Assembly: GCA_963682135.1 (NCBI GenBank) | Contig: OY821645.1 | Coordinates: forward strand, 2,336,001 to 2,400,000 | Direction: 5' to 3' | Length of the DNA: 64,000 nt | Source of the DNA: Methanothrix sp. | GTDB taxonomy: Archaea; Halobacteriota; Methanosarcinia; Methanotrichales; Methanotrichaceae | In this document: in pieces, positions 1-64,000 of the stretch | Layout of the letters: every line of letters starts with the position of its first letter | Position numbering within the stretch: position 1 is the first letter of the stretch | Notes under the pieces: model-generated | Seen by the model: only the letters and a program-made list of their open reading frames with translations | What the model was told of the DNA's origin: nothing | Databases searched by the model: none | Translations under genes and position numbers: made by a program

Positions 1-492
1 GTAGATCTTCTGGAACTGGTCGGGAAGCATCTCAATAATGGCCTTCATGCTATCTATTACCGTGTAGCCCCATATGGTGATATCCGTGCGGCCGAAGATG
101 ACCTGTGCATTCAGTCTTTCGACAATGGTCGCGAGGTGGATGGGGTCCTGGTATTCGCAGACGCTGCAGATGGAGTCCAGGCCTAAAATGTCGCCCCACA
201 TGTTCTCGTAAGCACGCAGTACATTACAGCCGCGGCTTTCGTCTATGCGCAGTAGAGCATCGATGATCTTGCTCACGATCATTATGCCGGGGGACTTTCT
301 CCTGCCACTCTCATAATCGGAGATGACAGAAGGAGACATGCCCATATGATTGGATAGGTCGGTCTGGGTTATGGCGAAGTTCCTGCGCCATTTCCTCAGG
401 GTATCACCAGGGCTCTGGGAAAGGGTGATCTCTCCAGCGATCTTCTCAGCCAGTAATCCTCGTGCGTTGGAGATCTCCCCACCGGAATTCAT
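1..492 (-). CDS. Archaeal XRE-HTH transcriptional regulator (COG1709-like), runs off the window edge
   Basis: Manual translation MNSGGEISNARGLLAEKIAGEITLSQSPGDTLRKWRRNFAITQTDLSNHMGMSPSVISDYESGRRKSPG...; not in ORF track because it is truncated. Confidence 0.85.
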   Translation of the reverse strand, partial: MNSGGEISNARGLLAEKIAGEITLSQSPGDTLRKWRRNFAITQTDLSNHMGMSPSVISDYESGRRKSPGIMIVSKIIDALLRIDESRGCNVLRAYENMWGDILGLDSICSVCEYQDPIHLATIVERLNAQVIFGRTDITIWGYTVIDSMKAIIEMLPDQFQKIY

Positions 493-588
493 AAAACAAC
501 AACTGGTTAAACTAGGATATAAATCTAGCGAAAATAATTCGGCATTTAACGTATGAATTGCATCAATAAAATATATTCGAAAAAGAAG

Positions 589-685
589 TGCGTCGACCGG
601 GATTCGAACCCGGGTTGTAGGCTTGCTTCGCAGATATTGAGATCTGCCTGGAAGGCCCAAGTCATAACCACTAGACCATCGACGC
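589..685 (-). tRNA. tRNA-Gly(TCC) with a 25-nt intron at 37/38 (624..648)
   Basis: GCGTCGATGGTCTAGTGG...GGTTCGAATCCCGGTCGACGCA; anticodon stem TGGGC/GCCTA, loop CTTCCA^A; intron forms a canonical bulge-helix-bulge (CTTC/GAAG central helix, GCAGAT/ATCTGC outer helix). Confidence 0.95.
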
Positions 686-795
686 CCGCGTCCTTAGGTG
701 GCAGAGGTTGAACTTAACTGTTTCGATCCGAAATCTAATCCATCAGATACTTTGATATATGGGTGTGAACGCGAAAACCGATTTAGGAAATAACA

Positions 796-1332
796 ATGAA
801 TGCCCTGATTGTTGCCTTCTGGCTGATGCTGCCCGCCTATATACCTAATAATTGCGCCGCTCTCTTCGGCGGAGGCAGGCCGCTGGACGGAGGCCGGATC
901 TTCTCGGACGGACGGCGCACACTGGGCGACGGCAAGACTTTTAGAGGGACCTTGGCAGGAACGATTTGCGGCATTCTGGTGGGACTGATGCAAAATGCGG
1001 TTGCGCCCTTCGTAGGATTGCCATCCTTTGGCAGCGGCCATGAAGTTCTGCCCGTTCTCCTGAGCCTCTCCCTGGGTGCCATGCTAGGTGATATAGTAGC
1101 CGCGTTCTTCAAGCGTCGCATGGGCCTTAATCGCGGTGCTCCTCTTTTTATCATAGACCAGCTGGATTTTGTCGTCGGTTCCTGGCTATTGACCCTGTTA
1201 GTAGCACCAGACTGGTTTACACAGCATTTCACATCCACAATAATATTAATCGTGCTCATAATAACACCCATACTGCACCGGGTAAGCAACATAATAGGCT
1301 ACAAAATGGGCGCGAAGCGGGAACCCTGGTGA
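796..1332 (+). CDS. carS: CDP-archaeol synthase
   Basis: [31 protein letters not shown] motifs; hydrophobic. Confidence 0.93.
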
Positions 1333-1465
1333 TCTTTTAATTGCTTTTTTTGCAGGGAATTTCCTGCTTACTTTTCCAGCAGGACCCTGTCGTCCATTCG
1401 CTTCACCGTTGCAAAATAGCGAGGGGCAGCGAGATGCAGAAAAATTTCCCTGTCGGCTATCGCGA

Positions 1466-1478
1466 AAGGTTTATAAGT
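1466..1478 (+). promoter_or_regulatory. Candidate BRE/TATA box of the mtr operon
   Basis: AAGGTTTATAAGT about 90 nt upstream of mtrE; GGAGG SD just before the ATG. Confidence 0.5.
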
Positions 1479-1562
1479 TTAGGTAATTGATACCGAGAGC
1501 GTCATAGCCAATTCTATCGTTAAACAGCATGAAATTGGTGAAATGAAAAGGAGGAGGAATAA

Positions 1563-2468
1563 ATGGACGCATTTGGCATGGGACTCGTAGCTGCTATGGG
1601 TGCCCTTGCGACAGTTGCGGGCGCTTCTGAGGATATTGACTCGGATATAGGTTCTCAAAGCAACCCCAACTCGCAAGTTCAACTGGCTGCCCAGGTCGGA
1701 AATCCCCACCGGATTTACAATAAGGCCATTGCAGGCGAGCCGCCATCGAACGCTCTGTGGTGCACAACCGCAGCCATCATGGCTTATGTGCTCATCGAAG
1801 GCTATCATATGCCCTTGCTCTTTGCAGCAGCCGCTGGCGCATCATTGGCCGCTCTATTCGACGGTGTTATGTCCGTGAGCGCCTACCTAGGTAGGAACGC
1901 CAGCCAGGCAAGATTCAATCAGTGGATCTACCTGGATATCATAAGGTATACTACGCCTTCCATCATGGCACATGTATGGATTACATCTTTCTGTATAGTA
2001 TTGATTTCTATAATACAAGTATATGTTTTAACGCCTCATCATCCCTTCCCGATTCCCGTCATCGCCCTGGTTTGGGGACTGACCGTCGGTGCTATTGGAT
2101 CTTCCGTGGGTGATATTCACTACGGTGGTGAGCGTGAGTTCCAGTGGAGGCTGTTCGGACAGGGCCTGAACACCATGCTTTCCGGACAGATCGTGAGGAA
2201 GGCTGAAGCTGGTCTAAGAAACTCAATAGACAACGCCTGGTTCTGCGCCAAGTTCGGCGGACCGTGCACTGGAATGGGCTTCGGCCTGACTGTTTTCCTG
2301 GACAACTGGAGAACAACTGTCTTCGATCCCCTCACCCAGGCCACCGCAGCCATTGCCATGGGCGTTTTCTTTGTGATTGTAATGAACCTGTACAACTTCT
2401 ACTGTGAGCTTTCCGCTCGGAGAAAGTACGGGCCTTATCCAGGATACAAGGGGGACATAGCTGCATGA
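1563..2468 (+). CDS. mtrE: Tetrahydromethanopterin S-methyltransferase subunit E
   Basis: SDIGSQSNPNSQVQLA, GDIHYGGEREFQ, FCAKFGGP. Confidence 0.97.
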   Translation: MDAFGMGLVAAMGALATVAGASEDIDSDIGSQSNPNSQVQLAAQVGNPHRIYNKAIAGEPPSNALWCTTAAIMAYVLIEGYHMPLLFAAAAGASLAALFDGVMSVSAYLGRNASQARFNQWIYLDIIRYTTPSIMAHVWITSFCIVLISIIQVYVLTPHHPFPIPVIALVWGLTVGAIGSSVGDIHYGGEREFQWRLFGQGLNTMLSGQIVRKAEAGLRNSIDNAWFCAKFGGPCTGMGFGLTVFLDNWRTTVFDPLTQATAAIAMGVFFVIVMNLYNFYCELSARRKYGPYPGYKGDIAA

Positions 2469-3193
2469 ACTTCGATGCTAATACTATCATATATCTTCTG
2501 GAGATCATCGTCGGAGGGCTTCTGGTGGGCATTGGAGTTCACTTTGTGCCCGTGGGCGGAGCGCCCGCAGCCATGGCCCAGGCTACTGGTATCGGAACAG
2601 GTACCGTGCAACTGGCAGCAGGTTCCGGCCTTACCGGTCTCTTGTCTGCCGGCCTGATGATGTACGCCATGAGCCTGAGCCCGACCTTTGCCCAAGACGG
2701 CTACAGCATCTGGCCGATTCTTCTCACCGGAGCCGTGGGCGCCATGATCATGATGGATGCCACAATGCTAACTGGTAGCTGGATCTACGCTTACGCCGTA
2801 GGTGCGCCTTTCGCATCAGCCAAGGTCAACTACGATCCCATCACCAAGTTCTCCCAGCCGCCTTATGTCGCTCCCGGCACAGTCGGGCAGGGCATTCCCA
2901 CGGTTTGTTTCGTCTCAGGGACCATTGGTGCGGCCATGGGTGGCATAGGCGGTGCTATGATCTACTTCCCGCTCGTGCTCATCAACGGCAATCCTGCCAT
3001 GAGCGCCATCTTCGCTATCGGCATATTCATGGTGGATGCAGTTCTGGCTTCCTGGAACATCCAGGGAACCATCGAGGGCTTCCATGACCCCAAGTTCAAG
3101 AAGTGGCCCAAGGCATTCAAAGCCTGTCTTGTTTCCACAGCTATCCTGGCATTAGTGGCGGTTCTGATTACTCCCCTGGTTGGAGGTGTCTAA
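2465..3193 (+). CDS. mtrD: Mtr subunit D
   Basis: HFVPVGGAPAAMAQATG, GTIEGFHDPKFKKWP. Confidence 0.97.
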   Translation: MNFDANTIIYLLEIIVGGLLVGIGVHFVPVGGAPAAMAQATGIGTGTVQLAAGSGLTGLLSAGLMMYAMSLSPTFAQDGYSIWPILLTGAVGAMIMMDATMLTGSWIYAYAVGAPFASAKVNYDPITKFSQPPYVAPGTVGQGIPTVCFVSGTIGAAMGGIGGAMIYFPLVLINGNPAMSAIFAIGIFMVDAVLASWNIQGTIEGFHDPKFKKWPKAFKACLVSTAILALVAVLITPLVGGV

Positions 3194-3194
3194 G

Positions 3195-4010
3195 ATGGCA
3201 GCAACCGTTAAGGGGTTTAAATTCGAGCCAAAACAGCTCAGGATTTACGGCTTGGTCGGATCCGTTGTAGGGATTTACCTGGCTTACATACTAAACAGCA
3301 TCACCGGAACCAACATATTCTCCTTCGTGGGAGCCTTGGCCGCACTCTTCGGTGTGGTTATGGGAGCCAATGCAGTTCGAAGGGTATGCGCTTATGGTAT
3401 CGGTACAGGAGTTCCATCCATTGGAATGCTCTCTTTGGGAATGGGAGTAGTCGCCGTTTTGTTCGGCCTGAGCATTGCCGAGCAGTTGGGGATAGGAATG
3501 CTGGGCGTTATCATTGCCCTCGTCTACTCGCTGATATTCGGATATGTAGTAGGGCTTATCGCCAATAGGGTTATGGGCTTCAACATCCCCGTCATGGAGG
3601 AAGGCTTGACTGACCTCTCCGGCGCAGGAACCCTGGCTATATTGGGCTGGTCCTTTGCCATATCCGGATCTCTGGGCTATGCCGATATTGTCCACAGCGT
3701 CATCAACACCGGCTTCCTGGCGATTATCTTCATCTGCGGCGGTCTGGCCATATTGCATCCCTTCAACGCCAATCTGGGCCCGGATGAAAAACAGGATAGA
3801 ACCCTGGTTAACGGCGTAATGGTCGGTGGCATGTCAACCATAGCCACAGGCATATGCGCTCTGATGACACTCGGCCTTGCCGCCGGCATGGTGCAGATCG
3901 TAGTGGGCTTTGCTGTCTGGTATTACTTCTTTGTATGGTACTTCAGGCTGGCAAAGAGAGATGCCTCAGCAGTGGTCGGAACTGGACTTCTGCCGCCAAC
4001 GGTGCAGTAA
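3195..4010 (+). CDS. mtrC: Mtr subunit C
   Basis: YGIGTGVPSIGM, HPFNANLGPDE; start moved to the ATG after the GGAGG SD. Confidence 0.96.
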   Translation: MAATVKGFKFEPKQLRIYGLVGSVVGIYLAYILNSITGTNIFSFVGALAALFGVVMGANAVRRVCAYGIGTGVPSIGMLSLGMGVVAVLFGLSIAEQLGIGMLGVIIALVYSLIFGYVVGLIANRVMGFNIPVMEEGLTDLSGAGTLAILGWSFAISGSLGYADIVHSVINTGFLAIIFICGGLAILHPFNANLGPDEKQDRTLVNGVMVGGMSTIATGICALMTLGLAAGMVQIVVGFAVWYYFFVWYFRLAKRDASAVVGTGLLPPTVQ

Positions 4011-4023
4011 GGAGGTCTAGGAA

Positions 4024-4383
4024 ATGGGAATTGTTAGAATATCATCGGAACTGGGCCTGTCATTCGATCCACTTAAGGGAATGGTCGCAGAGGAGAGAGA
4101 CGACGTTATTCAGTACGCGCTCGATCCCATCATCCCCATGGTGGAGAGACTGGACCATATTGCAGATGACCTTGTGAACCAGTTGGGGCCGGACAGTGAA
4201 CTTATGGAGTCCTATGCCAACAGAGGCAAGGCGTCCTACATTGGCGGCCTGTACACCAATATCTGGATGGGCTTTATCATCGGCCTGGTAGTGGCCTTTG
4301 TCATCCTCATCAGCACGCTCTTCGCCAGCGAGGATGGACTGAATATTATAAAGGCAGCACTCATGCCGGCAGGAGGTGCCTGA
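4024..4383 (+). CDS. mtrB: Mtr subunit B
   Basis: Operon position; DPLKGMV, IADDLVNQL, C-terminal TM helix. Confidence 0.92.
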   Translation: MGIVRISSELGLSFDPLKGMVAEERDDVIQYALDPIIPMVERLDHIADDLVNQLGPDSELMESYANRGKASYIGGLYTNIWMGFIIGLVVAFVILISTLFASEDGLNIIKAALMPAGGA

Positions 4384-4384
4384 A

Positions 4385-5116
4385 ATGGCCTCAAAAAAGA
4401 AGCCATCTGAGCCTTGGCCGCTCATCACCGGAGAGTATGAGGCAGGAAATCCGGAAAGCCCGGTGGCTGTCTGTACCTGCGGATCTCACCTTAAGGGATC
4501 AGAGCTGATGGCTGCCGGCGCCGGTCTGGTTGGACCGTGCAAGACAGAGAACATCGGCATTGAGAAGATGGTGGCAAACCTGGTCTCCAATCCCAACATC
4601 AGATACTTAATTGTCACGGGAATGGAGGTCAAGGGGCACATCACAGGTCAGGCCGTGGAAGCCTTCCTAAAAGACGGTATAGATAAGGAAGGAAGGATTG
4701 TCGGTGCCAAGGGAGCCATTCCCTTCATCCAGAACCTGAACGACGAGTCCATCGAGAGGGTAAAGCAGCAGGTTCAGCCCATCATGATGATGGACACTGA
4801 AGACATGGGCACCATCAAGGCCAAGATTGCGGAGCTGGTCTCCAAGGATCCGGGTGCCTTAGATGTCGAGCCCATGAGAATCGAGATCAAAGAGGGCGGG
4901 GAAGAAGAGGTAGAGACCGGCCCCAGACCCATGGCCGCAGAGGCTGTGGATATTCTGGGGAGAATGAGGTTGATGGATGCCGCTGTCACCAATAATGGTC
5001 TCCTCAACAAGTTCCAGGCAGGCATCTATGCAGGCAAGATCGAAGGCGTAGCCCTGGGCATGACGGTAGTCCTGATCTTCTTCGGCATAATCCTCAAGAT
5101 GGTAGGAGGGCAGTAA
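4385..5116 (+). CDS. mtrA: Mtr subunit A (corrinoid-binding)
   Basis: GPCKTENIGIEK, EVKGHITGQ, GAKGAIPFI; C-terminal TM. Confidence 0.97.
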   Translation: MASKKKPSEPWPLITGEYEAGNPESPVAVCTCGSHLKGSELMAAGAGLVGPCKTENIGIEKMVANLVSNPNIRYLIVTGMEVKGHITGQAVEAFLKDGIDKEGRIVGAKGAIPFIQNLNDESIERVKQQVQPIMMMDTEDMGTIKAKIAELVSKDPGALDVEPMRIEIKEGGEEEVETGPRPMAAEAVDILGRMRLMDAAVTNNGLLNKFQAGIYAGKIEGVALGMTVVLIFFGIILKMVGGQ

Positions 5117-5117
5117 G

Positions 5118-5354
5118 ATGGCTGAAGAACAAGAGGTAATCTACGGCCAGGGCATCCCCAAGGTCGTTGATCCTAGAGCACAGCATTTCCAGGACATTGT
5201 GGATGACATCAAGTACAAGGCCCAGCTCTTGGCCAGGGAGACGAAGCTCTCCTCAGGAGTATTGGCCACCGTTTCCATGGGATTCGGCATTGGTTTCATC
5301 CTGGCTGTATTACTGATGCTCGGGCCGTTCTTTGTATTCCAAGGGGGGCTATGA
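5118..5354 (+). CDS. mtrF: Mtr subunit F
   Basis: VDDIKYKAQLLARETKLSSG plus TM; operon position. Confidence 0.92.
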   Translation: MAEEQEVIYGQGIPKVVDPRAQHFQDIVDDIKYKAQLLARETKLSSGVLATVSMGFGIGFILAVLLMLGPFFVFQGGL

Positions 5355-5357
5355 GCC

Positions 5358-5603
5358 ATGGCAAATGATGGAAGAGAAGCGGTTCCAGTAGCCGTGGTTG
5401 ATCGAGATCAGTTCAATGAGATCATGGCAAGGCTGGATAGGATCGATGAGAAGATTGAGTTCTACTCAGGCGAGAAGTTCCTGCGTGCCGGCAAGTCTGT
5501 CGGTAGGGATCTTGGTACAGCCTATGGAGTTTGCGCTGGATTGATCATAATATTGGCGTATATACTGTTTGTATATGCCGGCCACTGGACGAGGGTGATT
5601 TAA
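5358..5603 (+). CDS. mtrG: Mtr subunit G
   Basis: RLDRIDEKIEF...GRDLG plus TM. Confidence 0.92.
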   Translation: MANDGREAVPVAVVDRDQFNEIMARLDRIDEKIEFYSGEKFLRAGKSVGRDLGTAYGVCAGLIIILAYILFVYAGHWTRVI

Positions 5604-6539
5604 GTGTTCAAGTTTGATAGGAAGCAAGAGGTCTTCGAGTTCGGCAAGTTCAAGGTTGGGGGCCAGCCTGGAGAGTACCCCACATGTTGCATCGGCACCA
5701 TGTTCTACGCCAGGCACAAGATTGTCTCCGATCCGGAGCACGGAGTCTTTGATGCGGCTGCCGCAGAGAGGCTCTGGAACGCACAGGTTGAGATGAGCGA
5801 CGTCACTGGCAACTCCTGTATGAACCAGATCGTTGCTGAGAGTGATGAGGCCATGAAGAAAGAGATCGACTGGTTTGTGGGCATATCCGATTACCCGTTC
5901 CTCATCGACTCCTCTGCACCATCGGTGCGCGCCTTCGGCGTCAAGTACGCCACTGAGATCGGCGTAGCCGACAAGGCCATTCATAACTCCATCAACGCCT
6001 CAATAACTCCTGAGGAGCTGCAGGCAGTCAAGGAAAGCGACCTAAATGCCGCTATCGTACTGGCCTTTAACGCCATGGAGAAGGGAACCCTTGGAAAGAT
6101 GAACATACTGACCAAGGCTGCCGGTGGCGCCAAGAAGGGCATGCTGGAGTACGCCAAGGAATGCGGTATCACCAGGCCGCTCATCGACGTGGCCGCGATG
6201 CCGCTGGGTGCCGGCTCTGGGGCTACTTATCGTGCAGTTATTGCCGTCAAGGCTCAGCTCGGCCTGCCGGTAGGCGCAGGATTCCATAACGGTGCTTCGG
6301 CATGGGACTGGATGAAAAAGTGGAAGAAACAGCACAAGGAGGCTTTTGCACCTGTTGATATCGGCTCCAACCTGGTAGCCGGAATCATAGGCGCGGACTA
6401 CTACCTCTACGGGCCAATAGAGAACGCTCCCATGGTCTTCCCAGCCGCCGCGATGGTGGATATCATGAAAGCTGAATCCGCCGAGGAGTTGGGACTGAAA
6501 GTTCTGGCTGAAAAGCATCCTAAGAATACGACTCTGTAA
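5604..6539 (+). CDS. mtrH: Mtr subunit H
   Basis: MFKFDRKQEVF, GGQPGEYPT, LYGPIENA; GTG start; T-rich tract follows. Confidence 0.97.
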   Translation: MFKFDRKQEVFEFGKFKVGGQPGEYPTCCIGTMFYARHKIVSDPEHGVFDAAAAERLWNAQVEMSDVTGNSCMNQIVAESDEAMKKEIDWFVGISDYPFLIDSSAPSVRAFGVKYATEIGVADKAIHNSINASITPEELQAVKESDLNAAIVLAFNAMEKGTLGKMNILTKAAGGAKKGMLEYAKECGITRPLIDVAAMPLGAGSGATYRAVIAVKAQLGLPVGAGFHNGASAWDWMKKWKKQHKEAFAPVDIGSNLVAGIIGADYYLYGPIENAPMVFPAAAMVDIMKAESAEELGLKVLAEKHPKNTTL

Positions 6540-6575
6540 GTCGTCTTCTTTTTTTCTATTTTTCGAGGATTTTCA

Positions 6576-7214
6576 TTGCCGCGCGTTACCATTAGGACGG
6601 CTTTTCATAATATCAGATTCAAATGCCAGAGATGCGGCACCTGCTGCCATCATAAGAGGCCCGGGGAGTTCGGAGATTTAGTTCCTCTGGAAAGGCTAAA
6701 GGAGTTCTGGGAGAAGTCGAATCTGATCTATTTGACAGGCGAGGATATCGAAAATATCAATCGCGAAACAGGCCTTGATCCGTCTGATTTTGTTGATACG
6801 CTTTACAATTATGACGGAAAATTCGTTCGCGTTGACGACTCGGGAAAGAAAATAATCCTCGATTTTCCGGTCATGAAGAGCAAGGATGATACAACCTGCG
6901 TATTTTATGACAATGGCTGCACAATTTACTCCATTCGTCCCGCAGCCTGCCGCCTCTTTCCCTTTAGAGTAGAAGAGGAAACCACAACACAAGGCGACAT
7001 AGTATTAAACATATCGTGCAATGAGAGCTGCTCAGGAGTGGGAAAAGGCAAAATAGTCGACAAAAAACCGCTGGAAAAGCTGGTATCTGATCAGTTTCGA
7101 GAGAGAAGCGAATCCATCGCGACTGAGGTACGGGTTCTGGCGCAGGAAGGCAAGATTTCGAAGGATGCCGTGATATATCGTAGCCACCCAGGCAGAAAAT
7201 TGCCGCCCGAATAA
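6576..7214 (+). CDS. YkgJ-family CxxCxxCC cysteine-cluster protein
   Basis: FKCQRCGTCC, CVFYDNGCTIYSIRPAACRLFPF. Confidence 0.88.
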   Translation: MPRVTIRTAFHNIRFKCQRCGTCCHHKRPGEFGDLVPLERLKEFWEKSNLIYLTGEDIENINRETGLDPSDFVDTLYNYDGKFVRVDDSGKKIILDFPVMKSKDDTTCVFYDNGCTIYSIRPAACRLFPFRVEEETTTQGDIVLNISCNESCSGVGKGKIVDKKPLEKLVSDQFRERSESIATEVRVLAQEGKISKDAVIYRSHPGRKLPPE

Positions 7215-7310
7215 ATCGGATTAAAAAGAGCCATCTTGCGCCATTGGCTTTAGGAAAGTTTTTCTCCTAAAGAGATCTATAGGGAACGCGGCGTTGGTTA
7301 TCCCAGCGCC

Positions 7311-7502
7311 ATGATTTGGGAGGTAAGATTCATGACAGTTGTAAAGAGCGATGCTATGTTGCAGCACGAAAAGACGATCGACGCGGTAGTTGCTCACAGG
7401 CCGAAGCGCAGCAACGATCAAGTGATGCATATCGAGTGGAGAAATTTCTTGCTGGTAGCGGCTGCAATTATGGTAGTGGTCATAGCTGCCACTTCCATGT
7501 AA
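7311..7502 (+). CDS. Small membrane protein (start may be 7332)
   Basis: GGAGGT SD before MTVVK; C-terminal hydrophobic helix. Confidence 0.55.
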   Translation: MIWEVRFMTVVKSDAMLQHEKTIDAVVAHRPKRSNDQVMHIEWRNFLLVAAAIMVVVIAATSM

Positions 7503-7519
7503 AGAGGCTTATTGGCCGG

Positions 7520-8353
7520 TCATCCGGCTTTATTTATTTTTTTTAGATATTCGCAAAGAGACTCATTGAGAAAACCGGCAACACCTTCCGGATAATTGGC
7601 CTCCAAACAATCCAATTCCGCCATCTTTCTCGGATCAATGGGGTAGGGCTTGAGATATCTCTTGAAGCGTTTTTGGTCTTCCTTCAAATTCGAATTTGCA
7701 TTGACCAATGGTAGCTTCAGATGGAGAACCTGTTCCGGTTTAAGACCGATGCATTCCAATCTAATGTCCGGGCTGCCCGTCGATGGCTTGGCCTGAACTA
7801 TCTTCGTACCCAAGTCTCTGCAAAAGAATGCGCCGAAGGGGCTCAGGTCAGACAGACTGAGGATGATAGTCGGTTGGCGGCAGCGCTCGTAAAGGGCAGA
7901 AATGGCATCCTCTGATGCTTTACCATTGACTGAGACCAAAGTCACGCCGAATTTTTGGCAGATAGGATAAAGCAGCGGATTCAAGGCGGATTTTGCGACC
8001 CAAACCTCCAGTGAATAGGGACGACCCAAATCGCTCTCCGGCAGGAATACTTGCTCACCAATCGTTTCCTCCAATATTGCGTCGGCAGGAATGAATCCCA
8101 GACTTCTCGCTTTGCTCATCCACTTGGGAAGCTTCTCACCATCATTCTCATGGTAAGGTCTCGTGATCCTGATTTCACCTACGAACCCTCCGCAGATAGG
8201 ATAATCGGAGTCCTTCATCTGTAAAGCGTAGTAGAATAATCCTCGCAGTGTGGTTCTTGATCGGCCTGTGTTTTTTACAAAATCCTTATATGTTCTTGCA
8301 ATCCATCTGGATTTTGTTCTATCCGTTTCTGTGAATACAAATGCTTCGGTCAT
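7520..8353 (-). CDS. Topo VI-A/Spo11-like (wHTH + TOPRIM) protein with degenerate acidic motifs
   Basis: TLRGLFYY; LEVWVAKS; ILSLSDLSPFG; IGLKPEQV; AELDCL. Confidence 0.6.
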   Translation of the reverse strand: MTEAFVFTETDRTKSRWIARTYKDFVKNTGRSRTTLRGLFYYALQMKDSDYPICGGFVGEIRITRPYHENDGEKLPKWMSKARSLGFIPADAILEETIGEQVFLPESDLGRPYSLEVWVAKSALNPLLYPICQKFGVTLVSVNGKASEDAISALYERCRQPTIILSLSDLSPFGAFFCRDLGTKIVQAKPSTGSPDIRLECIGLKPEQVLHLKLPLVNANSNLKEDQKRFKRYLKPYPIDPRKMAELDCLEANYPEGVAGFLNESLCEYLKKINKAG

Positions 8354-8682
8354 ATCTTGATTTCCCGGACCCTTGAATTGATACAGCAGATAGACTGGGA
8401 ATAAATCGGTACGCTTTCCCACGCATGCTGGCGATTAACTGCTTAATTGAGAGTTGGACGCCAAAGTATATAGAACAGGATGTTTCTGCAAGGATACCAG
8501 GCAAAAAAAGAGAGATGCAAATGCCGAACACATGAGATTTGCAGGGTCAAAACAATGGGGTAGGATGCACCGATTCAATCAATTGCAGCTGCTGTTCTAG
8601 CCGGAGAAGGGCCACAAAGTTTATTTGGGATGCAGTAGACTGACTTTTGCCTAATGATTAATTGCACAAAGGAGGTGGGAAC

Positions 8683-8784
8683 ATATCGGATCAATTGATC
8701 GCCGTAGTAGTATTTGGGGTCTTAACATTCGTACTGCCATATGTATTGAATAAATGGTCGGACGGCAGGGCCGGGGTCAGGTAA
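8683..8784 (+). CDS. Putative 33-aa single-TM micro-protein (ATA start; alternative TTG at 8662 or 8695)
   Basis: GGAGGTG SD at 8671; (M/I)SDQLIAVVVFGVLTFVLPYVLNKWSDGRAGVR*; followed by a hairpin. Confidence 0.55.
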   Translation: MSDQLIAVVVFGVLTFVLPYVLNKWSDGRAGVR

Positions 8785-8798
8785 ATTCTGCTAATTCT

Positions 8799-8826
8799 AC
8801 GATCCTGGCTTTCGAGCTAGGGTCGT
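8799..8826 (+). terminator. 12-bp hairpin with UUCG loop downstream of the micro-ORF
   Basis: ACGATCCTGGCT-TTCG-AGCTAGGGTCGT; two G-U pairs favour the + strand. Confidence 0.6.
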
Positions 8827-9373
8827 TGTTATCATCATTTATTATTCAATGGATGCTGCAATAACAAAAGCCTAATCGTTTTTGTCTAAGCGAAGATAAT
8901 TATAAAAAAATTGCATGAGATTATCTTATCGTCGATTCTCCATCCGAGCTACATGAATTGAGCAATAACTACCAAGACCAAAAAGAGCCCGGTCAACACA
9001 GCAACAATATTCGTGGTATCCGGCGTTTTGATGCCGCATTTCTTGGGATTTTTTGGCTTATTGTTATAGATTAATTCTGTTCCTCGCCCATATTGTATCA
9101 TTTGATCTGTTATTCCTGTCACGGACATCTGCTTCACCTCAATCCTATTCTATTCCAAAATAGCTTTTCACCTATTTTACCTTTATGGCTGTATAACGAA
9201 TGTGTGATATATCTTAAGAAGGGAAAAAACCAAAACATAGCGGTTGGAATCGCTAAGGGATACCGCGGATGTCAGTATAATCACTTCGGAGGCATCGTTT
9301 TAAATTCGAATCTTCCATAGTCTTTAATACTGATGAAGGCAACCTAAAAGATAAAAAAAGGCCCGGCGAGCAA

Positions 9374-9823
9374 ATGCCCAGCGTCAAATATACCCGAATT
9401 GAGATAACCCAAGAAGCATATATGGCTTTAGAGGCGGAAGCCATTCTTCAAGGGAAGACCTTGAAGAAACTCGCGTCCGAAATGATACTGAAAGCGGCTT
9501 CCAAGAAAGCACTTAATTTTGTCCAGGAATCTACTGTCTCAATCGAAGCCAACTTAAATTTTAGCAGAGATAAACTATCTAAAGTGATAACCGATATTGG
9601 CTCAACAAAGATGAATATTGATGAAGGGGTCATGGAGAACGTCCAGAAGAGTCTGGTTGATGAAGGATATCAAGGAGCAATGTTATATGTGGCTCAGCAC
9701 ACAGCATCGATACAGCGAGACGAGCTATTTAGGATATTGACAACCTGCCAGCTCAATAGAGTACCTTCGACGATGGCTGTGGATATCATAAAGAGTTTGA
9801 AGAGAATGCAGGATGGCAAATAG
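9374..9823 (+). CDS. Hypothetical protein with N-terminal ribbon-helix-helix-like motif
   Basis: YTRIEITQEAYMALEAEAILQGKTLKKLASEMI. Confidence 0.7.
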   Translation: MPSVKYTRIEITQEAYMALEAEAILQGKTLKKLASEMILKAASKKALNFVQESTVSIEANLNFSRDKLSKVITDIGSTKMNIDEGVMENVQKSLVDEGYQGAMLYVAQHTASIQRDELFRILTTCQLNRVPSTMAVDIIKSLKRMQDGK

Positions 9824-9853
9824 ACATCATCAAGTGAATCTTCGAGACGCTTC

Positions 9854-10114
9854 TCATCTCATCTTGCATTTCTTATTGTAATGCGGGCATTTGGTATTGG
9901 TGCAGACGTTCTCCTTCGCGGCCTCTGTTAGCACAATTTGCATCATGTCAAGACGGTCTATCAACGAAGCGTCTGCAGATGCTGCCTCCGCCTCCGAAAG
10001 GGCTAATGCAACTTTTTCTAGCATATTATGGGCCAGCATTTTTTCTTTTCGAGAAAGCGCAAACTCAGCCTCAAGCTTTGCAAGATCCACTTCACTCAAA
10101 GACTCCATAGGCAC
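9854..10114 (-). CDS. Hypothetical protein with C-terminal Cys/His cluster
   Basis: CTNTKCPHYNKKC; co-oriented downstream of marker 12. Confidence 0.75.
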   Translation of the reverse strand: MPMESLSEVDLAKLEAEFALSRKEKMLAHNMLEKVALALSEAEAASADASLIDRLDMMQIVLTEAAKENVCTNTKCPHYNKKCKMR

Positions 10115-10134
10115 TCCTTCTTCGAAAAACCATT

Positions 10135-11070
10135 TTACATGTCCACTTCCAGTCCCAGAATGCTCCTTGAGCCGCTAAATATGTCTTTCGCGATCCAGGC
10201 GCACCCCTGTGCTGCGGCACATCTTTCCAGGGGCCGAACATCCCGTTCCAGGAGATCGGATACGCGCGGGGTTATCCTTGCGGCTGGGCTTCCTGCCAGA
10301 AATACATCAGGTTCTGATTCGCCCAGGTCGCGACAGAGCACGAGGAGGGCATTAATCTCCATGGCTGCGAACAAAGAGAGCGATTCGAGAGCCAGGCTCT
10401 CCTCCTCCGGCAGACATTCTGCCAGACTTGCTCTCCCCATCTTGGAGAGAATGCCGCCGCAATTGAAGGCCTGATTGGCGGTCATCTTTCCGGAATCGAC
10501 ATCTCTTATGGCATGGACATCCAAGGGACCTTGCATCAGTCCGGGGGCAAAGATAGGCGCATCAATTGCCCCGACGATCTTTCCCTGCAGTACGGCAAAT
10601 GTCACGGTGTTGGAGCTGGCATCGCATACGATGAAGTTCTCACTCATCTCCCTAAAAACGCCATAAGCCAGGCCCACCTTTTCCGGGCTCATGCCGTGGG
10701 AGAAGACTTTCAGACGGGGATCGATATTGCTGGCGCGATGAATGCCGGGCAGAAGAATGGCAGGCCAGCCTGAGACCTTGACTGCCTCAAAGACCCTGGT
10801 GCCGCCGCCCACATGTTGCCCGGCTCCATCCAGCTGAACCAGGCCACGATTGGGTGCGTCCTGCAGCCGCACAATCCTGGTCAAGGCGTCACCCATGGAG
10901 TAGCTGAGGGCCACCAGTTCGACGATGCCTTTGCCCAAATTCTGAGCAATCAGCTCTACAATCTCTTCTGCAGAAAGACGGCCGGCCTCGTGCCTGGCAA
11001 TCTCCCAGCAGCGCCCCTCCGTGGTGGCAAATCTTATAGCGGTGGTTCCATGATCTACTCCTATGAACAT
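10135..11070 (-). CDS. Methanogenesis marker 12 protein (UPF0285)
   Basis: MFIGVDHGTTAIRFA, YSMGD, SHGMSPEK, GPLD. Confidence 0.9.
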   Translation of the reverse strand: MFIGVDHGTTAIRFATTEGRCWEIARHEAGRLSAEEIVELIAQNLGKGIVELVALSYSMGDALTRIVRLQDAPNRGLVQLDGAGQHVGGGTRVFEAVKVSGWPAILLPGIHRASNIDPRLKVFSHGMSPEKVGLAYGVFREMSENFIVCDASSNTVTFAVLQGKIVGAIDAPIFAPGLMQGPLDVHAIRDVDSGKMTANQAFNCGGILSKMGRASLAECLPEEESLALESLSLFAAMEINALLVLCRDLGESEPDVFLAGSPAARITPRVSDLLERDVRPLERCAAAQGCAWIAKDIFSGSRSILGLEVDM

Positions 11071-11153
11071 CAGATCAGCCCAATGCCAGGATTCCTGGCA
11101 GAGGGAGTATTTTTGCTAGGCCTTGATAAGTGTATCCGGCCCGCGGAGATCAT

Positions 11154-11486
11154 TTATCCGCAAAGATGTAGAATTGCCTTATTCAACAGCACAGTGGTAT
11201 GTATTACCGCATATGATTCCAGAAGCATGACCGCCCCTGTGTACTCTTCGGTCTCGATGCTATCTACCTCTGCAAACTGGGGCTTGCTTGACCTTACATG
11301 TCCTTCAAAGAAAGAAAGGCTCTCATCATCTCCCTCTGCCAGGACTATGACCACAGAATTATTTTCTTGGATGCGGTTGCCGGCATAAAATCCATGCAGG
11401 CCGGCATTTACGGCAACATCAGTAAGCCACGACCGATAGCCCACTCCATGCACTTTGCCGCCCGTAATTTTGATCTTTATCTTCAT
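11154..11486 (-). CDS. Acylphosphatase-family protein
   Basis: ITGGKVHGVGYR, VLAEG; start reassigned to MKIKIK. Confidence 0.85.
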   Translation of the reverse strand: MKIKIKITGGKVHGVGYRSWLTDVAVNAGLHGFYAGNRIQENNSVVIVLAEGDDESLSFFEGHVRSSKPQFAEVDSIETEEYTGAVMLLESYAVIHTTVLLNKAILHLCG

Positions 11487-11521
11487 ACTGTCAACGCGGT
11501 CTGATTCCGATCTTGCTCGAT

Positions 11522-12415
11522 TCAGGCGGTAGAGATGAGTTCCAGCAATTCTTTCGCCACCTTGCCGCTCTCTCTTCTCGTCCTCATGAGGGTGCTCATT
11601 CGGTGACAATCTCCCTTGTAGCTGCTTTTCTTGTCTACGATGAATAGGTCCACCTTGCCAAGCATTGATCGCACGCCTTCATCATTGGCGGGAACACCCC
11701 TGGCTGTCATAAATTTGGCAGCAGGACCGCTCACCGGCTTATTTCCAATGAACGGACTCATGGCCACTACTTTTTTGTCTCGCAAGCGCTCGCGCACACC
11801 CTGCAAGGCTAAGATAGGGCCGATGCTGGTCACGGGATTGCTGGGACCGATGATAATTGTGTCTTCTTTCTCCAGAAGATCCAGGAAAGCCTGGCAGGGA
11901 AGGGCGGCATCCAGACCCGCAAAAAAGAGATCGCGAACCTCGGGCAATCCCTGGCGGCCCACCCAGAATTCCTGAAAGTGCATCACTCCTTCCGGAGTAG
12001 AAACGACCGTAGAGACAATGTCATCCGTCATAGGAACGACCCGCTGCTCGACTCCTAACGATTCGGCTAACGCCTGAGTGGCATGACTGAGTTTGACCCC
12101 CCGACGAAGCAACTCGGAGCGAAAGATATGGACGGCTCGATCTTTGTCTCCTACCTGCAGCTTCTCTTTGATGCCCATCGCGATGAGAAAGTCATGAGTC
12201 AGAGTCTTATCGCCCTTTATGCCCCACATTTTCTTCAGATCGATTATATCGGCCAGAGTGTAAATTACTGAATCGATATCGGGAGAGATGTAGTTCCCGG
12301 ATATCCAGAGATCCTCCGCCGTGTTTACCACTACAGAGAGCTCCTCCGGACGCAACAGCTCCTTCAGTCCAAGGAGAAGCTTGGGCGTGCCTGTGCCACC
12401 GCTTAAGACCAGCAT
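11522..12415 (-). CDS. cofD: 2-phospho-L-lactate transferase
   Basis: LSGGTGTPKL, GDKDRA, HFQEFWV, GPSNPVTSIGP. Confidence 0.95.
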   Translation of the reverse strand: MLVLSGGTGTPKLLLGLKELLRPEELSVVVNTAEDLWISGNYISPDIDSVIYTLADIIDLKKMWGIKGDKTLTHDFLIAMGIKEKLQVGDKDRAVHIFRSELLRRGVKLSHATQALAESLGVEQRVVPMTDDIVSTVVSTPEGVMHFQEFWVGRQGLPEVRDLFFAGLDAALPCQAFLDLLEKEDTIIIGPSNPVTSIGPILALQGVRERLRDKKVVAMSPFIGNKPVSGPAAKFMTARGVPANDEGVRSMLGKVDLFIVDKKSSYKGDCHRMSTLMRTRRESGKVAKELLELISTA

Positions 12416-12430
12416 CTTAAGACCAGCATT

Positions 12431-13000
12431 TCAGACGTCCACGATAATCATTCCCGTCTTGAGATGGGCCACATCTTCATCCGGGATGGTTGATTTCACG
12501 GCTTTTTCACAGTCAATTGCGCTGTTTCCCAGGGGGTCTTCGAGAATGAGGGTCAGAGGAAAACTGCCATTTCTGGCGAGATTTATCTTATCCAAGATCT
12601 CTTCGCCTCTTCTGACGCTTTCCTGGCTTTCTGCTTCTCGCGCCGAGCGAGTGGCAAAGCCCACCACGCCCTCAATCCGTTCAAGGACACCTTCCACATT
12701 TGATATGTAAGAATCTGAAGCAAATCCCGGCTCGATGTCCACGCCAAGCTCTGGAATGCGTAGTGTTCCGCTGGATGAACGAATCACTCTTGCATCCAGA
12801 TCCTCAATGCTCGTCACCTGCAAGGTGAAGCGCACCGGCTCCTTCTGCGTTAAGAGAATGGTATCATTGTGTCTGTAGCCGCAGTCACAGACTCCGGCAA
12901 TGACCATGGCCTCTCCGAAATGGGGTATGTCCACCGTCTCCCAGCTAAACTGCATCTCGACTGAGCAAATGGGACAGCTCGCGTTTGTAGTTAGATTCAA
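12431..13000 (-). CDS. ZPR1-type zinc-finger protein
   Basis: CPIC, IPHFGE, IPELG, SNVEG, EDPLGNS. Confidence 0.93.
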   Translation of the reverse strand: MNLTTNASCPICSVEMQFSWETVDIPHFGEAMVIAGVCDCGYRHNDTILLTQKEPVRFTLQVTSIEDLDARVIRSSSGTLRIPELGVDIEPGFASDSYISNVEGVLERIEGVVGFATRSAREAESQESVRRGEEILDKINLARNGSFPLTLILEDPLGNSAIDCEKAVKSTIPDEDVAHLKTGMIIVDV

Positions 13001-13362
13001 TCTTTGCTCCCGACCACCTTCTCGCGGTCGATCTTTATGCCGCTCGGCACTAAAACTATAAGGTCGTCGCCAATTCCGGCTATGTCTCCAGAGACATCTT
13101 CTATTGCCTTTTTCAGTTCACCAATAGCCCGGTCCAGAGCAGCTTTATCCCGCTTCAGGCCAGCGATATCCACCAAGACAATATTTCCGGCATAAATCTC
13201 CTGTTTGATCTCGGGAAGAACCTCGACCCGTCCCAGCTCAGCTACCCTTAAGATTATCTGCGGAGAGCCGCTACCTTCCTCGAACTGACCCAGATCGACC
13301 TCAGAGTAATCCTGCTCCTTAGACTTCCCTATGAGCTTGAGCTTTTCTAGGAATCCTGCCAT
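12997..13362 (-). CDS. sepF: Cell division protein SepF
   Basis: GNIVLVDI, GDIAGIGDDLIVLVPSGIKIDR. Confidence 0.9.
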   Translation of the reverse strand: MAGFLEKLKLIGKSKEQDYSEVDLGQFEEGSGSPQIILRVAELGRVEVLPEIKQEIYAGNIVLVDIAGLKRDKAALDRAIGELKKAIEDVSGDIAGIGDDLIVLVPSGIKIDREKVVGSKD

Positions 13363-13413
13363 TTAAAAACCCCGCTAAGGAACTGTGTATTATTATATTT
13401 ATATTTAACGCAG

Positions 13414-13593
13414 TTACATGTCCATAAGTTTCAATCCCACGAAGCCCATGGCCACCATGAAGAGCAGGACTATCAAAGCAAAGCTCGAAGATCTCAGCTC
13501 GGCGGGAAGGACTATTTGTGCCCCTAAAATGAGGGCAATCATCAGAAATACCAGACCTGTACTTAATCCAATCTCAAGCCACTTCTTCTTCAC
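13414..13593 (-). CDS. 59-aa two-TM membrane protein (below the ORF-track cutoff)
   Basis: GTG start; MKKKWLEIGLSTGLVFLMIALILGAQIVLPAELRSSSFALIVLLFMVAMGFVGLKLMDM*; fills the cofG-sepF gap. Confidence 0.75.
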   Translation of the reverse strand: MKKKWLEIGLSTGLVFLMIALILGAQIVLPAELRSSSFALIVLLFMVAMGFVGLKLMDM

Positions 13594-13613
13594 AAGAGTA
13601 TTGTCCCCCCGCC

Positions 13614-14615
13614 TTAGGAGATATACTTTTTCGCCCGAAGGCCGTCCTCTCCTGCCAGGAAATCTACCTGCGATCGGGTCTTATGGCCATGCCAGCCCAT
13701 GGCAATAAAGCGAGGATAAACTGGCAACCTTTCTCTCAGTCTATAGTCCGATAGACGGTGATGCAGCTCTTCTTCATCCGGCCAGGGACAGTCAGGATTG
13801 ATGCCGTCAACGGTAACCGCGCTAATTCCTCCCAGATCATCGCCTCCCGCTGTGATCAGAGGAAGCGGGTCCACCAGGTTGGGCGGAACTTGAATCGCCA
13901 CCTCTGCCGGAAGTATCTTGCGCGCCATTTCTACTGTTTTGCACAGGTCAATTATCTCTGGCCTGGGCATATTCTGCAGAGCAGTTCCCGGCTTGGGATC
14001 CAGCGGCTGGATGATTACCTCCTGAATATGACCAAAGGCTCTATGCAGATGGGCAATTTTGCTGATTGCTTCTACCCGGTCCTGCATGCTCTCCCCAATG
14101 CCCACCAGTATGCCTGTAGTGAAGGGAATACGAAGTCTTCCCGCCCTGGCTATGTACTGTATCCTTAAATCAGGTCTCTTTCCCGGCGATTTTGCATGCG
14201 CCCCCAGCCGGGCCGTCGTCTCCAGCATCAGTCCCATAGAGGCGTTATACGGCTGCAAGCGCTGCAGATCTTCCGGCTCCAGCAGGCCGGCATTGCTATG
14301 CGGCAGGAGGCCAAATTCAAGGGCCATCTCGCATAGCTCGATTAAGTAGTCCAGCAAATCCGCGATGCCAGACCTTGCCAGAAGGCTCTCAAAGCCCGAG
14401 ACGGTCCAGGGCGCCTCACCCATAGTAAAAAGCGCCTCGCTGCACCCATGAAGAACACCCTGCTCCAGCAGACGCGTCGCCTCGGTTCTGGAGATCAAAT
14501 GGGCGTCTTGGAGATCCTTTCGAAAAGAGCAGTAGCCACAGCGATTCCTGCAGAGGTCCGTTACCGGAAGAAAAATATTTTTGGAGTAGGTAAGCGTCTT
14601 CATCTTTAGAGTCAT
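13614..14615 (-). CDS. cofG: FO synthase subunit 1 (radical SAM)
   Basis: [45 protein letters not shown]. Confidence 0.95.
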
Positions 14616-14618
14616 TAT

Positions 14619-15068
14619 TTAGCGACGAAACTCCACCAGCTTCAAGACATTTCCCAGCGGACAGTCCTCGGGAGCCTCGCCCACTATATCCACAATGGTG
14701 CATCTTTCGCCATCTTTCAGTCCAGATGGATGGCACATATCATACATGCTGCATTCGGAGTCCTCGCATTTCATGGCTTCAAAGACTATCTTAGAACCTG
14801 GAAATGCTTTTCTGGCGTCAAAGGCGGCGATTATCGGACTCTCTGCCACCTCAACTGCCCGCACTCCCGCCTCATGGATAGGGCAATCATGAATCAGCTC
14901 TCCACGGGTCCCCAATATCCTGTAGCGCCTGCTCGGCTCCAGATTGATGCACGTGTTTCTAAGCTTGCAGGTCTCGCATTCCGGTGTGGGGCCCACGAAG
15001 GTGAACTCCAGGCCAATGCTGGCCAGTCTCGTTCCAATCAGTGTAATTTGTGTGGATGCCTCGGACAT
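14619..15068 (-). CDS. UPF0179 family protein
   Basis: [24 protein letters not shown]. Confidence 0.9.
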
Positions 15069-15101
15069 AGTTCATTCTCCTTTTTCATGATTATTATTAA
15101 A

Positions 15102-16151
15102 TCAAATTATCCCGGTCGCTTCAGCTGCTTTAATTGCAGCCATTTTGTTCAGACCCGAATCCAGTATGGTATAGCGTTCCGGTCGAATCTCGCGGGCACT
15201 TACCAGAGCCAAGATCACGCTATCTGCATCCAAACCAGCTTCTGCGGCAGAGGTGGGGGCGCCGACCAAGGCCAGTGCCCTTTTTATCATCTTCCAGTCC
15301 CCACCATGCAAATACATCATTATAATAGTGCCTAGACCGCAAAGCTCGCCATGTAGAGCTCTTCCCGGTGCAATTTTGTTCATAGCATGAGCGAACTTGT
15401 GCTCCGAGCCGCTTGCTGGGCGCGACGATCCGGCTATACTCATAGCCACTCCACTGGAGATCAGGGCTTTGATTACGATACGGGCCGATTCCTCCAGGCC
15501 CGGCCGAATATCTGCCGCAAGCTCAACGATCATGCGCGCGGTCATACCTGAAAGAGCGGAGGCATATTCGCTGTACTCCTCATTTCTCAGGCGATGAGCC
15601 AATTGCCAGTCTAAGATGGCAGTGTAATTAGAGATAATATCGCCACATCCGGCCGCGAGAAGCCTCGCCGGAGCCAGGGATATTATCTTGCTGTCGGCTA
15701 CAATTGCCAGCGGAGATTGTGCTTTGATGGAAGTGGTCTCTCCATTGATAGTCAAAGATGCCTGGGATGAGCAGATGCCGTCATGCGAAGCGGCCGTGGG
15801 CACAGACAGAAAAGGCACGCAAACCCCCAGCGAAGCGAGCTTGGCAATGTCTATCGATCTACCGCCACCCGCACCGATCAGAAAACCGGCTTTGCTCTCA
15901 CGCGCCAAAAGCTTTGCGCGATCTACCTCTTCCAACTTGGAGGCGCTGCAAACAAGGGTCTCGGACTCATAGCCGCGTTTCTCCAAGAGCTCGGATATGG
16001 CCTTTCCTATCACATCCTGGGTACGCGGGCCCGTGATGATAAGAGCGCGCCCTTGCAGCTGCAACTGGCGACATATGTCGGGCAACTCCTGTATCGCGCC
16101 ACTGCCTACCGCTACGATGCGCGGGAGTTCCATCCACCTAGATCCGACCAT
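15102..16151 (-). CDS. egsA: sn-glycerol-1-phosphate dehydrogenase
   Basis: GGGRSIDIAK, PTAASHDG, SSRPASGSEH, HGE, RPERYTIL. Confidence 0.96.
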   Translation of the reverse strand: MVGSRWMELPRIVAVGSGAIQELPDICRQLQLQGRALIITGPRTQDVIGKAISELLEKRGYESETLVCSASKLEEVDRAKLLARESKAGFLIGAGGGRSIDIAKLASLGVCVPFLSVPTAASHDGICSSQASLTINGETTSIKAQSPLAIVADSKIISLAPARLLAAGCGDIISNYTAILDWQLAHRLRNEEYSEYASALSGMTARMIVELAADIRPGLEESARIVIKALISSGVAMSIAGSSRPASGSEHKFAHAMNKIAPGRALHGELCGLGTIIMMYLHGGDWKMIKRALALVGAPTSAAEAGLDADSVILALVSAREIRPERYTILDSGLNKMAAIKAAEATGII

Positions 16152-16214
16152 TGCCTTCTCACCAGCGAAAAACAGGATGAGATGTATGTGGTCTATGGCG
16201 ATATAAAATCATAT

Positions 16215-16973
16215 CTAACAAGTCACAATCTCAGAGCGCAGATCGCACAGTATCCGATCCCTTATGACATTGACGGCAGAGCTGGTTCTGTTGCGGGGGC
16301 GGGTGAGTGGGATCTCGATGATGTCCTTAATTCTTCCCGGCCGGGCGGACATGATCACTATTCGGTCCGCGAGGTAAATTGCCTCGTCAACGCTGTGGGT
16401 GACAAAGACCACTGTCTTTCTCTCCTCTTGCCAGATGCGCAGAAGTTCAGACTGCATGATGTTACGTGTCTGGGCGTCCAGGGCCCCGAAGGGCTCATCC
16501 ATGAGCAGAGCCTTCGGGCGGTTGACCAGAGCGCGAGCGATGGCCACCCTTTGCTTCATGCCCCCGGACAGCTCGTGAGGATAGCGCGTTTCAAACCGTT
16601 CCAAGCCCACCATTTTAAGATACTGCCTGCCCTGAATAAGTCGCTCCGCGACAGGTATGCCTTTCAATTCCAGGCCGAAGACGATGTTATCGATGACCGT
16701 TCTCCAGGGAAATAGTGAGTACTCCTGGAAGACCATGCCCCTCTCCGGACCTGGGCCTTTTATGGGATCGCCATCAAGAGTAACCGTGCCCTCAGTTGCC
16801 TCCTCAAGACCGGCCACTATGCGCAGCAGTGTGGTCTTGCCGCAGCCTGATGGGCCGATGAAGCAGATGAACTCATTGTCCTCTATCTCCAGGTTGATAT
16901 CCTGGAGGGCTACCATCTCTTTTCCGTCCGCAAGAAACTGCTTGGATACTCCCTTGATCTCCAACAGAGCCAT
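16215..16973 (-). CDS. ABC ATPase, nitrate/sulfonate/taurine type (no permease adjacent)
   Basis: [27 protein letters not shown]. Confidence 0.93.
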
Positions 16974-17266
16974 TCAAAGCAGGATATCACGACGGTTAGG
17001 TATAGATCTTTCCATTCGAGAGGATCTTACGACGCGTGTTGTCAATTGTCATATAGTTCATGAAATTTAATAATTCTATTTATAATTGTTTAAGTAGCTA
17101 TAAAAATATATTATGATATGGATAATTAACATCGATCACACCATGCTTACATCCACTCGCGATATTAATATGCTTGGATGAAACTTTCACGCATTTCAAC
17201 CAGATTTTTGACGAGATTATAACCAATCATTAAAAAAATATAAATAGTTGTAACTAATGATAACCT

Positions 17267-20200
17267 ATGATGTGGGGAGCCTTTTGTATGCGAGTGTGTA
17301 TATGCCCAATTACAGTCCTATTGATAATGATTTTCTGTATCAATACAGGTCTTGCTAATATGCCAAATGATAATAATCAGAGCACGCAAAATGATTCTCC
17401 AATTATCAATCCGCATCCAATGATCTTCTCCTTGAAGGAACATCGTTGGGATGATATGTCCGGCACAATAACCTCCAATGCCTCTACCTTCAAGGACAGT
17501 CTGGGCCGGAGCCACATCTTCGTAATAGGTGCAGATAATGGGCTTTGGGACAACGTTGATGGTGTCTGGCAAGGATTGGGAGGGACTATAACCTCAGTCC
17601 CTTGCGCAGTTGAAGATCGCCAGGGAGTAACCCACATCTTCGTCATTGGAACTGATGGTGCTCTCTTTGATCGAGTATTGGGCACGGGCTGGACTAATCT
17701 TGGTGGTTACGTCACATCTAATCCCAGCGCAGCTCTGTCTCCGGATGGACATATTAAGATCGCAGTTAAGGGCGGTGACAATAGCTTATGGGTAAAAGAC
17801 CTGACCACAGGAGAATGGTCCGGTCTGGGCGGCAAAATAACCTCGAACCCCCAGCTGATATTCGATCTTCACGGTAAGATGCACGTTCTGGCCCAAGGTG
17901 GTGACGGAGCCTTGTGGGACAACGTAGATGGTAACTGGCAATATCGAGGAGGTTTGATGACTTCTGACGCCAGACCGATAATTAACCCGTTTAATCCAAG
18001 ATTCATTTATACCTCTGTTCGAGGTATAGATGGTGCCCTGTGGTGCAATGCTCTGGATACTGCATCGGGCACCTCCACATGGACGGGGCTTGGTGGCCTC
18101 ATAGCGGGCACACCGTCTCCTTCCGTAGATACTGATGGTATGCTGCACAACTTTGTTCGGGGCGGTGATGGTGGGCTGTGGGATAATGTGGACGGCGGCT
18201 GGTATGGTCTGGGCGGGTTAATTGTCTCAGATCCTTGTGCCTTTCGGGATAAAGACGGAAAGCTGCGTGTTGCAGTTGTAGGTGGAGCTAATGGATTGTG
18301 GGTCAACACAATAGGAATAGGCATGACTCCCACAACACTGGTAGGTTCATTTGCCTGTGACTACAATAAAATCCAGTCGGCTATAAATGCAATAAGTTCG
18401 GGCGGAATAATAAAGGTGCTTAGTGGTAGCTACCCAGAGGATGTTAACATCGACAAAGAACTAACCCTTATCGGGATTGGTAATCCCACTGCCAGCAGCT
18501 TTGCTTTAAATACAATATTGGGAACAGATTCCGGAGGAATAACTGCACCTCTAATAACTGTGAACACCGGATTCAAGATCCAGCAAGGAATCGATCTGGC
18601 AAATACAGGCGCATCAGTCAATGTAAACGGGGCAGCAGGATACACTTATCGTGATGATCTGACCCAGAGCTTCTATGCAAGAGGCATCACTCTTACTGGC
18701 ATCAATAATCCGGTCATCAACAGTTTCACGCTGAATCAGGACATAGCTGGAAGGATCCGCGGAATAACGGCCAATACCGTAAATGTGAATGCAAATGCTA
18801 AGATCCAGCAAGGAATTGATCTGGCAAATACAGGCGCATCAGTCAATGTAAACGGGGCAGCAGGATACACTTATAGCGATGATCTGACCCAGAGCTTCTA
18901 TGCAAGAGGCATTACCCTAAATGGCATCAATAATCCGGTCATCAACAGCTTCACGCTGAATCAGGACATAGCTGGAAGGATCAGCGGCATAACTGCCAAT
19001 AACGTAAACGTGAATGCAAATGCCAAGATCCAGCAAGGAGTTGATCTGGCAAATACAGGCGCATCAGTCAATGTAAACGGGGCAGCAGGATACACTTATT
19101 GCGATGATCTGACCCAGAGCTTCTATGCAAAAGGTGTCACTTTAACGGGAATTAATAATGCTGTAACAAAGAGCATTTCCCTGGATCAACTGCTAGCCGG
19201 AAAGATCAGCGGAATAACGGCCAAGACAGTAAACGTTCTGAATCCTAATGCTAAGATACAGGAAGGAGTAACCATTGTCAATTCAGGCGGGACAATTAAT
19301 GTGGGGGCTGGAAATTACCTTGAAGATGTAGATATCAACAAAGACTTAGTCCTCATAGGAACCGGCAACCCTATTGTCGCCAGCATCTCATTGAACGCAG
19401 CACTCGGAACATGTCCCTACGGTATCTATGCATCGAAAGTTACCGTTAATCCCCCATCCAAGATTCTTGATAGTATCTTGATATCGTCGAAGGATGTATT
19501 TGTTAATGGAGTTGCAGGATATACTTATGGGGATGATCTGACCCAGAGCTTTTATGCAAGAGGCATCACCCTAACTGGCATCAATAATCCGGTCATCAAC
19601 ACCTTCACGCTGGATCAGGACGTGGCTGGAAGGATCAACGGAATAACGGCCAATAACGTAAACGTGAATGCAAATGCCAAGATCCAGCAAGGAATTTATC
19701 TGGCAAATACAGGCGCATCAGTCAATGTAAACGGAGCTGCCGGATACACTTATAGCGATGATCTGACCCAGAGCTTCTATGCAAAAGGTGTCACTTTAAC
19801 GGGAATTAATAATGCTGTAACAAAGAGCATTTCCCTGGATCAACTGCTAGCCGGAAAGATCAGCGGAATAACGGCCAAGACAGTAAACGTTCTGAATCCT
19901 AATGCTAAGATACAGGAAGGAGTAACCATTGTCAATTCAGGCGGGACAATTAATGTGGGGGCTGGAAATTACCTTGAAGATGTAGATATCAACAAAGACT
20001 TAGTCCTCATAGGAACCGGCAACCCTATTGTCACCAGCATTTCATTGAACGCAGCACTCGGAACATGTCCCTACGGTATCTATGCATCGAAAGTTACCGT
20101 TAATCCCCCATCTAAGATTCTTGATAGTATCTTGATATCGTCGAAGGATGTATTTGTTAATGGAGTTGCAGGATACACTTATAGCGATGATCTGACCCAG

Positions 20201-22942
20201 AGCTTCTATGCAAGAGGCATCACCCTAACTGGCATCAATAATCCGGTTATCAACAGCTTCACGCTGGACCAGGACATAGCTGGAAAGATCAGCGGCATAG
20301 CGGCCAATACCGTAAATCTAAATGCAAATGCAAATGCCAAGATTCAGCAAGGAATTGATCTGGCAAATACAGGCGCATCAGTCAATGTAAATGGGGCAAC
20401 CGGATATACTTATGGGGATGATCTGACCCAGAGCTTCTATGCAAGAGGCATCACCCTAACTGGCATCAATAATCCGGTCATCAAGAGCTTCACGCTGAAT
20501 CAGGACATAGCTGGAAGGATCAGCGGAATAACGGCCAATACCGTAAATGTGAATGCAAATGCTAAGATCCAGCAAGGAATTGATCTGGCAAATACAGGCG
20601 CATCAGTCAATTTAAACGGGGCTGCCGGATACACTTATAGCGATGATCTGACCCAGAGCTTTTATGCAAGAGGCATCACCCTAACTGGCATCAATAATCC
20701 GGTCATCAAGAGCTTCACGCTGAATCAGGACATAGCTGGAAGGATCAGCAGAATAACGGCCAATACCGTAAATGTAAATGCAAATGCCAAGATCCAGCAA
20801 GGAATTGATCTGGCAAATACAGGTGCATCAGTCAATGTAAATGGGGCAGCAGGATACACTTATAGCGATGATCTGACCCAGAGCTTCTATGCAAGAGGCA
20901 TCACCCTAACTGGCATCAATAATCCGGTTATCAACAGCTTCACGCTGGACCAGGACATAGCTGGAAAGATCAGCGGCATAACTGCCAATCATGTAAATGT
21001 GAATGCAAATGCCAAGATCCAGCAAGGAATTGATCTGGCAAATACAGGTGCATCAGTCAATGTAAACGGGGCAGCCGGCTACACTTACAGCGATGATCTG
21101 ACCCAGAGCTTCTATGCAAGAGGTGTGACTTTAACGGGAATTAATAATGCTGTAACAAAGAGCATTTCCCTGGATCAACTGCTAGCCGGAAAGATCAGCG
21201 GAATAACGGCCAAGACAGTAAACGTTCTGAATCCTAATGCTAAGATACAGGAAGGAGTAACCATTGTCAATTCAGGCGGGACAATTAATGTGGGGGCTGG
21301 AAATTACCTTGAAGATGTAGATATCAACAAAGACTTAGTCCTCATAGGAACCGGCAACCCTATTGTCACCAGCATTTCATTGAACGCAGCACTCGGAACA
21401 TGTCCCTATGGTATCTCTGCATCGAAAGTTACCGTCAATCCTCCATCCAAGATTCTTGATAGTATCTTGATATCGTCGAAGGATGTATTTGTTAATGGAG
21501 TTGCAGGATATACATATGGGGATGATCTGACCCAGAGCTTCTATGCAAGAGGCATCACCCTAACTGGCATCAATAATCCGGTTATCAACAGCTTCACGCT
21601 TAATCAGGACATAGCTGGAAGGATCCGCGGAATAAGGGCCAATACAGTAAATGTGAATGCAAATGCCAAGATCCAGCAAGGAATCGACCTGGCAAATACA
21701 GGTGCATCAGTCAATGTAAACGGGGCAGCAGGATACACGTATCGTGATGATTTGACCCAGAGCTTTTATGCAAGAGGCATCACCCTAACTGGCATCAATA
21801 ATCCGGTCATCAACAGCTTCACGCTGGACCAGGACATAGCTGGAAGGATCAGCGGCATAACTGCCAATACCGTAAATGTAAATGCAAATGCCAAGATACA
21901 AGATGGTGTCATCCTTGCATCTTCTGTAGGAACAGTCAATGTGGCGGCTGGGAATTATAGAGAGAACGTTATGGTTGACAAGTCACTGACCGTAAACGGG
22001 GCGGGAGCTGGTAGCAGTATAGTTGATGGCAACAAAGCAGGCTCAGTGTTCATTTTGGGTAAGAATGATACCAACGTGGATGTATCTCTGTCTGGCATGA
22101 CATTAACCGGTGGTACTGGTTCTCAGGATACCGGTGGAACATTTGGTGGCGGTATCATCAACTATGGCAGCTTGTTAGTGACGGACTGCGCAATATCAGG
22201 AAATACCGCAGGTTGGGGTGGTGGCATTCAAAATTCCGGTATAGCGACTATATCTGATACCACAATATCCGGCAACATGGCAAACATCGAGGGTGGCGGG
22301 ATTAGCAGCAGTGGAACCTTGACCGTGAATAACGATAGCATATCCGGGAATACTGCAAACGATGGCGGTGGTGGGATTGGCAACAGCGGTACCTTGACCA
22401 TGAATAGCGGTAGCATAACAGAGAACACAGCAACCGACGGTGGCGGGATTTGCAGCCTGGGTGGCACAGTGAACATAGATGGTGGCAGCATAAACAAGAA
22501 CATGGCAAAAGTGAGTGGCGGCGGGATTTACAGCCAGGGTACTGTGCATCTGCATGGAGGCAACATAACCGGGAACGTAGCTTCGGACGGGGGAGGAATT
22601 TACAGCAGCGGAACCATAACCATGAACAAAGGTAGCATAAACAGGAACACCGCAAACAACGGTACAAGCGGCGGTATTTTCAATACTGGCACCTTGAACC
22701 TGGGCGGAGGTAACATAACCGAGAATACAGCAACCAATGAAGAAGGAGTATATTCCCCCATCTATTCGCATATTGCATTTTATGGCGAACAAGTTGTTAT
22801 AAAATCTAACAAGGCGCATCTACCATCGCCTTCTGAATTGAATTGGTATCAGGGATGGGGAGTCTATTTAGAAAATGGCACACCTGCTACAACAGGTAAC
22901 TTTAATCAGGCAACACAAGTGACGGGCAACATCCATATTTAG
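17267..22942 (+). CDS. Giant secreted/surface protein: signal peptide, lectin-like beta-propeller, tandem repeats, C-terminal beta-helix (GGGI repeats)
   Basis: Hydrophobic N-terminus; WxxLGGxITSxP blades; KIQQGIDLA repeats; GGGI/SGNTA repeats; true start could be 17288. Confidence 0.88.
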   Translation: MMWGAFCMRVCICPITVLLIMIFCINTGLANMPNDNNQSTQNDSPIINPHPMIFSLKEHRWDDMSGTITSNASTFKDSLGRSHIFVIGADNGLWDNVDGVWQGLGGTITSVPCAVEDRQGVTHIFVIGTDGALFDRVLGTGWTNLGGYVTSNPSAALSPDGHIKIAVKGGDNSLWVKDLTTGEWSGLGGKITSNPQLIFDLHGKMHVLAQGGDGALWDNVDGNWQYRGGLMTSDARPIINPFNPRFIYTSVRGIDGALWCNALDTASGTSTWTGLGGLIAGTPSPSVDTDGMLHNFVRGGDGGLWDNVDGGWYGLGGLIVSDPCAFRDKDGKLRVAVVGGANGLWVNTIGIGMTPTTLVGSFACDYNKIQSAINAISSGGIIKVLSGSYPEDVNIDKELTLIGIGNPTASSFALNTILGTDSGGITAPLITVNTGFKIQQGIDLANTGASVNVNGAAGYTYRDDLTQSFYARGITLTGINNPVINSFTLNQDIAGRIRGITANTVNVNANAKIQQGIDLANTGASVNVNGAAGYTYSDDLTQSFYARGITLNGINNPVINSFTLNQDIAGRISGITANNVNVNANAKIQQGVDLANTGASVNVNGAAGYTYCDDLTQSFYAKGVTLTGINNAVTKSISLDQLLAGKISGITAKTVNVLNPNAKIQEGVTIVNSGGTINVGAGNYLEDVDINKDLVLIGTGNPIVASISLNAALGTCPYGIYASKVTVNPPSKILDSILISSKDVFVNGVAGYTYGDDLTQSFYARGITLTGINNPVINTFTLDQDVAGRINGITANNVNVNANAKIQQGIYLANTGASVNVNGAAGYTYSDDLTQSFYAKGVTLTGINNAVTKSISLDQLLAGKISGITAKTVNVLNPNAKIQEGVTIVNSGGTINVGAGNYLEDVDINKDLVLIGTGNPIVTSISLNAALGTCPYGIYASKVTVNPPSKILDSILISSKDVFVNGVAGYTYSDDLTQSFYARGITLTGINNPVINSFTLDQDIAGKISGIAANTVNLNANANAKIQQGIDLANTGASVNVNGATGYTYGDDLTQSFYARGITLTGINNPVIKSFTLNQDIAGRISGITANTVNVNANAKIQQGIDLANTGASVNLNGAAGYTYSDDLTQSFYARGITLTGINNPVIKSFTLNQDIAGRISRITANTVNVNANAKIQQGIDLANTGASVNVNGAAGYTYSDDLTQSFYARGITLTGINNPVINSFTLDQDIAGKISGITANHVNVNANAKIQQGIDLANTGASVNVNGAAGYTYSDDLTQSFYARGVTLTGINNAVTKSISLDQLLAGKISGITAKTVNVLNPNAKIQEGVTIVNSGGTINVGAGNYLEDVDINKDLVLIGTGNPIVTSISLNAALGTCPYGISASKVTVNPPSKILDSILISSKDVFVNGVAGYTYGDDLTQSFYARGITLTGINNPVINSFTLNQDIAGRIRGIRANTVNVNANAKIQQGIDLANTGASVNVNGAAGYTYRDDLTQSFYARGITLTGINNPVINSFTLDQDIAGRISGITANTVNVNANAKIQDGVILASSVGTVNVAAGNYRENVMVDKSLTVNGAGAGSSIVDGNKAGSVFILGKNDTNVDVSLSGMTLTGGTGSQDTGGTFGGGIINYGSLLVTDCAISGNTAGWGGGIQNSGIATISDTTISGNMANIEGGGISSSGTLTVNNDSISGNTANDGGGGIGNSGTLTMNSGSITENTATDGGGICSLGGTVNIDGGSINKNMAKVSGGGIYSQGTVHLHGGNITGNVASDGGGIYSSGTITMNKGSINRNTANNGTSGGIFNTGTLNLGGGNITENTATNEEGVYSPIYSHIAFYGEQVVIKSNKAHLPSPSELNWYQGWGVYLENGTPATTGNFNQATQVTGNIHI
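18575..21892 (+). repeat. Intragenic array of 15 near-identical units, order A A B C D B C D A A A B C D A
   Basis: A=225 nt, B=228, C=207, D=219-225; B-C-D superunit of 654 nt (19025 to 19679). Confidence 0.95.
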
Positions 22943-22961
22943 TATCCTATGGCCAGAAATG

Positions 22962-23055
22962 GGGTGAATGGGAAGACTGCCCATCTTTACCCAGAAGCGT
23001 GTAGGGCCGGTGCAGTCTTCCTTGCCACAGATACTATATGCACCGGCCTTCTATA
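22962..23055. other. Two adjacent hairpins with cross-complementary loops between convergent genes
   Basis: GGGTGAATGGG-aagactg-CCCATcTTTACCC and GGCCGGTGCA-gtctt...-TGCACCGGCC. Confidence 0.55.
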
Positions 23056-23101
23056 AAGCCGCAAGCCGCGCGGGGTGAAAGTGTTTTTTCCAGTATCTTC
23101 T

Positions 23102-23926
23102 TTAAATCTTCTCCGGCTTTTCCAGCAGATGGGTCTTGGTCATTATCTCGCCAGTGCGGGCATGGGGCCGGCGGGAGACGCTGTCGTTGGCCTTTTCCAG
23201 CTCTCGGGATTCGTCCGCCAGGCGGCCAGCGGCTCGCATGACCTCATGGCCTGCAGCGGCGGCGAGAGCTATCGCCTCCAGCTCCTTAAGGCGGAAGCAG
23301 GCTGCAGCATCGATGCCGGCCACGGTCTGCGCCATGTAAAGAGCCCCCACGGCCTTGGCGCGGGCGTACGGGTTGCCAAAGCGCATGCGCTCGGCGCACT
23401 TCTCTGGCGTGGCCAGGATAGCCGGAAGCTTTGCCTCTCCGGCGGCAATGTCGGCCATGGCGCCGTCCAGCTCCTCCTGCACCAGTCGGATGGCTCCGCA
23501 GGCCGCTAAAACCTTCAGTGCGTCGGAGTTAAAGAGGGCCATCTCCGCCGGATCAAGGAACTCGCGTTTGGCACCGATGAGCGGGTCCATGGGCAGGATG
23601 ATGTAGCCAAAGCCTTCTGCCGCCAGAGCATCGCGCGACTCCTTCTTGGAGGGGCCATCGGAAATGACAATGGTGGGCAGGCCTTTGAACAACTCGCGCG
23701 CCGCCGTGGGGCCGGCGGTCGCGGCGTTGGGGCTGCTGATGACTACCAATTGTGGTTTCCAGGCCAGCAATTCGGCTGCGGCTTCGCCTTCCTTCTTGGT
23801 CATCTTGGGGCCGAAGCTGACGATTTTAAATTCTATGTCGGATCTTTCCGCGATCTCATCCAGGGAAAGGTCAATAGCCGTAGATGTGGCTATATTTCCC
23901 AGCTTCACAAAACCTATCTTAAACAT
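23102..23926 (-). CDS. mtd: F420-dependent methylene-H4MPT dehydrogenase
   Basis: KLGNIA, SPNAATAGP, DPLIGAKREFLDPAEMALFNSD, NPYARAKA, AAGHE. Confidence 0.96.
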   Translation of the reverse strand: MFKIGFVKLGNIATSTAIDLSLDEIAERSDIEFKIVSFGPKMTKKEGEAAAELLAWKPQLVVISSPNAATAGPTAARELFKGLPTIVISDGPSKKESRDALAAEGFGYIILPMDPLIGAKREFLDPAEMALFNSDALKVLAACGAIRLVQEELDGAMADIAAGEAKLPAILATPEKCAERMRFGNPYARAKAVGALYMAQTVAGIDAAACFRLKELEAIALAAAAGHEVMRAAGRLADESRELEKANDSVSRRPHARTGEIMTKTHLLEKPEKI

Positions 23927-24194
23927 GCCGTTACGAAAGGCACAGCGAAGATAAAAGGGTTTTGTGGCTCTTTCATTTGGTCATAATTGACAAAAGTTGA
24001 TAGAATTCCACTTGAAGCTACAATGGCTCTGATAATTATTGCATTTTTTGGCAACCGCGCGCTATCTTACGGATTGTAACTTCCTATTTATTAATTTTTC
24101 TAAAAATAGTAGTAATAAGTAACTATGTTTGGTGATGATTTAGATTATTGTATTATAAATTTAACCATGCCACAAATTCTTTATACGAAATCAA

Positions 24195-25808
24195 ATGAAT
24201 CGTAGCCAAAAATGTAGGAGCTTTATGAGACGCAGTTTGTATAAGCTTACCTTCGTGCTGCTTCTTTCCATACTGATTTTGGGCACCGCATGCCAGGGTG
24301 GGGAGAATTCCAGCGGGACGGTTCTAAAGATCGGCACGCCCAATGTAGTTAAATCTGCCAGCATTCTGGGAGACAGCAACATGGGCGTCTTGGCCCACCT
24401 TTCCAATCCCACTCTGATGAAGATGGACGAAAAAGGAAAGATAGTAGGCTTGACGGCAAAAAGCTATGAGGTCTCGGAAGATGGAAAGGTCTGGACGTTT
24501 CCCATCAACGACGACCTGTACTGGAGCGACGGCCAAAAGCTGACGCCTGACGACGTACAGTTCACCTTCAGCTATCTGAGAGAAAACTATCCTGCCGCGG
24601 GCTGGATGAAGAATACGGTGGACAACATATCAGTGGAAGGCGACAGCGTGGTCTTCAAGCTGAATAAGCCCTACTCCCGGCTGAACCTGGAGTTTGCCAC
24701 CTATCCCATTCTGGCCAAACACATCTGGGAAAAGGTGGATAAGCCCGTGGAATACACCAACGAAGGGGAGAACGTAGGCTGTGGTCCCTTCTACATCGCC
24801 AAGACAGACCTTGGTGCAGGAGTTATTTACTTCCAGAAGAATCCCTATTGGAAGGGAGCATCCCCCAAATTCGATTCCCTGGAGATTCACACCTATAGCA
24901 ATATGGACGTTCTTTCCCTGGCCCTGGAGAAGGGTGACGAGGATGCCTACTACAAGTATGCAGGAACCTATCCCTACGCCAGCATGCAAAAGCTCAAAGA
25001 TACCGGCAACTTCGATTTTGTAGAGAAGGACAATATTGGACTTATATTCCTGGGCATGAACCTGCAAAAGCAGCCTATGTCGGATATCAGCTTCAGAAAA
25101 GCCCTCTCTTACGCCATTAATTACAGCGAGATTTTAAAGCTTGATGCATTGGGATACGGCCAGGTTCCAAACACCGGTTTCGTACCTCCCAGCATGATGG
25201 ACTTTAAGGAGACGGCTAAGCTCGATCACAACCTCACCCAGGCAAAGAGCATTCTTGAAGATGCCGGATACAAAGACACCAATGGAAATGGCATCGTGGA
25301 GGGCAAGGACGGCAAAGACATAAAACTTACATTCCTCACAAGAACCGACTACCAGCGAACGGCAGAACTCATGGTAGAATACCTGAAGCTTCTCGGAATC
25401 GACAGCGAATTGAAGAATGTAGATTCGAGCACCTGGATCAAGCAGAAGGATGCTGGCGAGTACGATCTGACCATTACAAGGTCCACCCCCTGGGGAATGC
25501 TCATGCATGCCAACTGGGGTACGGGCTACTTCGACTCCAGAAGAACTGGCGAAGGAGTCTTGCATGTGCTTGATGATCCTGTTTTCCTCAAGCTGTGCGA
25601 TGATATTCTCGCCTCCACGAGCGAAGATCAATTGCAGGACTATGCCTATGAACTGCAGGACTACTATGCAGAAAATCTGCCGGCCATAGCTCTATACTGG
25701 AGCAAGGTAGAGACTCCCTACAATCGAGCCTGGCAGGGCTGGTACTCCGACCCGCTCTACGGCATATTCAATGTGGACAATTTCCTCTCCGTGGAGAAGA
25801 GCCAATGA
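24195..25808 (+). CDS. ABC substrate-binding protein, Opp/Dpp/NikA family 5 (start may be 24225)
   Basis: Lipobox-like GTAC; WSDGQKLTPDDVQFT, GCGPF, NPYW. Confidence 0.92.
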   Translation: MNRSQKCRSFMRRSLYKLTFVLLLSILILGTACQGGENSSGTVLKIGTPNVVKSASILGDSNMGVLAHLSNPTLMKMDEKGKIVGLTAKSYEVSEDGKVWTFPINDDLYWSDGQKLTPDDVQFTFSYLRENYPAAGWMKNTVDNISVEGDSVVFKLNKPYSRLNLEFATYPILAKHIWEKVDKPVEYTNEGENVGCGPFYIAKTDLGAGVIYFQKNPYWKGASPKFDSLEIHTYSNMDVLSLALEKGDEDAYYKYAGTYPYASMQKLKDTGNFDFVEKDNIGLIFLGMNLQKQPMSDISFRKALSYAINYSEILKLDALGYGQVPNTGFVPPSMMDFKETAKLDHNLTQAKSILEDAGYKDTNGNGIVEGKDGKDIKLTFLTRTDYQRTAELMVEYLKLLGIDSELKNVDSSTWIKQKDAGEYDLTITRSTPWGMLMHANWGTGYFDSRRTGEGVLHVLDDPVFLKLCDDILASTSEDQLQDYAYELQDYYAENLPAIALYWSKVETPYNRAWQGWYSDPLYGIFNVDNFLSVEKSQ

Positions 25809-26665
25809 GCTGTTGGACGGATCAATGGAAGGATTTCGTCACAAGATCCAGCTATCTGCAAACCCTTGCTGAGGAGAAGATCTCCAACGACCAATTTTGG
25901 AGAAGCTACGGGATATATGACCAGACACTCATGTATTCGGGATACCCGGGAGAGATCCTTGCCAAGATCTCCTCTTTTATTTCTCCGGGGGCGACATTGC
26001 TGGACATTGGTGCTGGAACGGGGGCCTTTGCCATCCCTCTTTCCAGGAAGACTTCCCGGACCATTGCCGTTGATCCGTCTGAATATCAATTGCAGATCTT
26101 ATCGGAGAAAGCCCGGCGAGAGGGCTTGAAAAATATAGTCACTATTAAAAAAGAGTGGAAATATGTGCAGCCCTCTGAGATTTCGGCAGCGAGCGTTTCA
26201 GGAGTGGAGATTTCAGGAGGAGATATTTCCGGAGAGCGTATACCGAGATCGGATATTGATATTCCCGCCGTCGATTATTCCCTGGCGGCCTACAGTCTCT
26301 TCGATGAGGATATCGAACAATTCCTTACCAAGATGATTGATGTTACCAGAAGGGGAGTATTTATCGTCTTTCGAGCAGAAGGCATCGATCCATTGAATAA
26401 ATTTGCTTACGGGCCAAGGCCTTTTGCAGATTACACCTGCCTTCATCACATCCTGAATGATCTGGGTTATCAGTTGGATGTAATGCTATTTCCGAGGAAA
26501 TATTCTCTTCCCATGAACCTGGTGTTCCAACAGCACCGGTTCTGCAAGAAGGGCGGCGAGGAGCTGCTCGGTTACTTGAGCAGAGAAGGTAGGCTGGAGG
26601 AGAGAGCAGACGGAAAATGGGCATCATTCCAGACCGCTGATGCTCTTCTCTACCTGATTCGCTAA
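25805..26665 (+). CDS. Class I SAM-dependent methyltransferase
   Basis: LLDIGAGTG, AVDPS; ATGA overlap with the binding-protein gene. Confidence 0.9.
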   Translation: MSCWTDQWKDFVTRSSYLQTLAEEKISNDQFWRSYGIYDQTLMYSGYPGEILAKISSFISPGATLLDIGAGTGAFAIPLSRKTSRTIAVDPSEYQLQILSEKARREGLKNIVTIKKEWKYVQPSEISAASVSGVEISGGDISGERIPRSDIDIPAVDYSLAAYSLFDEDIEQFLTKMIDVTRRGVFIVFRAEGIDPLNKFAYGPRPFADYTCLHHILNDLGYQLDVMLFPRKYSLPMNLVFQQHRFCKKGGEELLGYLSREGRLEERADGKWASFQTADALLYLIR

Positions 26666-27628
26666 ATGGGAGTCAAAAGACCAATGTCTCTGGCGGCAAA
26701 GAAGGCGAGCCGATACGTTATCGCAATTTTCATCATATTCTCGTTGAACTTTGTCATTCCCAGAGCGATGCCCGGCGATCCTCTCACCAATCTACTGGGA
26801 GAAGATGTCATATTGACGGACAGCACGGTGACGCAACTACGCAGCGAGATGGGCCTGGACAGATCCATGCCATCGCAATATCTCGATTACTGGCAGAGCA
26901 TCCTGCAGCTGGACCTGGGATATTCCTTTCACCTGCATTCACCTGTTTCAGAGATCATATTCACCCGCATGAAGTGGACGCTGCTGCTGGCCTTGCCTTC
27001 TCTTCTCTTGGGCAGCGTGCTGGGAACAGTCCTGGGAGCGCTCGCCGGCTGGAGGTGCGGTGATAGGAGCCAGAAGATGAAGACCGCATTTTTCCTGGGC
27101 GTTTATTGTACCCCACCCTACTTCCTCTGCTTGCTGGCACTCTATCTGTTCTCCTTCAAGTTTGCCCTCTTTCCCTTGAAGGGATTCTATGACACGGGAT
27201 CGGCAACCGACATTGCTCACCATCTTTTTCTGCCCATCCTGGTGATGACCCTATTTTCATTATCGCGAAACTACATGATCATGCGGGGTAGCGTACTTCA
27301 GGAAAAGAGCAGCCTCTACGCGACCTATGCCAGGGCGAAGGGACTCTATGATGATGAAATTTTATTCAGACATGTCTTCAAGAACGCCCTTCTTCCCATC
27401 ATCACACTCTTGGCCATGGATTTCGGTTTTATCCTGAGCGGGGCACTATTCGTCGAGATCGTCTTCTCCATGAACGGCATGGGCAACCTCATCTATGATG
27501 CACTCCTTTCCCGAGACTATCCGATGTTGCAGGGATCTTTTCTTATCATCACCCTCATGGTGGTTTCTGCCAACCTGATAGCCGATATTCTCTACAGCCG
27601 CCTCGACCCGCGAGTGAGGTGGCACTGA
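26666..27628 (+). CDS. ABC permease (OppB/NikB-like)
   Basis: MPGDP, ARAKGL, HVFKNA, VEIVFS, RDYP, LDPRV. Confidence 0.93.
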   Translation: MGVKRPMSLAAKKASRYVIAIFIIFSLNFVIPRAMPGDPLTNLLGEDVILTDSTVTQLRSEMGLDRSMPSQYLDYWQSILQLDLGYSFHLHSPVSEIIFTRMKWTLLLALPSLLLGSVLGTVLGALAGWRCGDRSQKMKTAFFLGVYCTPPYFLCLLALYLFSFKFALFPLKGFYDTGSATDIAHHLFLPILVMTLFSLSRNYMIMRGSVLQEKSSLYATYARAKGLYDDEILFRHVFKNALLPIITLLAMDFGFILSGALFVEIVFSMNGMGNLIYDALLSRDYPMLQGSFLIITLMVVSANLIADILYSRLDPRVRWH

Positions 27629-28446
27629 TGCCGGATGTGATGCAAAAGTTCAGTCGCGTGGGCTTATTTTTATTTTTATCTTTTTTGCTTATGGCCGTCT
27701 TCTCCGCCCAACTGGCACCCTATGATCCCTGGATGAGGTTCGAGCCCTACCTCTTTCCCGGCCAGGAGCATATTCTCGGCACAAACGATATGGGACACGA
27801 CATACTCTCCGAACTTATCTATGGATCAAGGGTCTCACTCATCGTGGGCTTTGGAGCGGCCCTCATGGCCACCTTCATCGGCACAATCGTGGGGCTTCTG
27901 GCCGGATACTACAGGGGCACGACTGATGAGATTCTCATGGGGATAACGGATATTTTTCTTATGATTCCCCAGATTCCTCTTATAATCGTGATCGCCTCGT
28001 TCCTGAGGCCCAGCTTCTGGCTCGTCGCCCTTCTCATGGGCACTTTGTGGTGGACCTCCACGGCCAGAGTAGTTCGCAGCAAAGCCTTACAGGTTAGGGA
28101 GAATGGCTTTGTGCAGGCCTCAAGAGCCTTAGGCTTCTCAGATCGGCATATCATCATCACAGACGTGCTGCCCAATATTTTCCATGTGATTATGCCCAAA
28201 TTTCTGCTATCCATTGCCTCGGCCATGATCGCTGAAGCCTCCATATCGTTCTTAGGTTTGGGCGATCCTACCATGAAGAGCTGGGGGATGATGATCAACT
28301 TTGCCTTCACTCGCGGGGGCTTCATAAACGGTTATTGGTGGTGGTACCTGACACCAGGGCTATGCATTACACTTTTTGTTCTTTGTGTAGTTCTCATGGG
28401 CTTTGCCTGGGAAGAACAGGAACAAGCAACCCAGAGGTTAGAATGA
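27619..28446 (+). CDS. ABC permease (OppC/NikC-like)
   Basis: HILGTNDMGHD, LPN, SFLGLG, SWG. Confidence 0.93.
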   Translation: MALMPDVMQKFSRVGLFLFLSFLLMAVFSAQLAPYDPWMRFEPYLFPGQEHILGTNDMGHDILSELIYGSRVSLIVGFGAALMATFIGTIVGLLAGYYRGTTDEILMGITDIFLMIPQIPLIIVIASFLRPSFWLVALLMGTLWWTSTARVVRSKALQVRENGFVQASRALGFSDRHIIITDVLPNIFHVIMPKFLLSIASAMIAEASISFLGLGDPTMKSWGMMINFAFTRGGFINGYWWWYLTPGLCITLFVLCVVLMGFAWEEQEQATQRLE

Positions 28447-29432
28447 ATTCACTCATAATAGATACAGCACCTCTTTTGCAGATTGAGGGGCTGTCCGTAA
28501 GTTTCGAGACGAGTGTTGGCCGGGTCAAGGCAGCCGAGAACGTATGCTTTGAGCTGCATAAAGGAGAGACACTGGCGCTTGTGGGCGAAACGGGTTGCGG
28601 CAAGTCGGTAGTTGCAAGCAGCATAATGCAGCTTTTGCCGCATAATGCCTTTGTAAGGGGCCGGGCTGTCTATGCGGGAAGGGATCTTCTGAGCCTGAGT
28701 GAGGAGGAGATGGCAGGCATACGAGGCAGCGAGATTGCCATTGTATTTCAAAACCCCTCTTTATCCTTAAATCCCATCATGCGAGTGGGTGAGCAGATTG
28801 CCGAAATGCTGCGGGTTCGTAAAGGCTTTCGGCGCATCCTGTCCTTGCAAATGGCCAGAGATATGCTCCGCCGCCTGGGTCTGGAAGGTGGGGAGATGAC
28901 GAGGATGTACCCCTTTCAGTTCTCAGGCGGCATGAATCAGAGGGTGATGATCGCCACATCCATGATTCTCTCGCCCAGGATCATAATAGCAGACGAGCCC
29001 AGCAAAGGATTGGATGGAGCACTGGTTGGGGAGGTAATGGCGGAAATGGTGATGATCAAGCATCAAATGGGAGCCTCTCTTCTGCTCATCACTCATGATC
29101 TCATGCTTGCCAGAGAATTATCGGATAGGATAGCGGTGATGTACTGCGGCGAGATTGTGGAGATCGGCAAGAGCCATGATGTCTTCTCTAAGCCGCTGCA
29201 CCCCTATACTATTGCACTTTTGAGCAGTCTTCCCGAAAGAGGCTTTCAACCCATACCGGGAAGCTCGCCCTCCATGATAAATCCGCCGGCTGGCTGCAAG
29301 TTCCATCCCCGCTGTCCGAATAGCCAGGAGAGGTGCAGGAGGAAGCCGAAGATGACTCAGGTCATTGGCGCAAAAGTGGCCATTGGCTGCAATGAGAGCA
29401 CTGGCAGGGAGGTGAGGTGTTGGCTGTACTGA
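28443..29432 (+). CDS. ABC ATPase (OppD-like)
   Basis: GETGCGKS, FSGGMNQR, HPYT, GCKFHPRC; start reassigned to MNSLII. Confidence 0.93.
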   Translation: MNSLIIDTAPLLQIEGLSVSFETSVGRVKAAENVCFELHKGETLALVGETGCGKSVVASSIMQLLPHNAFVRGRAVYAGRDLLSLSEEEMAGIRGSEIAIVFQNPSLSLNPIMRVGEQIAEMLRVRKGFRRILSLQMARDMLRRLGLEGGEMTRMYPFQFSGGMNQRVMIATSMILSPRIIIADEPSKGLDGALVGEVMAEMVMIKHQMGASLLLITHDLMLARELSDRIAVMYCGEIVEIGKSHDVFSKPLHPYTIALLSSLPERGFQPIPGSSPSMINPPAGCKFHPRCPNSQERCRRKPKMTQVIGAKVAIGCNESTGREVRCWLY

Positions 29433-30106
29433 AGGCGGAAGAACTGGGCAGGATCTACGAATCGGGCCTGATCTTCAAGACGCGGCATGTTGCTTTAGAT
29501 GGTGTATCGCTGGAAATGAACGCTGGCAAGACTCTGGGAGTGATGGGCATCTCAGGCTCAGGCAAGACCACATTGGGTAAGATCCTGGCAGGTCTGGAGA
29601 GGCCATCCACGGGGAGGGTTCTCTTTGCGGGAAAGGATCTCCGGTCCATGAGCGGCAGGGAGTTTGCTGTTTTCAGGAGAGCGGTGCAGATGGTCTTTCA
29701 GGACCCGGAGGGCTCTTTGAATCCCAAAAAGAGCATAGAGCGATCTATTCATGAGGTCCTGGGCCTCATCAAAATTCCCCGCAGAGAATGGCAGGATAGG
29801 ACCGAGGAGATGCTGGATATGGTAGGCCTGTCCGAGGAGTTGCTCTGCCGCTATCCTTTTCAGATCTCGGGCGGACAATGTCAGAGAGTGGCTCTGGGTC
29901 GAGTATTGCTCCTCCGCCCTCAGGTAATAATCCTGGACGAGCCAACCTCAGCTCTCGATATCTCGGTACAGGCTCAGATTCTAAATCTCCTTAAGGATCT
30001 GCAGAGAGATCTAGGTCTTGCCTATCTGCTTATCTCTCATCAGAGCGAGGTGATCAGGTTCATGGCTCATGAAACGATCATCCTTGAGAGCAAAAGAACC
30101 TCTTGA
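29417..30106 (+). CDS. ABC ATPase (OppF/NikE-like)
   Basis: GISGSGKT, ISGGQCQR, DEPTSALD. Confidence 0.93.
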   Translation: MLAVLKAEELGRIYESGLIFKTRHVALDGVSLEMNAGKTLGVMGISGSGKTTLGKILAGLERPSTGRVLFAGKDLRSMSGREFAVFRRAVQMVFQDPEGSLNPKKSIERSIHEVLGLIKIPRREWQDRTEEMLDMVGLSEELLCRYPFQISGGQCQRVALGRVLLLRPQVIILDEPTSALDISVQAQILNLLKDLQRDLGLAYLLISHQSEVIRFMAHETIILESKRTS

Positions 30107-30307
30107 GGAAAGATCGACGATATAGTTTGGCAATTGCTAAGTAATAAGCCCACAGGTATAATATGATGCAAAATTTTGATCTTAATAAAATATCATATAC
30201 ATTATTTACCAACATAGGTTTAGCATAAGAATTATCTAGAATTGTTACTTGGTGCGATTAAAGATAGCTATTTATAATTGAATGGCATTTTGATTAGCGG
30301 TGAAACT

Positions 30308-31027
30308 ATGCACATTCCTGATGGCTATCTAGGGCCATACACCTATATCGCATTGTGGATCATAATGATCCCCATCTGGTACTATGCGGGAAGAAAGCTC
30401 AGCTCTGAGCTGAAGTCCAGGCAGGTTCCCCTGCTGGCGCTGGCAGCAGCGTTCTCTTTTGTTATTATGATGTTCAATGTCCCAATTCCGGGAGGCAGCA
30501 CCGGTCATGCCGTAGGCGCTGCAATAATCGGCATCGTTCTGGGACCATGGGCCGCAGTGATTGCCATATCCGTTGCCCTAGTGCTACAGGCGCTGATGTT
30601 CGGCGATGGTGGTATCACCGCCATCGCAGCCAATTGCTTTAATATGGCTGTAGTTATGCCCTTTGTGGCTTATTATGCTTACAAGCTCATCAGCACAGGC
30701 ACAGAGATTACTTCATCGAGAAGATTCATTGCCGCAGCCATCGCCGGCTATATCTCACTCGTGATAGCATCTGCCTTTACAGGCTTTGAATTCGGCATAC
30801 AGCCAATATTGCATCACACAGCCGAAGGAGTACCACTCTACATGCCCTACCCGCTATCCGTGACGGTTCCTGCCATGGTACTGGAGCATGTTTTCGGATT
30901 CGGCATCCTCGAGGCGCTCATTACGGCTTTGATCTTTGCTTACATCCAGAGAACGGATACCACCCTGCTCTATGGAGAGAAATCTGCAACCCAGAAGAAG
31001 AAAAAGAAGAACGCAAGCACAGCGTGA
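30308..31027 (+). CDS. cbiM: ECF Co/Ni transporter S component
   Basis: N-terminal MHIPDG metal ligand, GSTGH, FGDGG; start reassigned. Confidence 0.93.
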   Translation: MHIPDGYLGPYTYIALWIIMIPIWYYAGRKLSSELKSRQVPLLALAAAFSFVIMMFNVPIPGGSTGHAVGAAIIGIVLGPWAAVIAISVALVLQALMFGDGGITAIAANCFNMAVVMPFVAYYAYKLISTGTEITSSRRFIAAAIAGYISLVIASAFTGFEFGIQPILHHTAEGVPLYMPYPLSVTVPAMVLEHVFGFGILEALITALIFAYIQRTDTTLLYGEKSATQKKKKKNASTA

Positions 31028-31036
31028 GGTAAGACC

Positions 31037-31351
31037 ATGGATAAGATAATAAAAAACTTTGCTATCGGCCTGGCTTTGCTGATTATTCTGGCGCCGCTCG
31101 GGCTTTTAGCTGTTGGAGAGACCTTTGGCGAGTGGGGACCGGAAGAGGTTAAGGAGAAGCTCGGCTTTGTGCCTCCTGGTTTAGAGCAGCTTTCATCGCT
31201 TTGGAGCGCACCCATGTCAGATTATTCCCTGCCCGGCATTGGCGATTCGATGACGGCAGCATCGGCAGCGTATATCCTGTCTGCAGTGCTCGGCGTTGTT
31301 ATCTGCGGTGGTCTGCTCTACTTCGTGGGCAAGAGAATTGCCAAAGACTGA
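31037..31351 (+). CDS. PDGLE-domain (NikN-like) ECF accessory protein
   Basis: GEWG, PPGLE, APMSDY; two TMs. Confidence 0.88.
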   Translation: MDKIIKNFAIGLALLIILAPLGLLAVGETFGEWGPEEVKEKLGFVPPGLEQLSSLWSAPMSDYSLPGIGDSMTAASAAYILSAVLGVVICGGLLYFVGKRIAKD

Positions 31352-31394
31352 CGCCTTTTTTTAAAAATTTTTTTAGATTTGGAGCAGAAAAGAT

Positions 31395-32333
31395 ATGATC
31401 CCGGAATGGATGAAAGAAGTGGATGTTGGCCCGTGCTCGTGTTCTGCGGTATATCACGGCAAGAAAGGCTTTGTAGGGAAGACAATAGATGGAATATTCG
31501 GCTTTTTGCAGGAAGCCTTTGTCTCGGAGACTTATGCCAAGCGAGACGGCTTGCTACAGGCCCTGGACCCCAGGGCCAAACTGATCTCCATTCTTGCCGT
31601 CATATTTGCCACCAGCATGGTAGGTGACCTTCATCTATTGATCGTTGTCTACCTGGCGACATTGCTTTTCGCGTATCTCAGCAAGGTCGATGTTATATTC
31701 TTCATCAAGCGTGTCTGGCTCTTTATTCCCATTTTTGCGGGCATAATCGCCCTGCCCATGGTCTTCAACATCTTCTTCCCCGGCGATCCTCTTATTCAGC
31801 TGGCATACCTTGGTCCAGGAGCTTCCCTCGGGCTTTTTTCTCTGCCGGAGAGCATTTTCATCACCAAACAGGGAGTTGACATGGCGATCATATTCACCAT
31901 GCGTGTGGCGACCTGCGTCTCGTCCGTGGTACTGCTTTTTATCACTACGCCACAGCAAGTGCTCTTCAAGTCCCTGCGCTCAGTTGGAGTTCCCAAGATC
32001 TATGTCCTGACGTTGGAGATGGCTTACAGATACATCTTCTTGCTCATGGACATGGTACGCGAGATGTATACTGCCAAGAAAGCCAGGACCATCAAGTCTC
32101 GAAGCATGCTCGAAGAGCAGAAATGGGTTGGCGGACGCATGGGCTATACGCTGATAAGATCCATAGATATGAGCGAGAAGGTGCATATGGCCATGATGTC
32201 TCGAGGCTTCAATGGCGATGTCAAGGTCATGCAACAGTTCAATATGTTGCATCGGGATTACCTCGCAGTTGCAGCGGCCCTATCTCTGAGCGTATTGCTT
32301 GTGTTGATCGCTCAGGATTTCATTCGGGTGTAA
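31395..32333 (+). CDS. cbiQ: ECF T component
   Basis: LDPRAK, YRYIF, AMMSRGF. Confidence 0.92.
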   Translation: MIPEWMKEVDVGPCSCSAVYHGKKGFVGKTIDGIFGFLQEAFVSETYAKRDGLLQALDPRAKLISILAVIFATSMVGDLHLLIVVYLATLLFAYLSKVDVIFFIKRVWLFIPIFAGIIALPMVFNIFFPGDPLIQLAYLGPGASLGLFSLPESIFITKQGVDMAIIFTMRVATCVSSVVLLFITTPQQVLFKSLRSVGVPKIYVLTLEMAYRYIFLLMDMVREMYTAKKARTIKSRSMLEEQKWVGGRMGYTLIRSIDMSEKVHMAMMSRGFNGDVKVMQQFNMLHRDYLAVAAALSLSVLLVLIAQDFIRV

Positions 32334-32337
32334 GAAT

Positions 32338-33168
32338 ATGGATACCATCTTCGACTTGAGAAACATCTCATATTCATACGTGGGAAAGATAAATGCGCTG
32401 AAAGATATTAGCTTAAAGATAAATCGTGGAGAGCAGGTATCAATAATTGGTACAAACGGTAGCGGCAAATCGACTCTGTTGGCCATCCTGAATGGATTGA
32501 TCTATCCGACTTCAGGAGAATTTTATGCCTTTGACAATCAAATAACCGAGGATATTTTTGATTCCATAAAGGATAATGAATTTCGGTCCTATTTCCGCAC
32601 TAAGGTGGGCTTCGTCTTTCAGAACTCGGATGTTCAGCTCTTCTCGCCTACGGTCTACGAAGAGATCGCCTTTGGGCCCTTGCAGCTTGATGTCCCTCCA
32701 GAGGAGGTTAAACACAGAGTCGAGGACGTTCTGGAGATAATGGAAATCACAAAGCTCCGGGATCGATCGCCTCATACCCTGAGCGGTGGGGAGAAAAAGA
32801 AAGTATGCATAGCTACAGTGCTGGTCAACAACCCGGATGTCCTACTATTAGATGAACCCACGGCAGGATTGGATCCCAGGACGCAGCTATGGCTGGTTGA
32901 GCTCTTGCAGGAGCTGGGAAGATCGGGAAAGACGGTTGTCACTGCCACACACGACCTGGAAACCATTGAGCAGATCAGCAATAGGGCCATAGTCATGGGT
33001 GAAGATCACGGTGTTAAAGTCGACGGAGATACAGTCAAAGTATTAGATGACATGGCGCTCCTCCTCAGTGTCAACCTCATCCACGAGCACATGCATATTC
33101 ACGGAAAGGCGGTCCATGAGCATCTCCATGCCCATGGAAAAGAGCACGCTCACCAACATATGAATTGA
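32338..33168 (+). CDS. cbiO: ECF ATPase with His-rich C-terminal tail
   Basis: GTNGSGKST, LSGGEKK, DEPTAGLD; tail IHEHMHIHGKAVHEHLHAHGKEHAHQH. Confidence 0.92.
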   Translation: MDTIFDLRNISYSYVGKINALKDISLKINRGEQVSIIGTNGSGKSTLLAILNGLIYPTSGEFYAFDNQITEDIFDSIKDNEFRSYFRTKVGFVFQNSDVQLFSPTVYEEIAFGPLQLDVPPEEVKHRVEDVLEIMEITKLRDRSPHTLSGGEKKKVCIATVLVNNPDVLLLDEPTAGLDPRTQLWLVELLQELGRSGKTVVTATHDLETIEQISNRAIVMGEDHGVKVDGDTVKVLDDMALLLSVNLIHEHMHIHGKAVHEHLHAHGKEHAHQHMN

Positions 33169-33362
33169 AGCGTAAGTGTTCGTGAGTCCGATTGGTGCTG
33201 GAATGCTGGACTGGGCCAATCGGAATAACAATTTCTAAATTAGTATTACTTTAGGTTATTTTATCTAGAAAAGTATTTAGATCATAACAGTAGTTGATTA
33301 CTATGTAGTCAGAAGGGCAACTGAGTTCCCAATAGATTGACTATCAAGATAAGGTGGTATAA

Positions 33363-33545
33363 ATGACAGAGAAGCATGAACACGAACACAAGCCGGAAAA
33401 AATGCATGAACATGAACACGAACACGAGATCAAACATGAGCACGAGCATAAGCACGAGGATAAAGCCCACGCACATGAACATGTTCACGAAATAAAGCAT
33501 AAACATGAGCATGGGGAGGAAGAAGCGCATAAAAAGAAGGAGTGA
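33363..33545 (+). CDS. 60-aa His/Glu-rich (HE)n putative metal-binding protein
   Basis: 19 His by manual count in HxHxH runs; AGGTGG SD. Confidence 0.85.
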   Translation: MTEKHEHEHKPEKMHEHEHEHEIKHEHEHKHEDKAHAHEHVHEIKHKHEHGEEEAHKKKE

Positions 33546-33579
33546 AAGAATATCAAAGGATAAAGGGTGGTGAATTCTG

Positions 33580-33948
33580 ATGAATCATGTTGACAGATCA
33601 TTTTCATTTACGAGGATTGATAGAAAAGATGAGCTGATGGACGCGATGTTCAACCACAAATGGCCTCTTTGCTGCAGCTTTTATCACGAGAAACTGCTCT
33701 ACCTGAGTGATGGTGAGTGTGAGGATATGCCGGAATACGCTGTCGTGGCTATTGATAAAACGGATGGGCGCTTTTGCGTTCATGGCCGCGAGGTGGGTAG
33801 GATCAAGCCCGCCAGCATGCAGCTCGCAGAGATGCCAAAGTTCATCCAGGAGATGAAAGCGAGCATATGTAATGCCGGGAATCCAGTCCAGTTCGTGGCA
33901 GAGCCAAAATGGCATCATTGCTGCCAGCTTTGCAGCTTGGATGATTAG
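33580..33948 (+). CDS. Cys/His-rich hypothetical protein
   Basis: WPLCCSFYH, LYLSDGECED-PEYAVV, WHHCCQLC; GGTGGTG SD. Confidence 0.8.
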   Translation: MNHVDRSFSFTRIDRKDELMDAMFNHKWPLCCSFYHEKLLYLSDGECEDMPEYAVVAIDKTDGRFCVHGREVGRIKPASMQLAEMPKFIQEMKASICNAGNPVQFVAEPKWHHCCQLCSLDD

Positions 33949-34467
33949 CGAAATGCATTCGCCTGCCGTTTTATATTTTTGGCTTAACTATGGTCTTGAA
34001 TTGCTACTTAAATCCAGGAGTAAGCAATTCTGATGCATTTTCGTCTATATCCTGATTGTCTCCCCTAGAGCAAAACGGCTTTATGCAACATGGCATCAAC
34101 TTTGAAGAAAATTGAGCACTCTGTGGATGGCATGCGCGAGGAAATCTCGCCACCAAAACACTATGCTGTAGGTTGTATAGTGGATCAACACGTTATTTTG
34201 TCCAACCGCATCATTCTCCCTAAAATCCTTATAAAGCATTAAACATATTAACTATCTGTCCTAATAATATCATTTCCATAAGCAACACTTATCCGAATAA
34301 CATATTTAAAACAGAAGATTTATGCATAATCGCAAAAATGGTGCTACAAATAGTGGCCCTTATCCTTTACAAAAGTTTAATCAATACTTGAAAAAAGCCT
34401 CACAAAGCATTAAGTACTTGATATAAGTAATTAGGATCTATTAAAAATGAAATGGAGGTGAATCAAA

Positions 34468-34584
34468 ATGTGTTGCCATAATGATAATAAGCACGAACAC
34501 GCACACGCTCACGATGGTAAAGAGCACGTCCATGAGCATATCCATGATGGAGATCACAAGCACGGACACAAGTGCTGCCATTAA
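34468..34584 (+). CDS. 38-aa His/Cys-rich micro-protein (Hpn-like composition), not in ORF track
   Basis: GGAGGTGA SD; MCCHNDNKHEHAHAHDGKEHVHEHIHDGDHKHGHKCCH* (13 His, 4 Cys). Confidence 0.85.
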   Translation: MCCHNDNKHEHAHAHDGKEHVHEHIHDGDHKHGHKCCH

Positions 34585-34619
34585 TTCCAATACAGTTGGT
34601 CATAAATTTTTATTAAGAA

Positions 34620-34683
34620 TATGGGACGCTGGCAATTGGTCCTTGAGCGAACCGCAAGGATTCAATGCCAGAGAGATTCCATA
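34620..34683. terminator. Long imperfect hairpin between convergent genes
   Basis: CTGGCA/TGCCAG, GTCCTTG/CAAGGAT and TATGGGA/TTCCATA arms. Confidence 0.5.
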
Positions 34684-34697
34684 ATGAAGTCCATCTA

Positions 34698-36797
34698 TTA
34701 TAACCATCTGGCAAGAACTTCTGCCAGCTCTCTTTTCTGAAAAGGTTTGGCAATGAAATCGCTCATCCCTGCCTGAATACACTTCTCCCGGTCACCTCGC
34801 ATGGTAGCCGCAGTCATGGCGATTATTGGAATGCCCGGATTAAGTGCCTTCGATCCTTCCTGACGAATGACTCGTGCGGCCTCGAAACCGTCCATCTCGG
34901 GCATTTGGCAGTCCATCAACAGCAGGTCGTAGGGAATTATCTGGAGCACATTGACAGCTTCCTTACCATTGGCCACCACATCAGCTCGAAGGCCCATCTT
35001 TTTCAGCATGGCCTGTGCTACTTTTTGATTTATGGGATTGTCCTCTGCCACCAAGATGCGTATTTTGCTTGCAGTCTTTAGAAATTGCAGGCTCTGCAGC
35101 GAAGATTTCATAGTGCCGTTCTCATCAATTCTTACAGATATTTCATCGGCAGATCCACACACGACAGGCTGCTTCTCAAGCACCGCCGTGAACCAGAAGG
35201 TAGACCCTTTGCCTTCTTTGCTTTCCAAACCAATCTTGCCACCCATCAATTCGGCCAGATTTTTGGAAATGGCCAACCCCAGGCCGGTGCCGCCGTACTG
35301 GCGCGTGGTCGAGCTATCCACCTGAGTAAAAGGCGAGAAAAGAATATCCTGTCGACTTTCCGGGATGCCGATGCCGGTATCGCTGACAGAAAAACGAATT
35401 ATGGCATTTGCATTGTCTTCGCTCTCCAGGCTAACGCGGATCACTATCTCGCCCACCTCGGTAAACTTAACGGCATTGTTTGCCAGGTTGACTAGAATCT
35501 GGCGCAGCCTTCCCGGATCGCCTCTCAGCCGAGAAGGCACGCCGGACTCTATAGAACAGACCAGCTCCAGCTCTTTCTCATGAGCACCAGGAGCCAGGAG
35601 ATCTACTACATCTTTCAGCATGCTGGCCAGATCGAAGTCCAGCCTTTCCAGCTCCAGTTTGCGGGCTTCAATTTTAGAGAAATCCAGTATGTCGTTGATG
35701 AGAGAGAGAAGCATCTCTCCACTGATTCGAGCAATTTTTGCATATTCATGCTGCTCTGCATTCAAATCCATATCCAGAAGCATTCCGGTCATGCCAATGA
35801 CACCGTTTAAAGGGGTGCGAATCTCGTGACTCATATTGGCCAGAAATTCGGATTTGGCAGAATTGGCCTGCTCTGCTCTTGCAGCCATCTTTTTGGCATG
35901 CTCTGTGGCAATTTCCAGTTGCAGATTGGTTTTTTTCAGCTCTTCCTCGAATAGCTTATGTCTAGTGATGTCATTGAGAATTACCACCTTACCGCTGAAC
36001 TTCTCACTGACATCAAGCATCTGCTCGATCTTGACCTGGAATTGAAGGAGGCCCTTGCTGGTTAGTGCCTGCTTCTCGAAGATGACTTGCATCTGGCCGC
36101 TGGCATCCAATGCAGCTAACTCATCGGCAATGAATGGAAAGGACTCTCTGGTCTTATGTTTGTCGTAGTACGTAGCTCCTGGAATGCTGATGCTAAAGAA
36201 AATCTCCGAAGCAGCGTGATTCAGATTCTCAATGCGATTCTCCTGGTCAAGTAGAAATACAGGGTCTGTGATGCTTTCGAAGATGGTTAAGTACTTGTTT
36301 TTCTCGTTTGTCATGCCGCGATTAGCAGATTGCAGCTCCGCTAGCATCCGATTATCGGTAAGACAGTTCCACTCTGTGCAAAAGCCCAGCTCCATGTGAT
36401 CAAAGAATCGATCGATATGCAGTAGATATTGCCGCTCATCCTCGATCCCAAATCCCGCTTGCATAATGAGGTCTTTGTAGCTCTGCTGGTAATATTTCAT
36501 CAGACCCAAGAACATGCCAAAGCTTACACCCCGTTCGCGATGTCTTTGGGCCTCGATGATGCCAAAAGAATCAATTGAATCCTTTGTATAATCCTCCTCT
36601 GGCAGAAGCTCCGGCACACCGGATTGATGCGCCAAAGCCACCAGAAGGGATTGAGATATGCCTGCTATGGAGATTCTCCAGGCTTCGGCCAATGTCGAGG
36701 TATATCTGGTGTAGCCTTGCTTCTTTGCATAAGCGAGAACCTGTTGCATCAGCCAATCCTCATGATTTGCCACAAGTTCTGCTAACCTGGTCATCAT
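34698..36797 (-). CDS. Hybrid sensor histidine kinase (N-terminal helical sensor, PAS, HisKA, HATPase, REC)
   Basis: [43 protein letters not shown]; start reassigned to MMTRL. Confidence 0.93.
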
Positions 36798-37009
36798 AGC
36801 TGGAAACAACCCTCCTGGAAAATCCATTATTAACTGTGTTGGATAAGGTAATATATTTTGCCAAAGTGCGATAGGAATACGGAGGTAATATAGACTTATA
36901 TATGAAATTTTGGCAATAAATGTTCTTTTCGATATGCATCTGATGCAAATCAGTTCACTGCAATTTATTGCCCCTCGCCTGCGCGAGCCCACGCATCTCG
37001 TATGCTTCT

Positions 37010-38077
37010 TTAGAGTTTGGGCAATTCACCCACTACATTGGGCTCCAGGTAATGCATCTTTTGCAGATCCTCATCGCTCATGCCCGGGAATATTTCCAGT
37101 TCTCCTCTACTAACGGCTTTTTGCTTCTCTTCCACTAGCCTTCTTGTATCGGGAGGAACCAGATCGCTAAAGGGCGCCATTTCCACTGCGCCTTCCGCCA
37201 GACCGTACCACCAATCCTGTTCGGGATGATCCGCCCAGGTCCCGTTATGCACGTCTTCCACTATATCGGCCATTATCGGTTCCCAGTTCCAGATAGCACC
37301 TGTAAGAAACACATGCGGGAAGAACCGGGCCGTGTTCGAGCCGCAGGATATAAAGTACGTTCCAGTCTCCTCTGCAGCCTCGCCTGTTGCGTCTGAGTCG
37401 GAACCATGAGTGATGACATCGCAGCCTTCATTGATTAGTCCAAGAGCCAATTGCTTTTCTCTTTGGGGATCGTACCAACTGCCCACCCACGACACATGCA
37501 GCCTGGCCTGGGGGTTGACGCTGGCCATTCCCCTGGCAAAGGCATTAATGGCCATTACCACCTGTGGATCAGCAATGGGCTCAACCGCGGCGATCTTATT
37601 GGTCTTGGTCATGCTACCGGCCACTATTCCCGTTAGATACGCCGCTTGATAAAATCTTTCGTAATATGTTCCTACATTGGGGGCCAATTTCTCTTGACCT
37701 CCGCACCACATGAATGTTACATTAGGATATTTTGGGGCTACCTCTTGGATAGCTTCTCCAAAGCTTCCACTATGACAGAATATCAGCTCGCATCCATTTT
37801 CAGCATATTCTCTCAGTATCTGGGCGGCATCCGGCCCAGAGGCGCTCTCTCTCTCAGAGAGGCTTACGTAGGGCAGTTTCTTGGCCATTTTAGTTGCACC
37901 CGCATGGCCCTCGAAGGTCCAGCCGTGATCGCCTACAGGGCCAAAATCGAGCAGTGCCACCTTGAGCGCGGATGTTGTTGCGGACTTGTTGAGTTCATTG
38001 GCGCCGCCAACTACTGCAAGACCAAATAAAAGCAGTGCAAAAATAATTAATGTCCGTGTTATGACTGTGTATTTCAT
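37010..38077 (-). CDS. BMP/PnrA-family substrate-binding protein
   Basis: GPVGDHGWT, YLTGIVAGSMTKTNKI, WVGSWYDP; signal peptide. Confidence 0.9.
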   Translation of the reverse strand: MKYTVITRTLIIFALLLFGLAVVGGANELNKSATTSALKVALLDFGPVGDHGWTFEGHAGATKMAKKLPYVSLSERESASGPDAAQILREYAENGCELIFCHSGSFGEAIQEVAPKYPNVTFMWCGGQEKLAPNVGTYYERFYQAAYLTGIVAGSMTKTNKIAAVEPIADPQVVMAINAFARGMASVNPQARLHVSWVGSWYDPQREKQLALGLINEGCDVITHGSDSDATGEAAEETGTYFISCGSNTARFFPHVFLTGAIWNWEPIMADIVEDVHNGTWADHPEQDWWYGLAEGAVEMAPFSDLVPPDTRRLVEEKQKAVSRGELEIFPGMSDEDLQKMHYLEPNVVGELPKL

Positions 38078-38115
38078 CAAACCCACTCCCGTACTACCTT
38101 CTGAATTTATACAAA

Positions 38116-39309
38116 CTAAAGAATGGCATATGGCTCCCATTTAAAAGTATCATTATCTCTCGTCAGATGGGCAATAGTAAATGGCACATCAATCAAATCT
38201 CCGGCCAGATTGAGCTTCATCCAGCCAAATTCGCCCCGGTATTTCCCGGCAACTATGGGAAATGCCAGCTTGAATGCCTCGGCATCATCGCAGCCTGCCA
38301 GCAGATAGGTATAGGTGATAAGCCAGAGCGCATCATAATCATTGGCAGCAAAGGGGCTGGCCTCGCGACCGGTTTCATTGAAGACCGCGTTCTTGATTTG
38401 CAAATATTTGGCCCCACCCATTCCCCCAAATACCGGCGATAGGAAATGGGTTGATTCTGCGAACTGCGCAGCCGTCCTATTCTGACTAATGGCTACCGCC
38501 GAAAGATCGTTGCCGTACCATCTGACAGAGGAGAGGACTGGGTCGCCGGATGCCTGTGAAAATATAGCGACGATTTCATCGAAGGCTGACACATGGACGG
38601 CCACATAGTTGGCGCCATTGCCCTTAACCGCCCTTCTAACCTCGGAACGCAAGAGGTCCAAATCACTTGAGAAGTTGGTGGTATGCGGATCGTAGCGCAC
38701 GCCGTCCAGCATTATTCCGTCCCCTCGCTCAAACTCACTCTTGGTAGAGTTGAGCATGCCATCGGCCCACAGATCTCTTCTGGCCAGGGGTACTAGTACT
38801 CTTATGCCGTCGTTTTGCATCATAGCCGCTAGCAAATGAGCCAAAGTGGCATCATCCGGAGCCAGCCGGAAGACATTATCATTTCCAATCGCAAGAGATG
38901 GCGCTGTACTGGCACCGCTTATGAGGATGATCCCATTTCTATTGGCATATTCCCGCACATCGGCAAGAGATTGGCTCTCTTCCGGCCCCACCATGATTCT
39001 TATTCCACGGGCTTGCAGCACGTTTAAAGCATTTTGAGTCGATTCAGTGTCGGTATTTGTATCCTCCACCACCACTGAAACTCGAAACGGTCTCCCAAGG
39101 TCCGAGAATAGTTTATTGATATCCGTCTCTGCTGTCTTCAGAGCCACCTGGGCGGATATTCCATGGTTATCACTATCCCCATGAAGAGAGAGAAGAGCAC
39201 CTACGGTTAGAACGTTTTCTGAATTGTCCTGCGAGGTTGAACTGCATTGCGCTACGCTAATGCAAACGAGCATTACAGCGAAAATCAGAACGCAGGATCT
39301 GCTCACCAT
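38116..39309 (-). CDS. LivJ/type-1 periplasmic binding protein-like
   Basis: VGALLSLHG, EDTNTD, STAPSL, FRLAPDD, YDA; signal peptide. Confidence 0.88.
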   Translation of the reverse strand: MVSRSCVLIFAVMLVCISVAQCSSTSQDNSENVLTVGALLSLHGDSDNHGISAQVALKTAETDINKLFSDLGRPFRVSVVVEDTNTDTESTQNALNVLQARGIRIMVGPEESQSLADVREYANRNGIILISGASTAPSLAIGNDNVFRLAPDDATLAHLLAAMMQNDGIRVLVPLARRDLWADGMLNSTKSEFERGDGIMLDGVRYDPHTTNFSSDLDLLRSEVRRAVKGNGANYVAVHVSAFDEIVAIFSQASGDPVLSSVRWYGNDLSAVAISQNRTAAQFAESTHFLSPVFGGMGGAKYLQIKNAVFNETGREASPFAANDYDALWLITYTYLLAGCDDAEAFKLAFPIVAGKYRGEFGWMKLNLAGDLIDVPFTIAHLTRDNDTFKWEPYAIL

Positions 39310-39405
39310 GCCTTTTTATCAAATTATTAGGATTTATGTTTTGCGGACTATGCAAAAAGATTTTGAACTATAAGACACAACAGTTACTAAAGACCCAAGA
39401 ATAAG

Positions 39406-41133
39406 ATGGCACAGGTGGCTATGGCTGTTCCGATTCGAATGGTGAGCAAATACAGCAAACAGATCCATTTTGGGATGGGTGTCTGTCTGATGATTATTCT
39501 CTTTTTATTGGGGGCAGATGCGTCCTTATGCGCCTCTGCGGAGGATGTGCACGATCAAGCTAATCTCAGCCAAAGAGATCTGGCAGGGATCAATCTCAGT
39601 CGGGCTCATCTCAATCAGTCCGATCTATCCTATGCATTGCTAAATCAATCCGATCTGTCCCATGCTCACCTTAGATCGGCCTGGCTTATGGGCTCAAATC
39701 TGAGCCATGCGAACTTGCAGGGCGCGAATCTCACCGGGGCCGACCTATCGGGTGCCGATCTCAGCGGAGCGAACTTGGGCGAAGCAGACCTATCACGGGC
39801 CTATATGATGAGATCTAACCTTCGAGGAGCCGACCTCTCCTGCTCAAATCTGAGATCCTCTGATCTTTCGGGGTCCAACGTATCGAATGCAAATTTAACA
39901 GGGGCCGACTTGCACGCTGCTGACATTCTCGGCGTCAACTTTTCTTATTCGGACCTCACGAGAACAGATGTTTCAGAAGCATCGTGGGGGAAAGCGAACT
40001 TTTATGGCTCCCGGATCGTCGATGCCGAATTGATCTTCGTCAATTTCACCAATACAAACTTCAGCAGAGCGGACCTTTTTGGCTCGAACCTGATGGCATC
40101 AGATCTGTCCGGGTCCGACCTATCGGATGCGAATTTGACAGGAGCCAGTCTTGAGAATGCCTGGATAAAGCGGGCCAACCTTTCTGGAGCAAAGCTGAAT
40201 GGAGTAAATCTAAAGAGGGCCCAACTGAACGATTCCGATCTCACCAGGACGGATCTGAGCTCATCAATCCTCGTCCAGGCAAATATGGCCAATAGTGTTC
40301 TGTCCAGGGCCAATCTCGTGGATGCAGACCTGAGCGGAGCTACCATCACGGACTCCGATATGAGCGATGCAGAGTTGTCCGGAGCCAGACTTCGCGGTAC
40401 CGATCTCACCGGTGCCGTTCTTCGTGGAGCTAATTTGGATAATGCCATATTGCTGGGAGCAAAGCTGAACTGGGCCGATCTGAGGGGCTGCTCCCTCTTC
40501 CAGTGCGTGCTATCCCGGGCTGAGCTGTCTTCCTCAGACCTGAGCAGTGTGGACCTGGGCGAGACGGACCTCTCACGGGCCTTCATGATGCGATCCAACC
40601 TCACTGATGCCAACCTTGATGCCGCCGGTCTGGCATATACGGATCTCACTGAGGCCATTCTCAAGAGAGCAAGCCTGAGATGGTCGAAGCTGATGTCTGC
40701 GGACCTCACCAGAGCGGATTTTACGGAAGCGGATATGACGGCATCTCATTTCGACTCGTCTCTGCTGGCTCAGACGAAAATGGTCCGAGCCAAAATGGAT
40801 AAGGCATCATTCAAGAATATGGTTATTACTGGTGCGAACTTTAGTAATGCCAGCCTTAAAAGTGCGGAATTAAATCGAGTATTTATGTACGATGTTGATC
40901 TGAGCGGAGCGGATTTGAGTGGCGCGAGCTTTGCCGAAGTGGCACTTATTGGCTGCAGACTAAACGGCATAAATCTGATGGGGATCAAATACGACGAAAG
41001 CAGTCCGGCATTCCTGGCGGGATCTGATCTTCAGGGCGCCAAGATAAGCGAGGATCTCTGGAACAAGATCAGGGAGATCCGGTCAACGCAAGAGGATCAG
41101 GGCAAATCGCCTACGACGTTGGACTCAAAATAG
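39406..41133 (+). CDS. Long pentapeptide-repeat protein with N-terminal hydrophobic segment
   Basis: About 490 aa of A(D/N)Lxx repeats; start uncertain. Confidence 0.92.
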   Translation: MAQVAMAVPIRMVSKYSKQIHFGMGVCLMIILFLLGADASLCASAEDVHDQANLSQRDLAGINLSRAHLNQSDLSYALLNQSDLSHAHLRSAWLMGSNLSHANLQGANLTGADLSGADLSGANLGEADLSRAYMMRSNLRGADLSCSNLRSSDLSGSNVSNANLTGADLHAADILGVNFSYSDLTRTDVSEASWGKANFYGSRIVDAELIFVNFTNTNFSRADLFGSNLMASDLSGSDLSDANLTGASLENAWIKRANLSGAKLNGVNLKRAQLNDSDLTRTDLSSSILVQANMANSVLSRANLVDADLSGATITDSDMSDAELSGARLRGTDLTGAVLRGANLDNAILLGAKLNWADLRGCSLFQCVLSRAELSSSDLSSVDLGETDLSRAFMMRSNLTDANLDAAGLAYTDLTEAILKRASLRWSKLMSADLTRADFTEADMTASHFDSSLLAQTKMVRAKMDKASFKNMVITGANFSNASLKSAELNRVFMYDVDLSGADLSGASFAEVALIGCRLNGINLMGIKYDESSPAFLAGSDLQGAKISEDLWNKIREIRSTQEDQGKSPTTLDSK

Positions 41134-41293
41134 AATACCAGCGTTGGATGCCAGCTTTTCTGCTATTTCAGCTGCGCCCACATGAGCCTCATATGTCCAT
41201 CCATGATCGCCAATAAGTTGGAGGGGCTTGCACAGAAACTGCCACAAGCATTATGCAAAGAAATAGCATAGCTCCATTTTACGAATAAATCTC

Positions 41294-41527
41294 TTATTTC
41301 TTAATCAATCCCGCTATAATCAGCAAGACGATTGCTCCCAGGATGGATGTTATCCAGCCACCGATACCGGATGTCCCAAAGAATCCACCGAAGATGGTCC
41401 CCCCGATCATGGAACCTGCGATGCCTACCAGCATATTTCCTAGCAGTCCAAAGCCGTGACCCACCCAAACCTTTCCTGCGATCCAGCCGATGAATGAGAA
41501 TATGCCAAACATAATGGTTTCTTGCAT
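41294..41527 (-). CDS. GlsB/YeaQ/YmgE-family small membrane protein
   Basis: IGWIAG...GFGLLGNMLVGIAGSMIGG...ILGAIVLL. Confidence 0.85.
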   Translation of the reverse strand: MQETIMFGIFSFIGWIAGKVWVGHGFGLLGNMLVGIAGSMIGGTIFGGFFGTSGIGGWITSILGAIVLLIIAGLIKK

Positions 41528-41590
41528 GTAATTCTATAAATTATTTTTGGGAGAAAAGGTGAGAAAGAAAGAGAGAGCCCAGGATCTGCT

Positions 41591-42550
41591 TCAGGCAGAT
41601 ATCTCCACATGGAAGGCTCTTGTTTCTGCCACAATATTCTCCCAAGACCTTTTGTAGACAAAATAGATGGTGCTCTTGCCCGGCTTTATGGGCAGGAAGA
41701 CAAAGACGGAAGTTCCCCCAGCGCCCACCTGCTTCGTCTCTGAGGCGGCCCCTTCAAACTGAGCGCTCTCCTGTTTGAGTAGGACATAATCGTAATCAGC
41801 CTTCCACTCATAACCTGCAGTGGGATTGGCGGGAAGGGAGATGGTAAAGGATTCGTTAACCTTGGCACGAATGATCTCTACTTTTGTCTCCTTTTCATCA
41901 GGTATTCGGTAATTATCCACAGGATACATAAGGGGATAATAATCTATATTTTTTTCGTTCAATATCACGGGCTGATCGCCAATTCCGTCGTTATTCTCAT
42001 CCGTCTCATTGTAATCGGCCCAGTAGTTGCCCAGGCGGCTTCTTAACACCCGGCTGTTATACTGGTAGTTGATGCCGTCACTGGAATTCCAGGATGCCGC
42101 ATCAACCGGGCAGACGCTCTTCTTGCCGGCAAAGTCATTGAGGTAGATGCTGGAGGGAAGTACGACCTCAAGAGTGCAGTTCTCGCTGCCGGAGGACAGG
42201 CCCGCCCGGCTGGAAGGCCCGCCGATCTCAAAGCCCTGCAAGAATGCACCGTAGCCGGCCAGGATTATCCGGCCGCTTTGCGGCGCAAGAACGGGCCTAC
42301 CCTGGCCCGTATTCAGGCCGCGCAGGAACACATCCTTGCCGATGAGGAGCGATTCGTTGTAGATCCCGCTCTCCACGACAATTGAATCCTGGGGAGAGGC
42401 GGCATTGAGCGCGGACTGGACTGTCGTGTAATCACACCCTTGAGAGCAGACCCTCGTCTCGGCAAGAGAGGGCGACAGGAGCAGGGAAAGTGCCATGAGG
42501 CCCAGCAGGAGGGCCGGGACAGGAACAAATAATCTTTTGTAATCGGGCAT
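41591..42550 (-). CDS. Secreted protein: short NosD/CASH-like region plus chagasin (I42) inhibitor domain
   Basis: CDYTTVQSA cap, LGNYWADY..DGIGD, NPTAGYEW, VGAGG, YKRSWE. Confidence 0.85.
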   Translation of the reverse strand: MPDYKRLFVPVPALLLGLMALSLLLSPSLAETRVCSQGCDYTTVQSALNAASPQDSIVVESGIYNESLLIGKDVFLRGLNTGQGRPVLAPQSGRIILAGYGAFLQGFEIGGPSSRAGLSSGSENCTLEVVLPSSIYLNDFAGKKSVCPVDAASWNSSDGINYQYNSRVLRSRLGNYWADYNETDENNDGIGDQPVILNEKNIDYYPLMYPVDNYRIPDEKETKVEIIRAKVNESFTISLPANPTAGYEWKADYDYVLLKQESAQFEGAASETKQVGAGGTSVFVFLPIKPGKSTIYFVYKRSWENIVAETRAFHVEISA

Positions 42551-42615
42551 TATATTGACAGTAAACCCCTCAAAATTAAATAGTCTTTCCAATTGAAAAT
42601 ACAAAGGAAATAATC

Positions 42616-43554
42616 ATGTCGGGAAATGTTTTGGGTGAGAGAGAGTTGATCTTGCGCATATCCGAGATCCTGGGCGGTGTGGAGAACGACGATTGCGCTC
42701 TGATTGATGCAGGCGAGCGCTATCTGGTGGTTACTACGGATATGCTGCACAAGAAGACGGACTTTCCCGATATCATGAATCCCTGGCAGATGGGCTGGAT
42801 GACGGTAGCTGTCAACCTGAGCGACATCGCCGCCATGGGCGCACAACCTGCCGGCGTGCTCATTGCCGCGGGACTGCCTGCGCAGGCGGACCTGTACTTT
42901 ATCGATGAGCTTTTCTCGGGTTTTGGCGACTGCGCCGCCTACTACGGCACGCGCATTATCGGCGGCGACACCGACTCGCATGATGAGCTGACTATCACGG
43001 GAACGGCCCTGGGTTTTGTAGAGAAGGATCTGGTTCTGAGAAGAAGAGGCGCCATTCCCGGCGATCTGCTCTGCACCACGGGCGCGCTGGGCGGCGCTGG
43101 TGGGGGGCTGTGGGCCTGGCAGCACGCAGTAGAGAGCAATCTCATCACCAAGCTGCTGGAGCCCGAGCCGCGCCTGGCGGAAGGCCGGGCCCTCTCCCAG
43201 AGCCGGGCGGTCACAGCCATGATGGACAACAGCGACGGCCTGGCGCTCTCCCTCTCTGACCTGGCACAGTGCAGCCATGTGGGCTTTGTGGTGCAAGAGG
43301 AGGCGCTGCCGGTGGCCGCGGGCCTGGTGGAGATGGTGGGAGAGGAGAAAGCGCGGGAGTTAGTGATGAGCGCAGGCGGAGACTTCGAGCTGGTCTTCAC
43401 CGTGCGGCCGGAGGGGCTGGAGGCGGCCCGGCGGGCCTGCGCCCTGACGGTGATCGGAGAGGTTGTGGAGGAAGGGATCTGGCTGGAGCAGGGGGGCCAA
43501 AGGCGACGGATGGAGGCGAGGGGGTACGAGCACAGGATCGGAGGGATGGATTGA
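42616..43554 (+). CDS. thiL: Thiamine-monophosphate kinase
   Basis: DDCA, NLSDIAAMG, GGDT, MDNSDGL, GGDFEL. Confidence 0.95.
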   Translation: MSGNVLGERELILRISEILGGVENDDCALIDAGERYLVVTTDMLHKKTDFPDIMNPWQMGWMTVAVNLSDIAAMGAQPAGVLIAAGLPAQADLYFIDELFSGFGDCAAYYGTRIIGGDTDSHDELTITGTALGFVEKDLVLRRRGAIPGDLLCTTGALGGAGGGLWAWQHAVESNLITKLLEPEPRLAEGRALSQSRAVTAMMDNSDGLALSLSDLAQCSHVGFVVQEEALPVAAGLVEMVGEEKARELVMSAGGDFELVFTVRPEGLEAARRACALTVIGEVVEEGIWLEQGGQRRRMEARGYEHRIGGMD

Positions 43555-44075
43555 ATTTTCGGCAAGATATTTTGAAGAAAGAGGCTGTCCACGACGGAGA
43601 TCCATGCCACGGTGGTGCTGGATAAAGTAGTGTATGATCTGCATGGATCTAAAAGCGTCTCGATTAGAAGTGTGTACAACCTGTGAGTCTCCTCGCCCAT
43701 TTTCTCACTTGGCCAGGATGGTCACGAATTTTGGTTCTGGCAAACTACCCATTCTGGGACACTATGGAGTGATACATCGATGCTTGCGCGATATCGGAAA
43801 ATCACTACCTTAGCGGCAAAAAATCGAATAAAATCCGTCGCACAACATCAGACCTTATGAGGTCGAAAGCATATTTATAAAATTATCATGGACTCTGATT
43901 TCGGCTAGGATGAGCAGGATGTTAAAGTACGTGCAACCTGCAAGCCAACCCGTGGAGTCGCGATCATTACAACAGCGATGCAACTGCAGAACTCTCATAA
44001 CCATTTTTACCAATTTTATATTATTTATTGATCCAGAATTCAAATAGTCTATATAATATAGATCAATAAGCAGTA

Positions 44076-44828
44076 ATGGGACCACGTATGGATGAAAAGA
44101 TAACAGAGAGGCCGATGTTCTATGATTATTTCAAAACATCGGCCGATGTGCTACTTGCACAATATACGCGATCAAAAGGGCAAAATGCATCCGCAAACCT
44201 TGGATACAATCGCGAACTATTTTGTGATCAATTTTTAAAACGTGTCTTGCCTTCCCGCCTTGGAGTAGATCGGGGAGAAATCTGGGATAGTCTTGGGAAT
44301 AAAACTGGTCAATTGGAACTAATATTAACTAGGGATGATTCGCCGAGGCTAACATATGATGCAGGCGCAGATACCTTTCTAGCTGAAGGTGTAATGGGGG
44401 TTATTGAAGTTAAATCGAACCTAACGAGAGATAAACTGACTGAAGCCTTGCAGACTCTTAAACTCGTTAATTGCCTGCAGCCAAAAAACACGGAATTTTT
44501 TTCAGCAGGATACAGTCTTGATCGGCCACTACGCATCATATTCAGCTATGAAGGAGCTACATGGAGGACCTTACTAGAAGAGCTCATAGAACCAGAAAAT
44601 AACGGAATCGTAGATTTGGTCTGTATTTTAAACAGAGGTGTTATGTTCTCAAGGGGTTTAATAATGCAATGGCCTGAAGATAAACCATTTTTTATTGTAA
44701 ACGGTAAGCCAGCTTCATTGGCGTTCTTATATCGATATCTAGTAGCATATGGGTCTAGTTTCCTAGGCCGCTGGATAGATTTAGGCCCGTATTTCGACCC
44801 ATATAATGGTTGGGACAATAGCGAATAA
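44076..44828 (+). CDS. DUF6602-like PD-(D/E)xK nuclease-fold protein
   Basis: GYNRE, GEIWD, GQLE, EGVMGVIEVKSNL; AT-rich. Confidence 0.75.
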   Translation: MGPRMDEKITERPMFYDYFKTSADVLLAQYTRSKGQNASANLGYNRELFCDQFLKRVLPSRLGVDRGEIWDSLGNKTGQLELILTRDDSPRLTYDAGADTFLAEGVMGVIEVKSNLTRDKLTEALQTLKLVNCLQPKNTEFFSAGYSLDRPLRIIFSYEGATWRTLLEELIEPENNGIVDLVCILNRGVMFSRGLIMQWPEDKPFFIVNGKPASLAFLYRYLVAYGSSFLGRWIDLGPYFDPYNGWDNSE

Positions 44829-44950
44829 CCACTAACGATCAATGGACTAAAACGAGTTATGTCCATGTCGGATGGGGTACAGCATACGGCCTAATTTCTG
44901 AATTTAGATATAATCAGAAGTTGTCCGAGTAGTCCCGGAAGGTCTATCTC

Positions 44951-46435
44951 ATGAACAAATCCAAAGGGATGGTCATGACGATGAAATTGGTCGCCTCGAT
45001 CACTATATTGTTGACTGCATTCGTAATGCCTGCAGTCGCAGATGACGTGGACAGGTGGATTCAGGACCTTAAAGATCCAATTCCAGCTGTACGAGAAGCA
45101 GCTGTAGAGGCCCTTATAGGACTCAATGATACTAGAGTTGTAGGACCATTGATCCGGGCACTCAGGGATGAGGATTCGGGAGTCCGGCAGAATGCTGCAT
45201 GGTCTCTCGGTACACTCGATGACACCCTGGCAGTCGATCCACTGATCCGGGCACTCAAGGATGAGGATTTGGGGGTCCGAGTTAATGCTGCATGGTCTCT
45301 CGGCCAGCTCAATGATACGAGAGCTGTAGATCCGCTGACCGAGGCACTCAAGGATGAAGATTGGGGTGTCCGAGTGTATGCTGCATGGTCTCTCGGCAGG
45401 CTCAATGATACGAGAGCTGTAGGACCACTGGTCCAGGCACTCAAGGATGATGACTTTAGGGTCCGGCAGAATGCTACATGGTCTCTCGCCCAACTCAAAG
45501 ACGCCAGAGCCGTAGGACCATTGATCCAGGCACTCAAGGATGAAGATTGGGGAGTTCAGCAAAATGCTGCATGGTCTCTCGGCAGGCTCAATGATACGAG
45601 AGCTGTAGGACCACTGATCCAGGCACTCAGGGATGAGGATTCGGGGGTCCGGCAGAATGCTGCATGGTCTCTTGGCCAGCTCAATGATAGTCGTGCAGTT
45701 TATCCACTGACCGAGGCACTTGATGATGAGCATTCGGGGGTCCGAGTTAATGCTGCAATGTCTCTCGACCAGCTTAGATTCAGGATAGAGAGCATTCCGC
45801 AAAGTTGGAACCTGCAGTCCGCGTGTCCGGGCGCCAGCGTCAGGACAAATTTCTCACTGAAAAATGTTGGAGAGACTCTGCAAAACCTCAGCTACACCGG
45901 GATGATTGAAGAATCTACTATTAGGAAATTTGAGGGCCATGTGGGATATAAAGAAACATGGAATAAAACTGTAAATGTCACCGAGAGCACAAAGAAGATC
46001 TCGGCAGAGTTGAGTTCGGCAGATGGCAATAACGAGAGCGAGGTTGCACTGGTCTTTGAGAATCCAAGGGGCACTGCCAGTGAGGAGAATGCGGCTTTGG
46101 GTGCGGATGATCTCGGTCCACTAGAGATCAGCAATCCGGAGTTGGGCAACTGGACGCTGAAGGTTTACGGATACAATGTTCCCCTGGAAGGAAAGTCCTT
46201 TAAAGTTTGCATCAAGGAATATGCCGAGGAGAATTGGAGCTGGATCACAACTAGTGGCCCGCAGCGATTGGAGAGCGACTCCAATGGGACAGTGGAAGCT
46301 AATCTCACCATACCCAAGGGCACATCGCTTTCTAGGCTAGACGGATACATAAAAATCACTTCAGACAGCCACAACTTTGAGATTCCGGTGAGCGTCACCA
46401 TGGCTGGCACCAGGCAGGAGGATGGGACTCTATAG
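44951..46435 (+). CDS. Signal peptide + 8 HEAT/PBS-lyase repeats + PPC/Ig-like C-terminal region
   Basis: 31-aa (93-nt) repeats PLIxALxDEDxGVRxNAAWSLG; GNWTLKVYGYNVP. Confidence 0.88.
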   Translation: MNKSKGMVMTMKLVASITILLTAFVMPAVADDVDRWIQDLKDPIPAVREAAVEALIGLNDTRVVGPLIRALRDEDSGVRQNAAWSLGTLDDTLAVDPLIRALKDEDLGVRVNAAWSLGQLNDTRAVDPLTEALKDEDWGVRVYAAWSLGRLNDTRAVGPLVQALKDDDFRVRQNATWSLAQLKDARAVGPLIQALKDEDWGVQQNAAWSLGRLNDTRAVGPLIQALRDEDSGVRQNAAWSLGQLNDSRAVYPLTEALDDEHSGVRVNAAMSLDQLRFRIESIPQSWNLQSACPGASVRTNFSLKNVGETLQNLSYTGMIEESTIRKFEGHVGYKETWNKTVNVTESTKKISAELSSADGNNESEVALVFENPRGTASEENAALGADDLGPLEISNPELGNWTLKVYGYNVPLEGKSFKVCIKEYAEENWSWITTSGPQRLESDSNGTVEANLTIPKGTSLSRLDGYIKITSDSHNFEIPVSVTMAGTRQEDGTL

Positions 46436-46732
46436 TCCGAGCGAGTGAAGAGATGAAGTATCCGAGCTGATCCCAGCTCTAAGCAGTGTGTGTAATCAGT
46501 AGGAATCTTATCCTCTTTTTACAGGCATTTTCCATATATCTCGGTGCAAGATTATTTTATAAATACCGTTCCTGCTCGATAATCCTTGATGATGCGCTAT
46601 GGCAAATATGCCCTACAAGAACCACGTGCAGTAGCGAAGATTGGCCGTAATGAGGAGATCGATCAAACTAACTTGCGCGAAATTCCAAAGTTTATGGAAT
46701 AGCAGCTTTGCCAGAAGTGGATTTGGGCCGAT

Positions 46733-47179
46733 TTGATAAGGTTGTATCAGGCAGTACATATAACCTGCAAGTCTCATGCTCTCAAAAAGTTCTATGACAA
46801 ATCTGGAGAGAAAGCAAAAGCTTTGAAATCGGAAGCCGAGAAACTGGCTCGGAGAGCAAAGGCCGCTATGACGGCGGCTGAGACATTGCCCGAGGCCGGA
46901 GAGAAGGCCCGCAAGCTGAAAAGCCAGGCAGATAATCTGAAAGCTGAAGCTGAAACCCTAAAGGAAGCTGCCCGGCTGGAAGATCACTCCGTGTGGGCGA
47001 GGGAGATGGTCAAGCCCACCACGGAAGGCAACCGGTCCTATCACTATTAGATGGCTGCATGGAGAGTGGGCGGGAAGATGCGGAACGTGCATCTGGGGAA
47101 CTTTGGGAAGATGGATGAAGAAACAGCCAAGCAGAAAGCCAGGTCGATGAAAGCCGCGGCCCTGGCGATCAAGATTTAA
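46733..47179 (+). pseudogene. Coiled-coil/basic protein interrupted by in-frame TAG (47048-47050)
   Basis: ...RSYHY*MAAWRVGGKMRNVHLG...KARSMKAAALAIKI*; frame continues 42 codons; start uncertain. Confidence 0.65.
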
Positions 47180-47204
47180 ATAGCAAGAACCCAGAGAGAT
47201 ATCT

Positions 47205-47357
47205 ATGTGCGAGGTTCTAGAGCGCCGGATCATAACCCAAGATCTCCCTTACGACCTGGAAGAACCGAACGATAAGAGAGAGATCACCAGAGGACTTATG
47301 AGGCTCTCGCAGCAGGCGTTATCTAAATATGTAGATAATGAGCCTGACATCTATTGA
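47205..47357 (+). CDS. Putative 50-aa antitoxin, not in ORF track
   Basis: MCEVLERR...LMRLSQQALSKYVDNEPDIY*; TGATG overlap with the toxin start. Confidence 0.65.
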   Translation: MCEVLERRIITQDLPYDLEEPNDKREITRGLMRLSQQALSKYVDNEPDIY

Positions 47358-47686
47358 TGAAAGGAAAGATCGTTGTAATCCCATTCCCTTTTACAGATTT
47401 GAGTTCAATTAAGCGTAGGCCAGCTCTTGTCCTTCATGAAACCAAATATGACATTGTTGTTGCCTACATCTCCTCTATCATGCCTTCGTCCATATCGCCG
47501 GAAGACGTCTCAATTCCCAAAACCCGGCCTTCTTTTGTTGGCACAGGGCTACTATCCGACTCAGTTATAATGCTGGATAAACTCGCAACTGTGGAGAAAT
47601 CCCTTATTGTACGCATTTTAGGCGAAGTGGATAACGACCTGAAGGCAGAGATTAACCCCAAACTTGCTGAATGCTATAGGCTCTGA
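47357..47686 (+). CDS. PemK/MazF-family toxin
   Basis: GKIVVIPFPFTDLSSIKRRPALV, GLLSDS, DKLAT. Confidence 0.92.
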   Translation: MKGKIVVIPFPFTDLSSIKRRPALVLHETKYDIVVAYISSIMPSSISPEDVSIPKTRPSFVGTGLLSDSVIMLDKLATVEKSLIVRILGEVDNDLKAEINPKLAECYRL

Positions 47687-47870
47687 GAAATCGAGCCCAT
47701 AAAATCGATTTTGAGCCGGATATCATTAATGGAGATGCTGGCTTGGCCAGTCATCAAGCCCCATCGCTCCGACATATATTTCCTCTCTCCTCCTTAATGG
47801 ATGGCGTTCTTTGAAGGAATAATAATGGGTCCGGCAATAAGTCTTTGATATGAAAATGATTCATATTTAC

Positions 47871-49103
47871 CTATGCAGTCGCCGCCTTTGTCACTGAATA
47901 TCCGGCCTTCTCAAGCGATCTAACCATCGATTGCTCTCTTCTTTTTGATGTTCTTTCATGAATGGCCTCTGCACCTATATCCTGATAAGGCTCAGATGTC
48001 TTGAGTACAAAGTAGATATCGATAAGCATACGATGCGCCAAAGCAACAAGAGTCTTCTTTTTGCCCTTCCTTCTGATGAGATTATGGTAGAAAGCATTAT
48101 ATGAGGTGTTCTTAGTTTTTGATGCAGACCATGCGGATTCAGTTAAGGCTCCCTTTAGAAAGGAATTACCTTTCTGCGTTTTTCCGTTCTTCTTCTTTCC
48201 TGCACTCTCGTTATTGCCAGGGCATACGCCCGCCCAAGAGGAAAGATGTGCTTCATCTGGAAACTGAGACATATCATTCCCAATTTCCGCCAATATTGCT
48301 GACGCATTAACTTCACTGATTCCTGGAATCGTTTGAATCAGCTTCGATTCCTTCTGAAAAGGGATCATCTTTTTCTCGATCTCCTCATCGAGTTTATTTA
48401 TTTGCTTGGTAAGATAGTCGATATTTTGTAGATGCATTTCTAAAAGGAACCTGTGATGATCGGTTAGCTTTCCGTTAAGGGCTTTTTCCAGGAGACCTAC
48501 CTTCTTCTTGAGTTTACCTTTAGCCATTTTTGAGATATCCTCTCTTGAAAGTCTGTCCTTTTCCAGCAGCGATCTGATCATAGCCAATGATGAGACTCCG
48601 TAGATCCTTGAGACGACTGAGCTAAGCTTGATATTGGCGGACTCCAATACCTTAACAAGTCGATTCTTCTCGGAGGTCATTATTCCAACAAACTTTCTTC
48701 GAGTGCGGTTGAGATCTCGTAGCTCTCTGATCTCTCTTGGCGGAATAAAGCTGTTAGGAAGCAATCCATATCTAAGCAGGTTGGCGATTCGCTTGCAGTC
48801 CATGATGTCGGTCTTCTTTCTAGGAATGGCTTTGAGGCGTTGCGCATTCGCGAGGACTATTTCGAACTGGCCTTCCATAACATTGAAGATTGGTTTCCAA
48901 TAGATTCCGGTGCTTTCCATACCAATCGTCGAAACTTCATATTTCTTTAGCCATGCCATTAGTTCTTCCAGATCTGAGGTCATAGTCGAGAATGTTCTAA
49001 TCTCGAATTTGGGAGTTTTATCAAAGGGTCCGTGGGCAATGCATACATCTACCTTCTTCTCGTGGACATCCATTCCGGCACAGCTTATTAGAATTGGCTC
49101 CAT
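47871..49103 (-). CDS. IS110 DEDD recombinase/transposase
   Basis: GMDVH, MESTG, KKTDIMD (DEDD); TIPGI, ESAGK (catalytic Ser); AAGGAG SD before MEPIL. Confidence 0.96.
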   Translation of the reverse strand: MEPILISCAGMDVHEKKVDVCIAHGPFDKTPKFEIRTFSTMTSDLEELMAWLKKYEVSTIGMESTGIYWKPIFNVMEGQFEIVLANAQRLKAIPRKKTDIMDCKRIANLLRYGLLPNSFIPPREIRELRDLNRTRRKFVGIMTSEKNRLVKVLESANIKLSSVVSRIYGVSSLAMIRSLLEKDRLSREDISKMAKGKLKKKVGLLEKALNGKLTDHHRFLLEMHLQNIDYLTKQINKLDEEIEKKMIPFQKESKLIQTIPGISEVNASAILAEIGNDMSQFPDEAHLSSWAGVCPGNNESAGKKKNGKTQKGNSFLKGALTESAWSASKTKNTSYNAFYHNLIRRKGKKKTLVALAHRMLIDIYFVLKTSEPYQDIGAEAIHERTSKRREQSMVRSLEKAGYSVTKAATA

Positions 49104-49109
49104 GATAAT

Positions 49110-49270
49110 TCTCCTTGAGACGGGCAAAGCAACATATGAGGTGTAAATTTGATACGCGTGCCTGACTAGGCGACATTCATGGGTTCTAAGAGTTGCTCAG
49201 GGCAGTTTCTTTTTCGGGGATATCAAAATCCTCCAGAAAAACGTCGCCCTTATTGCTGGTCTCATAATTT
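49110..49270 (-). ncRNA. Candidate IS110 bridge/seek RNA
   Basis: TATA-like element at 49285-49298; stems UGAGAC/GUCUCA and GGGCGACGUU/AAUGUCGCCU; 8-9 nt matches to donor and target junctions. Confidence 0.6.
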
Positions 49271-49418
49271 AAGAATTGTTGATCTTGAATAAATACTTAG
49301 AGCTTAGGGCACAATTTTCATACTCATGGGTGCCCAATCGGGCATGAAGGTTTCTTTGGTAGATCTTAAGATAAGAGAATCCATGTTATAAGCGTCTATG
49401 GTGAAGCAGATGATATGC

Positions 49419-49484
49419 TTAGAGAGCAGGTAAATTGACTCTTGCCTGAATGTCTCGCCATCTAATGCAGATGATTTCAGGCAA
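49419..49484 (-). pseudogene. Remnant of DUF3368/PIN partner gene
   Basis: TTG start overlapping the UPF0175 stop; LPEIIC...RVNLPAL*, only 21 codons. Confidence 0.5.
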
Positions 49485-49728
49485 GAGACGCCTCCGCCTT
49501 GAGGTCTTCTTCTGTCAGGCGAAATGTATCCACGCCATAGTTCGCCAGCCGGTTGAGGAAAAGCGTCCTTGGTATTCCTGCCAGTCTGGCCGCCGCTCCG
49601 GATGATAGCCTCCCCATTTCAAATAGCTTTGCGGCTGCTGCCAACCTCAGCTCCTTTCCCAATTCATCCGGGGACATCTTCAGGGCCAGCAAGGCATCAT
49701 CCGGGACTTGCAAGACTATCTCGCTCAT
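49477..49728 (-). CDS. UPF0175-family putative antitoxin
   Basis: ELRLAAAAKLFEMGRLSSGAAARLAG...F...GV; start reassigned to MSEIV. Confidence 0.9.
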   Translation of the reverse strand: MSEIVLQVPDDALLALKMSPDELGKELRLAAAAKLFEMGRLSSGAAARLAGIPRTLFLNRLANYGVDTFRLTEEDLKAEASLA

Positions 49729-49968
49729 GTGCTCTAATGTTATGGCGATTGTTATGTATATCTTTGCATTCATGTGATCGTCTTCCAGAGTTCGATAACA
49801 TGCACGACTGGGGGGCGGTCGATGCTGCGATGATGAGGGCGAGGTCTCCAGGATCCTGAAAAAGGCCAGGCTGGGAGGCGAGGCGGCCAGCGTTCTGGGG
49901 ACAGCGGCAAAGCTGCTCAAGGCCTACATGGGCGGGCTGCCAGAGGACTTTGTTCTCAAATTTCTTCT

Positions 49969-52900
49969 TTACTTCCCCCAGGCTCTCTCCACCAGTCCCC
50001 ATCCCCTGTCTTTGGTGTAGCTTTGCAGGATCTCCTGCACCATGACCATGAACTGCTCCTGAGTCAAGCCAAGCTGCGCAGCCAGTCTCTCCACCAGCGG
50101 CTCTACATTTTTCACATCATCGCTCTTGATGCTCCTCAAGACGATGGCAGCCAGCGCCATGAGCCGCAGACCCTCTTGCACCTTATCCTGCTGCACGGCC
50201 AGAGCGCCGAGCTGGAAGAAGGCTCCCGCTTCCGCGGCTTTGTCGGCCAGCTCTTGATTGATCCGCAGGGCTTTTTGGAAGCTTTCTGCCGCCTTTTCTT
50301 TCTCGCCTGCCTGAGAATGTATCATGCCCAGGCTGTGCAGTATGGCGGCTTCGCCTGACCGATCATACATCTTTGCAAAGAGCGGAAGAGCTTCTGCAAA
50401 CTCCGTACCTGCTTGCTGAAAGTCGCCTTTCTCCAGATCGAGGCTGGCTAGGTTAAAGAGAGCAAAAGCAGCACCTTTACTGTCTCCGCCCGCCTCCAGC
50501 AACTCCTGTGATCTCACTATCCTCTGGCGGGCCCCATCATAATCACGCCGGATCATATCCAGGCGGGCCATCTCCTGCAAAGCAGCCGCCTCGCCTTTGA
50601 CATCTCCCAGGCTCTTCATGATCTCTGCGATCTTCTGCAGCTTCTTTAAAGCCTCATCATTCTCGCCTTTTAACATATCAATGGAGGCCAGTCGGCTCAT
50701 GCTGCTCGCTTCCCCGGATGGATCGCCCAAAGTATGGTATGCCTGCGCCGACTTTTGCAGGTTCTCTCTGGCCTGGTCATATTTTTCCTGGTGCATAAGG
50801 GCCGTGCCCAGACCAAGGTAAGCGTCTGCATCCGGAGCGATTTGTAAAGCCCGCTCATAGCACTCTGCAGCCTTTCTGTATTCTCCCTGATCCAGATGGG
50901 CTTTTGCGATCCAGGCAATAGGGACCGCCGACGACACATTCAGATCCAAAAGCTCCTGGTTTAGCATAATCAGCTCAGAGTAGTAGCCGTGCCTTTGCAG
51001 ATAGCCGCTGATGCGAGCCGTTACGGCTATGGCATTCTTTGCATCCTTGGCCTCCAGATAGTGCCCGCGCGCTTCCAGCATGGCGTCCAACCGGGATAGA
51101 CCCAGCTCACGACTGCGCCCGGCCTCGGCCAGATCTCTGAGAAAATCGCCCGCCGCCTTTTGTGCGGCCCTTTGCTCCTCGGAATTCAATGCCGCCAGGA
51201 GTAAGGCGCGAATGGAGGACGGCACCGCCCACAGCTTTCCAGCGGCATAGGCCAGGGAGAGATCCTGCCAAGTGTTGGCGTTGGCGGCAGCCTGCTCTTT
51301 CGTCAGGCCAGAGACCGCTGCCAGGCCAACTGGATTTATGGCTACGCTAAAAACCGAGGCCTGAGAGAGGGCATGGCTGGAGGCAGAGCTGAGGCGGGTG
51401 GTGAGCTTCGTCAGCGGATCCTCTTCAGCAGCCAGATCCCACTGCCCCAGAGCTTTGCCTATTTGGGCCAGATGAGAAGGATGGCCCGAAGCGGCATGGT
51501 AGTGCGCGGCAAGCAGGGCATAAGAGATCTCGCCTTTTTTATAGCGATCTGCAGTTGACTCGTCTTGAAGAAGATATCTTATGAACGCCGCCTGACCTAA
51601 CCCCTCCAGCTTCCACTGCCAGGCGCGCGCGGGCAGGCTCAGGGCATCGGCCGGTAATTTCTCACAGGTGATGATAACCCGGCTCGACATCATGCCTCTT
51701 AGCATTAGCATGTAAAACTCAGCCAGATCAGGATCGGAGATTTTGCCGGTCTTCTCGGCCAGCTGCAGACCGTCCCAAACCATCAGGATGCGAGATGCCT
51801 TCATTGCATCCAACAGGATTTTTTGTCGCTCTCGGATAGATCGCCCCGCATCTTTGAGACTTCTTGCCAGGGCCTCTTCACCCATTGCGCTAAAATGGCC
51901 CGCTGCCGCCTCTAAGAGCCGGGCCGAGCTTATGCGGTTATGTGGCGAGCCATAAATGGCAAGAATGCTGTAGCCAGCCGATGTCAGCTGCTGAGCGATA
52001 TAAGTTGCCAGAGTGCTCTTGCCGCTGCCGGGAAGGCCGGTGATGATCAGAGTCTGCACTCCGCCTTCTCGCAGAGCAGGAACAAGCTGCAGCAGATCGC
52101 GTCTCCTGTTCACGAAACACTCCGTCCTACCTTGCGTCAGTCCCGGCAAGGCAAACAGCTTCCGGCAAGGGGGAATTGCAGCCGCTTTCTCCTGGGGGTC
52201 GTAGATCTTGGGCAGATCATAGAACGAGTACCTCGCAGGAACTGAAACGGGACTGGAATCAAGAGCAGAAGCTGTCGCACTCTCCCGGCGCACAGATAGC
52301 AGCGCTTCGTCCATTGATCTACCGGCAGCTAGTGATCGGTATAAGGGCTTGCTGGCAGATGCTGGTGCATTCCAGGCCACTGCCAGAGGAATACTCTCTG
52401 CCAGCTTCTGGCAGAGCTGATGAATTGCGCAAGGATTCTCATTCTGCCGGCCACTCAAGATGACGCCCACAAGTCCGGAGTCCTTCAGGGCCGCGGCAAG
52501 CTCCTCAGCCGTTCGCAGATCGGCCCGGCCTGCTGCTCCCTGCATGGAGAATACCGCAATTCCGCCGGAGACCTTTGCCCGACCGGCCAGGTGCATCAGA
52601 TGAGGTCGGAAGGACTCAGCCCTCTCTTTCAGCTCCTCCAAGGTGCCATTCTCGCAGATGTCGAGGGTGATGTCCAGGCCCTCAGAGACCTTCAAGATCG
52701 CCTGTTCTTCCTCTTCATAATCTTGCGGCTCTGCAGCCAGGAAGAGCACCCGCAAAGGTCCGGGCGTCAGCAGGGTAGATGAGGCAATTAGCCCGTCGGC
52801 AATGCCGGGCAGGCGAATGACGGCAAAGCAGTCACTTTCCCCCGGCTGACTGGAAAGATGGAGCAGCTCCCAGGGTAGCTGCAAAACCTCTGCTATGGGC

Positions 52901-53196
52901 GAGGCAACCGTCAGCCGTGCATCAGGCTGGATCATCGCTGCAAGATCCTGCCCGCCTGCCTCTAAAAAGATATGAAACAACCCATCACGCAGTACGGACA
53001 GATAGTCTTTTACACCTGCCAACCCCGCGTCCTTCTGAAGAGAGAAGTACTGTGATGCAGTCTCCAGTACCTGTTGAGTCTGAACTGGTGTAAGCGTTCT
53101 CTCTACTCGAACATTACCATCGATCTGGATTTTATAGGCAAAGGTCCTGGCAGCGGCAGTTCCTGCCTCAAAGACTGTGATTGTGATATTTTGCAT
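49969..53196 (-). CDS. CHAT-like domain (catalytic dyad lost) + STAND P-loop ATPase + TPR protein
   Basis: LPWELL, LRVLFLAAEP, HLAGRA, LSGRQ; GLPGSGKST, LMVWD; C-terminal TPRs. Confidence 0.88.
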   Translation of the reverse strand: MQNITITVFEAGTAAARTFAYKIQIDGNVRVERTLTPVQTQQVLETASQYFSLQKDAGLAGVKDYLSVLRDGLFHIFLEAGGQDLAAMIQPDARLTVASPIAEVLQLPWELLHLSSQPGESDCFAVIRLPGIADGLIASSTLLTPGPLRVLFLAAEPQDYEEEEQAILKVSEGLDITLDICENGTLEELKERAESFRPHLMHLAGRAKVSGGIAVFSMQGAAGRADLRTAEELAAALKDSGLVGVILSGRQNENPCAIHQLCQKLAESIPLAVAWNAPASASKPLYRSLAAGRSMDEALLSVRRESATASALDSSPVSVPARYSFYDLPKIYDPQEKAAAIPPCRKLFALPGLTQGRTECFVNRRRDLLQLVPALREGGVQTLIITGLPGSGKSTLATYIAQQLTSAGYSILAIYGSPHNRISSARLLEAAAGHFSAMGEEALARSLKDAGRSIRERQKILLDAMKASRILMVWDGLQLAEKTGKISDPDLAEFYMLMLRGMMSSRVIITCEKLPADALSLPARAWQWKLEGLGQAAFIRYLLQDESTADRYKKGEISYALLAAHYHAASGHPSHLAQIGKALGQWDLAAEEDPLTKLTTRLSSASSHALSQASVFSVAINPVGLAAVSGLTKEQAAANANTWQDLSLAYAAGKLWAVPSSIRALLLAALNSEEQRAAQKAAGDFLRDLAEAGRSRELGLSRLDAMLEARGHYLEAKDAKNAIAVTARISGYLQRHGYYSELIMLNQELLDLNVSSAVPIAWIAKAHLDQGEYRKAAECYERALQIAPDADAYLGLGTALMHQEKYDQARENLQKSAQAYHTLGDPSGEASSMSRLASIDMLKGENDEALKKLQKIAEIMKSLGDVKGEAAALQEMARLDMIRRDYDGARQRIVRSQELLEAGGDSKGAAFALFNLASLDLEKGDFQQAGTEFAEALPLFAKMYDRSGEAAILHSLGMIHSQAGEKEKAAESFQKALRINQELADKAAEAGAFFQLGALAVQQDKVQEGLRLMALAAIVLRSIKSDDVKNVEPLVERLAAQLGLTQEQFMVMVQEILQSYTKDRGWGLVERAWGK

Positions 53197-53202
53197 AATT
53201 GC

Positions 53203-54111
53203 TCATCTCCTATTATTGATCGATTCCAGGTCCTTCCGGGCCTTGCGTTCGCAATAGTCCTTGGGCTCCAGATGTACCACCACATCCCTGACCCCGGGAA
53301 TCTTGCTCTTTATCATGCTCTCTACATCTTCCCCAACTTTATGGGCTGCATCTATGGATAGCGACGAGTCTACACCAATATGCAGATCAACGAAAATCTC
53401 CCCGATCATGCCTCGCGTGCGAACCCCGTGGCAGGTGCAGACGCCCTCTACCGACTTTGCCAGATCGATTATCAAGCTCTCTTCCACCAGAGCTTTGTCC
53501 AGCAGTACCTTGGAGTTGTCTCTTACAATCTCAAGACCCGTCAGGAGGATTAAGCCGCAGATAAGCAGAGCTATGACCGGATCGGCCAGAGGATAGCCCA
53601 TCTTGACCGCGAATAGGCTCAGGATGACGCCCACGGAGGCCAGGATATCGCTTCGCGTATGCAGGGAGTCCGCCACCAGAATGCTGCTCTTCAGCTTCTT
53701 GCCCAGGATATATTCGTAAGCCGAGACGCCGATATTGATAGCCAGGGTTATGCCCATAACTGCAAAAGACATTTCGGTTATCTGGGGAGTGGACTGGCTG
53801 TGCAGGCGATTTACCGCCGCCAGGACCAGCTCTATTGAGCCGGCAAATAGCAGTACGGCTATCCCCAGAGAGGCAAAGGTTTCGAACTTGGCGTGGCCGT
53901 AGGGATATTCTTTGTTGGGAGGGCGGGCAGCCAGGGAGATGCCCACCAGGCCGATGATGTTGGAGGTACCATCAAAGAGAGAATGCAGGCCGTCTGCGCT
54001 CATGGAAAGGGAACCGGTAAGAAGGCCGTAGCCTCCTTTGGCCAGAGCGGTTGCTATGTTGATTATGAATATTATTATAAGGATGCGCGAAACCGTCTCA
54101 TAGTAGGCCAT
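53203..54111 (-). CDS. Cation diffusion facilitator (FieF-like)
   Basis: ADGLHSLFD, YPYGHAKFE, HTRSD, VVHLEP; start reassigned. Confidence 0.93.
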   Translation of the reverse strand: MAYYETVSRILIIIFIINIATALAKGGYGLLTGSLSMSADGLHSLFDGTSNIIGLVGISLAARPPNKEYPYGHAKFETFASLGIAVLLFAGSIELVLAAVNRLHSQSTPQITEMSFAVMGITLAINIGVSAYEYILGKKLKSSILVADSLHTRSDILASVGVILSLFAVKMGYPLADPVIALLICGLILLTGLEIVRDNSKVLLDKALVEESLIIDLAKSVEGVCTCHGVRTRGMIGEIFVDLHIGVDSSLSIDAAHKVGEDVESMIKSKIPGVRDVVVHLEPKDYCERKARKDLESINNRR

Positions 54112-54152
54112 CAGGATAGCTATGAAAGGGAAGCGATAAATAATTTTTTGAC

Positions 54153-54725
54153 TCAGGCGACGGTTATCACCGTTGGCATACCTCTGCCCTGCAAGTCCTT
54201 CTCTGTCAGGGCTCTGCGATTGCCTTCCCGGTCCACGAGGATCAAATTCTGCAGATGCCACTCGCCCGTCTCATTGCAGGGGGGTAGAGACATCTGTGCA
54301 TCGTAATATCCATCTTTGCCATTTCCTGAGGTGAGATTCTGGGTAGAGAAGAGCGCGGCAGCTTCCTCTCCCGACGGGCCGGAAAATGTCGCCTCAGCCG
54401 CCCAAACGCTCTGGTCGTCGATGAGGTGAGCGGTTAGGTTTACTGTCTGGGGCAAAGTGGCAAAGAGCTTTTGCGGCTGGAGGGTGAACCCCGCGATGTT
54501 CGGCGGCTGGTCGTCTGCCAGCGGGCCCACTGCCGTGCTTTGGGGCGGGGCCAGGGGGTCGGCTGTGCCTTCTGGAGAGAAGCATTCGCTGCTGCTTCCA
54601 ATCTTCACAGTCTTCTCAATGGAAAAGGAGCCCACCAGGTCCTCCACGCTTTTGCCGTAGCCGCAGGCAGGGGATGCGAGGGCGAGGAGGAGGAGAAGGG
54701 CCAAAATTAGGTCTCGATAATGCAA
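54153..54725 (-). CDS. Secreted hypothetical protein (Ig-like)
   Basis: Signal peptide; SGNGKDGYY, GEWHL, DREGN. Confidence 0.75.
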   Translation of the reverse strand: MHYRDLILALLLLLALASPACGYGKSVEDLVGSFSIEKTVKIGSSSECFSPEGTADPLAPPQSTAVGPLADDQPPNIAGFTLQPQKLFATLPQTVNLTAHLIDDQSVWAAEATFSGPSGEEAAALFSTQNLTSGNGKDGYYDAQMSLPPCNETGEWHLQNLILVDREGNRRALTEKDLQGRGMPTVITVA

Positions 54726-54837
54726 ACTGCGTTCACCTTTGTCACTGTTGGCGGGAGGCGGACAAATATCTTTTCCTGGCTGGAACTGACAAGGAGGCTG
54801 GAAAATCCTAATTACTGGCAGATCAGATTGATTTGTT

Positions 54838-55314
54838 GTGATTCAATCCGGTGACCAGTTCATCGCCGGCCGCTCCGGGGGAGTGGTCGGAGCTGTCGTC
54901 CCCTGGCGAGGGGCCTTTGCTGGTGTAGCTCCGGCGCATATATTTCACGCCGCAGGAACGCACAACCTGCGCGTAGGAGGGCAGGCCTGCAAGGTGGCTT
55001 ACATACCCAGCGATGCCGATCTGGCCTTCTTTCCGATCCTTGGAGCCTGTCGGACTACGGACCTGGGAAAGCCCAGGCTGGGCGAAGCCGATCTTAAAAA
55101 CTCACAACGCTGCCTGAAATGCCGCATCTCCGACACGTCCTGGTCGATTGTCTATGTCGTGCTGCCTTTGGGGAATCTGCCAGGCCCCGGTGACAGCGGC
55201 AGCCCCTTGATTCAGGATGGTCGCGTGGTTGGACTTCTGCTCTCGCTCAACATGCACACCTGCAAGGGGATCGCCATCTCGGCGGAGATGATAATGCGAG
55301 AAATTCGGATCTGA
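54838..55314 (+). CDS. Small trypsin-like (PA clan) serine protease
   Basis: PAHIF, DADLA, PGDSGSPL triad motifs. Confidence 0.72.
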   Translation: MIQSGDQFIAGRSGGVVGAVVPWRGAFAGVAPAHIFHAAGTHNLRVGGQACKVAYIPSDADLAFFPILGACRTTDLGKPRLGEADLKNSQRCLKCRISDTSWSIVYVVLPLGNLPGPGDSGSPLIQDGRVVGLLLSLNMHTCKGIAISAEMIMREIRI

Positions 55315-55363
55315 TTCTCAAGCCCACAAATATATCAATAAGTTGCTACCATTACTATTAATC

Positions 55364-55771
55364 ATGTCACTAAGAGAAAACATCCTCAAGGTCACGGGCG
55401 GCGAGAAGGTGGCTGCCGTGGCCACAACGCAGGAAGGCAAACCGGCCGTGAGGTTCATGGCCCTTTTTGGCCTGGACGATCTAACTATGATCGCAGCCAC
55501 CATGAAAAGCTCTCGCAAGGTCGAGCAGATCAAGAAGAATCCGGCGGTGGCGCTCTCCATCTGGTCGGGAAAGAACTTTAGCGATCCTTATGTGATAATC
55601 CAGGGCAAGGGCTCTGTCCATGAAGACCTGGGGACCAAAAAGAAGTTCTGGAATCCCAAGTTGGAAGCCTACTTCCAGAAACCGGAGAACCCTGAATATG
55701 TAGTTATCAAATTCGTTCCTCAGAGAATCGAATACTATCATGATATGACCATGGAGATCTGGGAAGGCTGA
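55364..55771 (+). CDS. Pyridoxamine 5'-phosphate oxidase-like (general stress 26-type) flavin-binding protein
   Basis: GKPAVRFM, SRKVEQIKKNP, PENPEY. Confidence 0.88.
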   Translation: MSLRENILKVTGGEKVAAVATTQEGKPAVRFMALFGLDDLTMIAATMKSSRKVEQIKKNPAVALSIWSGKNFSDPYVIIQGKGSVHEDLGTKKKFWNPKLEAYFQKPENPEYVVIKFVPQRIEYYHDMTMEIWEG

Positions 55772-55850
55772 TTGCAATTCCAATATCGTTTGAAAATAGA
55801 AAAATATGATGAGAAGATCCTGCCTGAGGCGGGATCTACCACTCGTTTCT

Positions 55851-57365
55851 TCAAGCAGGGTTGTAGCTTATCCGGTAGATGACCCCGTTCATGTCATCGG
55901 ATACCAGCATTGATCCGTCTTTTAGAGGCTGCACATCAACTGGCCTGCCCCAGGCGGTATCATTTTGCAGCCAGCCTTCTGCAAATATTTCCTGGCCCAC
56001 AGCGGTATTGTTCTGCAGACGAATCACAGCCAGGCGATAGCCGATAGGTGCATCCCTGTTCCAGGAGCCGTGCTCGGCTATGAATATCTGTCCCAGGTAG
56101 TCCTTGGGAAACTGTGTTCCAGTGTAAAACCTCATTCCCAGGGGAGCAACATGCGGGCCCAGCATCCAGGCGGGAGGAACCATTGTGTTGCAGGTGTAAT
56201 TCTTATCGGATCCCAGATCTGGGTCAGGAATGCTGCCTGAGTGGCAGACGGGAAAGCCGAAGTTAAGGCCTTGTACAGGCGCATGGTTGAGTTCGTCTGA
56301 GGGCACATCGTTGCCCAGCAGATCTCTGCCGTTATCTGTAAACCATAGCTCTCCTGTTGCCGGGTCCCAGTCAAAGCCCACCGAGTTCCTAACGCCCCGG
56401 GCAAATATCTCCATATCGTTGCCGTCCGGATTCATGCGCACTATGGTGGCATTCAGCTCATCATTATGATGGCAGACGTTGCAGTTCGCCCCCATGGCCA
56501 GGTAGAGCTTGCCTTCCGGCCCAAAGCCAATGTAGCGCCAGCCGTGCTGAAGATACTGGGGAAGCTCTTTGACTATGACCGGCTCCTTCGGGGCATCCAA
56601 CTGGGCCTCGATATCATCGAATCTGATGATGCGGTTGATCTCAGCCACGTAAAGAGATCCATCCTTAAAGGCCACGCCATTGGGATTGTTCAGACCTTCT
56701 GCGATGACGGAAATCTCGCCGGGCTCTGCATAGTTGTCATTATTCTTATCTACAATGGCGTAAAGAGCCGAGCCGTTAGGAGAATCGAGAGTCTCGAATG
56801 GACGGCGCGTGCCAACAAAGAGCGTTCCATTGGGGCTTAAAGCCATTGATCTGGCAAAGGTAAGATTCTCGGCATAGATCTCGATCTTAAAGTTTGGCGG
56901 AAGCAGGATCTTGTCTAAGGGAAGCGATATCTTCTCTTCAGTTGTATTTCTTCCTCCTGCCTGCTGCACTACCAGCTTGGCATCTCCCTCAACTGTGATC
57001 TCGGCAGACCTGCTGCCGGCAATGACGCAGTAGGCCGTGACCTTGAGGACATCTCCTTTGCTGGCGTTCAGGGGATAGTCATAACTGAACGTCGAAGACG
57101 TAGGCTGGCTCGTGTACTCTTTGGTCAAGATCTGCTCACCATTTTTCAGGACAGTGATCTTGAAGACATAATGGCTGGCAGGATTTGATACTACGTGGGT
57201 GGTCGTTACACTCAAGCTCTGATTCTGGCTGTCATAGGCAAGACTCACCTGGGCAGGAGGATGAGCGGTAGCTGGCAATGCCAGCATGATATACAGCAAT
57301 AGAGCCGCAAGTCTCTTGATGTTCCCGAAGTGCGAATCCTTTAAACATATAGACTTCTTATCCAT
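55851..57365 (-). CDS. Secreted glucose/sorbosone dehydrogenase (PQQ-type beta-propeller) with extra N-terminal HPP domain
   Basis: ARSMA, PNGVAF, GVRNSVG, TDNGRD, HGSWNR, GRPVDV; start reassigned. Confidence 0.9.
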   Translation of the reverse strand: MDKKSICLKDSHFGNIKRLAALLLYIMLALPATAHPPAQVSLAYDSQNQSLSVTTTHVVSNPASHYVFKITVLKNGEQILTKEYTSQPTSSTFSYDYPLNASKGDVLKVTAYCVIAGSRSAEITVEGDAKLVVQQAGGRNTTEEKISLPLDKILLPPNFKIEIYAENLTFARSMALSPNGTLFVGTRRPFETLDSPNGSALYAIVDKNNDNYAEPGEISVIAEGLNNPNGVAFKDGSLYVAEINRIIRFDDIEAQLDAPKEPVIVKELPQYLQHGWRYIGFGPEGKLYLAMGANCNVCHHNDELNATIVRMNPDGNDMEIFARGVRNSVGFDWDPATGELWFTDNGRDLLGNDVPSDELNHAPVQGLNFGFPVCHSGSIPDPDLGSDKNYTCNTMVPPAWMLGPHVAPLGMRFYTGTQFPKDYLGQIFIAEHGSWNRDAPIGYRLAVIRLQNNTAVGQEIFAEGWLQNDTAWGRPVDVQPLKDGSMLVSDDMNGVIYRISYNPA

Positions 57366-57476
57366 TTGCAGCACACAAAACACCTCTTGGATAGCGAGAA
57401 CTAATAATATTAATTGGGGCAGCATCTTAATAAAAGGTTTGGCGGAATAGCAGAATATCGCAGAATAAACGGATTG

Positions 57477-58121
57477 ATGGCCTTGGAAGAATTTGATCCC
57501 GAATCCCGAATGAACGATATCCGGTCCATGTACCTGCAAGCCGATCCCGCTCATGATTTCTCTCACATCTTACGAGTCTACAGAAATGCCCGCTTAATCG
57601 GCCAGGAGGAAGGCGCAGACATGCCGGTGCTGCTCCTGGCTGCGCTGCTGCATGATGTTGGATCAGAAAAAAAGCAAACTGTGAACCAGGACGTATCAGT
57701 GGGCCTGGGACATGAGGCCGTGCAGTCCTTCCTGAAGTCCATCGGGCTAAAAGAGGCGGCAAGAGAGAAGGTCCTGTATGCCATAGATGTGCACCGATTT
57801 TCCAAAGGAATCGTCCCCGTCACTCTGGAGGCCAGGGTGCTTCAGGATGCCGATCGGCTGGATGCCATTGGAGCCATTGGAATTGCCCGCGTCTTTCTCA
57901 CCGGAGGAACTTTAGGAAGAGAGCTTTACCATCCCACCGATCCCTTCTGCCGGTCCAGAGAGCCGGATGACAATAAATGGAATCTGGACCATTTCTACAA
58001 AAAGCTGCTCAAACTGGAAGCGGGCATGCATACCAAGAGCGCCAAAAGGCTGGCTGCAGGAAGGACGACAGTCTTGAGAAGATACCTTCAGGACCTGGAA
58101 GAAGAGATTGGAAAGGTGTAA
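57477..58121 (+). CDS. HD-domain hydrolase (YedJ-like)
   Basis: AHDFSHILRV, LLHD, DADRLDAIGAIG, HFYKKLL. Confidence 0.92.
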   Translation: MALEEFDPESRMNDIRSMYLQADPAHDFSHILRVYRNARLIGQEEGADMPVLLLAALLHDVGSEKKQTVNQDVSVGLGHEAVQSFLKSIGLKEAAREKVLYAIDVHRFSKGIVPVTLEARVLQDADRLDAIGAIGIARVFLTGGTLGRELYHPTDPFCRSREPDDNKWNLDHFYKKLLKLEAGMHTKSAKRLAAGRTTVLRRYLQDLEEEIGKV

Positions 58122-58124
58122 TAA

Positions 58125-59300
58125 ATGGAGTATATTTTGCATCCCCGCTCAGAGATCGATGCCCGGATAAAGAGGTTGCAGGAACGGATGGGAGAACTGA
58201 CCGGTGCCATATTGTTGGAGTCCACTGACCTGGGCTATTTCTCTGGCACTGCCCAGGAGGGTCTCATCTACGTTCCCAGAGAGGGTCTGCCCACCCTCAT
58301 GATCAGGAAGAGCCAGGAGAGGGCCAGGCAGGAGTCGCCTCTTCCCGTGCTGCCCCAAAAGAGCTACAAGTCTCTCAAGACAGATCTTGATCTGCCTGCC
58401 GGCGCGAGAATTGGCCTGGAGTTGGATGTGCTTCCTTACAATAATTATGCCCGCCTGGCAGCGGCTCTGGGCAAGGATGTCATATGTTCCGATATCTCTG
58501 AGACTATCAAGCACATTCGCTCTGTAAAGTCGGATTTTGAGATCCGGCTAATCCGCGAGGCGGCAAGGATTTTGGATGCAGGTATCGCCTCTGTGGCAGA
58601 CAACCTCAAAGAGGGCATGCGGGAGATCGATCTGGCCGTCGTTGTGGAGAGCACAATGAGGCTCATGGGCCATCAGGGCAAGGTGGCATTTAGACGGTTT
58701 AATCAGAATCTGCCCATGGGCCATCTCATGACAGGTCCCAGTGCCGCAATGCCTAGCTTCGTATCCTCTCCCACGGGCGGCAAGGGCATGTCACTTTTCT
58801 TTGCTCAGGGGCCGGGATTTGCCAGGATCAAGCGGGGTGAGAGCGTGCTGGTCGATTATGCCGGATGCTACAACGGCTACATCGCCGATGAGACGCGCAT
58901 ATTCTCCATAGGAAAGCTTTCAGCAAAGCTGGAGGATGCACATCAAGCTGCTTTGCAGATCGAAAAAGTCATAGCCGGGCAGCTTCGGCCTGGCGGGATT
59001 GGCCGCGAGATCTGGAATCTCTCTGAGGCCGAAGGAGAGCGATTGGGCTATCAGGATTTCCTGGGAGGGCCGCCGGGCAGCAAAGCCGGATTTGTGGGAC
59101 ACGGGGTGGGCTTGCAGATCGATGAGTATCCTGTTCTCGGTCCCCTGGATCATGAAATAGTCGAGAACATGATCGTTGCCGTGGAGCCGAAGATGATTTA
59201 TCCTGGAGTTGGCGTGGTAGGAATTGAGGACACTTTCCTCGTGGGATCAAAGGGAGCCGAGAGGCTGACCCGTCTGCCGCAGGAGATCTGGCAGGTCTAG
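58125..59300 (+). CDS. M24 Xaa-Pro peptidase family protein
   Basis: GYIADETR, GHGVG, VEPK, GIEDT. Confidence 0.92.
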   Translation: MEYILHPRSEIDARIKRLQERMGELTGAILLESTDLGYFSGTAQEGLIYVPREGLPTLMIRKSQERARQESPLPVLPQKSYKSLKTDLDLPAGARIGLELDVLPYNNYARLAAALGKDVICSDISETIKHIRSVKSDFEIRLIREAARILDAGIASVADNLKEGMREIDLAVVVESTMRLMGHQGKVAFRRFNQNLPMGHLMTGPSAAMPSFVSSPTGGKGMSLFFAQGPGFARIKRGESVLVDYAGCYNGYIADETRIFSIGKLSAKLEDAHQAALQIEKVIAGQLRPGGIGREIWNLSEAEGERLGYQDFLGGPPGSKAGFVGHGVGLQIDEYPVLGPLDHEIVENMIVAVEPKMIYPGVGVVGIEDTFLVGSKGAERLTRLPQEIWQV

Positions 59301-59302
59301 AG

Positions 59303-59698
59303 ATGCTCGATGCAGACGAATGTGCAGTCCGCCTGCTGTCACCTGCCCAATGCCGGGATCTGATCGAGCAGTCTTCCGGCCTGCAATCAGAGAATAGCTC
59401 TTCGGATAGGGGCTGCCTGGTGATCCTGGATGTGAGAACACCCCAGGAATACCGCTCCGGCCACCTGTTCGGCTCAATTAACTTGGACTTCAGATCCACC
59501 TCGTTTGCCGATGAGCTGGCCGGGCTTGATCGCAGTAAACCTTATCTGGTCTACTGTCGCACCGGCGTTCGATCAGGGCGGGCGACGGCTCTCATGAAAT
59601 CGTTGGGATTTCGGGAGCTTTATGATCTGGCCGGTGGGATTATGAGCTGGCAAAGAGAAGGCTTCGAGATAGTCTCTGATGGGGAATTAGGTCAATGA
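59303..59698 (+). CDS. Rhodanese-like protein
   Basis: LDVRTPQEY.GH, YCRTGVRS, GGIMSW. Confidence 0.9.
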   Translation: MLDADECAVRLLSPAQCRDLIEQSSGLQSENSSSDRGCLVILDVRTPQEYRSGHLFGSINLDFRSTSFADELAGLDRSKPYLVYCRTGVRSGRATALMKSLGFRELYDLAGGIMSWQREGFEIVSDGELGQ

Positions 59699-60618
59699 CC
59701 GCAAAATCCATGGGTCAAAATGTTATGGGAAAATCGTTCAGGCACATTTTAATTACATGCATCAGGCAGATTCCGATTTTCGCATTATTGCTGATGCTCC
59801 CCATATCATCAGGCCTGAATGCATCATCCGACCTTGGTACATCCACAAAGGCAGACAATTTAAAAGACAATTCTTCCCTCGAAAATTCCTCCCTGTGGCA
59901 GGTTTTTGATATACTGGAATCGAAGGATTATGTAGACCTGACCCATAGCTTCCGACCGGGAATACCTCATTGGCAGGGCTTTCCTAATGAGACGGTAGAT
60001 ACTATCTTTAACTTCAGCACATCAGGCTTTCTGGCCCAGAAGTTTTGCCTTGTAGGACAATGGGGCACCCATGTTGACGCACCGGCACATTTCCATCAAG
60101 GAAAACGCACCGTTGATCAAATAGATGTCAAGGAGATGCTGCTGCCCTTAGTAGTACTGGATATACATGAGAATGCCTCGGCAAATCCGGATTATACAAT
60201 AAGCATGGATGACGTATCCGCCTGGGAATCCAGACATGGCAAGATACCGGAAGGCTGCTTCGTGGCCCTTCGAACGGACTGGTCGAAACGCTGGCCCAAC
60301 CAGACTGCCATGCTGAATATAGACCGCGACGGGACAATGCATTATCCCGGCTGGAGCATGGAGGTGCTGCGCTACCTCTATGAAGACCGGAAGATCACGG
60401 CATCGGGCCATGAGACTACCGATACTGATCCAGGGATTCAGACGAGCAAAGATGACTACACGCTGGAGTCCTATGTCCTGGGACAGGACCATTTTCAGAT
60501 TGAACTGCTGGCAAATCTGGACAAGGTTCCTGAATATGGTGCTTTGATCGTGGCTACATTTCCCAAACCCGAGGGCGGATCAGGGTTTCCTGCAAGGGCT
60601 TTTGCAGTATTGCCTTAA
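59695..60618 (+). CDS. Cyclase (kynurenine formamidase-like) family protein with signal peptide
   Basis: VDLTH, GTHVDAPAHF, GHETTDTD, GSGFPAR. Confidence 0.9.
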   Translation: MTAKSMGQNVMGKSFRHILITCIRQIPIFALLLMLPISSGLNASSDLGTSTKADNLKDNSSLENSSLWQVFDILESKDYVDLTHSFRPGIPHWQGFPNETVDTIFNFSTSGFLAQKFCLVGQWGTHVDAPAHFHQGKRTVDQIDVKEMLLPLVVLDIHENASANPDYTISMDDVSAWESRHGKIPEGCFVALRTDWSKRWPNQTAMLNIDRDGTMHYPGWSMEVLRYLYEDRKITASGHETTDTDPGIQTSKDDYTLESYVLGQDHFQIELLANLDKVPEYGALIVATFPKPEGGSGFPARAFAVLP

Positions 60619-61772
60619 TAATGCTGCAGATACCTCTCTATTCTGTCCAGCCCCTCGGCAATATTTTCCAGAGAATTGGCATAAGAGAACCTCAAGTACC
60701 CCTCACCATTTGGCCCGAAGTCTATTCCCGGCGTCACACCCACGTGCGCTTTCTCCAGGATCTCGAAGGCCAGCCGGTAAGAGTCACCCGAAAAGCTCCT
60801 GGCATTGGCGAAGACATAAAAGGCCCCCGTCGGCACCACGGTGATGGTAAATCCCAGCTCTCTCAAGCGCTTGATCATGAACTTTCGCCGCTGGTCATAG
60901 ATCCTCTTCATCTCTGCCACCTGTGGGCCCGTCTCCTGCAGAGCGGCGATGCCCGCCCTTTGAGCCAGAGAGCTGGCGCAGATGAAGAAGTTCTGTTGCA
61001 TCTTCTGAATAGGCCGGATGAACCTCTCCGGGGCGATGAGGTAGCCCAGGCGAAGCCCGGTCATGGCATAGAGCTTGGAAAAGCCGTTTAAGACAAAGGC
61101 GCGGTCGGAAAACTCCAGGATGGAGTGTTCTTTTCCCTCGTAGACCAGGCCGTGATAGATCTCATCGGAGATGATGTAGGGCGACAGCTTCGCAATGGAG
61201 CGCATGGTGCTCTCGGAGAGCAGGCAGCCGGTCGGATTGGAGGGGGAATTGATGAGAATGGCTTTTGTCTTTCTGCTGATTCTCTCCCGGATGGCCTCCG
61301 GACGCATTTGAAAACCGTCCTTTTCATAGACCGGCACTCTTGCGGGAATGCCTCCTAAAAATTTTATGAAATTGGGATAGCAGGCATAGCCCGGATCGGA
61401 GATAATCACCTCCTGGCCCTTCTCCAGCAGCGCCGCAAAGATGAGCATCATGGCCGGGGAGGTGCCGGAGGTCACCACTATCTGCTCCGGTTTAACGCAA
61501 ACGCCATAAGTCTCCAGATAGTGCCGACAGATAGCCTCGCGCAGCTCTAAGTCGCCCAAGCTATGCGTGTAATGGGTGAGCCCCTCCTCCAATGCCCTGC
61601 ATGTGGCATCCTTCACGGCAGGTGGTATATCGAAGTCCGGCTCGCCCACCTCCAGATGGATGACATTAATTCCCTGGCACTCCATCTCTCGCGCTCTCTC
61701 CAAGACATCCATGGCGATGAAAGGAGAGATCTCTTCTGCTCTTCTGGCGATCATTGCTTTCACCGTGATCAT
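60615..61772 (-). CDS. Class I PLP-dependent aminotransferase
   Basis: GEPDF, NSPSNPTG, SDEIY, GFSKLYAMTGLRLG. Confidence 0.94.
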   Translation of the reverse strand: MITVKAMIARRAEEISPFIAMDVLERAREMECQGINVIHLEVGEPDFDIPPAVKDATCRALEEGLTHYTHSLGDLELREAICRHYLETYGVCVKPEQIVVTSGTSPAMMLIFAALLEKGQEVIISDPGYACYPNFIKFLGGIPARVPVYEKDGFQMRPEAIRERISRKTKAILINSPSNPTGCLLSESTMRSIAKLSPYIISDEIYHGLVYEGKEHSILEFSDRAFVLNGFSKLYAMTGLRLGYLIAPERFIRPIQKMQQNFFICASSLAQRAGIAALQETGPQVAEMKRIYDQRRKFMIKRLRELGFTITVVPTGAFYVFANARSFSGDSYRLAFEILEKAHVGVTPGIDFGPNGEGYLRFSYANSLENIAEGLDRIERYLQHY

Positions 61773-61818
61773 TTCAAGTTGATATTAACTTGACGCGAGA
61801 CAATCATTTCTTCTTTTC

Positions 61819-63300
61819 TCAGGCCAAAAGGACATTCATGTTCTTCTCATTCACCGTTCCCTGATGTCCCGCTTTAACAATCTCGGCCAGGGAGAGCCGC
61901 AGCCAATCGCCAAAAGAGCCGGAAGATGTGTTATCCGGGTCCATGGAATCGAGATCATCGTAGCCTTTCTGCCGGGCGGCAGGCATGAGGATATTTTTGG
62001 CGGCCCAATAGTCCAGGGCCACGGGATCGATGCTGGCGGCAATTATGCCGGCTTGATCGGCTTCTTCATATGAGGTTCTGGGCCCTCCTCCGGGATGGGC
62101 ATTGATCCAGATGGCATCCAGGATGTTCAGGTCGGGAAATCGTGTCTGGGTCATCTCTGTTCCCATGCCACCGAAGGCGACTGAATTATGAGACCTGCCG
62201 CCCGCCTGCCGGCTGAGCCGATCGGAGCCCACGCCCATGTAGTGCTTGATGCAGGCCGTTACGCCATAGATGGAGTGTGTCTTGAGAACGGGAACATTCA
62301 GCACCTTGAGATGCCTGCTGTTATAGCTGCCGTTGACGGCATCCCAGACGCCCTCCTTAAAGCTGATGTAAGTGCCGTATTTGGTCTGAAACTTAGGGTA
62401 AGTGACGCAGATTTTCGTCTGTGCATCAGGCGGACCGGATAGAACGTAACCGTCTGCCATATCGCCATCCACATATTCGCCTACCTTGTTGCCGGTTATC
62501 CTATCCCAGAGATAGGTCGATACCTTTTGATCCGGGAAGGAGTCGGCCACCACCTGCATAGATTGGGTTATATTTTCAGCGTTGTTTCGAGCATAACTCA
62601 GGTTGCCTCCACTGCCCGTCGAGCCGTACTGGCCCTGGCCGTTGTCGGCGATGATCACCTCGCCGTCAAAGCCTTGAGGATGATTCACGATTGCCTGGAC
62701 GAGAGCCTTGACGAGATCGGAATTGGTGCCGCCTCTCTCATCCCACTGGCTGTTGACCTTGATTATTACTACATCATCCTTCTCGATGATGCCAAGAGAG
62801 GCGTTTTGGGCGTAGAAGGGCAGGCCGTGACTATTCATCAGTTCTATCAATCTCGTCACAGAATCATCATTTCCATCGGTTCCGGCTATCGCAAATATAT
62901 CGGAAGGCTCCGGGAATTGCGAACGCATCTGGGAGAGATTGATCATAATAGTATCACCTCTGCTGGCAGCATCTGTATCATCCCCCGCCGTCCTGGCCAA
63001 GCCCATCATATTGAATGAACCATAGAGGACGAATGAAGATACGAAGAGGAGCAGCAGAAATCCGGCCAAAGTCATTGCCCTTTTCGCGACCCATCTTTCC
63101 GGTGATCGAACTGCCAGGATGAAAGGCAGAATGTAAGCTGCAATCCACAGGCTCCCGCTGGCAGCCGAGGCTTGCTGGCAGGGGTAACTCATGCGAGTGG
63201 GCTTGCTGCCTGTCCGGAAGATAAACCAGAGAATGCTGGCCAGGCCAAAGAGAAAGAAGCTGTGTCGGGCTTTGTGAATCAATTTCTTAATGGAATTCAT
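61819..63300 (-). CDS. DUF362-domain protein, membrane-anchored
   Basis: VIIKVN, IIADN, NVPVLKTH, KHYMG, DPVALD. Confidence 0.85.
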   Translation of the reverse strand: MNSIKKLIHKARHSFFLFGLASILWFIFRTGSKPTRMSYPCQQASAASGSLWIAAYILPFILAVRSPERWVAKRAMTLAGFLLLLFVSSFVLYGSFNMMGLARTAGDDTDAASRGDTIMINLSQMRSQFPEPSDIFAIAGTDGNDDSVTRLIELMNSHGLPFYAQNASLGIIEKDDVVIIKVNSQWDERGGTNSDLVKALVQAIVNHPQGFDGEVIIADNGQGQYGSTGSGGNLSYARNNAENITQSMQVVADSFPDQKVSTYLWDRITGNKVGEYVDGDMADGYVLSGPPDAQTKICVTYPKFQTKYGTYISFKEGVWDAVNGSYNSRHLKVLNVPVLKTHSIYGVTACIKHYMGVGSDRLSRQAGGRSHNSVAFGGMGTEMTQTRFPDLNILDAIWINAHPGGGPRTSYEEADQAGIIAASIDPVALDYWAAKNILMPAARQKGYDDLDSMDPDNTSSGSFGDWLRLSLAEIVKAGHQGTVNEKNMNVLLA

Positions 63301-63401
63301 AGGGGATCAAGAATGCTATTATGGCATCATTCATTAATATCCCTTTGCAATTCTCGGAGGCGAATGAAATCCCTGTACTTCTGAGCGGGTCTGAGCGGGG
63401 G

Positions 63402-63845
63402 TTAATCGCCTTTAACCAAGAGCACAGGAATTGAGGACTGCAAGACCACTTTCCCGGCAACGCTTCCCAAGAGGATCTTTTCCATGCCTGTGCGGCCCAA
63501 GCTTCCCATGATGATCAGGTCAATTCCCTGCTCGCGTGAGATCTTGAGAAGCTCCTCACTGGGGCTGCCCTGGGTCAGGATCTTCCGGCAGGGAACTTTC
63601 ATAATAAAAGCCTGATCTTCGACGAACTGCGTTGCCTGCTGTCCTTCTTCTTGCATGAGCTGTAGAATCTTCTCTTTTAGTCCCGGCAAGGTCGCAAACC
63701 CCGGCAGGTGGGCCAGGCGCAGTGTTTCCATGACATAAACGGCAGTGATGCTGCCATTTGCACGGTGGGCGATGTCTATGCCAATCATTGCAGCCTTCTT
63801 GCTGGTATCCGATCCATCGGTGGCGATCATGATTTTTTTGATCAT
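63402..63845 (-). CDS. Universal stress protein
   Basis: IMIATDGS, IIMGSLG...LLGSVA. Confidence 0.94.
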   Translation of the reverse strand: MIKKIMIATDGSDTSKKAAMIGIDIAHRANGSITAVYVMETLRLAHLPGFATLPGLKEKILQLMQEEGQQATQFVEDQAFIMKVPCRKILTQGSPSEELLKISREQGIDLIIMGSLGRTGMEKILLGSVAGKVVLQSSIPVLLVKGD

Positions 63846-63955
63846 AATATCCCGAATTTCATTGAATTGCCTGATTCTCTTGCTAAGTCAAAATCCAAAA
63901 AGACTGGCAATAAATGGAAAAGCCGGATTTGGCAATCCGACTTGTATTGCACATC

Positions 63956-64000
63956 TTATGCAACGATCTTGCTCTTGACGATGTACTTGACCAGCTCAGG
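63956..64000 (-). CDS. C-terminal end of an unidentified gene entering from the window edge
   Basis: PELVKYIVKSKIVA*. Confidence 0.4.
   Translation of the reverse strand, partial: PELVKYIVKSKIVA

Follow-up and report, generated by a model that had tools for sequence, protein, structure and literature searches.

A cross-domain family of His/Cys-rich microproteins with predicted metal binding and linkage to putative nickel-type importers

Introduction

The window analyzed here, a 64,000-nucleotide stretch of a Methanothrix sp. contig, carries a gene for a 38-aa peptide that begins with M-C-C-H, continues with alternating His units (3-4 across the family) and closes with C-C-H. This MCCH...CCH pattern marks a previously undescribed family, the genes of which are real, conserved, under purifying selection at the protein level and largely unannotated. 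The family is also non-randomly linked, in archaea and bacteria alike, to a set of Nik/Cbi-type and associated metal transporters. We classify it as a new, cross-domain family of His/Cys-rich microproteins with predicted metal binding, whose hallmarks are the mirrored CCH termini and the linkage to importers of apparent Ni type.

Much of the world's biogenic methane is widely attributed to Methanothrix-type methanogens, whose demand for nickel, which is needed for CODH/ACS and F430, is very high. How nickel is taken up, held and distributed in methanogens is an acknowledged gap in knowledge. A conserved microprotein wired to putative nickel importers, both in these archaea and in syntrophic Thermodesulfobacteriota, offers an easily synthesized candidate for an intracellular nickel pool or carrier. 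The family also illustrates clearly how standard annotation, and with it annotation-based transcriptomics and proteomics, can fail to see a functional family of genes.

Results

A conserved microprotein gene under purifying selection

The gene and the signals that surround it are as follows:

34454..34461, + strand: Shine-Dalgarno sequence GGAGGTGA, with a spacing of 6 nt to the ATG
34393..34429, + strand: promoter region, a purine-rich BRE-like stretch followed by TATA-like boxes, at about -75 to -39 from the ATG
34468..34584, + strand: microprotein gene of the MCCH...CCH family, stop included; 38 aa, Cys4/His13
34587..34611, + strand: small 5-bp hairpin (34587-34599) with a T5 run (34607-34611); weak, its sequence not conserved
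34629..34671, no strand assigned: larger stem-loop (predicted fold) in the interval that separates the peptide gene from the convergent one

Translation of the gene gives MCCHNDNKHEHAHAHDGKEHVHEHIHDGDHKHGHKCCH, in which 13 of the 38 residues are His and four are Cys, the latter arranged as CC pairs at residues 2-3 and 36-37. One CCH directly follows the start Met, another forms the last three residues, and two HxHxHDG units lie inside the peptide. With a His content of 34% it is the most His-rich of the 30,823 six-frame ORFs of at least 30 aa in the 3.04-Mb genome. Taken alone, such a composition would suit Zn, Cu, Cd or Co equally well.

A tblastn-type search of 40 relatives recovered full-length (residues 1-38), stop-free matches with 63-97% identity at 16 places. 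Full-length open matches are present in 14 of the 24 same-genus genomes, or in 15 if one weak, stop-containing match is counted. A profile derived from 16 orthologues extended this to full-length open copies in 53 of 104 same-family genomes, some of which carry 2-3 copies, and recovered none in 196 genomes from seven other families of the class. About half of the same-family genomes thus lack the gene and, as these include genomes that are 98-99% complete, we regard it as accessory. In a codon alignment of 17 sequences with 41 codon columns, 15 columns vary at the first, 13 at the second and 38 at the third codon position. The median pN is 0.12 as against a median pS of 0.84, with many pairs synonymously saturated, and the median dN/dS, from the 57 of 136 pairs with a computable dS, is 0.087. 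Across 38 distinct sequences M1, C2, H4, H13, H15, H20, H22, E23, H30, H32, H34, C36, C37 and H38 are invariant, while conservation reaches 90% or more at C3, K8, H9, H11, G17, H24, H26 and D27. The invariant and nearly invariant positions include all four Cys and ten His. The original prediction had described a 38-aa CCH...CCH ORF with 13 His, 4 Cys, a strong Shine-Dalgarno sequence, an AT-rich upstream region and a downstream hairpin, all of which we find, and had named conservation of the frame and synonymous bias as its checks, both of which come out in its favor.

Might the ORF nevertheless have arisen by chance, or be a repeat, an RNA, an attenuator leader peptide or some other non-coding element? 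In favor of this are its shortness, its low complexity, its absence from annotations and its CAY-rich repeats. We consider the probability of such an origin practically negligible in the face of the third-position bias and the low dN/dS, the retention of the amino-acid pattern between archaea and bacteria while the DNA differs, and the near-universal Shine-Dalgarno sequence, with a GGAGG within 20 nt of the start at 53 of 54 archaeal and 14 of 15 bacterial family loci. In the window, the next gene downstream codes for a hybrid histidine kinase (Pfam) and is convergent, leaving no co-directional gene for a leader peptide to attenuate, and there is no Rfam match (a scan of 29900-34800 gave one sub-threshold snoRNA match only); together these two observations exclude an RNA element or leader peptide.

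Promoter, terminator and hints of expression

The 228 nt upstream of the gene (34240-34467) have a G+C content of just 28%, compared with 46% in the ORF and 50% across the window. An upstream alignment of 43 distinct orthologues displays a conserved block, aaaG..ATT(A/T)TATA, near -58, and a strict TATA regular expression matches 39 of the 54 archaeal loci with a median start at -58. By eye, 11 of the 15 loci negative for this expression carry the variants TTAATAG, ATATATAG or TTTATAG. The promoter copy of the window itself is degenerate (ATTAAGTA/ATATAAGTA) and lies outside those 11 variant loci. A scan with sigma-70 and terminator consensus sequences was uninformative, such a consensus being unsuited to an archaeon.

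On the 3' side, archaeal and bacterial members alike have a terminator-like hairpin after the ORF. The 119-nt stretch 34582-34700, which includes both hairpins of the window, folds with a modest z-score of -1.7 relative to dinucleotide-preserving shuffles. Among 21 distinct orthologous downstream segments, 17 fold at z < -2 against mononucleotide shuffles (median dG -17.9 kcal/mol, median z -4.0), even as the sequences of their inner stems differ. RNAalifold, applied to a MAFFT alignment of the region, recovered just four outer pairs because the inner stems misalign, and the hairpin was assessed by folding each sequence separately in place of alignment covariation. A peptide motif on the minus strand downstream, which had the appearance of a conserved antisense ORF, is better explained by this conserved hairpin. 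In the window, the hairpin and T5 run at 34587..34611 possibly constitute an archaeal oligo-T terminator, while the stem-loop at 34629..34671 is likely a terminator or a 3'-UTR structure. The best explanation for these features is that the peptide gene is monocistronic: a BRE/TATA promoter of its own and a strong ribosome-binding site precede it, and a terminator hairpin follows.

Of the sequence words that make up the 1.5-kb stretch 33200-34700, each of four environmental runs labelled as RNA (X1-X4) contains about 5%. In X2, a metatranscriptome, the contigs that lie fully on this stretch span 34455-34584 and 34555-34666, with one more contig overlapping 33776-33810 by 35 nt only. In X4, a cDNA library for which the RNA origin is a guess, the one such contig spans 34453-34586 and is flanked by adapter sequence. 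All contigs of X2 and X4 that lie fully on the stretch thus cover the peptide ORF. X1 covers the neighboring 122-aa gene, and X3 has no contig placed on the stretch. Such contigs cannot prove transcription, translation, strand or ends, nor do uncovered parts in X1-X4 amount to silence, and we take them as a weak hint that the peptide gene is expressed.

A family shared by archaea and bacteria and missed by annotation

Public contigs with matches to the peptide are labelled Methanothrix, Methanosaeta or Methanotrichaceae (metagenome-assembled genomes), along with one Candidatus Methanocrinis strain; three further contigs are labelled Methanospirillum, and 16 Desulfobacca, Syntrophobacterales, Thermodesulfobacteriota or 'delta proteobacterium'. 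The form found in the Thermodesulfobacteriota metagenome-assembled genomes is 53 aa long, as against 38-41 aa in the rest of the family, and retains the MCCH start and CCH end with one extra His unit in between; in a bacterial sub-form the C-terminus reads CC followed by Lys. Each of the bacterial genes has its own Shine-Dalgarno sequence.

The exact peptide of the window is missing from a collection of 15 billion proteins, as are all ten other exact members tested against it (11 of 11 in total), including members from complete chromosomes and from a cultured strain; the suspicion that gene callers had passed over this gene was therefore justified. Using alignments of natural orthologues as profile queries, we obtained eight matches in 5.77 billion proteins (of 20-72 aa) and six in 1.84 billion, all of which have the MCCH...CCH pattern. 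Three of the proteins so found are named 'hypothetical protein' and several bear spurious extensions. Other matches fall in His-rich loops or tails of membrane proteins (217-563 aa) that are of the EamA type or have no Pfam domain; these are not members. The peptide itself matched no Pfam family at E <= 0.01, no NCBIfam model at E <= 1 and no PDB sequence at E <= 10, and the ESM Atlas yielded nothing usable (best score 0.87, unnamed clusters). A search of the literature on His-rich or small nickel proteins of methanogens or archaea found no paper on such a family.

Genomic neighborhood and linkage to metal transporters

Upstream of the peptide gene the window contains two importers and two further small genes:

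24195..30106, + strand: Nik/Opp-type ABC importer with SBP_bac_5, an embedded methyltransferase, two permeases and two ATPases (Pfam)
30278..33168, + strand: ECF metal importer, CbiM-like, PDGLE, CbiQ and CbiO (Pfam, NCBIfam)
30278-31027, + strand: CbiM-like S component of the ECF importer; likely true start 30308
31037-31351, + strand: PDGLE-domain N component; Pfam PDGLE at 39.7 bits, no Pfam CbiN match
31395-32333, + strand: CbiQ, ending 2.1 kb upstream of the peptide gene
32338-33168, + strand: CbiO ATPase with a His-rich C-terminal tail (Pfam/NCBIfam)
33363..33545, + strand: second unannotated His/Glu/Lys-rich ORF (His60), 60 aa, 32% His, 1.1 kb upstream of the peptide gene
33580..33948, + strand: 122-aa conserved protein of no known family (Cys122), with invariant H3, C31 and C-terminal WHHxCxxC

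The 60-aa ORF is second in His content among the 30,823 ORFs of the genome, is conserved in relatives with in-frame length variation from 36 to 60 aa, and has no Pfam or NCBIfam match. The two most His-rich ORFs of the genome and a His-tailed CbiO thus share one locus. The Cys122 gene often lies directly upstream of the peptide gene and is separated from it in the window by an AT-rich spacer of 519 nt. Its AF2 model has a pLDDT of 84.6; fold searches with it returned no convincing match (Foldseek E >= 0.23; best VIA Z 4.2) and the Atlas no usable one. A shared operator sought among the promoters of nikA, cbiM, His60 and the peptide gene yielded AT-rich 8-mers only, and the two NikR genes of the genome lie away from the peptide locus.

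To place this neighborhood in the context of the family we took a census of 71 distinct loci, scoring the presence of CbiM, PDGLE, CbiQ, NikA/B/C-like, DUF4198 or CDF genes within 3 kb. Such a neighbor is present at 40 of the 71 loci, comprising 27 of 52 of the Methanotrichaceae type, one of the three labelled Methanospirillum and 12 of the 16 bacterial ones; because kinship among the genomes makes the loci non-independent, the figure of 40 is higher than the number of separate events. By way of background, 1.8% of the window's genome satisfies identical criteria, or 7.4% with generic ABC ATPases added. At least eight of the 31 loci without such a transporter have flanks cut by contig ends, and the short locus of the window itself (L001) scored 'none' solely from a cut flank. 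Four archaeal loci on long or complete contigs (L040, L042, L043 and L047) have no such neighbor.

The peptide gene stands in at least six different arrangements relative to the transporters across archaea and bacteria. In archaea it comes after CbiO-His60-Cys122, directly after CbiM-PDGLE, directly after NikE or divergent from NikD; that is, orthologues of the genes in the 24195..30106 importer elsewhere have the peptide gene directly after them or divergent from them. In a further arrangement it lies upstream of a DUF4198 gene. At three loci of other genera it is divergent from a CDF exporter (Cation_efflux/ZT_dimer) that carries a fused Nitro_FeMo-Co domain; in two of the three, an IS element separates the genes. 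One clade of the family thus adjoins an exporter and not an importer. In bacteria it is the last gene at eight loci, 110-303 nt after the CbiO of an operon of fused CbiM-PDGLE, CbiQ and CbiO, and comes after DUF4198 at four. The recurrence of such diverse arrangements in two domains of life argues for a functional link despite the non-independence of kin.

The type of the ECF importer bears on the metal. The PDGLE gene, whose domain we take to be NikN, is present as a single copy in the genome, namely in the importer of the window, and the second CbiM of the genome, some 360 kb away, is paired with the only canonical CbiN (91 bits). Since the N component beside the peptide gene is PDGLE and not CbiN, this importer would be of the Ni type, Nik(MN)QO, an assignment that depends in part on our equating PDGLE with NikN. 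The reasoning follows PMC2667541, which gives CbiN as Co-specific and the non-homologous NikN as Ni-specific. The context would thus favor Ni over Co as the metal of the peptide. The original proposal of an archaeal Ni/Co peptide is accordingly borne out in its tie to Ni/Co (40 of 71 loci against the 1.8% background) and has to be given up in its restriction to archaea, given the 53-aa bacterial form.

Proposed role and alternatives

We infer that the peptide binds metal with a preference for Ni, resides in the cytoplasm, loses Met1 and serves as an acceptor or buffer. Stated more broadly, a cytoplasmic acceptor, buffer or chaperone for Ni(II), and possibly Co, that is coupled to uptake appears to us a somewhat probable role. 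Lacking both a signal peptide and a hydrophobic segment, the peptide is probably cytoplasmic and could there capture imported Ni(II) and possibly also Co(II). Given the specificity of methionine aminopeptidase, an initiator Met that is followed by Cys can normally be excised. Removal of Met1 would leave an N-terminal Cys-Cys-His, with its His at position 3 as in ATCUN sites, and the two terminal Cys-Cys-His sites would then provide high-affinity thiolate/imidazole coordination. The AF2 model, albeit of low confidence (pLDDT 59), is a beta-hairpin of residues 9-15 and 18-24 around G17; combined with the strict i, i+2 alternation of His about G17, it suggests strands with all their His on one face. 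Such alternating HxHxH strands, joined at G17, might present a His-lined face to several more ions. The combination of fixed CCH termini with a variable number of central His units likewise suggests two kinds of sites, namely specific Cys/His sites at the termini and a His-rich multi-ion region. The peptide could in this manner buffer free metal and hold Ni for CODH/ACS, F430/MCR and hydrogenases. Storage, the role originally envisaged, is one of several possibilities, alongside those of acceptor, chaperone, buffer and regulator.

A more elaborate form of this proposal, which we advance tentatively and hold to be rather doubtful as a whole, is that the MCCH...CCH peptides constitute a new cross-domain class of Ni metallochaperones. 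They would act as cytoplasmic acceptors of Nik(MN)QO, with Ni-hook/ATCUN-like square-planar CCH sites that perhaps receive Ni via the His tail of the ATPase, and with a His-lined beta-hairpin that stores further ions for CODH/ACS and F430 synthesis in acetoclastic methanogens and their syntrophic partners.

Four Cys together with many His are generic for the ligation of Zn, Cu and Cd, and this composition would also fit a general soft-metal buffer or metallothionein-like detoxifier that chelates any thiophilic ion present in surplus, be it Zn, Cd, Cu(I) or Co. Such a role would accommodate the three loci of other genera that adjoin a CDF transporter (Cation_efflux/ZT_dimer), as well as the 31 of 71 loci with no Ni-type transporter nearby. 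We nonetheless see it as unlikely, given that the dominant contexts are Nik/Cbi-type uptake rather than efflux or Zn systems, that the peptide gene sits at the PDGLE-type importer and not at the CbiN-type importer of the same genome, and that neither Pfam nor NCBIfam gave a match to metallothioneins or any other family. Small proteins such as MntS, on the other hand, act on Mn transport, and by analogy the peptide might be a regulator that responds to the metal load by modulating the neighboring transporter or its ATPase, itself neither carrying nor storing metal. Its small size and its place as the last gene of transporter operons in bacteria agree with this, and the His-rich tail of the neighboring CbiO could be a site of interaction as well as of hand-over; but the gene also occurs away from transporters and its very high His content suggests a capacity for multiple ions rather than a single sensing site, which makes regulation alone an even less likely role.

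The presence near some family loci of NikA-type binding-protein importers, a TonB-dependent receptor (L134) or DUF4198 raises the alternative of an exported or modified peptide metallophore, a RiPP-like 'nickelophore' that is re-imported via NikABCDE-like or TonB-dependent systems. Possible modification enzymes are at hand in a few instances: two of the 11 bacterial loci scanned (L106 and L131) have genes for a methyltransferase and a radical-SAM protein 1-2 kb downstream, a third (L126) has a methyltransferase alone, and the nikA-like operon of the window has an embedded methyltransferase. However, the peptide is devoid of a signal peptide, a leader/core architecture or a hydrophobic segment, a Pfam scan of nine archaeal and 13 other loci revealed no conserved maturase or exporter, and the ECF importers, which are its commonest neighbors, take up the bare ion. 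We therefore give the metallophore a very low probability, and continue to prefer a cytoplasmic acceptor, buffer or chaperone as the probable function.

Discussion

Relationship to known systems

Metal-related proteins of fewer than 60 aa that are missed by gene callers have precedents in MntS of E. coli and in archaeal zinc-finger micro-proteins, and the MCCH...CCH peptides resemble these in size, in their predicted relation to metals and in having been overlooked. The zinc knuckles of the Haloferax micro-proteins are of the C(P)XCG form, whereas the present family has CCH motifs and His repeats with no sequence relation to them.

A second set of parallels lies in the nickel chaperones. CooJ, UreE and HypB have His/Cys-rich C-terminal tails that bind several Ni ions and feed the maturation of Ni enzymes. 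A Ni role is also described for the His/Cys-rich tail of SlyD (PMC11198818), and a His/Cys-rich extension for HspA (PMC4671568). The peptides would share with all of these an unstructured, His/Cys-rich and multi-Ni-binding segment of the kind that is a feature of such chaperones. Those tails, however, are appended to folded domains, whereas the MCCH...CCH peptides are free-standing, 38-53 aa long and with motifs at their termini, and match no domain. An N-terminal Cys-Cys-His, in which a third-position His is combined with adjacent thiolates, is suited to square-planar Ni(II). If Met1 is excised, the peptide would acquire such an arrangement, which likens it to ATCUN sites and to the Ni-hook of NiSOD. 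The mirror CCH at the C-terminus of the family has no equivalent in ATCUN sites.

Along with these chaperone tails, the nearest systems in terms of function are Hpn and Hpn-2. PMC4671568 describes Hpn as a small, His-rich protein by which Ni is sequestered; each monomer binds 5 Ni, and one -CC- motif or two are present in all Hpn proteins. The MCCH...CCH peptides are likewise small and very His-rich with -CC- pairs near a terminus, and a comparable function in Ni sequestration or trafficking inside the cell is here proposed for them. The original prediction held this likeness to be one of composition rather than homology, and our results concur: no homology to Hpn was detected in the profile searches, which gave MCCH...CCH members only across the 5.77 and 1.84 billion proteins, and the searches of Pfam, NCBIfam and PDB provided no link to Hpn. 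Where Hpn has poly-His stretches, the His of the present family alternate strictly as HxHxH, and each end carries a fixed CCH; and while Hpn is restricted to gastric Helicobacter, according to PMC4671568, the MCCH...CCH family is found in methanogens and Thermodesulfobacteriota and is linked to uptake transporters. The peptide is hence best read as Hpn-like in its probable function and not homologous to Hpn.

The 122-residue protein and the spacer preceding the peptide gene

The interval between the ECF importer and the gene for the 38-residue Cys/His-rich peptide (34468-34584, +) contains two open reading frames and a long spacer, and one of the former has a paralogue elsewhere:

33363-33545, +, second His/Glu/Lys-rich ORF, unannotated, 60 aa, 32% His, no Cys
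33580-33948, +, 122-aa protein of a family without a Pfam or NCBIfam match
33949-34467, spacer 5' of the peptide gene, 519 nt, 35% G+C
G000:C1:2325525-2325887, paralogue of the 122-aa protein

Of 105 Methanotrichaceae genomes, 77 have a member of the 122-aa family; the genus g12, in which the peptide gene does occur, has it in none of 16 genomes. In approximately 16 genomes one paralogue class of the family directly precedes the peptide gene. Members of the family share an invariant H3 and C31 and a C-terminal WHHxCxxC motif. AF2 models the protein with confidence (pLDDT 84.6), and searches with that model recovered no fold match (Foldseek E >= 0.23; top VIA Z 4.2). The spacer that follows is unusually long and AT-rich, and has no match in Rfam; the only ORFs in it, 50 and 34 aa long, are short and show no conservation.

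The peptide gene in other genera and in bacteria

In three loci from other genera of the family (L044, L053 and L054), the peptide gene has an FrhB-like gene on one side and, on the other, the gene for a CDF exporter that carries a fused Nitro_FeMo-Co (NifB/X-like) domain. Two of these loci have an IS element with an rve integrase inserted beside the peptide gene. In the bacterial loci (L106-L136), a conserved, long terminator-like element occupies the first ~90 nt 3' of the 53-aa ORF. Here, GGAAAGCCACG lies immediately 3' of the stop codon and is accompanied by a second copy, AGCCACGAAGG, each of which is able to pair with the downstream TTCGTGGCTTTCC, itself followed by a T-rich run. These predicted pairings are possibly alternative structures. 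One bacterial MAG contig has a further ORF immediately 5' of its 53-aa CCH gene:

L130:3472-3762, +, His-rich ORF, 96 aa, Cys-free, built from the same HxHxH units in two copies

This looks like a tandem paralogue of the CCH gene, one without the CCH ends.

Importer-associated and other features

Three further features lie upstream in the window:

17267-22942, +, 1,891-aa ORF
25805-26665, +, SAM-methyltransferase-like gene embedded in the ABC importer operon, with the gene for the NikA-like binding protein on one side and the permease genes on the other
33085-33168, +, His-rich tail of ~28 residues at the C-terminus of CbiO, the ECF ATPase

A Pfam search with the 1,891-aa ORF gave no above-threshold match. 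The methyltransferase-like gene has the same placement in the importer operon of relatives (L046, L056, L048 and L099). The 60-aa ORF, which is bounded by CbiO on one side and the 122-aa gene on the other, ranks second in the genome in His-richness. Its frame is kept in relatives, where the length varies from 36 to 60 aa; this variation suggests that repeats have been gained and lost. The His-rich tail of the adjacent CbiO, an unusual feature for CbiO/NikO, might serve as a site of metal hand-over.

Follow-up and report, generated by a model that had tools for sequence, protein, structure and literature searches.

A probable guide RNA in the left end of an intact IS110-family element of Methanothrix, with its target and donor guides reassigned

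An insertion sequence of the IS110 family in a Methanothrix-like genome has a noncoding left end upstream of its transposase gene, which raises the question of whether this end codes for an RNA that guides the recombinase and, if so, which segments read the target site and which read the element's own joined ends. An earlier note, made from the letters of the window alone (the whole 64,000-nucleotide stretch of DNA that was analysed), had proposed such an RNA and had assigned guides to it. Comparison with homologous copies points to an answer that we hold with considerable confidence, namely, that this is an intact IS110-family element whose recombinase uses as its guide a ~150-nt RNA from the element's own left end, with the guides placed as reassigned below. 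All of the features described lie on the reverse strand of the window.

RESULTS

Organization of the element and its recombinase

The insertion sequence proper is 1,504 bp long (47847 to 49350), with CCTTCATG as its first bases and TTTCATATC as its last, and its boundaries are the points at which similarity stops among 60 left ends and 30 right ends, as well as in uninterrupted homologues of the target. It codes for a recombinase of 410 aa in an intact open reading frame (47871 to 49103), which contains an N-terminal DEDD RuvC-like domain (PF01548, residues 9 to 156, E = 7.4e-23) and a C-terminal Tnp domain (PF02371, residues 254 to 339, E = 7.2e-23) and scores 267.2 bits with NCBIfam NF033542, "IS110 family RNA-guided transposase" (cut-off 140). 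It also aligns in phmmer to the chains of IS621 (8wt6), to which its similarity is remote (E = 1.2e-13), and of ISCro4. A plasmid search with the recombinase returned 488 records, none of which reaches 60% identity or has a name other than "IS110 family transposase"; a match on a Citrobacter plasmid is a 446-aa unnamed IS110-family gene. The GxD, xxE(S/A)TG, KTDxxD, and ES motifs align with those of IS621 and are kept (D12, E63, D99, D102, and S300), and we take these to be the catalytic residues of IS621.

The noncoding left end is present as the earlier note had described it, and it is 247 nt long (49350 to 49104). Its subterminal part (49314 to 49343) contains a hairpin, GCCC-GATT-GGGC (49343 to 49332), with arms that co-change in homologues as judged by eye, and TATGAAAAT (49322 to 49314), which is a 9-bp inverted repeat of ATTTTCATA (47857 to 47849). 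The placement of the two repeat copies is asymmetric: 29 bp separate one from the left end, and 2 bp the other from the right end. Both the hairpin and TATGAAAAT are retained in the mini-element L003.

Core, junctions, and target site

The junctions and the empty target had previously been read around CAAAGA, which does not hold across the family, as AAA is the sole sequence common to both junctions. The left copy of this trinucleotide is at 49351 to 49353, where 60 of 60 aligned left junctions read AAAC, and the right copy is at 47844 to 47846, where 27 of 30 distinct right junctions read CATATC followed by AAA. At the L008 site, four of four uninterrupted homologues have a single AAA between the left and right flanks. 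The copy in the window lies inside a multi-copy intergenic repeat at ...CCAAAG-AAA-GACTTATT..., with the right part of the interrupted target at 47692 to 47843 and the left part resuming at about 49354 to 49385. Fourteen of the 20 uninterrupted copies of this repeat that were fetched, the closest one (92% identity) included, read ...AAAG-AAA-GAC..., and the other six are without the extra AAAG and resemble the empty site of the earlier note. Many copies of the repeat in Methanotrichaceae genomes start exactly at AAA, and four copies searched against Rfam gave no match.

On these alignments, the core is AAA, not CAAAGA, and the target includes the four bases just upstream of the core; CAAAGA appears as a 6-bp repeat at both junctions because the target itself contains AAAG-AAAG. 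An orthologous empty site for the window was not found among relatives, which keep the left neighbouring gene, do not share the ~100 nt that immediately precede the element, and have the right flank located elsewhere, and the empty-site evidence for the window is that of paralogous and homologous copies of the target repeat. A model that assigns the four variable bases to the element and makes the RNA segment a right-donor guide was tried with the cores CA, CAA, and CAAA and was dropped, because most lineages would then share no core at their junctions and the empty sites contradict it.

Promoter and fold of the leader RNA

The predicted bridge or seek RNA spans 49116 to 49264, and every short motif that the earlier note quoted from this region is where it had been placed. 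The proposed closing stem is present at the left end as P1, in which UGAGA (49264 to 49260) pairs with UCUCA (49120 to 49116), and the 3' end of the RNA lies beside an AAGGAG ribosome site (49116 to 49111). The predicted target-binding loop (49199 to 49250) consists of P2 (AGGGC, 49250 to 49246, with GCCCU, 49203 to 49199) and hairpin P3 (49235 to 49230 with 49219 to 49215), which enclose internal loop 1; one P2 pair changes from GC to AU in three sequences. The predicted donor-binding loop (49127 to 49198) is closed by P4 (GAGCAAC, 49198 to 49192, with GUUGCUU, 49133 to 49127), which encloses loop 2 and hairpin P5 (49174 to 49169 with 49162 to 49158) and has a terminal pair that is GC in 24 sequences, AU in 12, and GU in 9.

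The RNAalifold consensus of 45 distinct sequences has 32 pairs with 98.1% of cells paired, and slid-partner controls reach 33 to 51%. Standard pairs make up 98.1% of cells on the recombinase strand, including 108 G:U cells, versus 91.2% on the opposite strand in the 45 homologues, and the G:U pairs therefore identify the recombinase strand as the RNA strand, in agreement with the earlier note. Structural covariation is thin in these sequences, which are close relatives: only two pairs change on both sides, a count that 337 of 500 shuffles reach. The full 10-bp stem GGGCGACGUU/AAUGUCGCCU that had been proposed is found only in this copy; only its GGCGA/UCGCC portion persists in relatives (73.6% of cells paired), and this portion crosses a better-supported stem. 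Rfam 15 gave only chance-level matches over 47500 to 49700 (E = 2.8 to 9.1), and its sole match in the RNA region (49104 to 49266) is snoRNA-like, at 17.8 bits, and overlaps the start codon.

An AT-rich, TATA-like box at 49288 to 49296, seen in homologues as a conserved block (AAGTATATATTC), has its centre ~28 nt before the position at which pairing in the RNA begins. Its presence on the transposase strand had already been recognized, and it is the likely promoter.

Target guides

The left target guide is at 49204 to 49214, on the 3' side of loop 1, and has the same sense as the left target and core (AAAAAG-AAA-CU). The four nucleotides adjoining the core are identical to those in the copy's own RNA at 42 of 43 independent sites, with 13 different guide quartets and a mismatch at the single site L160, and none of 100,000 permutations reached the agreement seen at the 43 sites. 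The fifth position matches at 30 of 43 sites (expected fraction, 0.30), positions beyond it match at chance level, and copies with the same RNA but different flanks have the four left-target nucleotides in common. The guide includes AAAGAAAC (49212 to 49205), which had been read as a donor segment in the opposite geometry; it is a real guide, but one for the left target and core. The earlier note had also proposed comparing guide segments with the flanks of homologous copies, and it is in this comparison that the left target guide tracks its flanks. With the NF033542 score of 267 bits and both Pfam domains, the 42 of 43 guide-target matches bear out its central proposal of an IS110-family RNA-guided recombinase with a left-end guide RNA on the recombinase strand.

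Matches within the window taken by itself are of a different standing. Among 2,000 dinucleotide shuffles of the RNA, a run at least as long was counted in 183 for CGUAUCAAA, in 694 for the AAAGAAAC region, and in 415 for the GCAAUAAG match. Matches in the window are no better than those of the shuffles, so the earlier caveat that 8-mers may arise by chance was correct, and only the comparative data separate the signal from chance.

The right side of the target is read less clearly. A candidate right target guide, GACGUUUUUC (49236 to 49245), is on the 5' side of loop 1, and in 27 of 30 copies the final base of this segment is paired with the final base of the left target. Pairing at right-target position RT1 is seen in 21 of 30 copies (15.3 expected) and at RT3 in 19 of 30 (12.2 expected), and in permutations the observed value was reached in fractions of 0.0088 and 0.0002 of 5,000 shuffles. 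Comparison of the right flank with all RNA columns in 20 copies gave weak signals only, the best of them on the 5' side of loop 1, and these data weakly suggest a right target guide at 49236 to 49245. The previously favoured GCAAUAAG does not stand as a right-target guide, being present in only 10 of 45 RNA variants, and copies that share it have unrelated right flanks.

Donor guides

CGUAUCAAA (49148 to 49156) reads in the same sense as CATATC-AAA, the right end and core, with a single G:T wobble. Its motif, [CU][GA]UAUCAAA, occurs in 45 of 45 RNA variants, and both this segment and the right end are invariant within the Methanothrix clade. In all six diverged relatives (L068, L076, L072, L011, L162, and L163), the corresponding segment matches that relative's own, different right end over 8 nt (by eye), and the left-target guides of the same six also match their own left junctions. 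The joint change of guide and right end in these relatives supports the earlier reading of CGUAUCAAA, which is likely the left-donor guide.

Two other segments put forward as donor guides did not survive comparison. GUUGCUUUG, the supposed right-donor guide, is the 3' strand of stem P4, where it pairs with GAGCAAC and the terminal pair varies as GC, AU, or GU; being one strand of a covarying stem, it is rejected as a guide. UUUGAUAU is in the variable P3 hairpin loop (49220 to 49229) and persists in 10 of 45 variants, although the right end with which it would pair is invariant. A core-adjacent right-donor guide was not found when variable left-end positions were compared with all RNA columns in 46 distinct sequences, nothing being more than 0.25 above expectation, and left-end positions 2 to 4 vary without compensating change in the RNA. 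A possible donor contact is the 5' side of loop 2, ACCCAUGAAUGU (49173 to 49184), in which ACCCAUGA repeats the left-end segment 49331 to 49324 (left-end positions 20 to 27) in the same sense. Same-sense matches of 8 to 9 nt at left-end positions 20 to 25 occur in the window and, with different sequence, in four relatives of another clade (6 to 26 of 2,000 shuffles each); three further relatives have only 5-mer left-end matches, which is chance level.

Expression, copy number, and published records

Metatranscriptome contigs of relatives (85 to 99% alike) contain the gene and the left end to 49352 to 49356 in runs X2 and X3 of one study, and contigs of run X1, from a second study, cover the left end in part; these are assembled contigs, in which DNA carry-over is possible and from which start, end, and strand are not readable. 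No circle-junction contig was seen among the assembled contigs of four runs, and contigs cannot show absence. The complete 3.04-Mb genome has a single full-length copy, a 3' fragment, and a mini-element of ~85 bp, with no sign of recent activity in this genome. The left-end family is present in 15 of 105 family genomes with one or two copies each, and a metagenome copy, L015, codes for a 99% identical protein and has a 95.6% identical left end at a different site. Among the papers listed in literature searches on archaeal IS110 bridge RNAs, none dealt with a bridge RNA from Methanothrix or from any other archaeon, and none of those listed for IS110 in Methanothrix or Methanosaeta contains IS110; the supplementary tables of elements and models in the cited papers may include the family.

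DISCUSSION

Comparison with known systems

The bridge RNA and recombinase of IS621 (Durrant et al. 2024, PMC11208160; structures 8wt6 to 8wt9) share much with this element. Both have the same two protein domains and catalytic motifs, an RNA (predicted here) that is coded ahead of the gene in a long left end, a short right end, two RNA internal loops for target and donor, left guides of top-strand sense that end in the core, a right-target guide (a weak candidate here) complementary to the top strand that overlaps the core, and the core on both sides of the inserted element. The earlier description of a fold unlike IS621 was overstated: the predicted fold shares the two-internal-loop plan, and the difference lies in the loop side of the bottom-strand guide. 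Each assigned guide has the polarity of its IS621 counterpart on the opposite loop side, the same-sense guides (49214 to 49204 and 49156 to 49148) being on the 3' sides of the predicted loops. The core is AAA here versus the dinucleotide CT in IS621, only about 5 nt of left target discriminate between sites, a right-donor guide next to the core was not found, and the promoter is likely an internal archaeal TATA-like box, whereas that of IS621 is assembled across the joined ends.

The order of the guides, with the top-strand complement first and the bottom-strand complement second, is that reported for the IS1111 seekRNAs (ISEc11, ISPa11, and ISKpn4; Siddiquee et al. 2024, PMC11187229). Elements of the IS1111 group have subterminal inverted repeats of 7 to 17 bp; the 9-bp repeat of this element is of such a length but lies at unequal distances from the two ends. 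The RNA is upstream of the gene here and downstream in the IS1111 group, for which the same paper lists exceptions with an upstream noncoding region, such as ISMtsp17; in relatives with ~46% identity (L068, L072, L073, L076, and L011), a homologous RNA follows the gene, which is its position in IS1111 elements. Two Bacillota plasmids, Peribacillus simplex pSHB26 (L162) and Bacillus thuringiensis p81952 (L163), code for recombinases that are 42 to 44% identical, and the covariance model of this RNA matches weakly upstream of their genes (28.7 and 15.6 bits). In both, the guides for left target and left donor fit that element's own junctions, with AAA as the core, and the two differ from the present element in having bacterial hosts, longer right ends, and annotation only as "IS110 family transposase".

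Proposed mechanism and alternative readings

The comparisons establish family membership, a conserved fold and its strand, guides identical to the target at independent sites, donor guides that change with the right end across clades, and where the core lies; production of the RNA, its binding by the recombinase, and a circular intermediate are expected by analogy with the family. The guide RNA would be the 5' leader of the recombinase message or be cut from it, and would consist of a closing stem and two internal loops, with loop 1 reading the target and loop 2 the joined ends of the element. The 3' side of loop 1, having the sequence of 5 nt of left target and the AAA core, would pair with the bottom strand, and the 3' side of loop 2 (CGUAUCAAA) would present the sequence of the right end and AAA. 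The recombinase, with its DEDD RuvC-like domain and a Tnp domain with the serine, would then recombine within AAA, placing the element between NNNNN-AAA and the right target and leaving AAA on both sides.

The map first drawn for this copy, with CAAAGA as core, an element running from AACCTTC to TTTCATAT, AAAGAAAC and UUUGAUAU as donor guides, GUUGCUUUG as right-donor guide, and GCAAUAAG as right-target guide, now has almost no claim to be correct. It accounts for CAAAGA at both junctions of this copy, and 6 of 20 target-repeat copies read ...CCC-AAAGAC... as its empty site would, but no other lineage has a hexamer common to its two junctions, and left junctions reading AGCT-AAAC have no AGCT at the right. 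The four bases that it places inside the element are contained in all four uninterrupted L008 homologues, GUUGCUUUG pairs with GAGCAAC in the covarying stem, and GCAAUAAG and UUUGAUAU are each retained in only 10 of 45 variants. A reading without a trans-acting guide RNA, in which the structure is only a cis-acting 5' untranslated region (UTR) for translation or stability or the flank match acts at the DNA level, fares scarcely better and is very improbable. The structure stops 2 to 3 nt before the ribosome-binding site and is therefore part of the leader, a separate small guide RNA is predicted only, and the discriminating left-target stretch of 4 to 5 nt recalls IS200/IS605 elements, in which single-strand guide tetranucleotides match at the DNA level. 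A 5' UTR role alone, however, gives no reason for 13 guide variants that track target flanks, and the relatives with ~46% identity have the same structure downstream of the gene, a position that excludes a 5' UTR. Folding as RNA on the sense strand is indicated by the G:U pairs, and the family members studied need their RNA (PMC11208160 and PMC11187229).

That the guide system is real in the family and this copy is an inactive relic is unlikely, yet deserves more weight than either of these. A single full copy is present in the complete 3.04-Mb genome, beside a truncated copy and the ~85-bp mini-element, and the left-end family is sparse among the family genomes (15 of 105, with one or two copies each). 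The open reading frame is nonetheless intact with its catalytic motifs kept, as are all stems and both guides, the left-target guide matches its own flank, and the near-identical L015 copy (99% in protein and 95.6% in the left end) is at a different site. An intact element with a guided recombinase remains the reading that we favour.

Implications

Among the known RNA-guided elements of the IS110 family this one is ordinary, and the principle is not new: NCBI already names the protein family "RNA-guided transposase", and large surveys report diverse bridge-RNA folds, among them one with 86 models and 32,190 loci (bioRxiv 10.64898/2026.10.21.760802). The alignments show that the loop side of a guide and the element end that bears the RNA can both differ among fairly close relatives, which matters for automatic guide calling. 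More tentatively, and with the odds leaning against it, the Methanothrix elements, the Bacillota plasmids, and uncultured bacteria may have in common a distinct bridge-RNA subfamily, with left guides on the 3' sides, a trinucleotide core, recognition of the subterminal left end (~20 nt inside, just past the DNA hairpin) in place of the usual right-donor guide adjoining the core, and an RNA module that moved between ends among lineages that are ~46% identical.

If that were so, the 13 target guides, reprogrammed in nature, would prove for the first time by comparison that a system of this kind is active in archaea. To our knowledge, all published bridge-RNA experiments have been bacterial, and the 13 guide variants at 43 independent insertion sites are a natural experiment on RNA-guided target choice in an archaeal lineage. 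We know of no genetic tools for Methanothrix, and a recombinase that is compact and evidently functional in these cells could serve as a basis for developing them.

Recombinase gene and copies of the element

The recombinase ORF of the IS110-family element (49103-47871, minus strand) is intact and codes for a protein of 410 aa. It contains both IS110-recombinase Pfam domains (PF01548 and PF02371, E ~7e-23 each), scores 267 bits against the NCBIfam model NF033542, 'IS110 family RNA-guided transposase' (cut-off, 140 bits), and aligns remotely with the IS621 and ISCro4 recombinases of known structure; its acidic and ES motifs are retained (D12, E63, D99, D102, and S300).

The host genome, a single 3.04-Mb contig, has one full copy of the element, one 3' fragment that is 96% identical (L002 1501-2089; genome positions ~2846166-2846754), and one mini-element of ~85 bp with both ends (L003 1465-1548, minus strand; genome positions ~2250940-2251023). 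The fragment has two small insertions in the gene and adjoins the 3' part of a different transposase-like ORF, and an isolated 16-nt right-end copy (TCATTTTCATATCAAA) lies ~340 nt beyond it (L002 1145-1163). The mini-element has neither RNA nor gene; what it retains is the outermost ~45 nt of the left end, with the hairpin and a TATGAAAAT-like repeat, and the terminal ~15 nt of the right end. It resembles a non-autonomous derivative, for which RNA and recombinase would have to be supplied in trans. Similar mini-elements, with only the two ends kept, are present as loose ends in metatranscriptome contigs.

Relatives were collected by scans of species genomes (11 loci) and metagenomes (75 loci), and by BLAST with the left end (70 matches, of which the 60 end-to-end ones were aligned) and the right end (57 matches); two further searches of 105 Methanotrichaceae genomes gave extra copies and empty sites. 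Of these 105 genomes, 15 have the left end, with 1-2 copies each. A 2,850-base contig binned as a Dissulfurispiraceae bacterium (L009) encodes the complete left-end RNA together with a recombinase of 81% identity, reflecting either a binning error or transfer into a bacterium.

Ends, core, and target site

Similarity among the copies begins on the left at ...AAAC-C(Y)TTCATG and ends on the right after ...TTTTCATATCAA, with A as the following base in 27 of the 30 distinct right junctions. The four bases 5' of the left AAA vary between lineages, and the earlier note had taken them to be part of the element, with CAAAGA as the core. In line with that assignment, 6 of 20 fetched copies of the window's target repeat lack an extra AAAG and resemble the empty site that it proposed; these are the more distant copies (~79-80% identical). 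The other 14, including the closest (92% identity), read ...AAAG-AAA-GACTTATAGCC..., and the window's left flank matches the upstream part of that closest copy at ~21 of 29 positions, counted by eye. In addition, the window's right flank is a multi-copy repeat whose copies start exactly at AAA; in lineages such as the AGCT group the two junctions have AAA alone in common; and the right flank of L008 is a repeat in other genomes, where 4/4 uninterrupted copies contain the left flank, a single AAA, and the right flank, with the four disputed bases present. From the AGCT-type junctions, the uninterrupted L008 sites, and the window's repeat copies, we assign the four bases to the target. The element proper is thus 47847-49350 (minus strand), flanked by AAA at 49353-49351 and 47846-47844, and CAAAGA is a by-product of AAAG-AAAG in the target.

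The interrupted target (47692-47846 plus ~49354-49385; L122-L141) is a multi-copy intergenic repeat of many Methanotrichaceae genomes that has no match in Rfam and may serve the window's guide variant as its natural landing pad. It ends in a GGAGG ribosome-site-like motif, and a 33-codon ORF comes next in the window. A second repeat family (L108-L111 and L008 2750-2800), the target of the CATG guide variant, starts TTTCACATG-AAA-AACATC..., closely similar to the element's right end plus core (TTTCATATC-AAA), and the left target and right end of L068, a diverged relative, are almost identical in sequence. Targets that mimic donor ends may be common in this element family.

A conserved fold at the left end

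The predicted RNA (49264-49116) was examined in an alignment of 45 distinct versions of 49266-49101, for which RNAalifold gives a consensus of a closing stem (P1), a stem and hairpin (P2 and P3) around internal loop 1, and a second stem and hairpin (P4 and P5) around loop 2. Paired cells amount to 98.1% across the 45 versions, compared with 33-51% when the partners are slid. Both partners change in just two pairs, of which the first lies in P2 and the second in P4 (the latter GC in 24 sequences, AU in 12, and GU in 9), structural covariation being thin because the sequences are close relatives. Standard pairing on the opposite strand falls to 91.2%, and the recombinase strand has 108 G:U cells, which identifies it as the folded strand. 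A conserved TATA-like box is centered ~28 nt upstream of P1, and an AAGGAG ribosome site adjoins the end of P1. The proposals made from sequence alone for the left end, the TATA box, the closing stem, and the strand are all confirmed; of the proposed 10-bp stem, GGCGA/UCGCC is kept in relatives, but the remaining pairs are not. An Rfam search gave no family matching the RNA.

In two peat metatranscriptome runs of one study, contigs of relatives span the left end to the element boundary, and in one wetland run they span part of it; DNA may be present, and such assembled contigs carry no information on transcript start, end, or strand.

Left-target guide and candidate right-target guide in loop 1

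Bases 49214-49204 (minus strand), which form the 3' side of loop 1, equal the element's own left flank plus AAAC, and the same correspondence of own left-flank bases followed by AAAC is present in every copy. AAAGAAAC, previously read as a donor match, is indeed a guide, but for the left target: at the four core-adjacent bases guide and flank agree at 42/43 independent sites, with 13 different quartets, and 0/100000 permutations came near this value (highest, 16). At the fifth base they agree at 30/43 (expected fraction, 0.30), and bases further out are at chance. The matching bases lie in target DNA, which makes the agreement an instance of target-guide covariation in the sense of Durrant et al. 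(PMC11208160), and a left-target guide in loop 1 is well supported.

At the end of its 5' side, loop 1 has UUU and one further base, and the latter pairs with the final base of the left target in 27/30 copies. Beyond the core, pairing is more frequent than in permuted pairs: right-target positions RT1 and RT3 are paired in 21/30 (expected, 15.3) and 19/30 (expected, 12.2) copies, with overall permutation fractions of 0.0088 and 0.0002. A right-target guide is weakly supported here. The segment first proposed for this role, GCAAUAAG, is found in 10/45 versions, and the copies that have it have unrelated right flanks.

Left-donor guide and a possible second donor contact in loop 2

The 3' side of loop 2 reads [CU][GA]UAUCAAA in 45/45 versions, corresponding to right end CATATC plus AAA with G:T and U:G wobbles allowed. 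The right end is invariant in the window's clade, and donor-guide covariation was therefore sought in more distant relatives. In six of these (L068, L076, L072, L011, L162, and L163), the segment homologous to CGUAUCAAA equals, by eye, 8 nt of the relative's own right end plus AAA, even as those right ends differ (ATATG, AGATG, GAATG, ATAC, and ACAG); the left-target guide likewise has a homologous segment equal to the relative's own left junction. The right-end agreement supplies the covariation for CGUAUCAAA as left-donor guide, as proposed earlier, and this guide is well supported. The other donor candidates fare differently, GUUGCUUUG being one strand of stem P4 and UUUGAUAU a variable hairpin loop retained in 10/45 versions; judged on the window by itself, the matches first noted all fail to beat dinucleotide shuffles.

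No guide was found for the core-adjacent left end, where positions 2-4 vary without a compensating RNA change. The 5' side of loop 2 holds a same-sense repeat of left-end positions 20-27, which follow directly on a conserved DNA hairpin (ACCCAUGA at 49184-49177, repeating 49331-49324). Matches of 8-9 nt (6-26/2000 shuffles each) occur in the window and in four members of the clade with downstream RNAs, where the repeated sequence is different (CACACAGG); in three other relatives they are 5-mers only, at chance level. This segment may contact the donor at a subterminal position.

RNA position in the wider family

A covariance model built from the RNA alignment and run on 15 sources matches the window, two Methanotrichaceae copies (L154 and L106), and seven more distant relatives. 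Five of these seven, metagenome or genome loci with recombinases ~46% identical, have the RNA directly downstream of the gene (L068 1875-2052, L076 1329-1500, L072 1959-2133, L073 1707-1833, and, in Thermophagus, L011 2718-2837), whereas it is upstream in two Bacillota plasmid elements (L162 and L163; 42-44% identical). L073 is cut off by a contig end and was left out of the junction comparison. As the downstream-RNA relatives keep the start of the left end (CCTCCATG..., then the hairpin), either the gene or the RNA module has moved within the element. The six relatives compared also show that AAA is the core throughout.

The closest plasmid relative, L161 of Alicyclobacillus fastidiosus (47% identical), is not matched by the covariance model. 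Upstream of position 1201 it has segments equal, by eye, to its left junction (ACATAAGAC) and right end (ACGGTAGA) whose last bases are (A)GA instead of AAA, suggesting a different core in this lineage.

Relation to IS621 and IS1111

The polarity of each assigned guide relative to DNA is that of IS621: left guides are in top-strand sense with the core at their end, and the right-target guide, which overlaps the core, is complementary. The bottom-strand guides are on the 3' loop sides here and on the 5' sides in IS621, as described by Durrant et al. (PMC11208160). The guide order is that reported for IS1111 seekRNAs by Siddiquee et al. (PMC11187229), whereas the position of the RNA upstream of the gene is IS110-like, and a 9-bp subterminal inverted repeat is asymmetrically placed. 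Siddiquee et al. (PMC11187229) already list exceptions in the location of the noncoding region, and comparison of the relatives shows an RNA module that has changed ends between clades. The predicted RNA is a true bridge/seek RNA, encoded by an element of the IS110 family and belonging to the already known RNA-guided kind.
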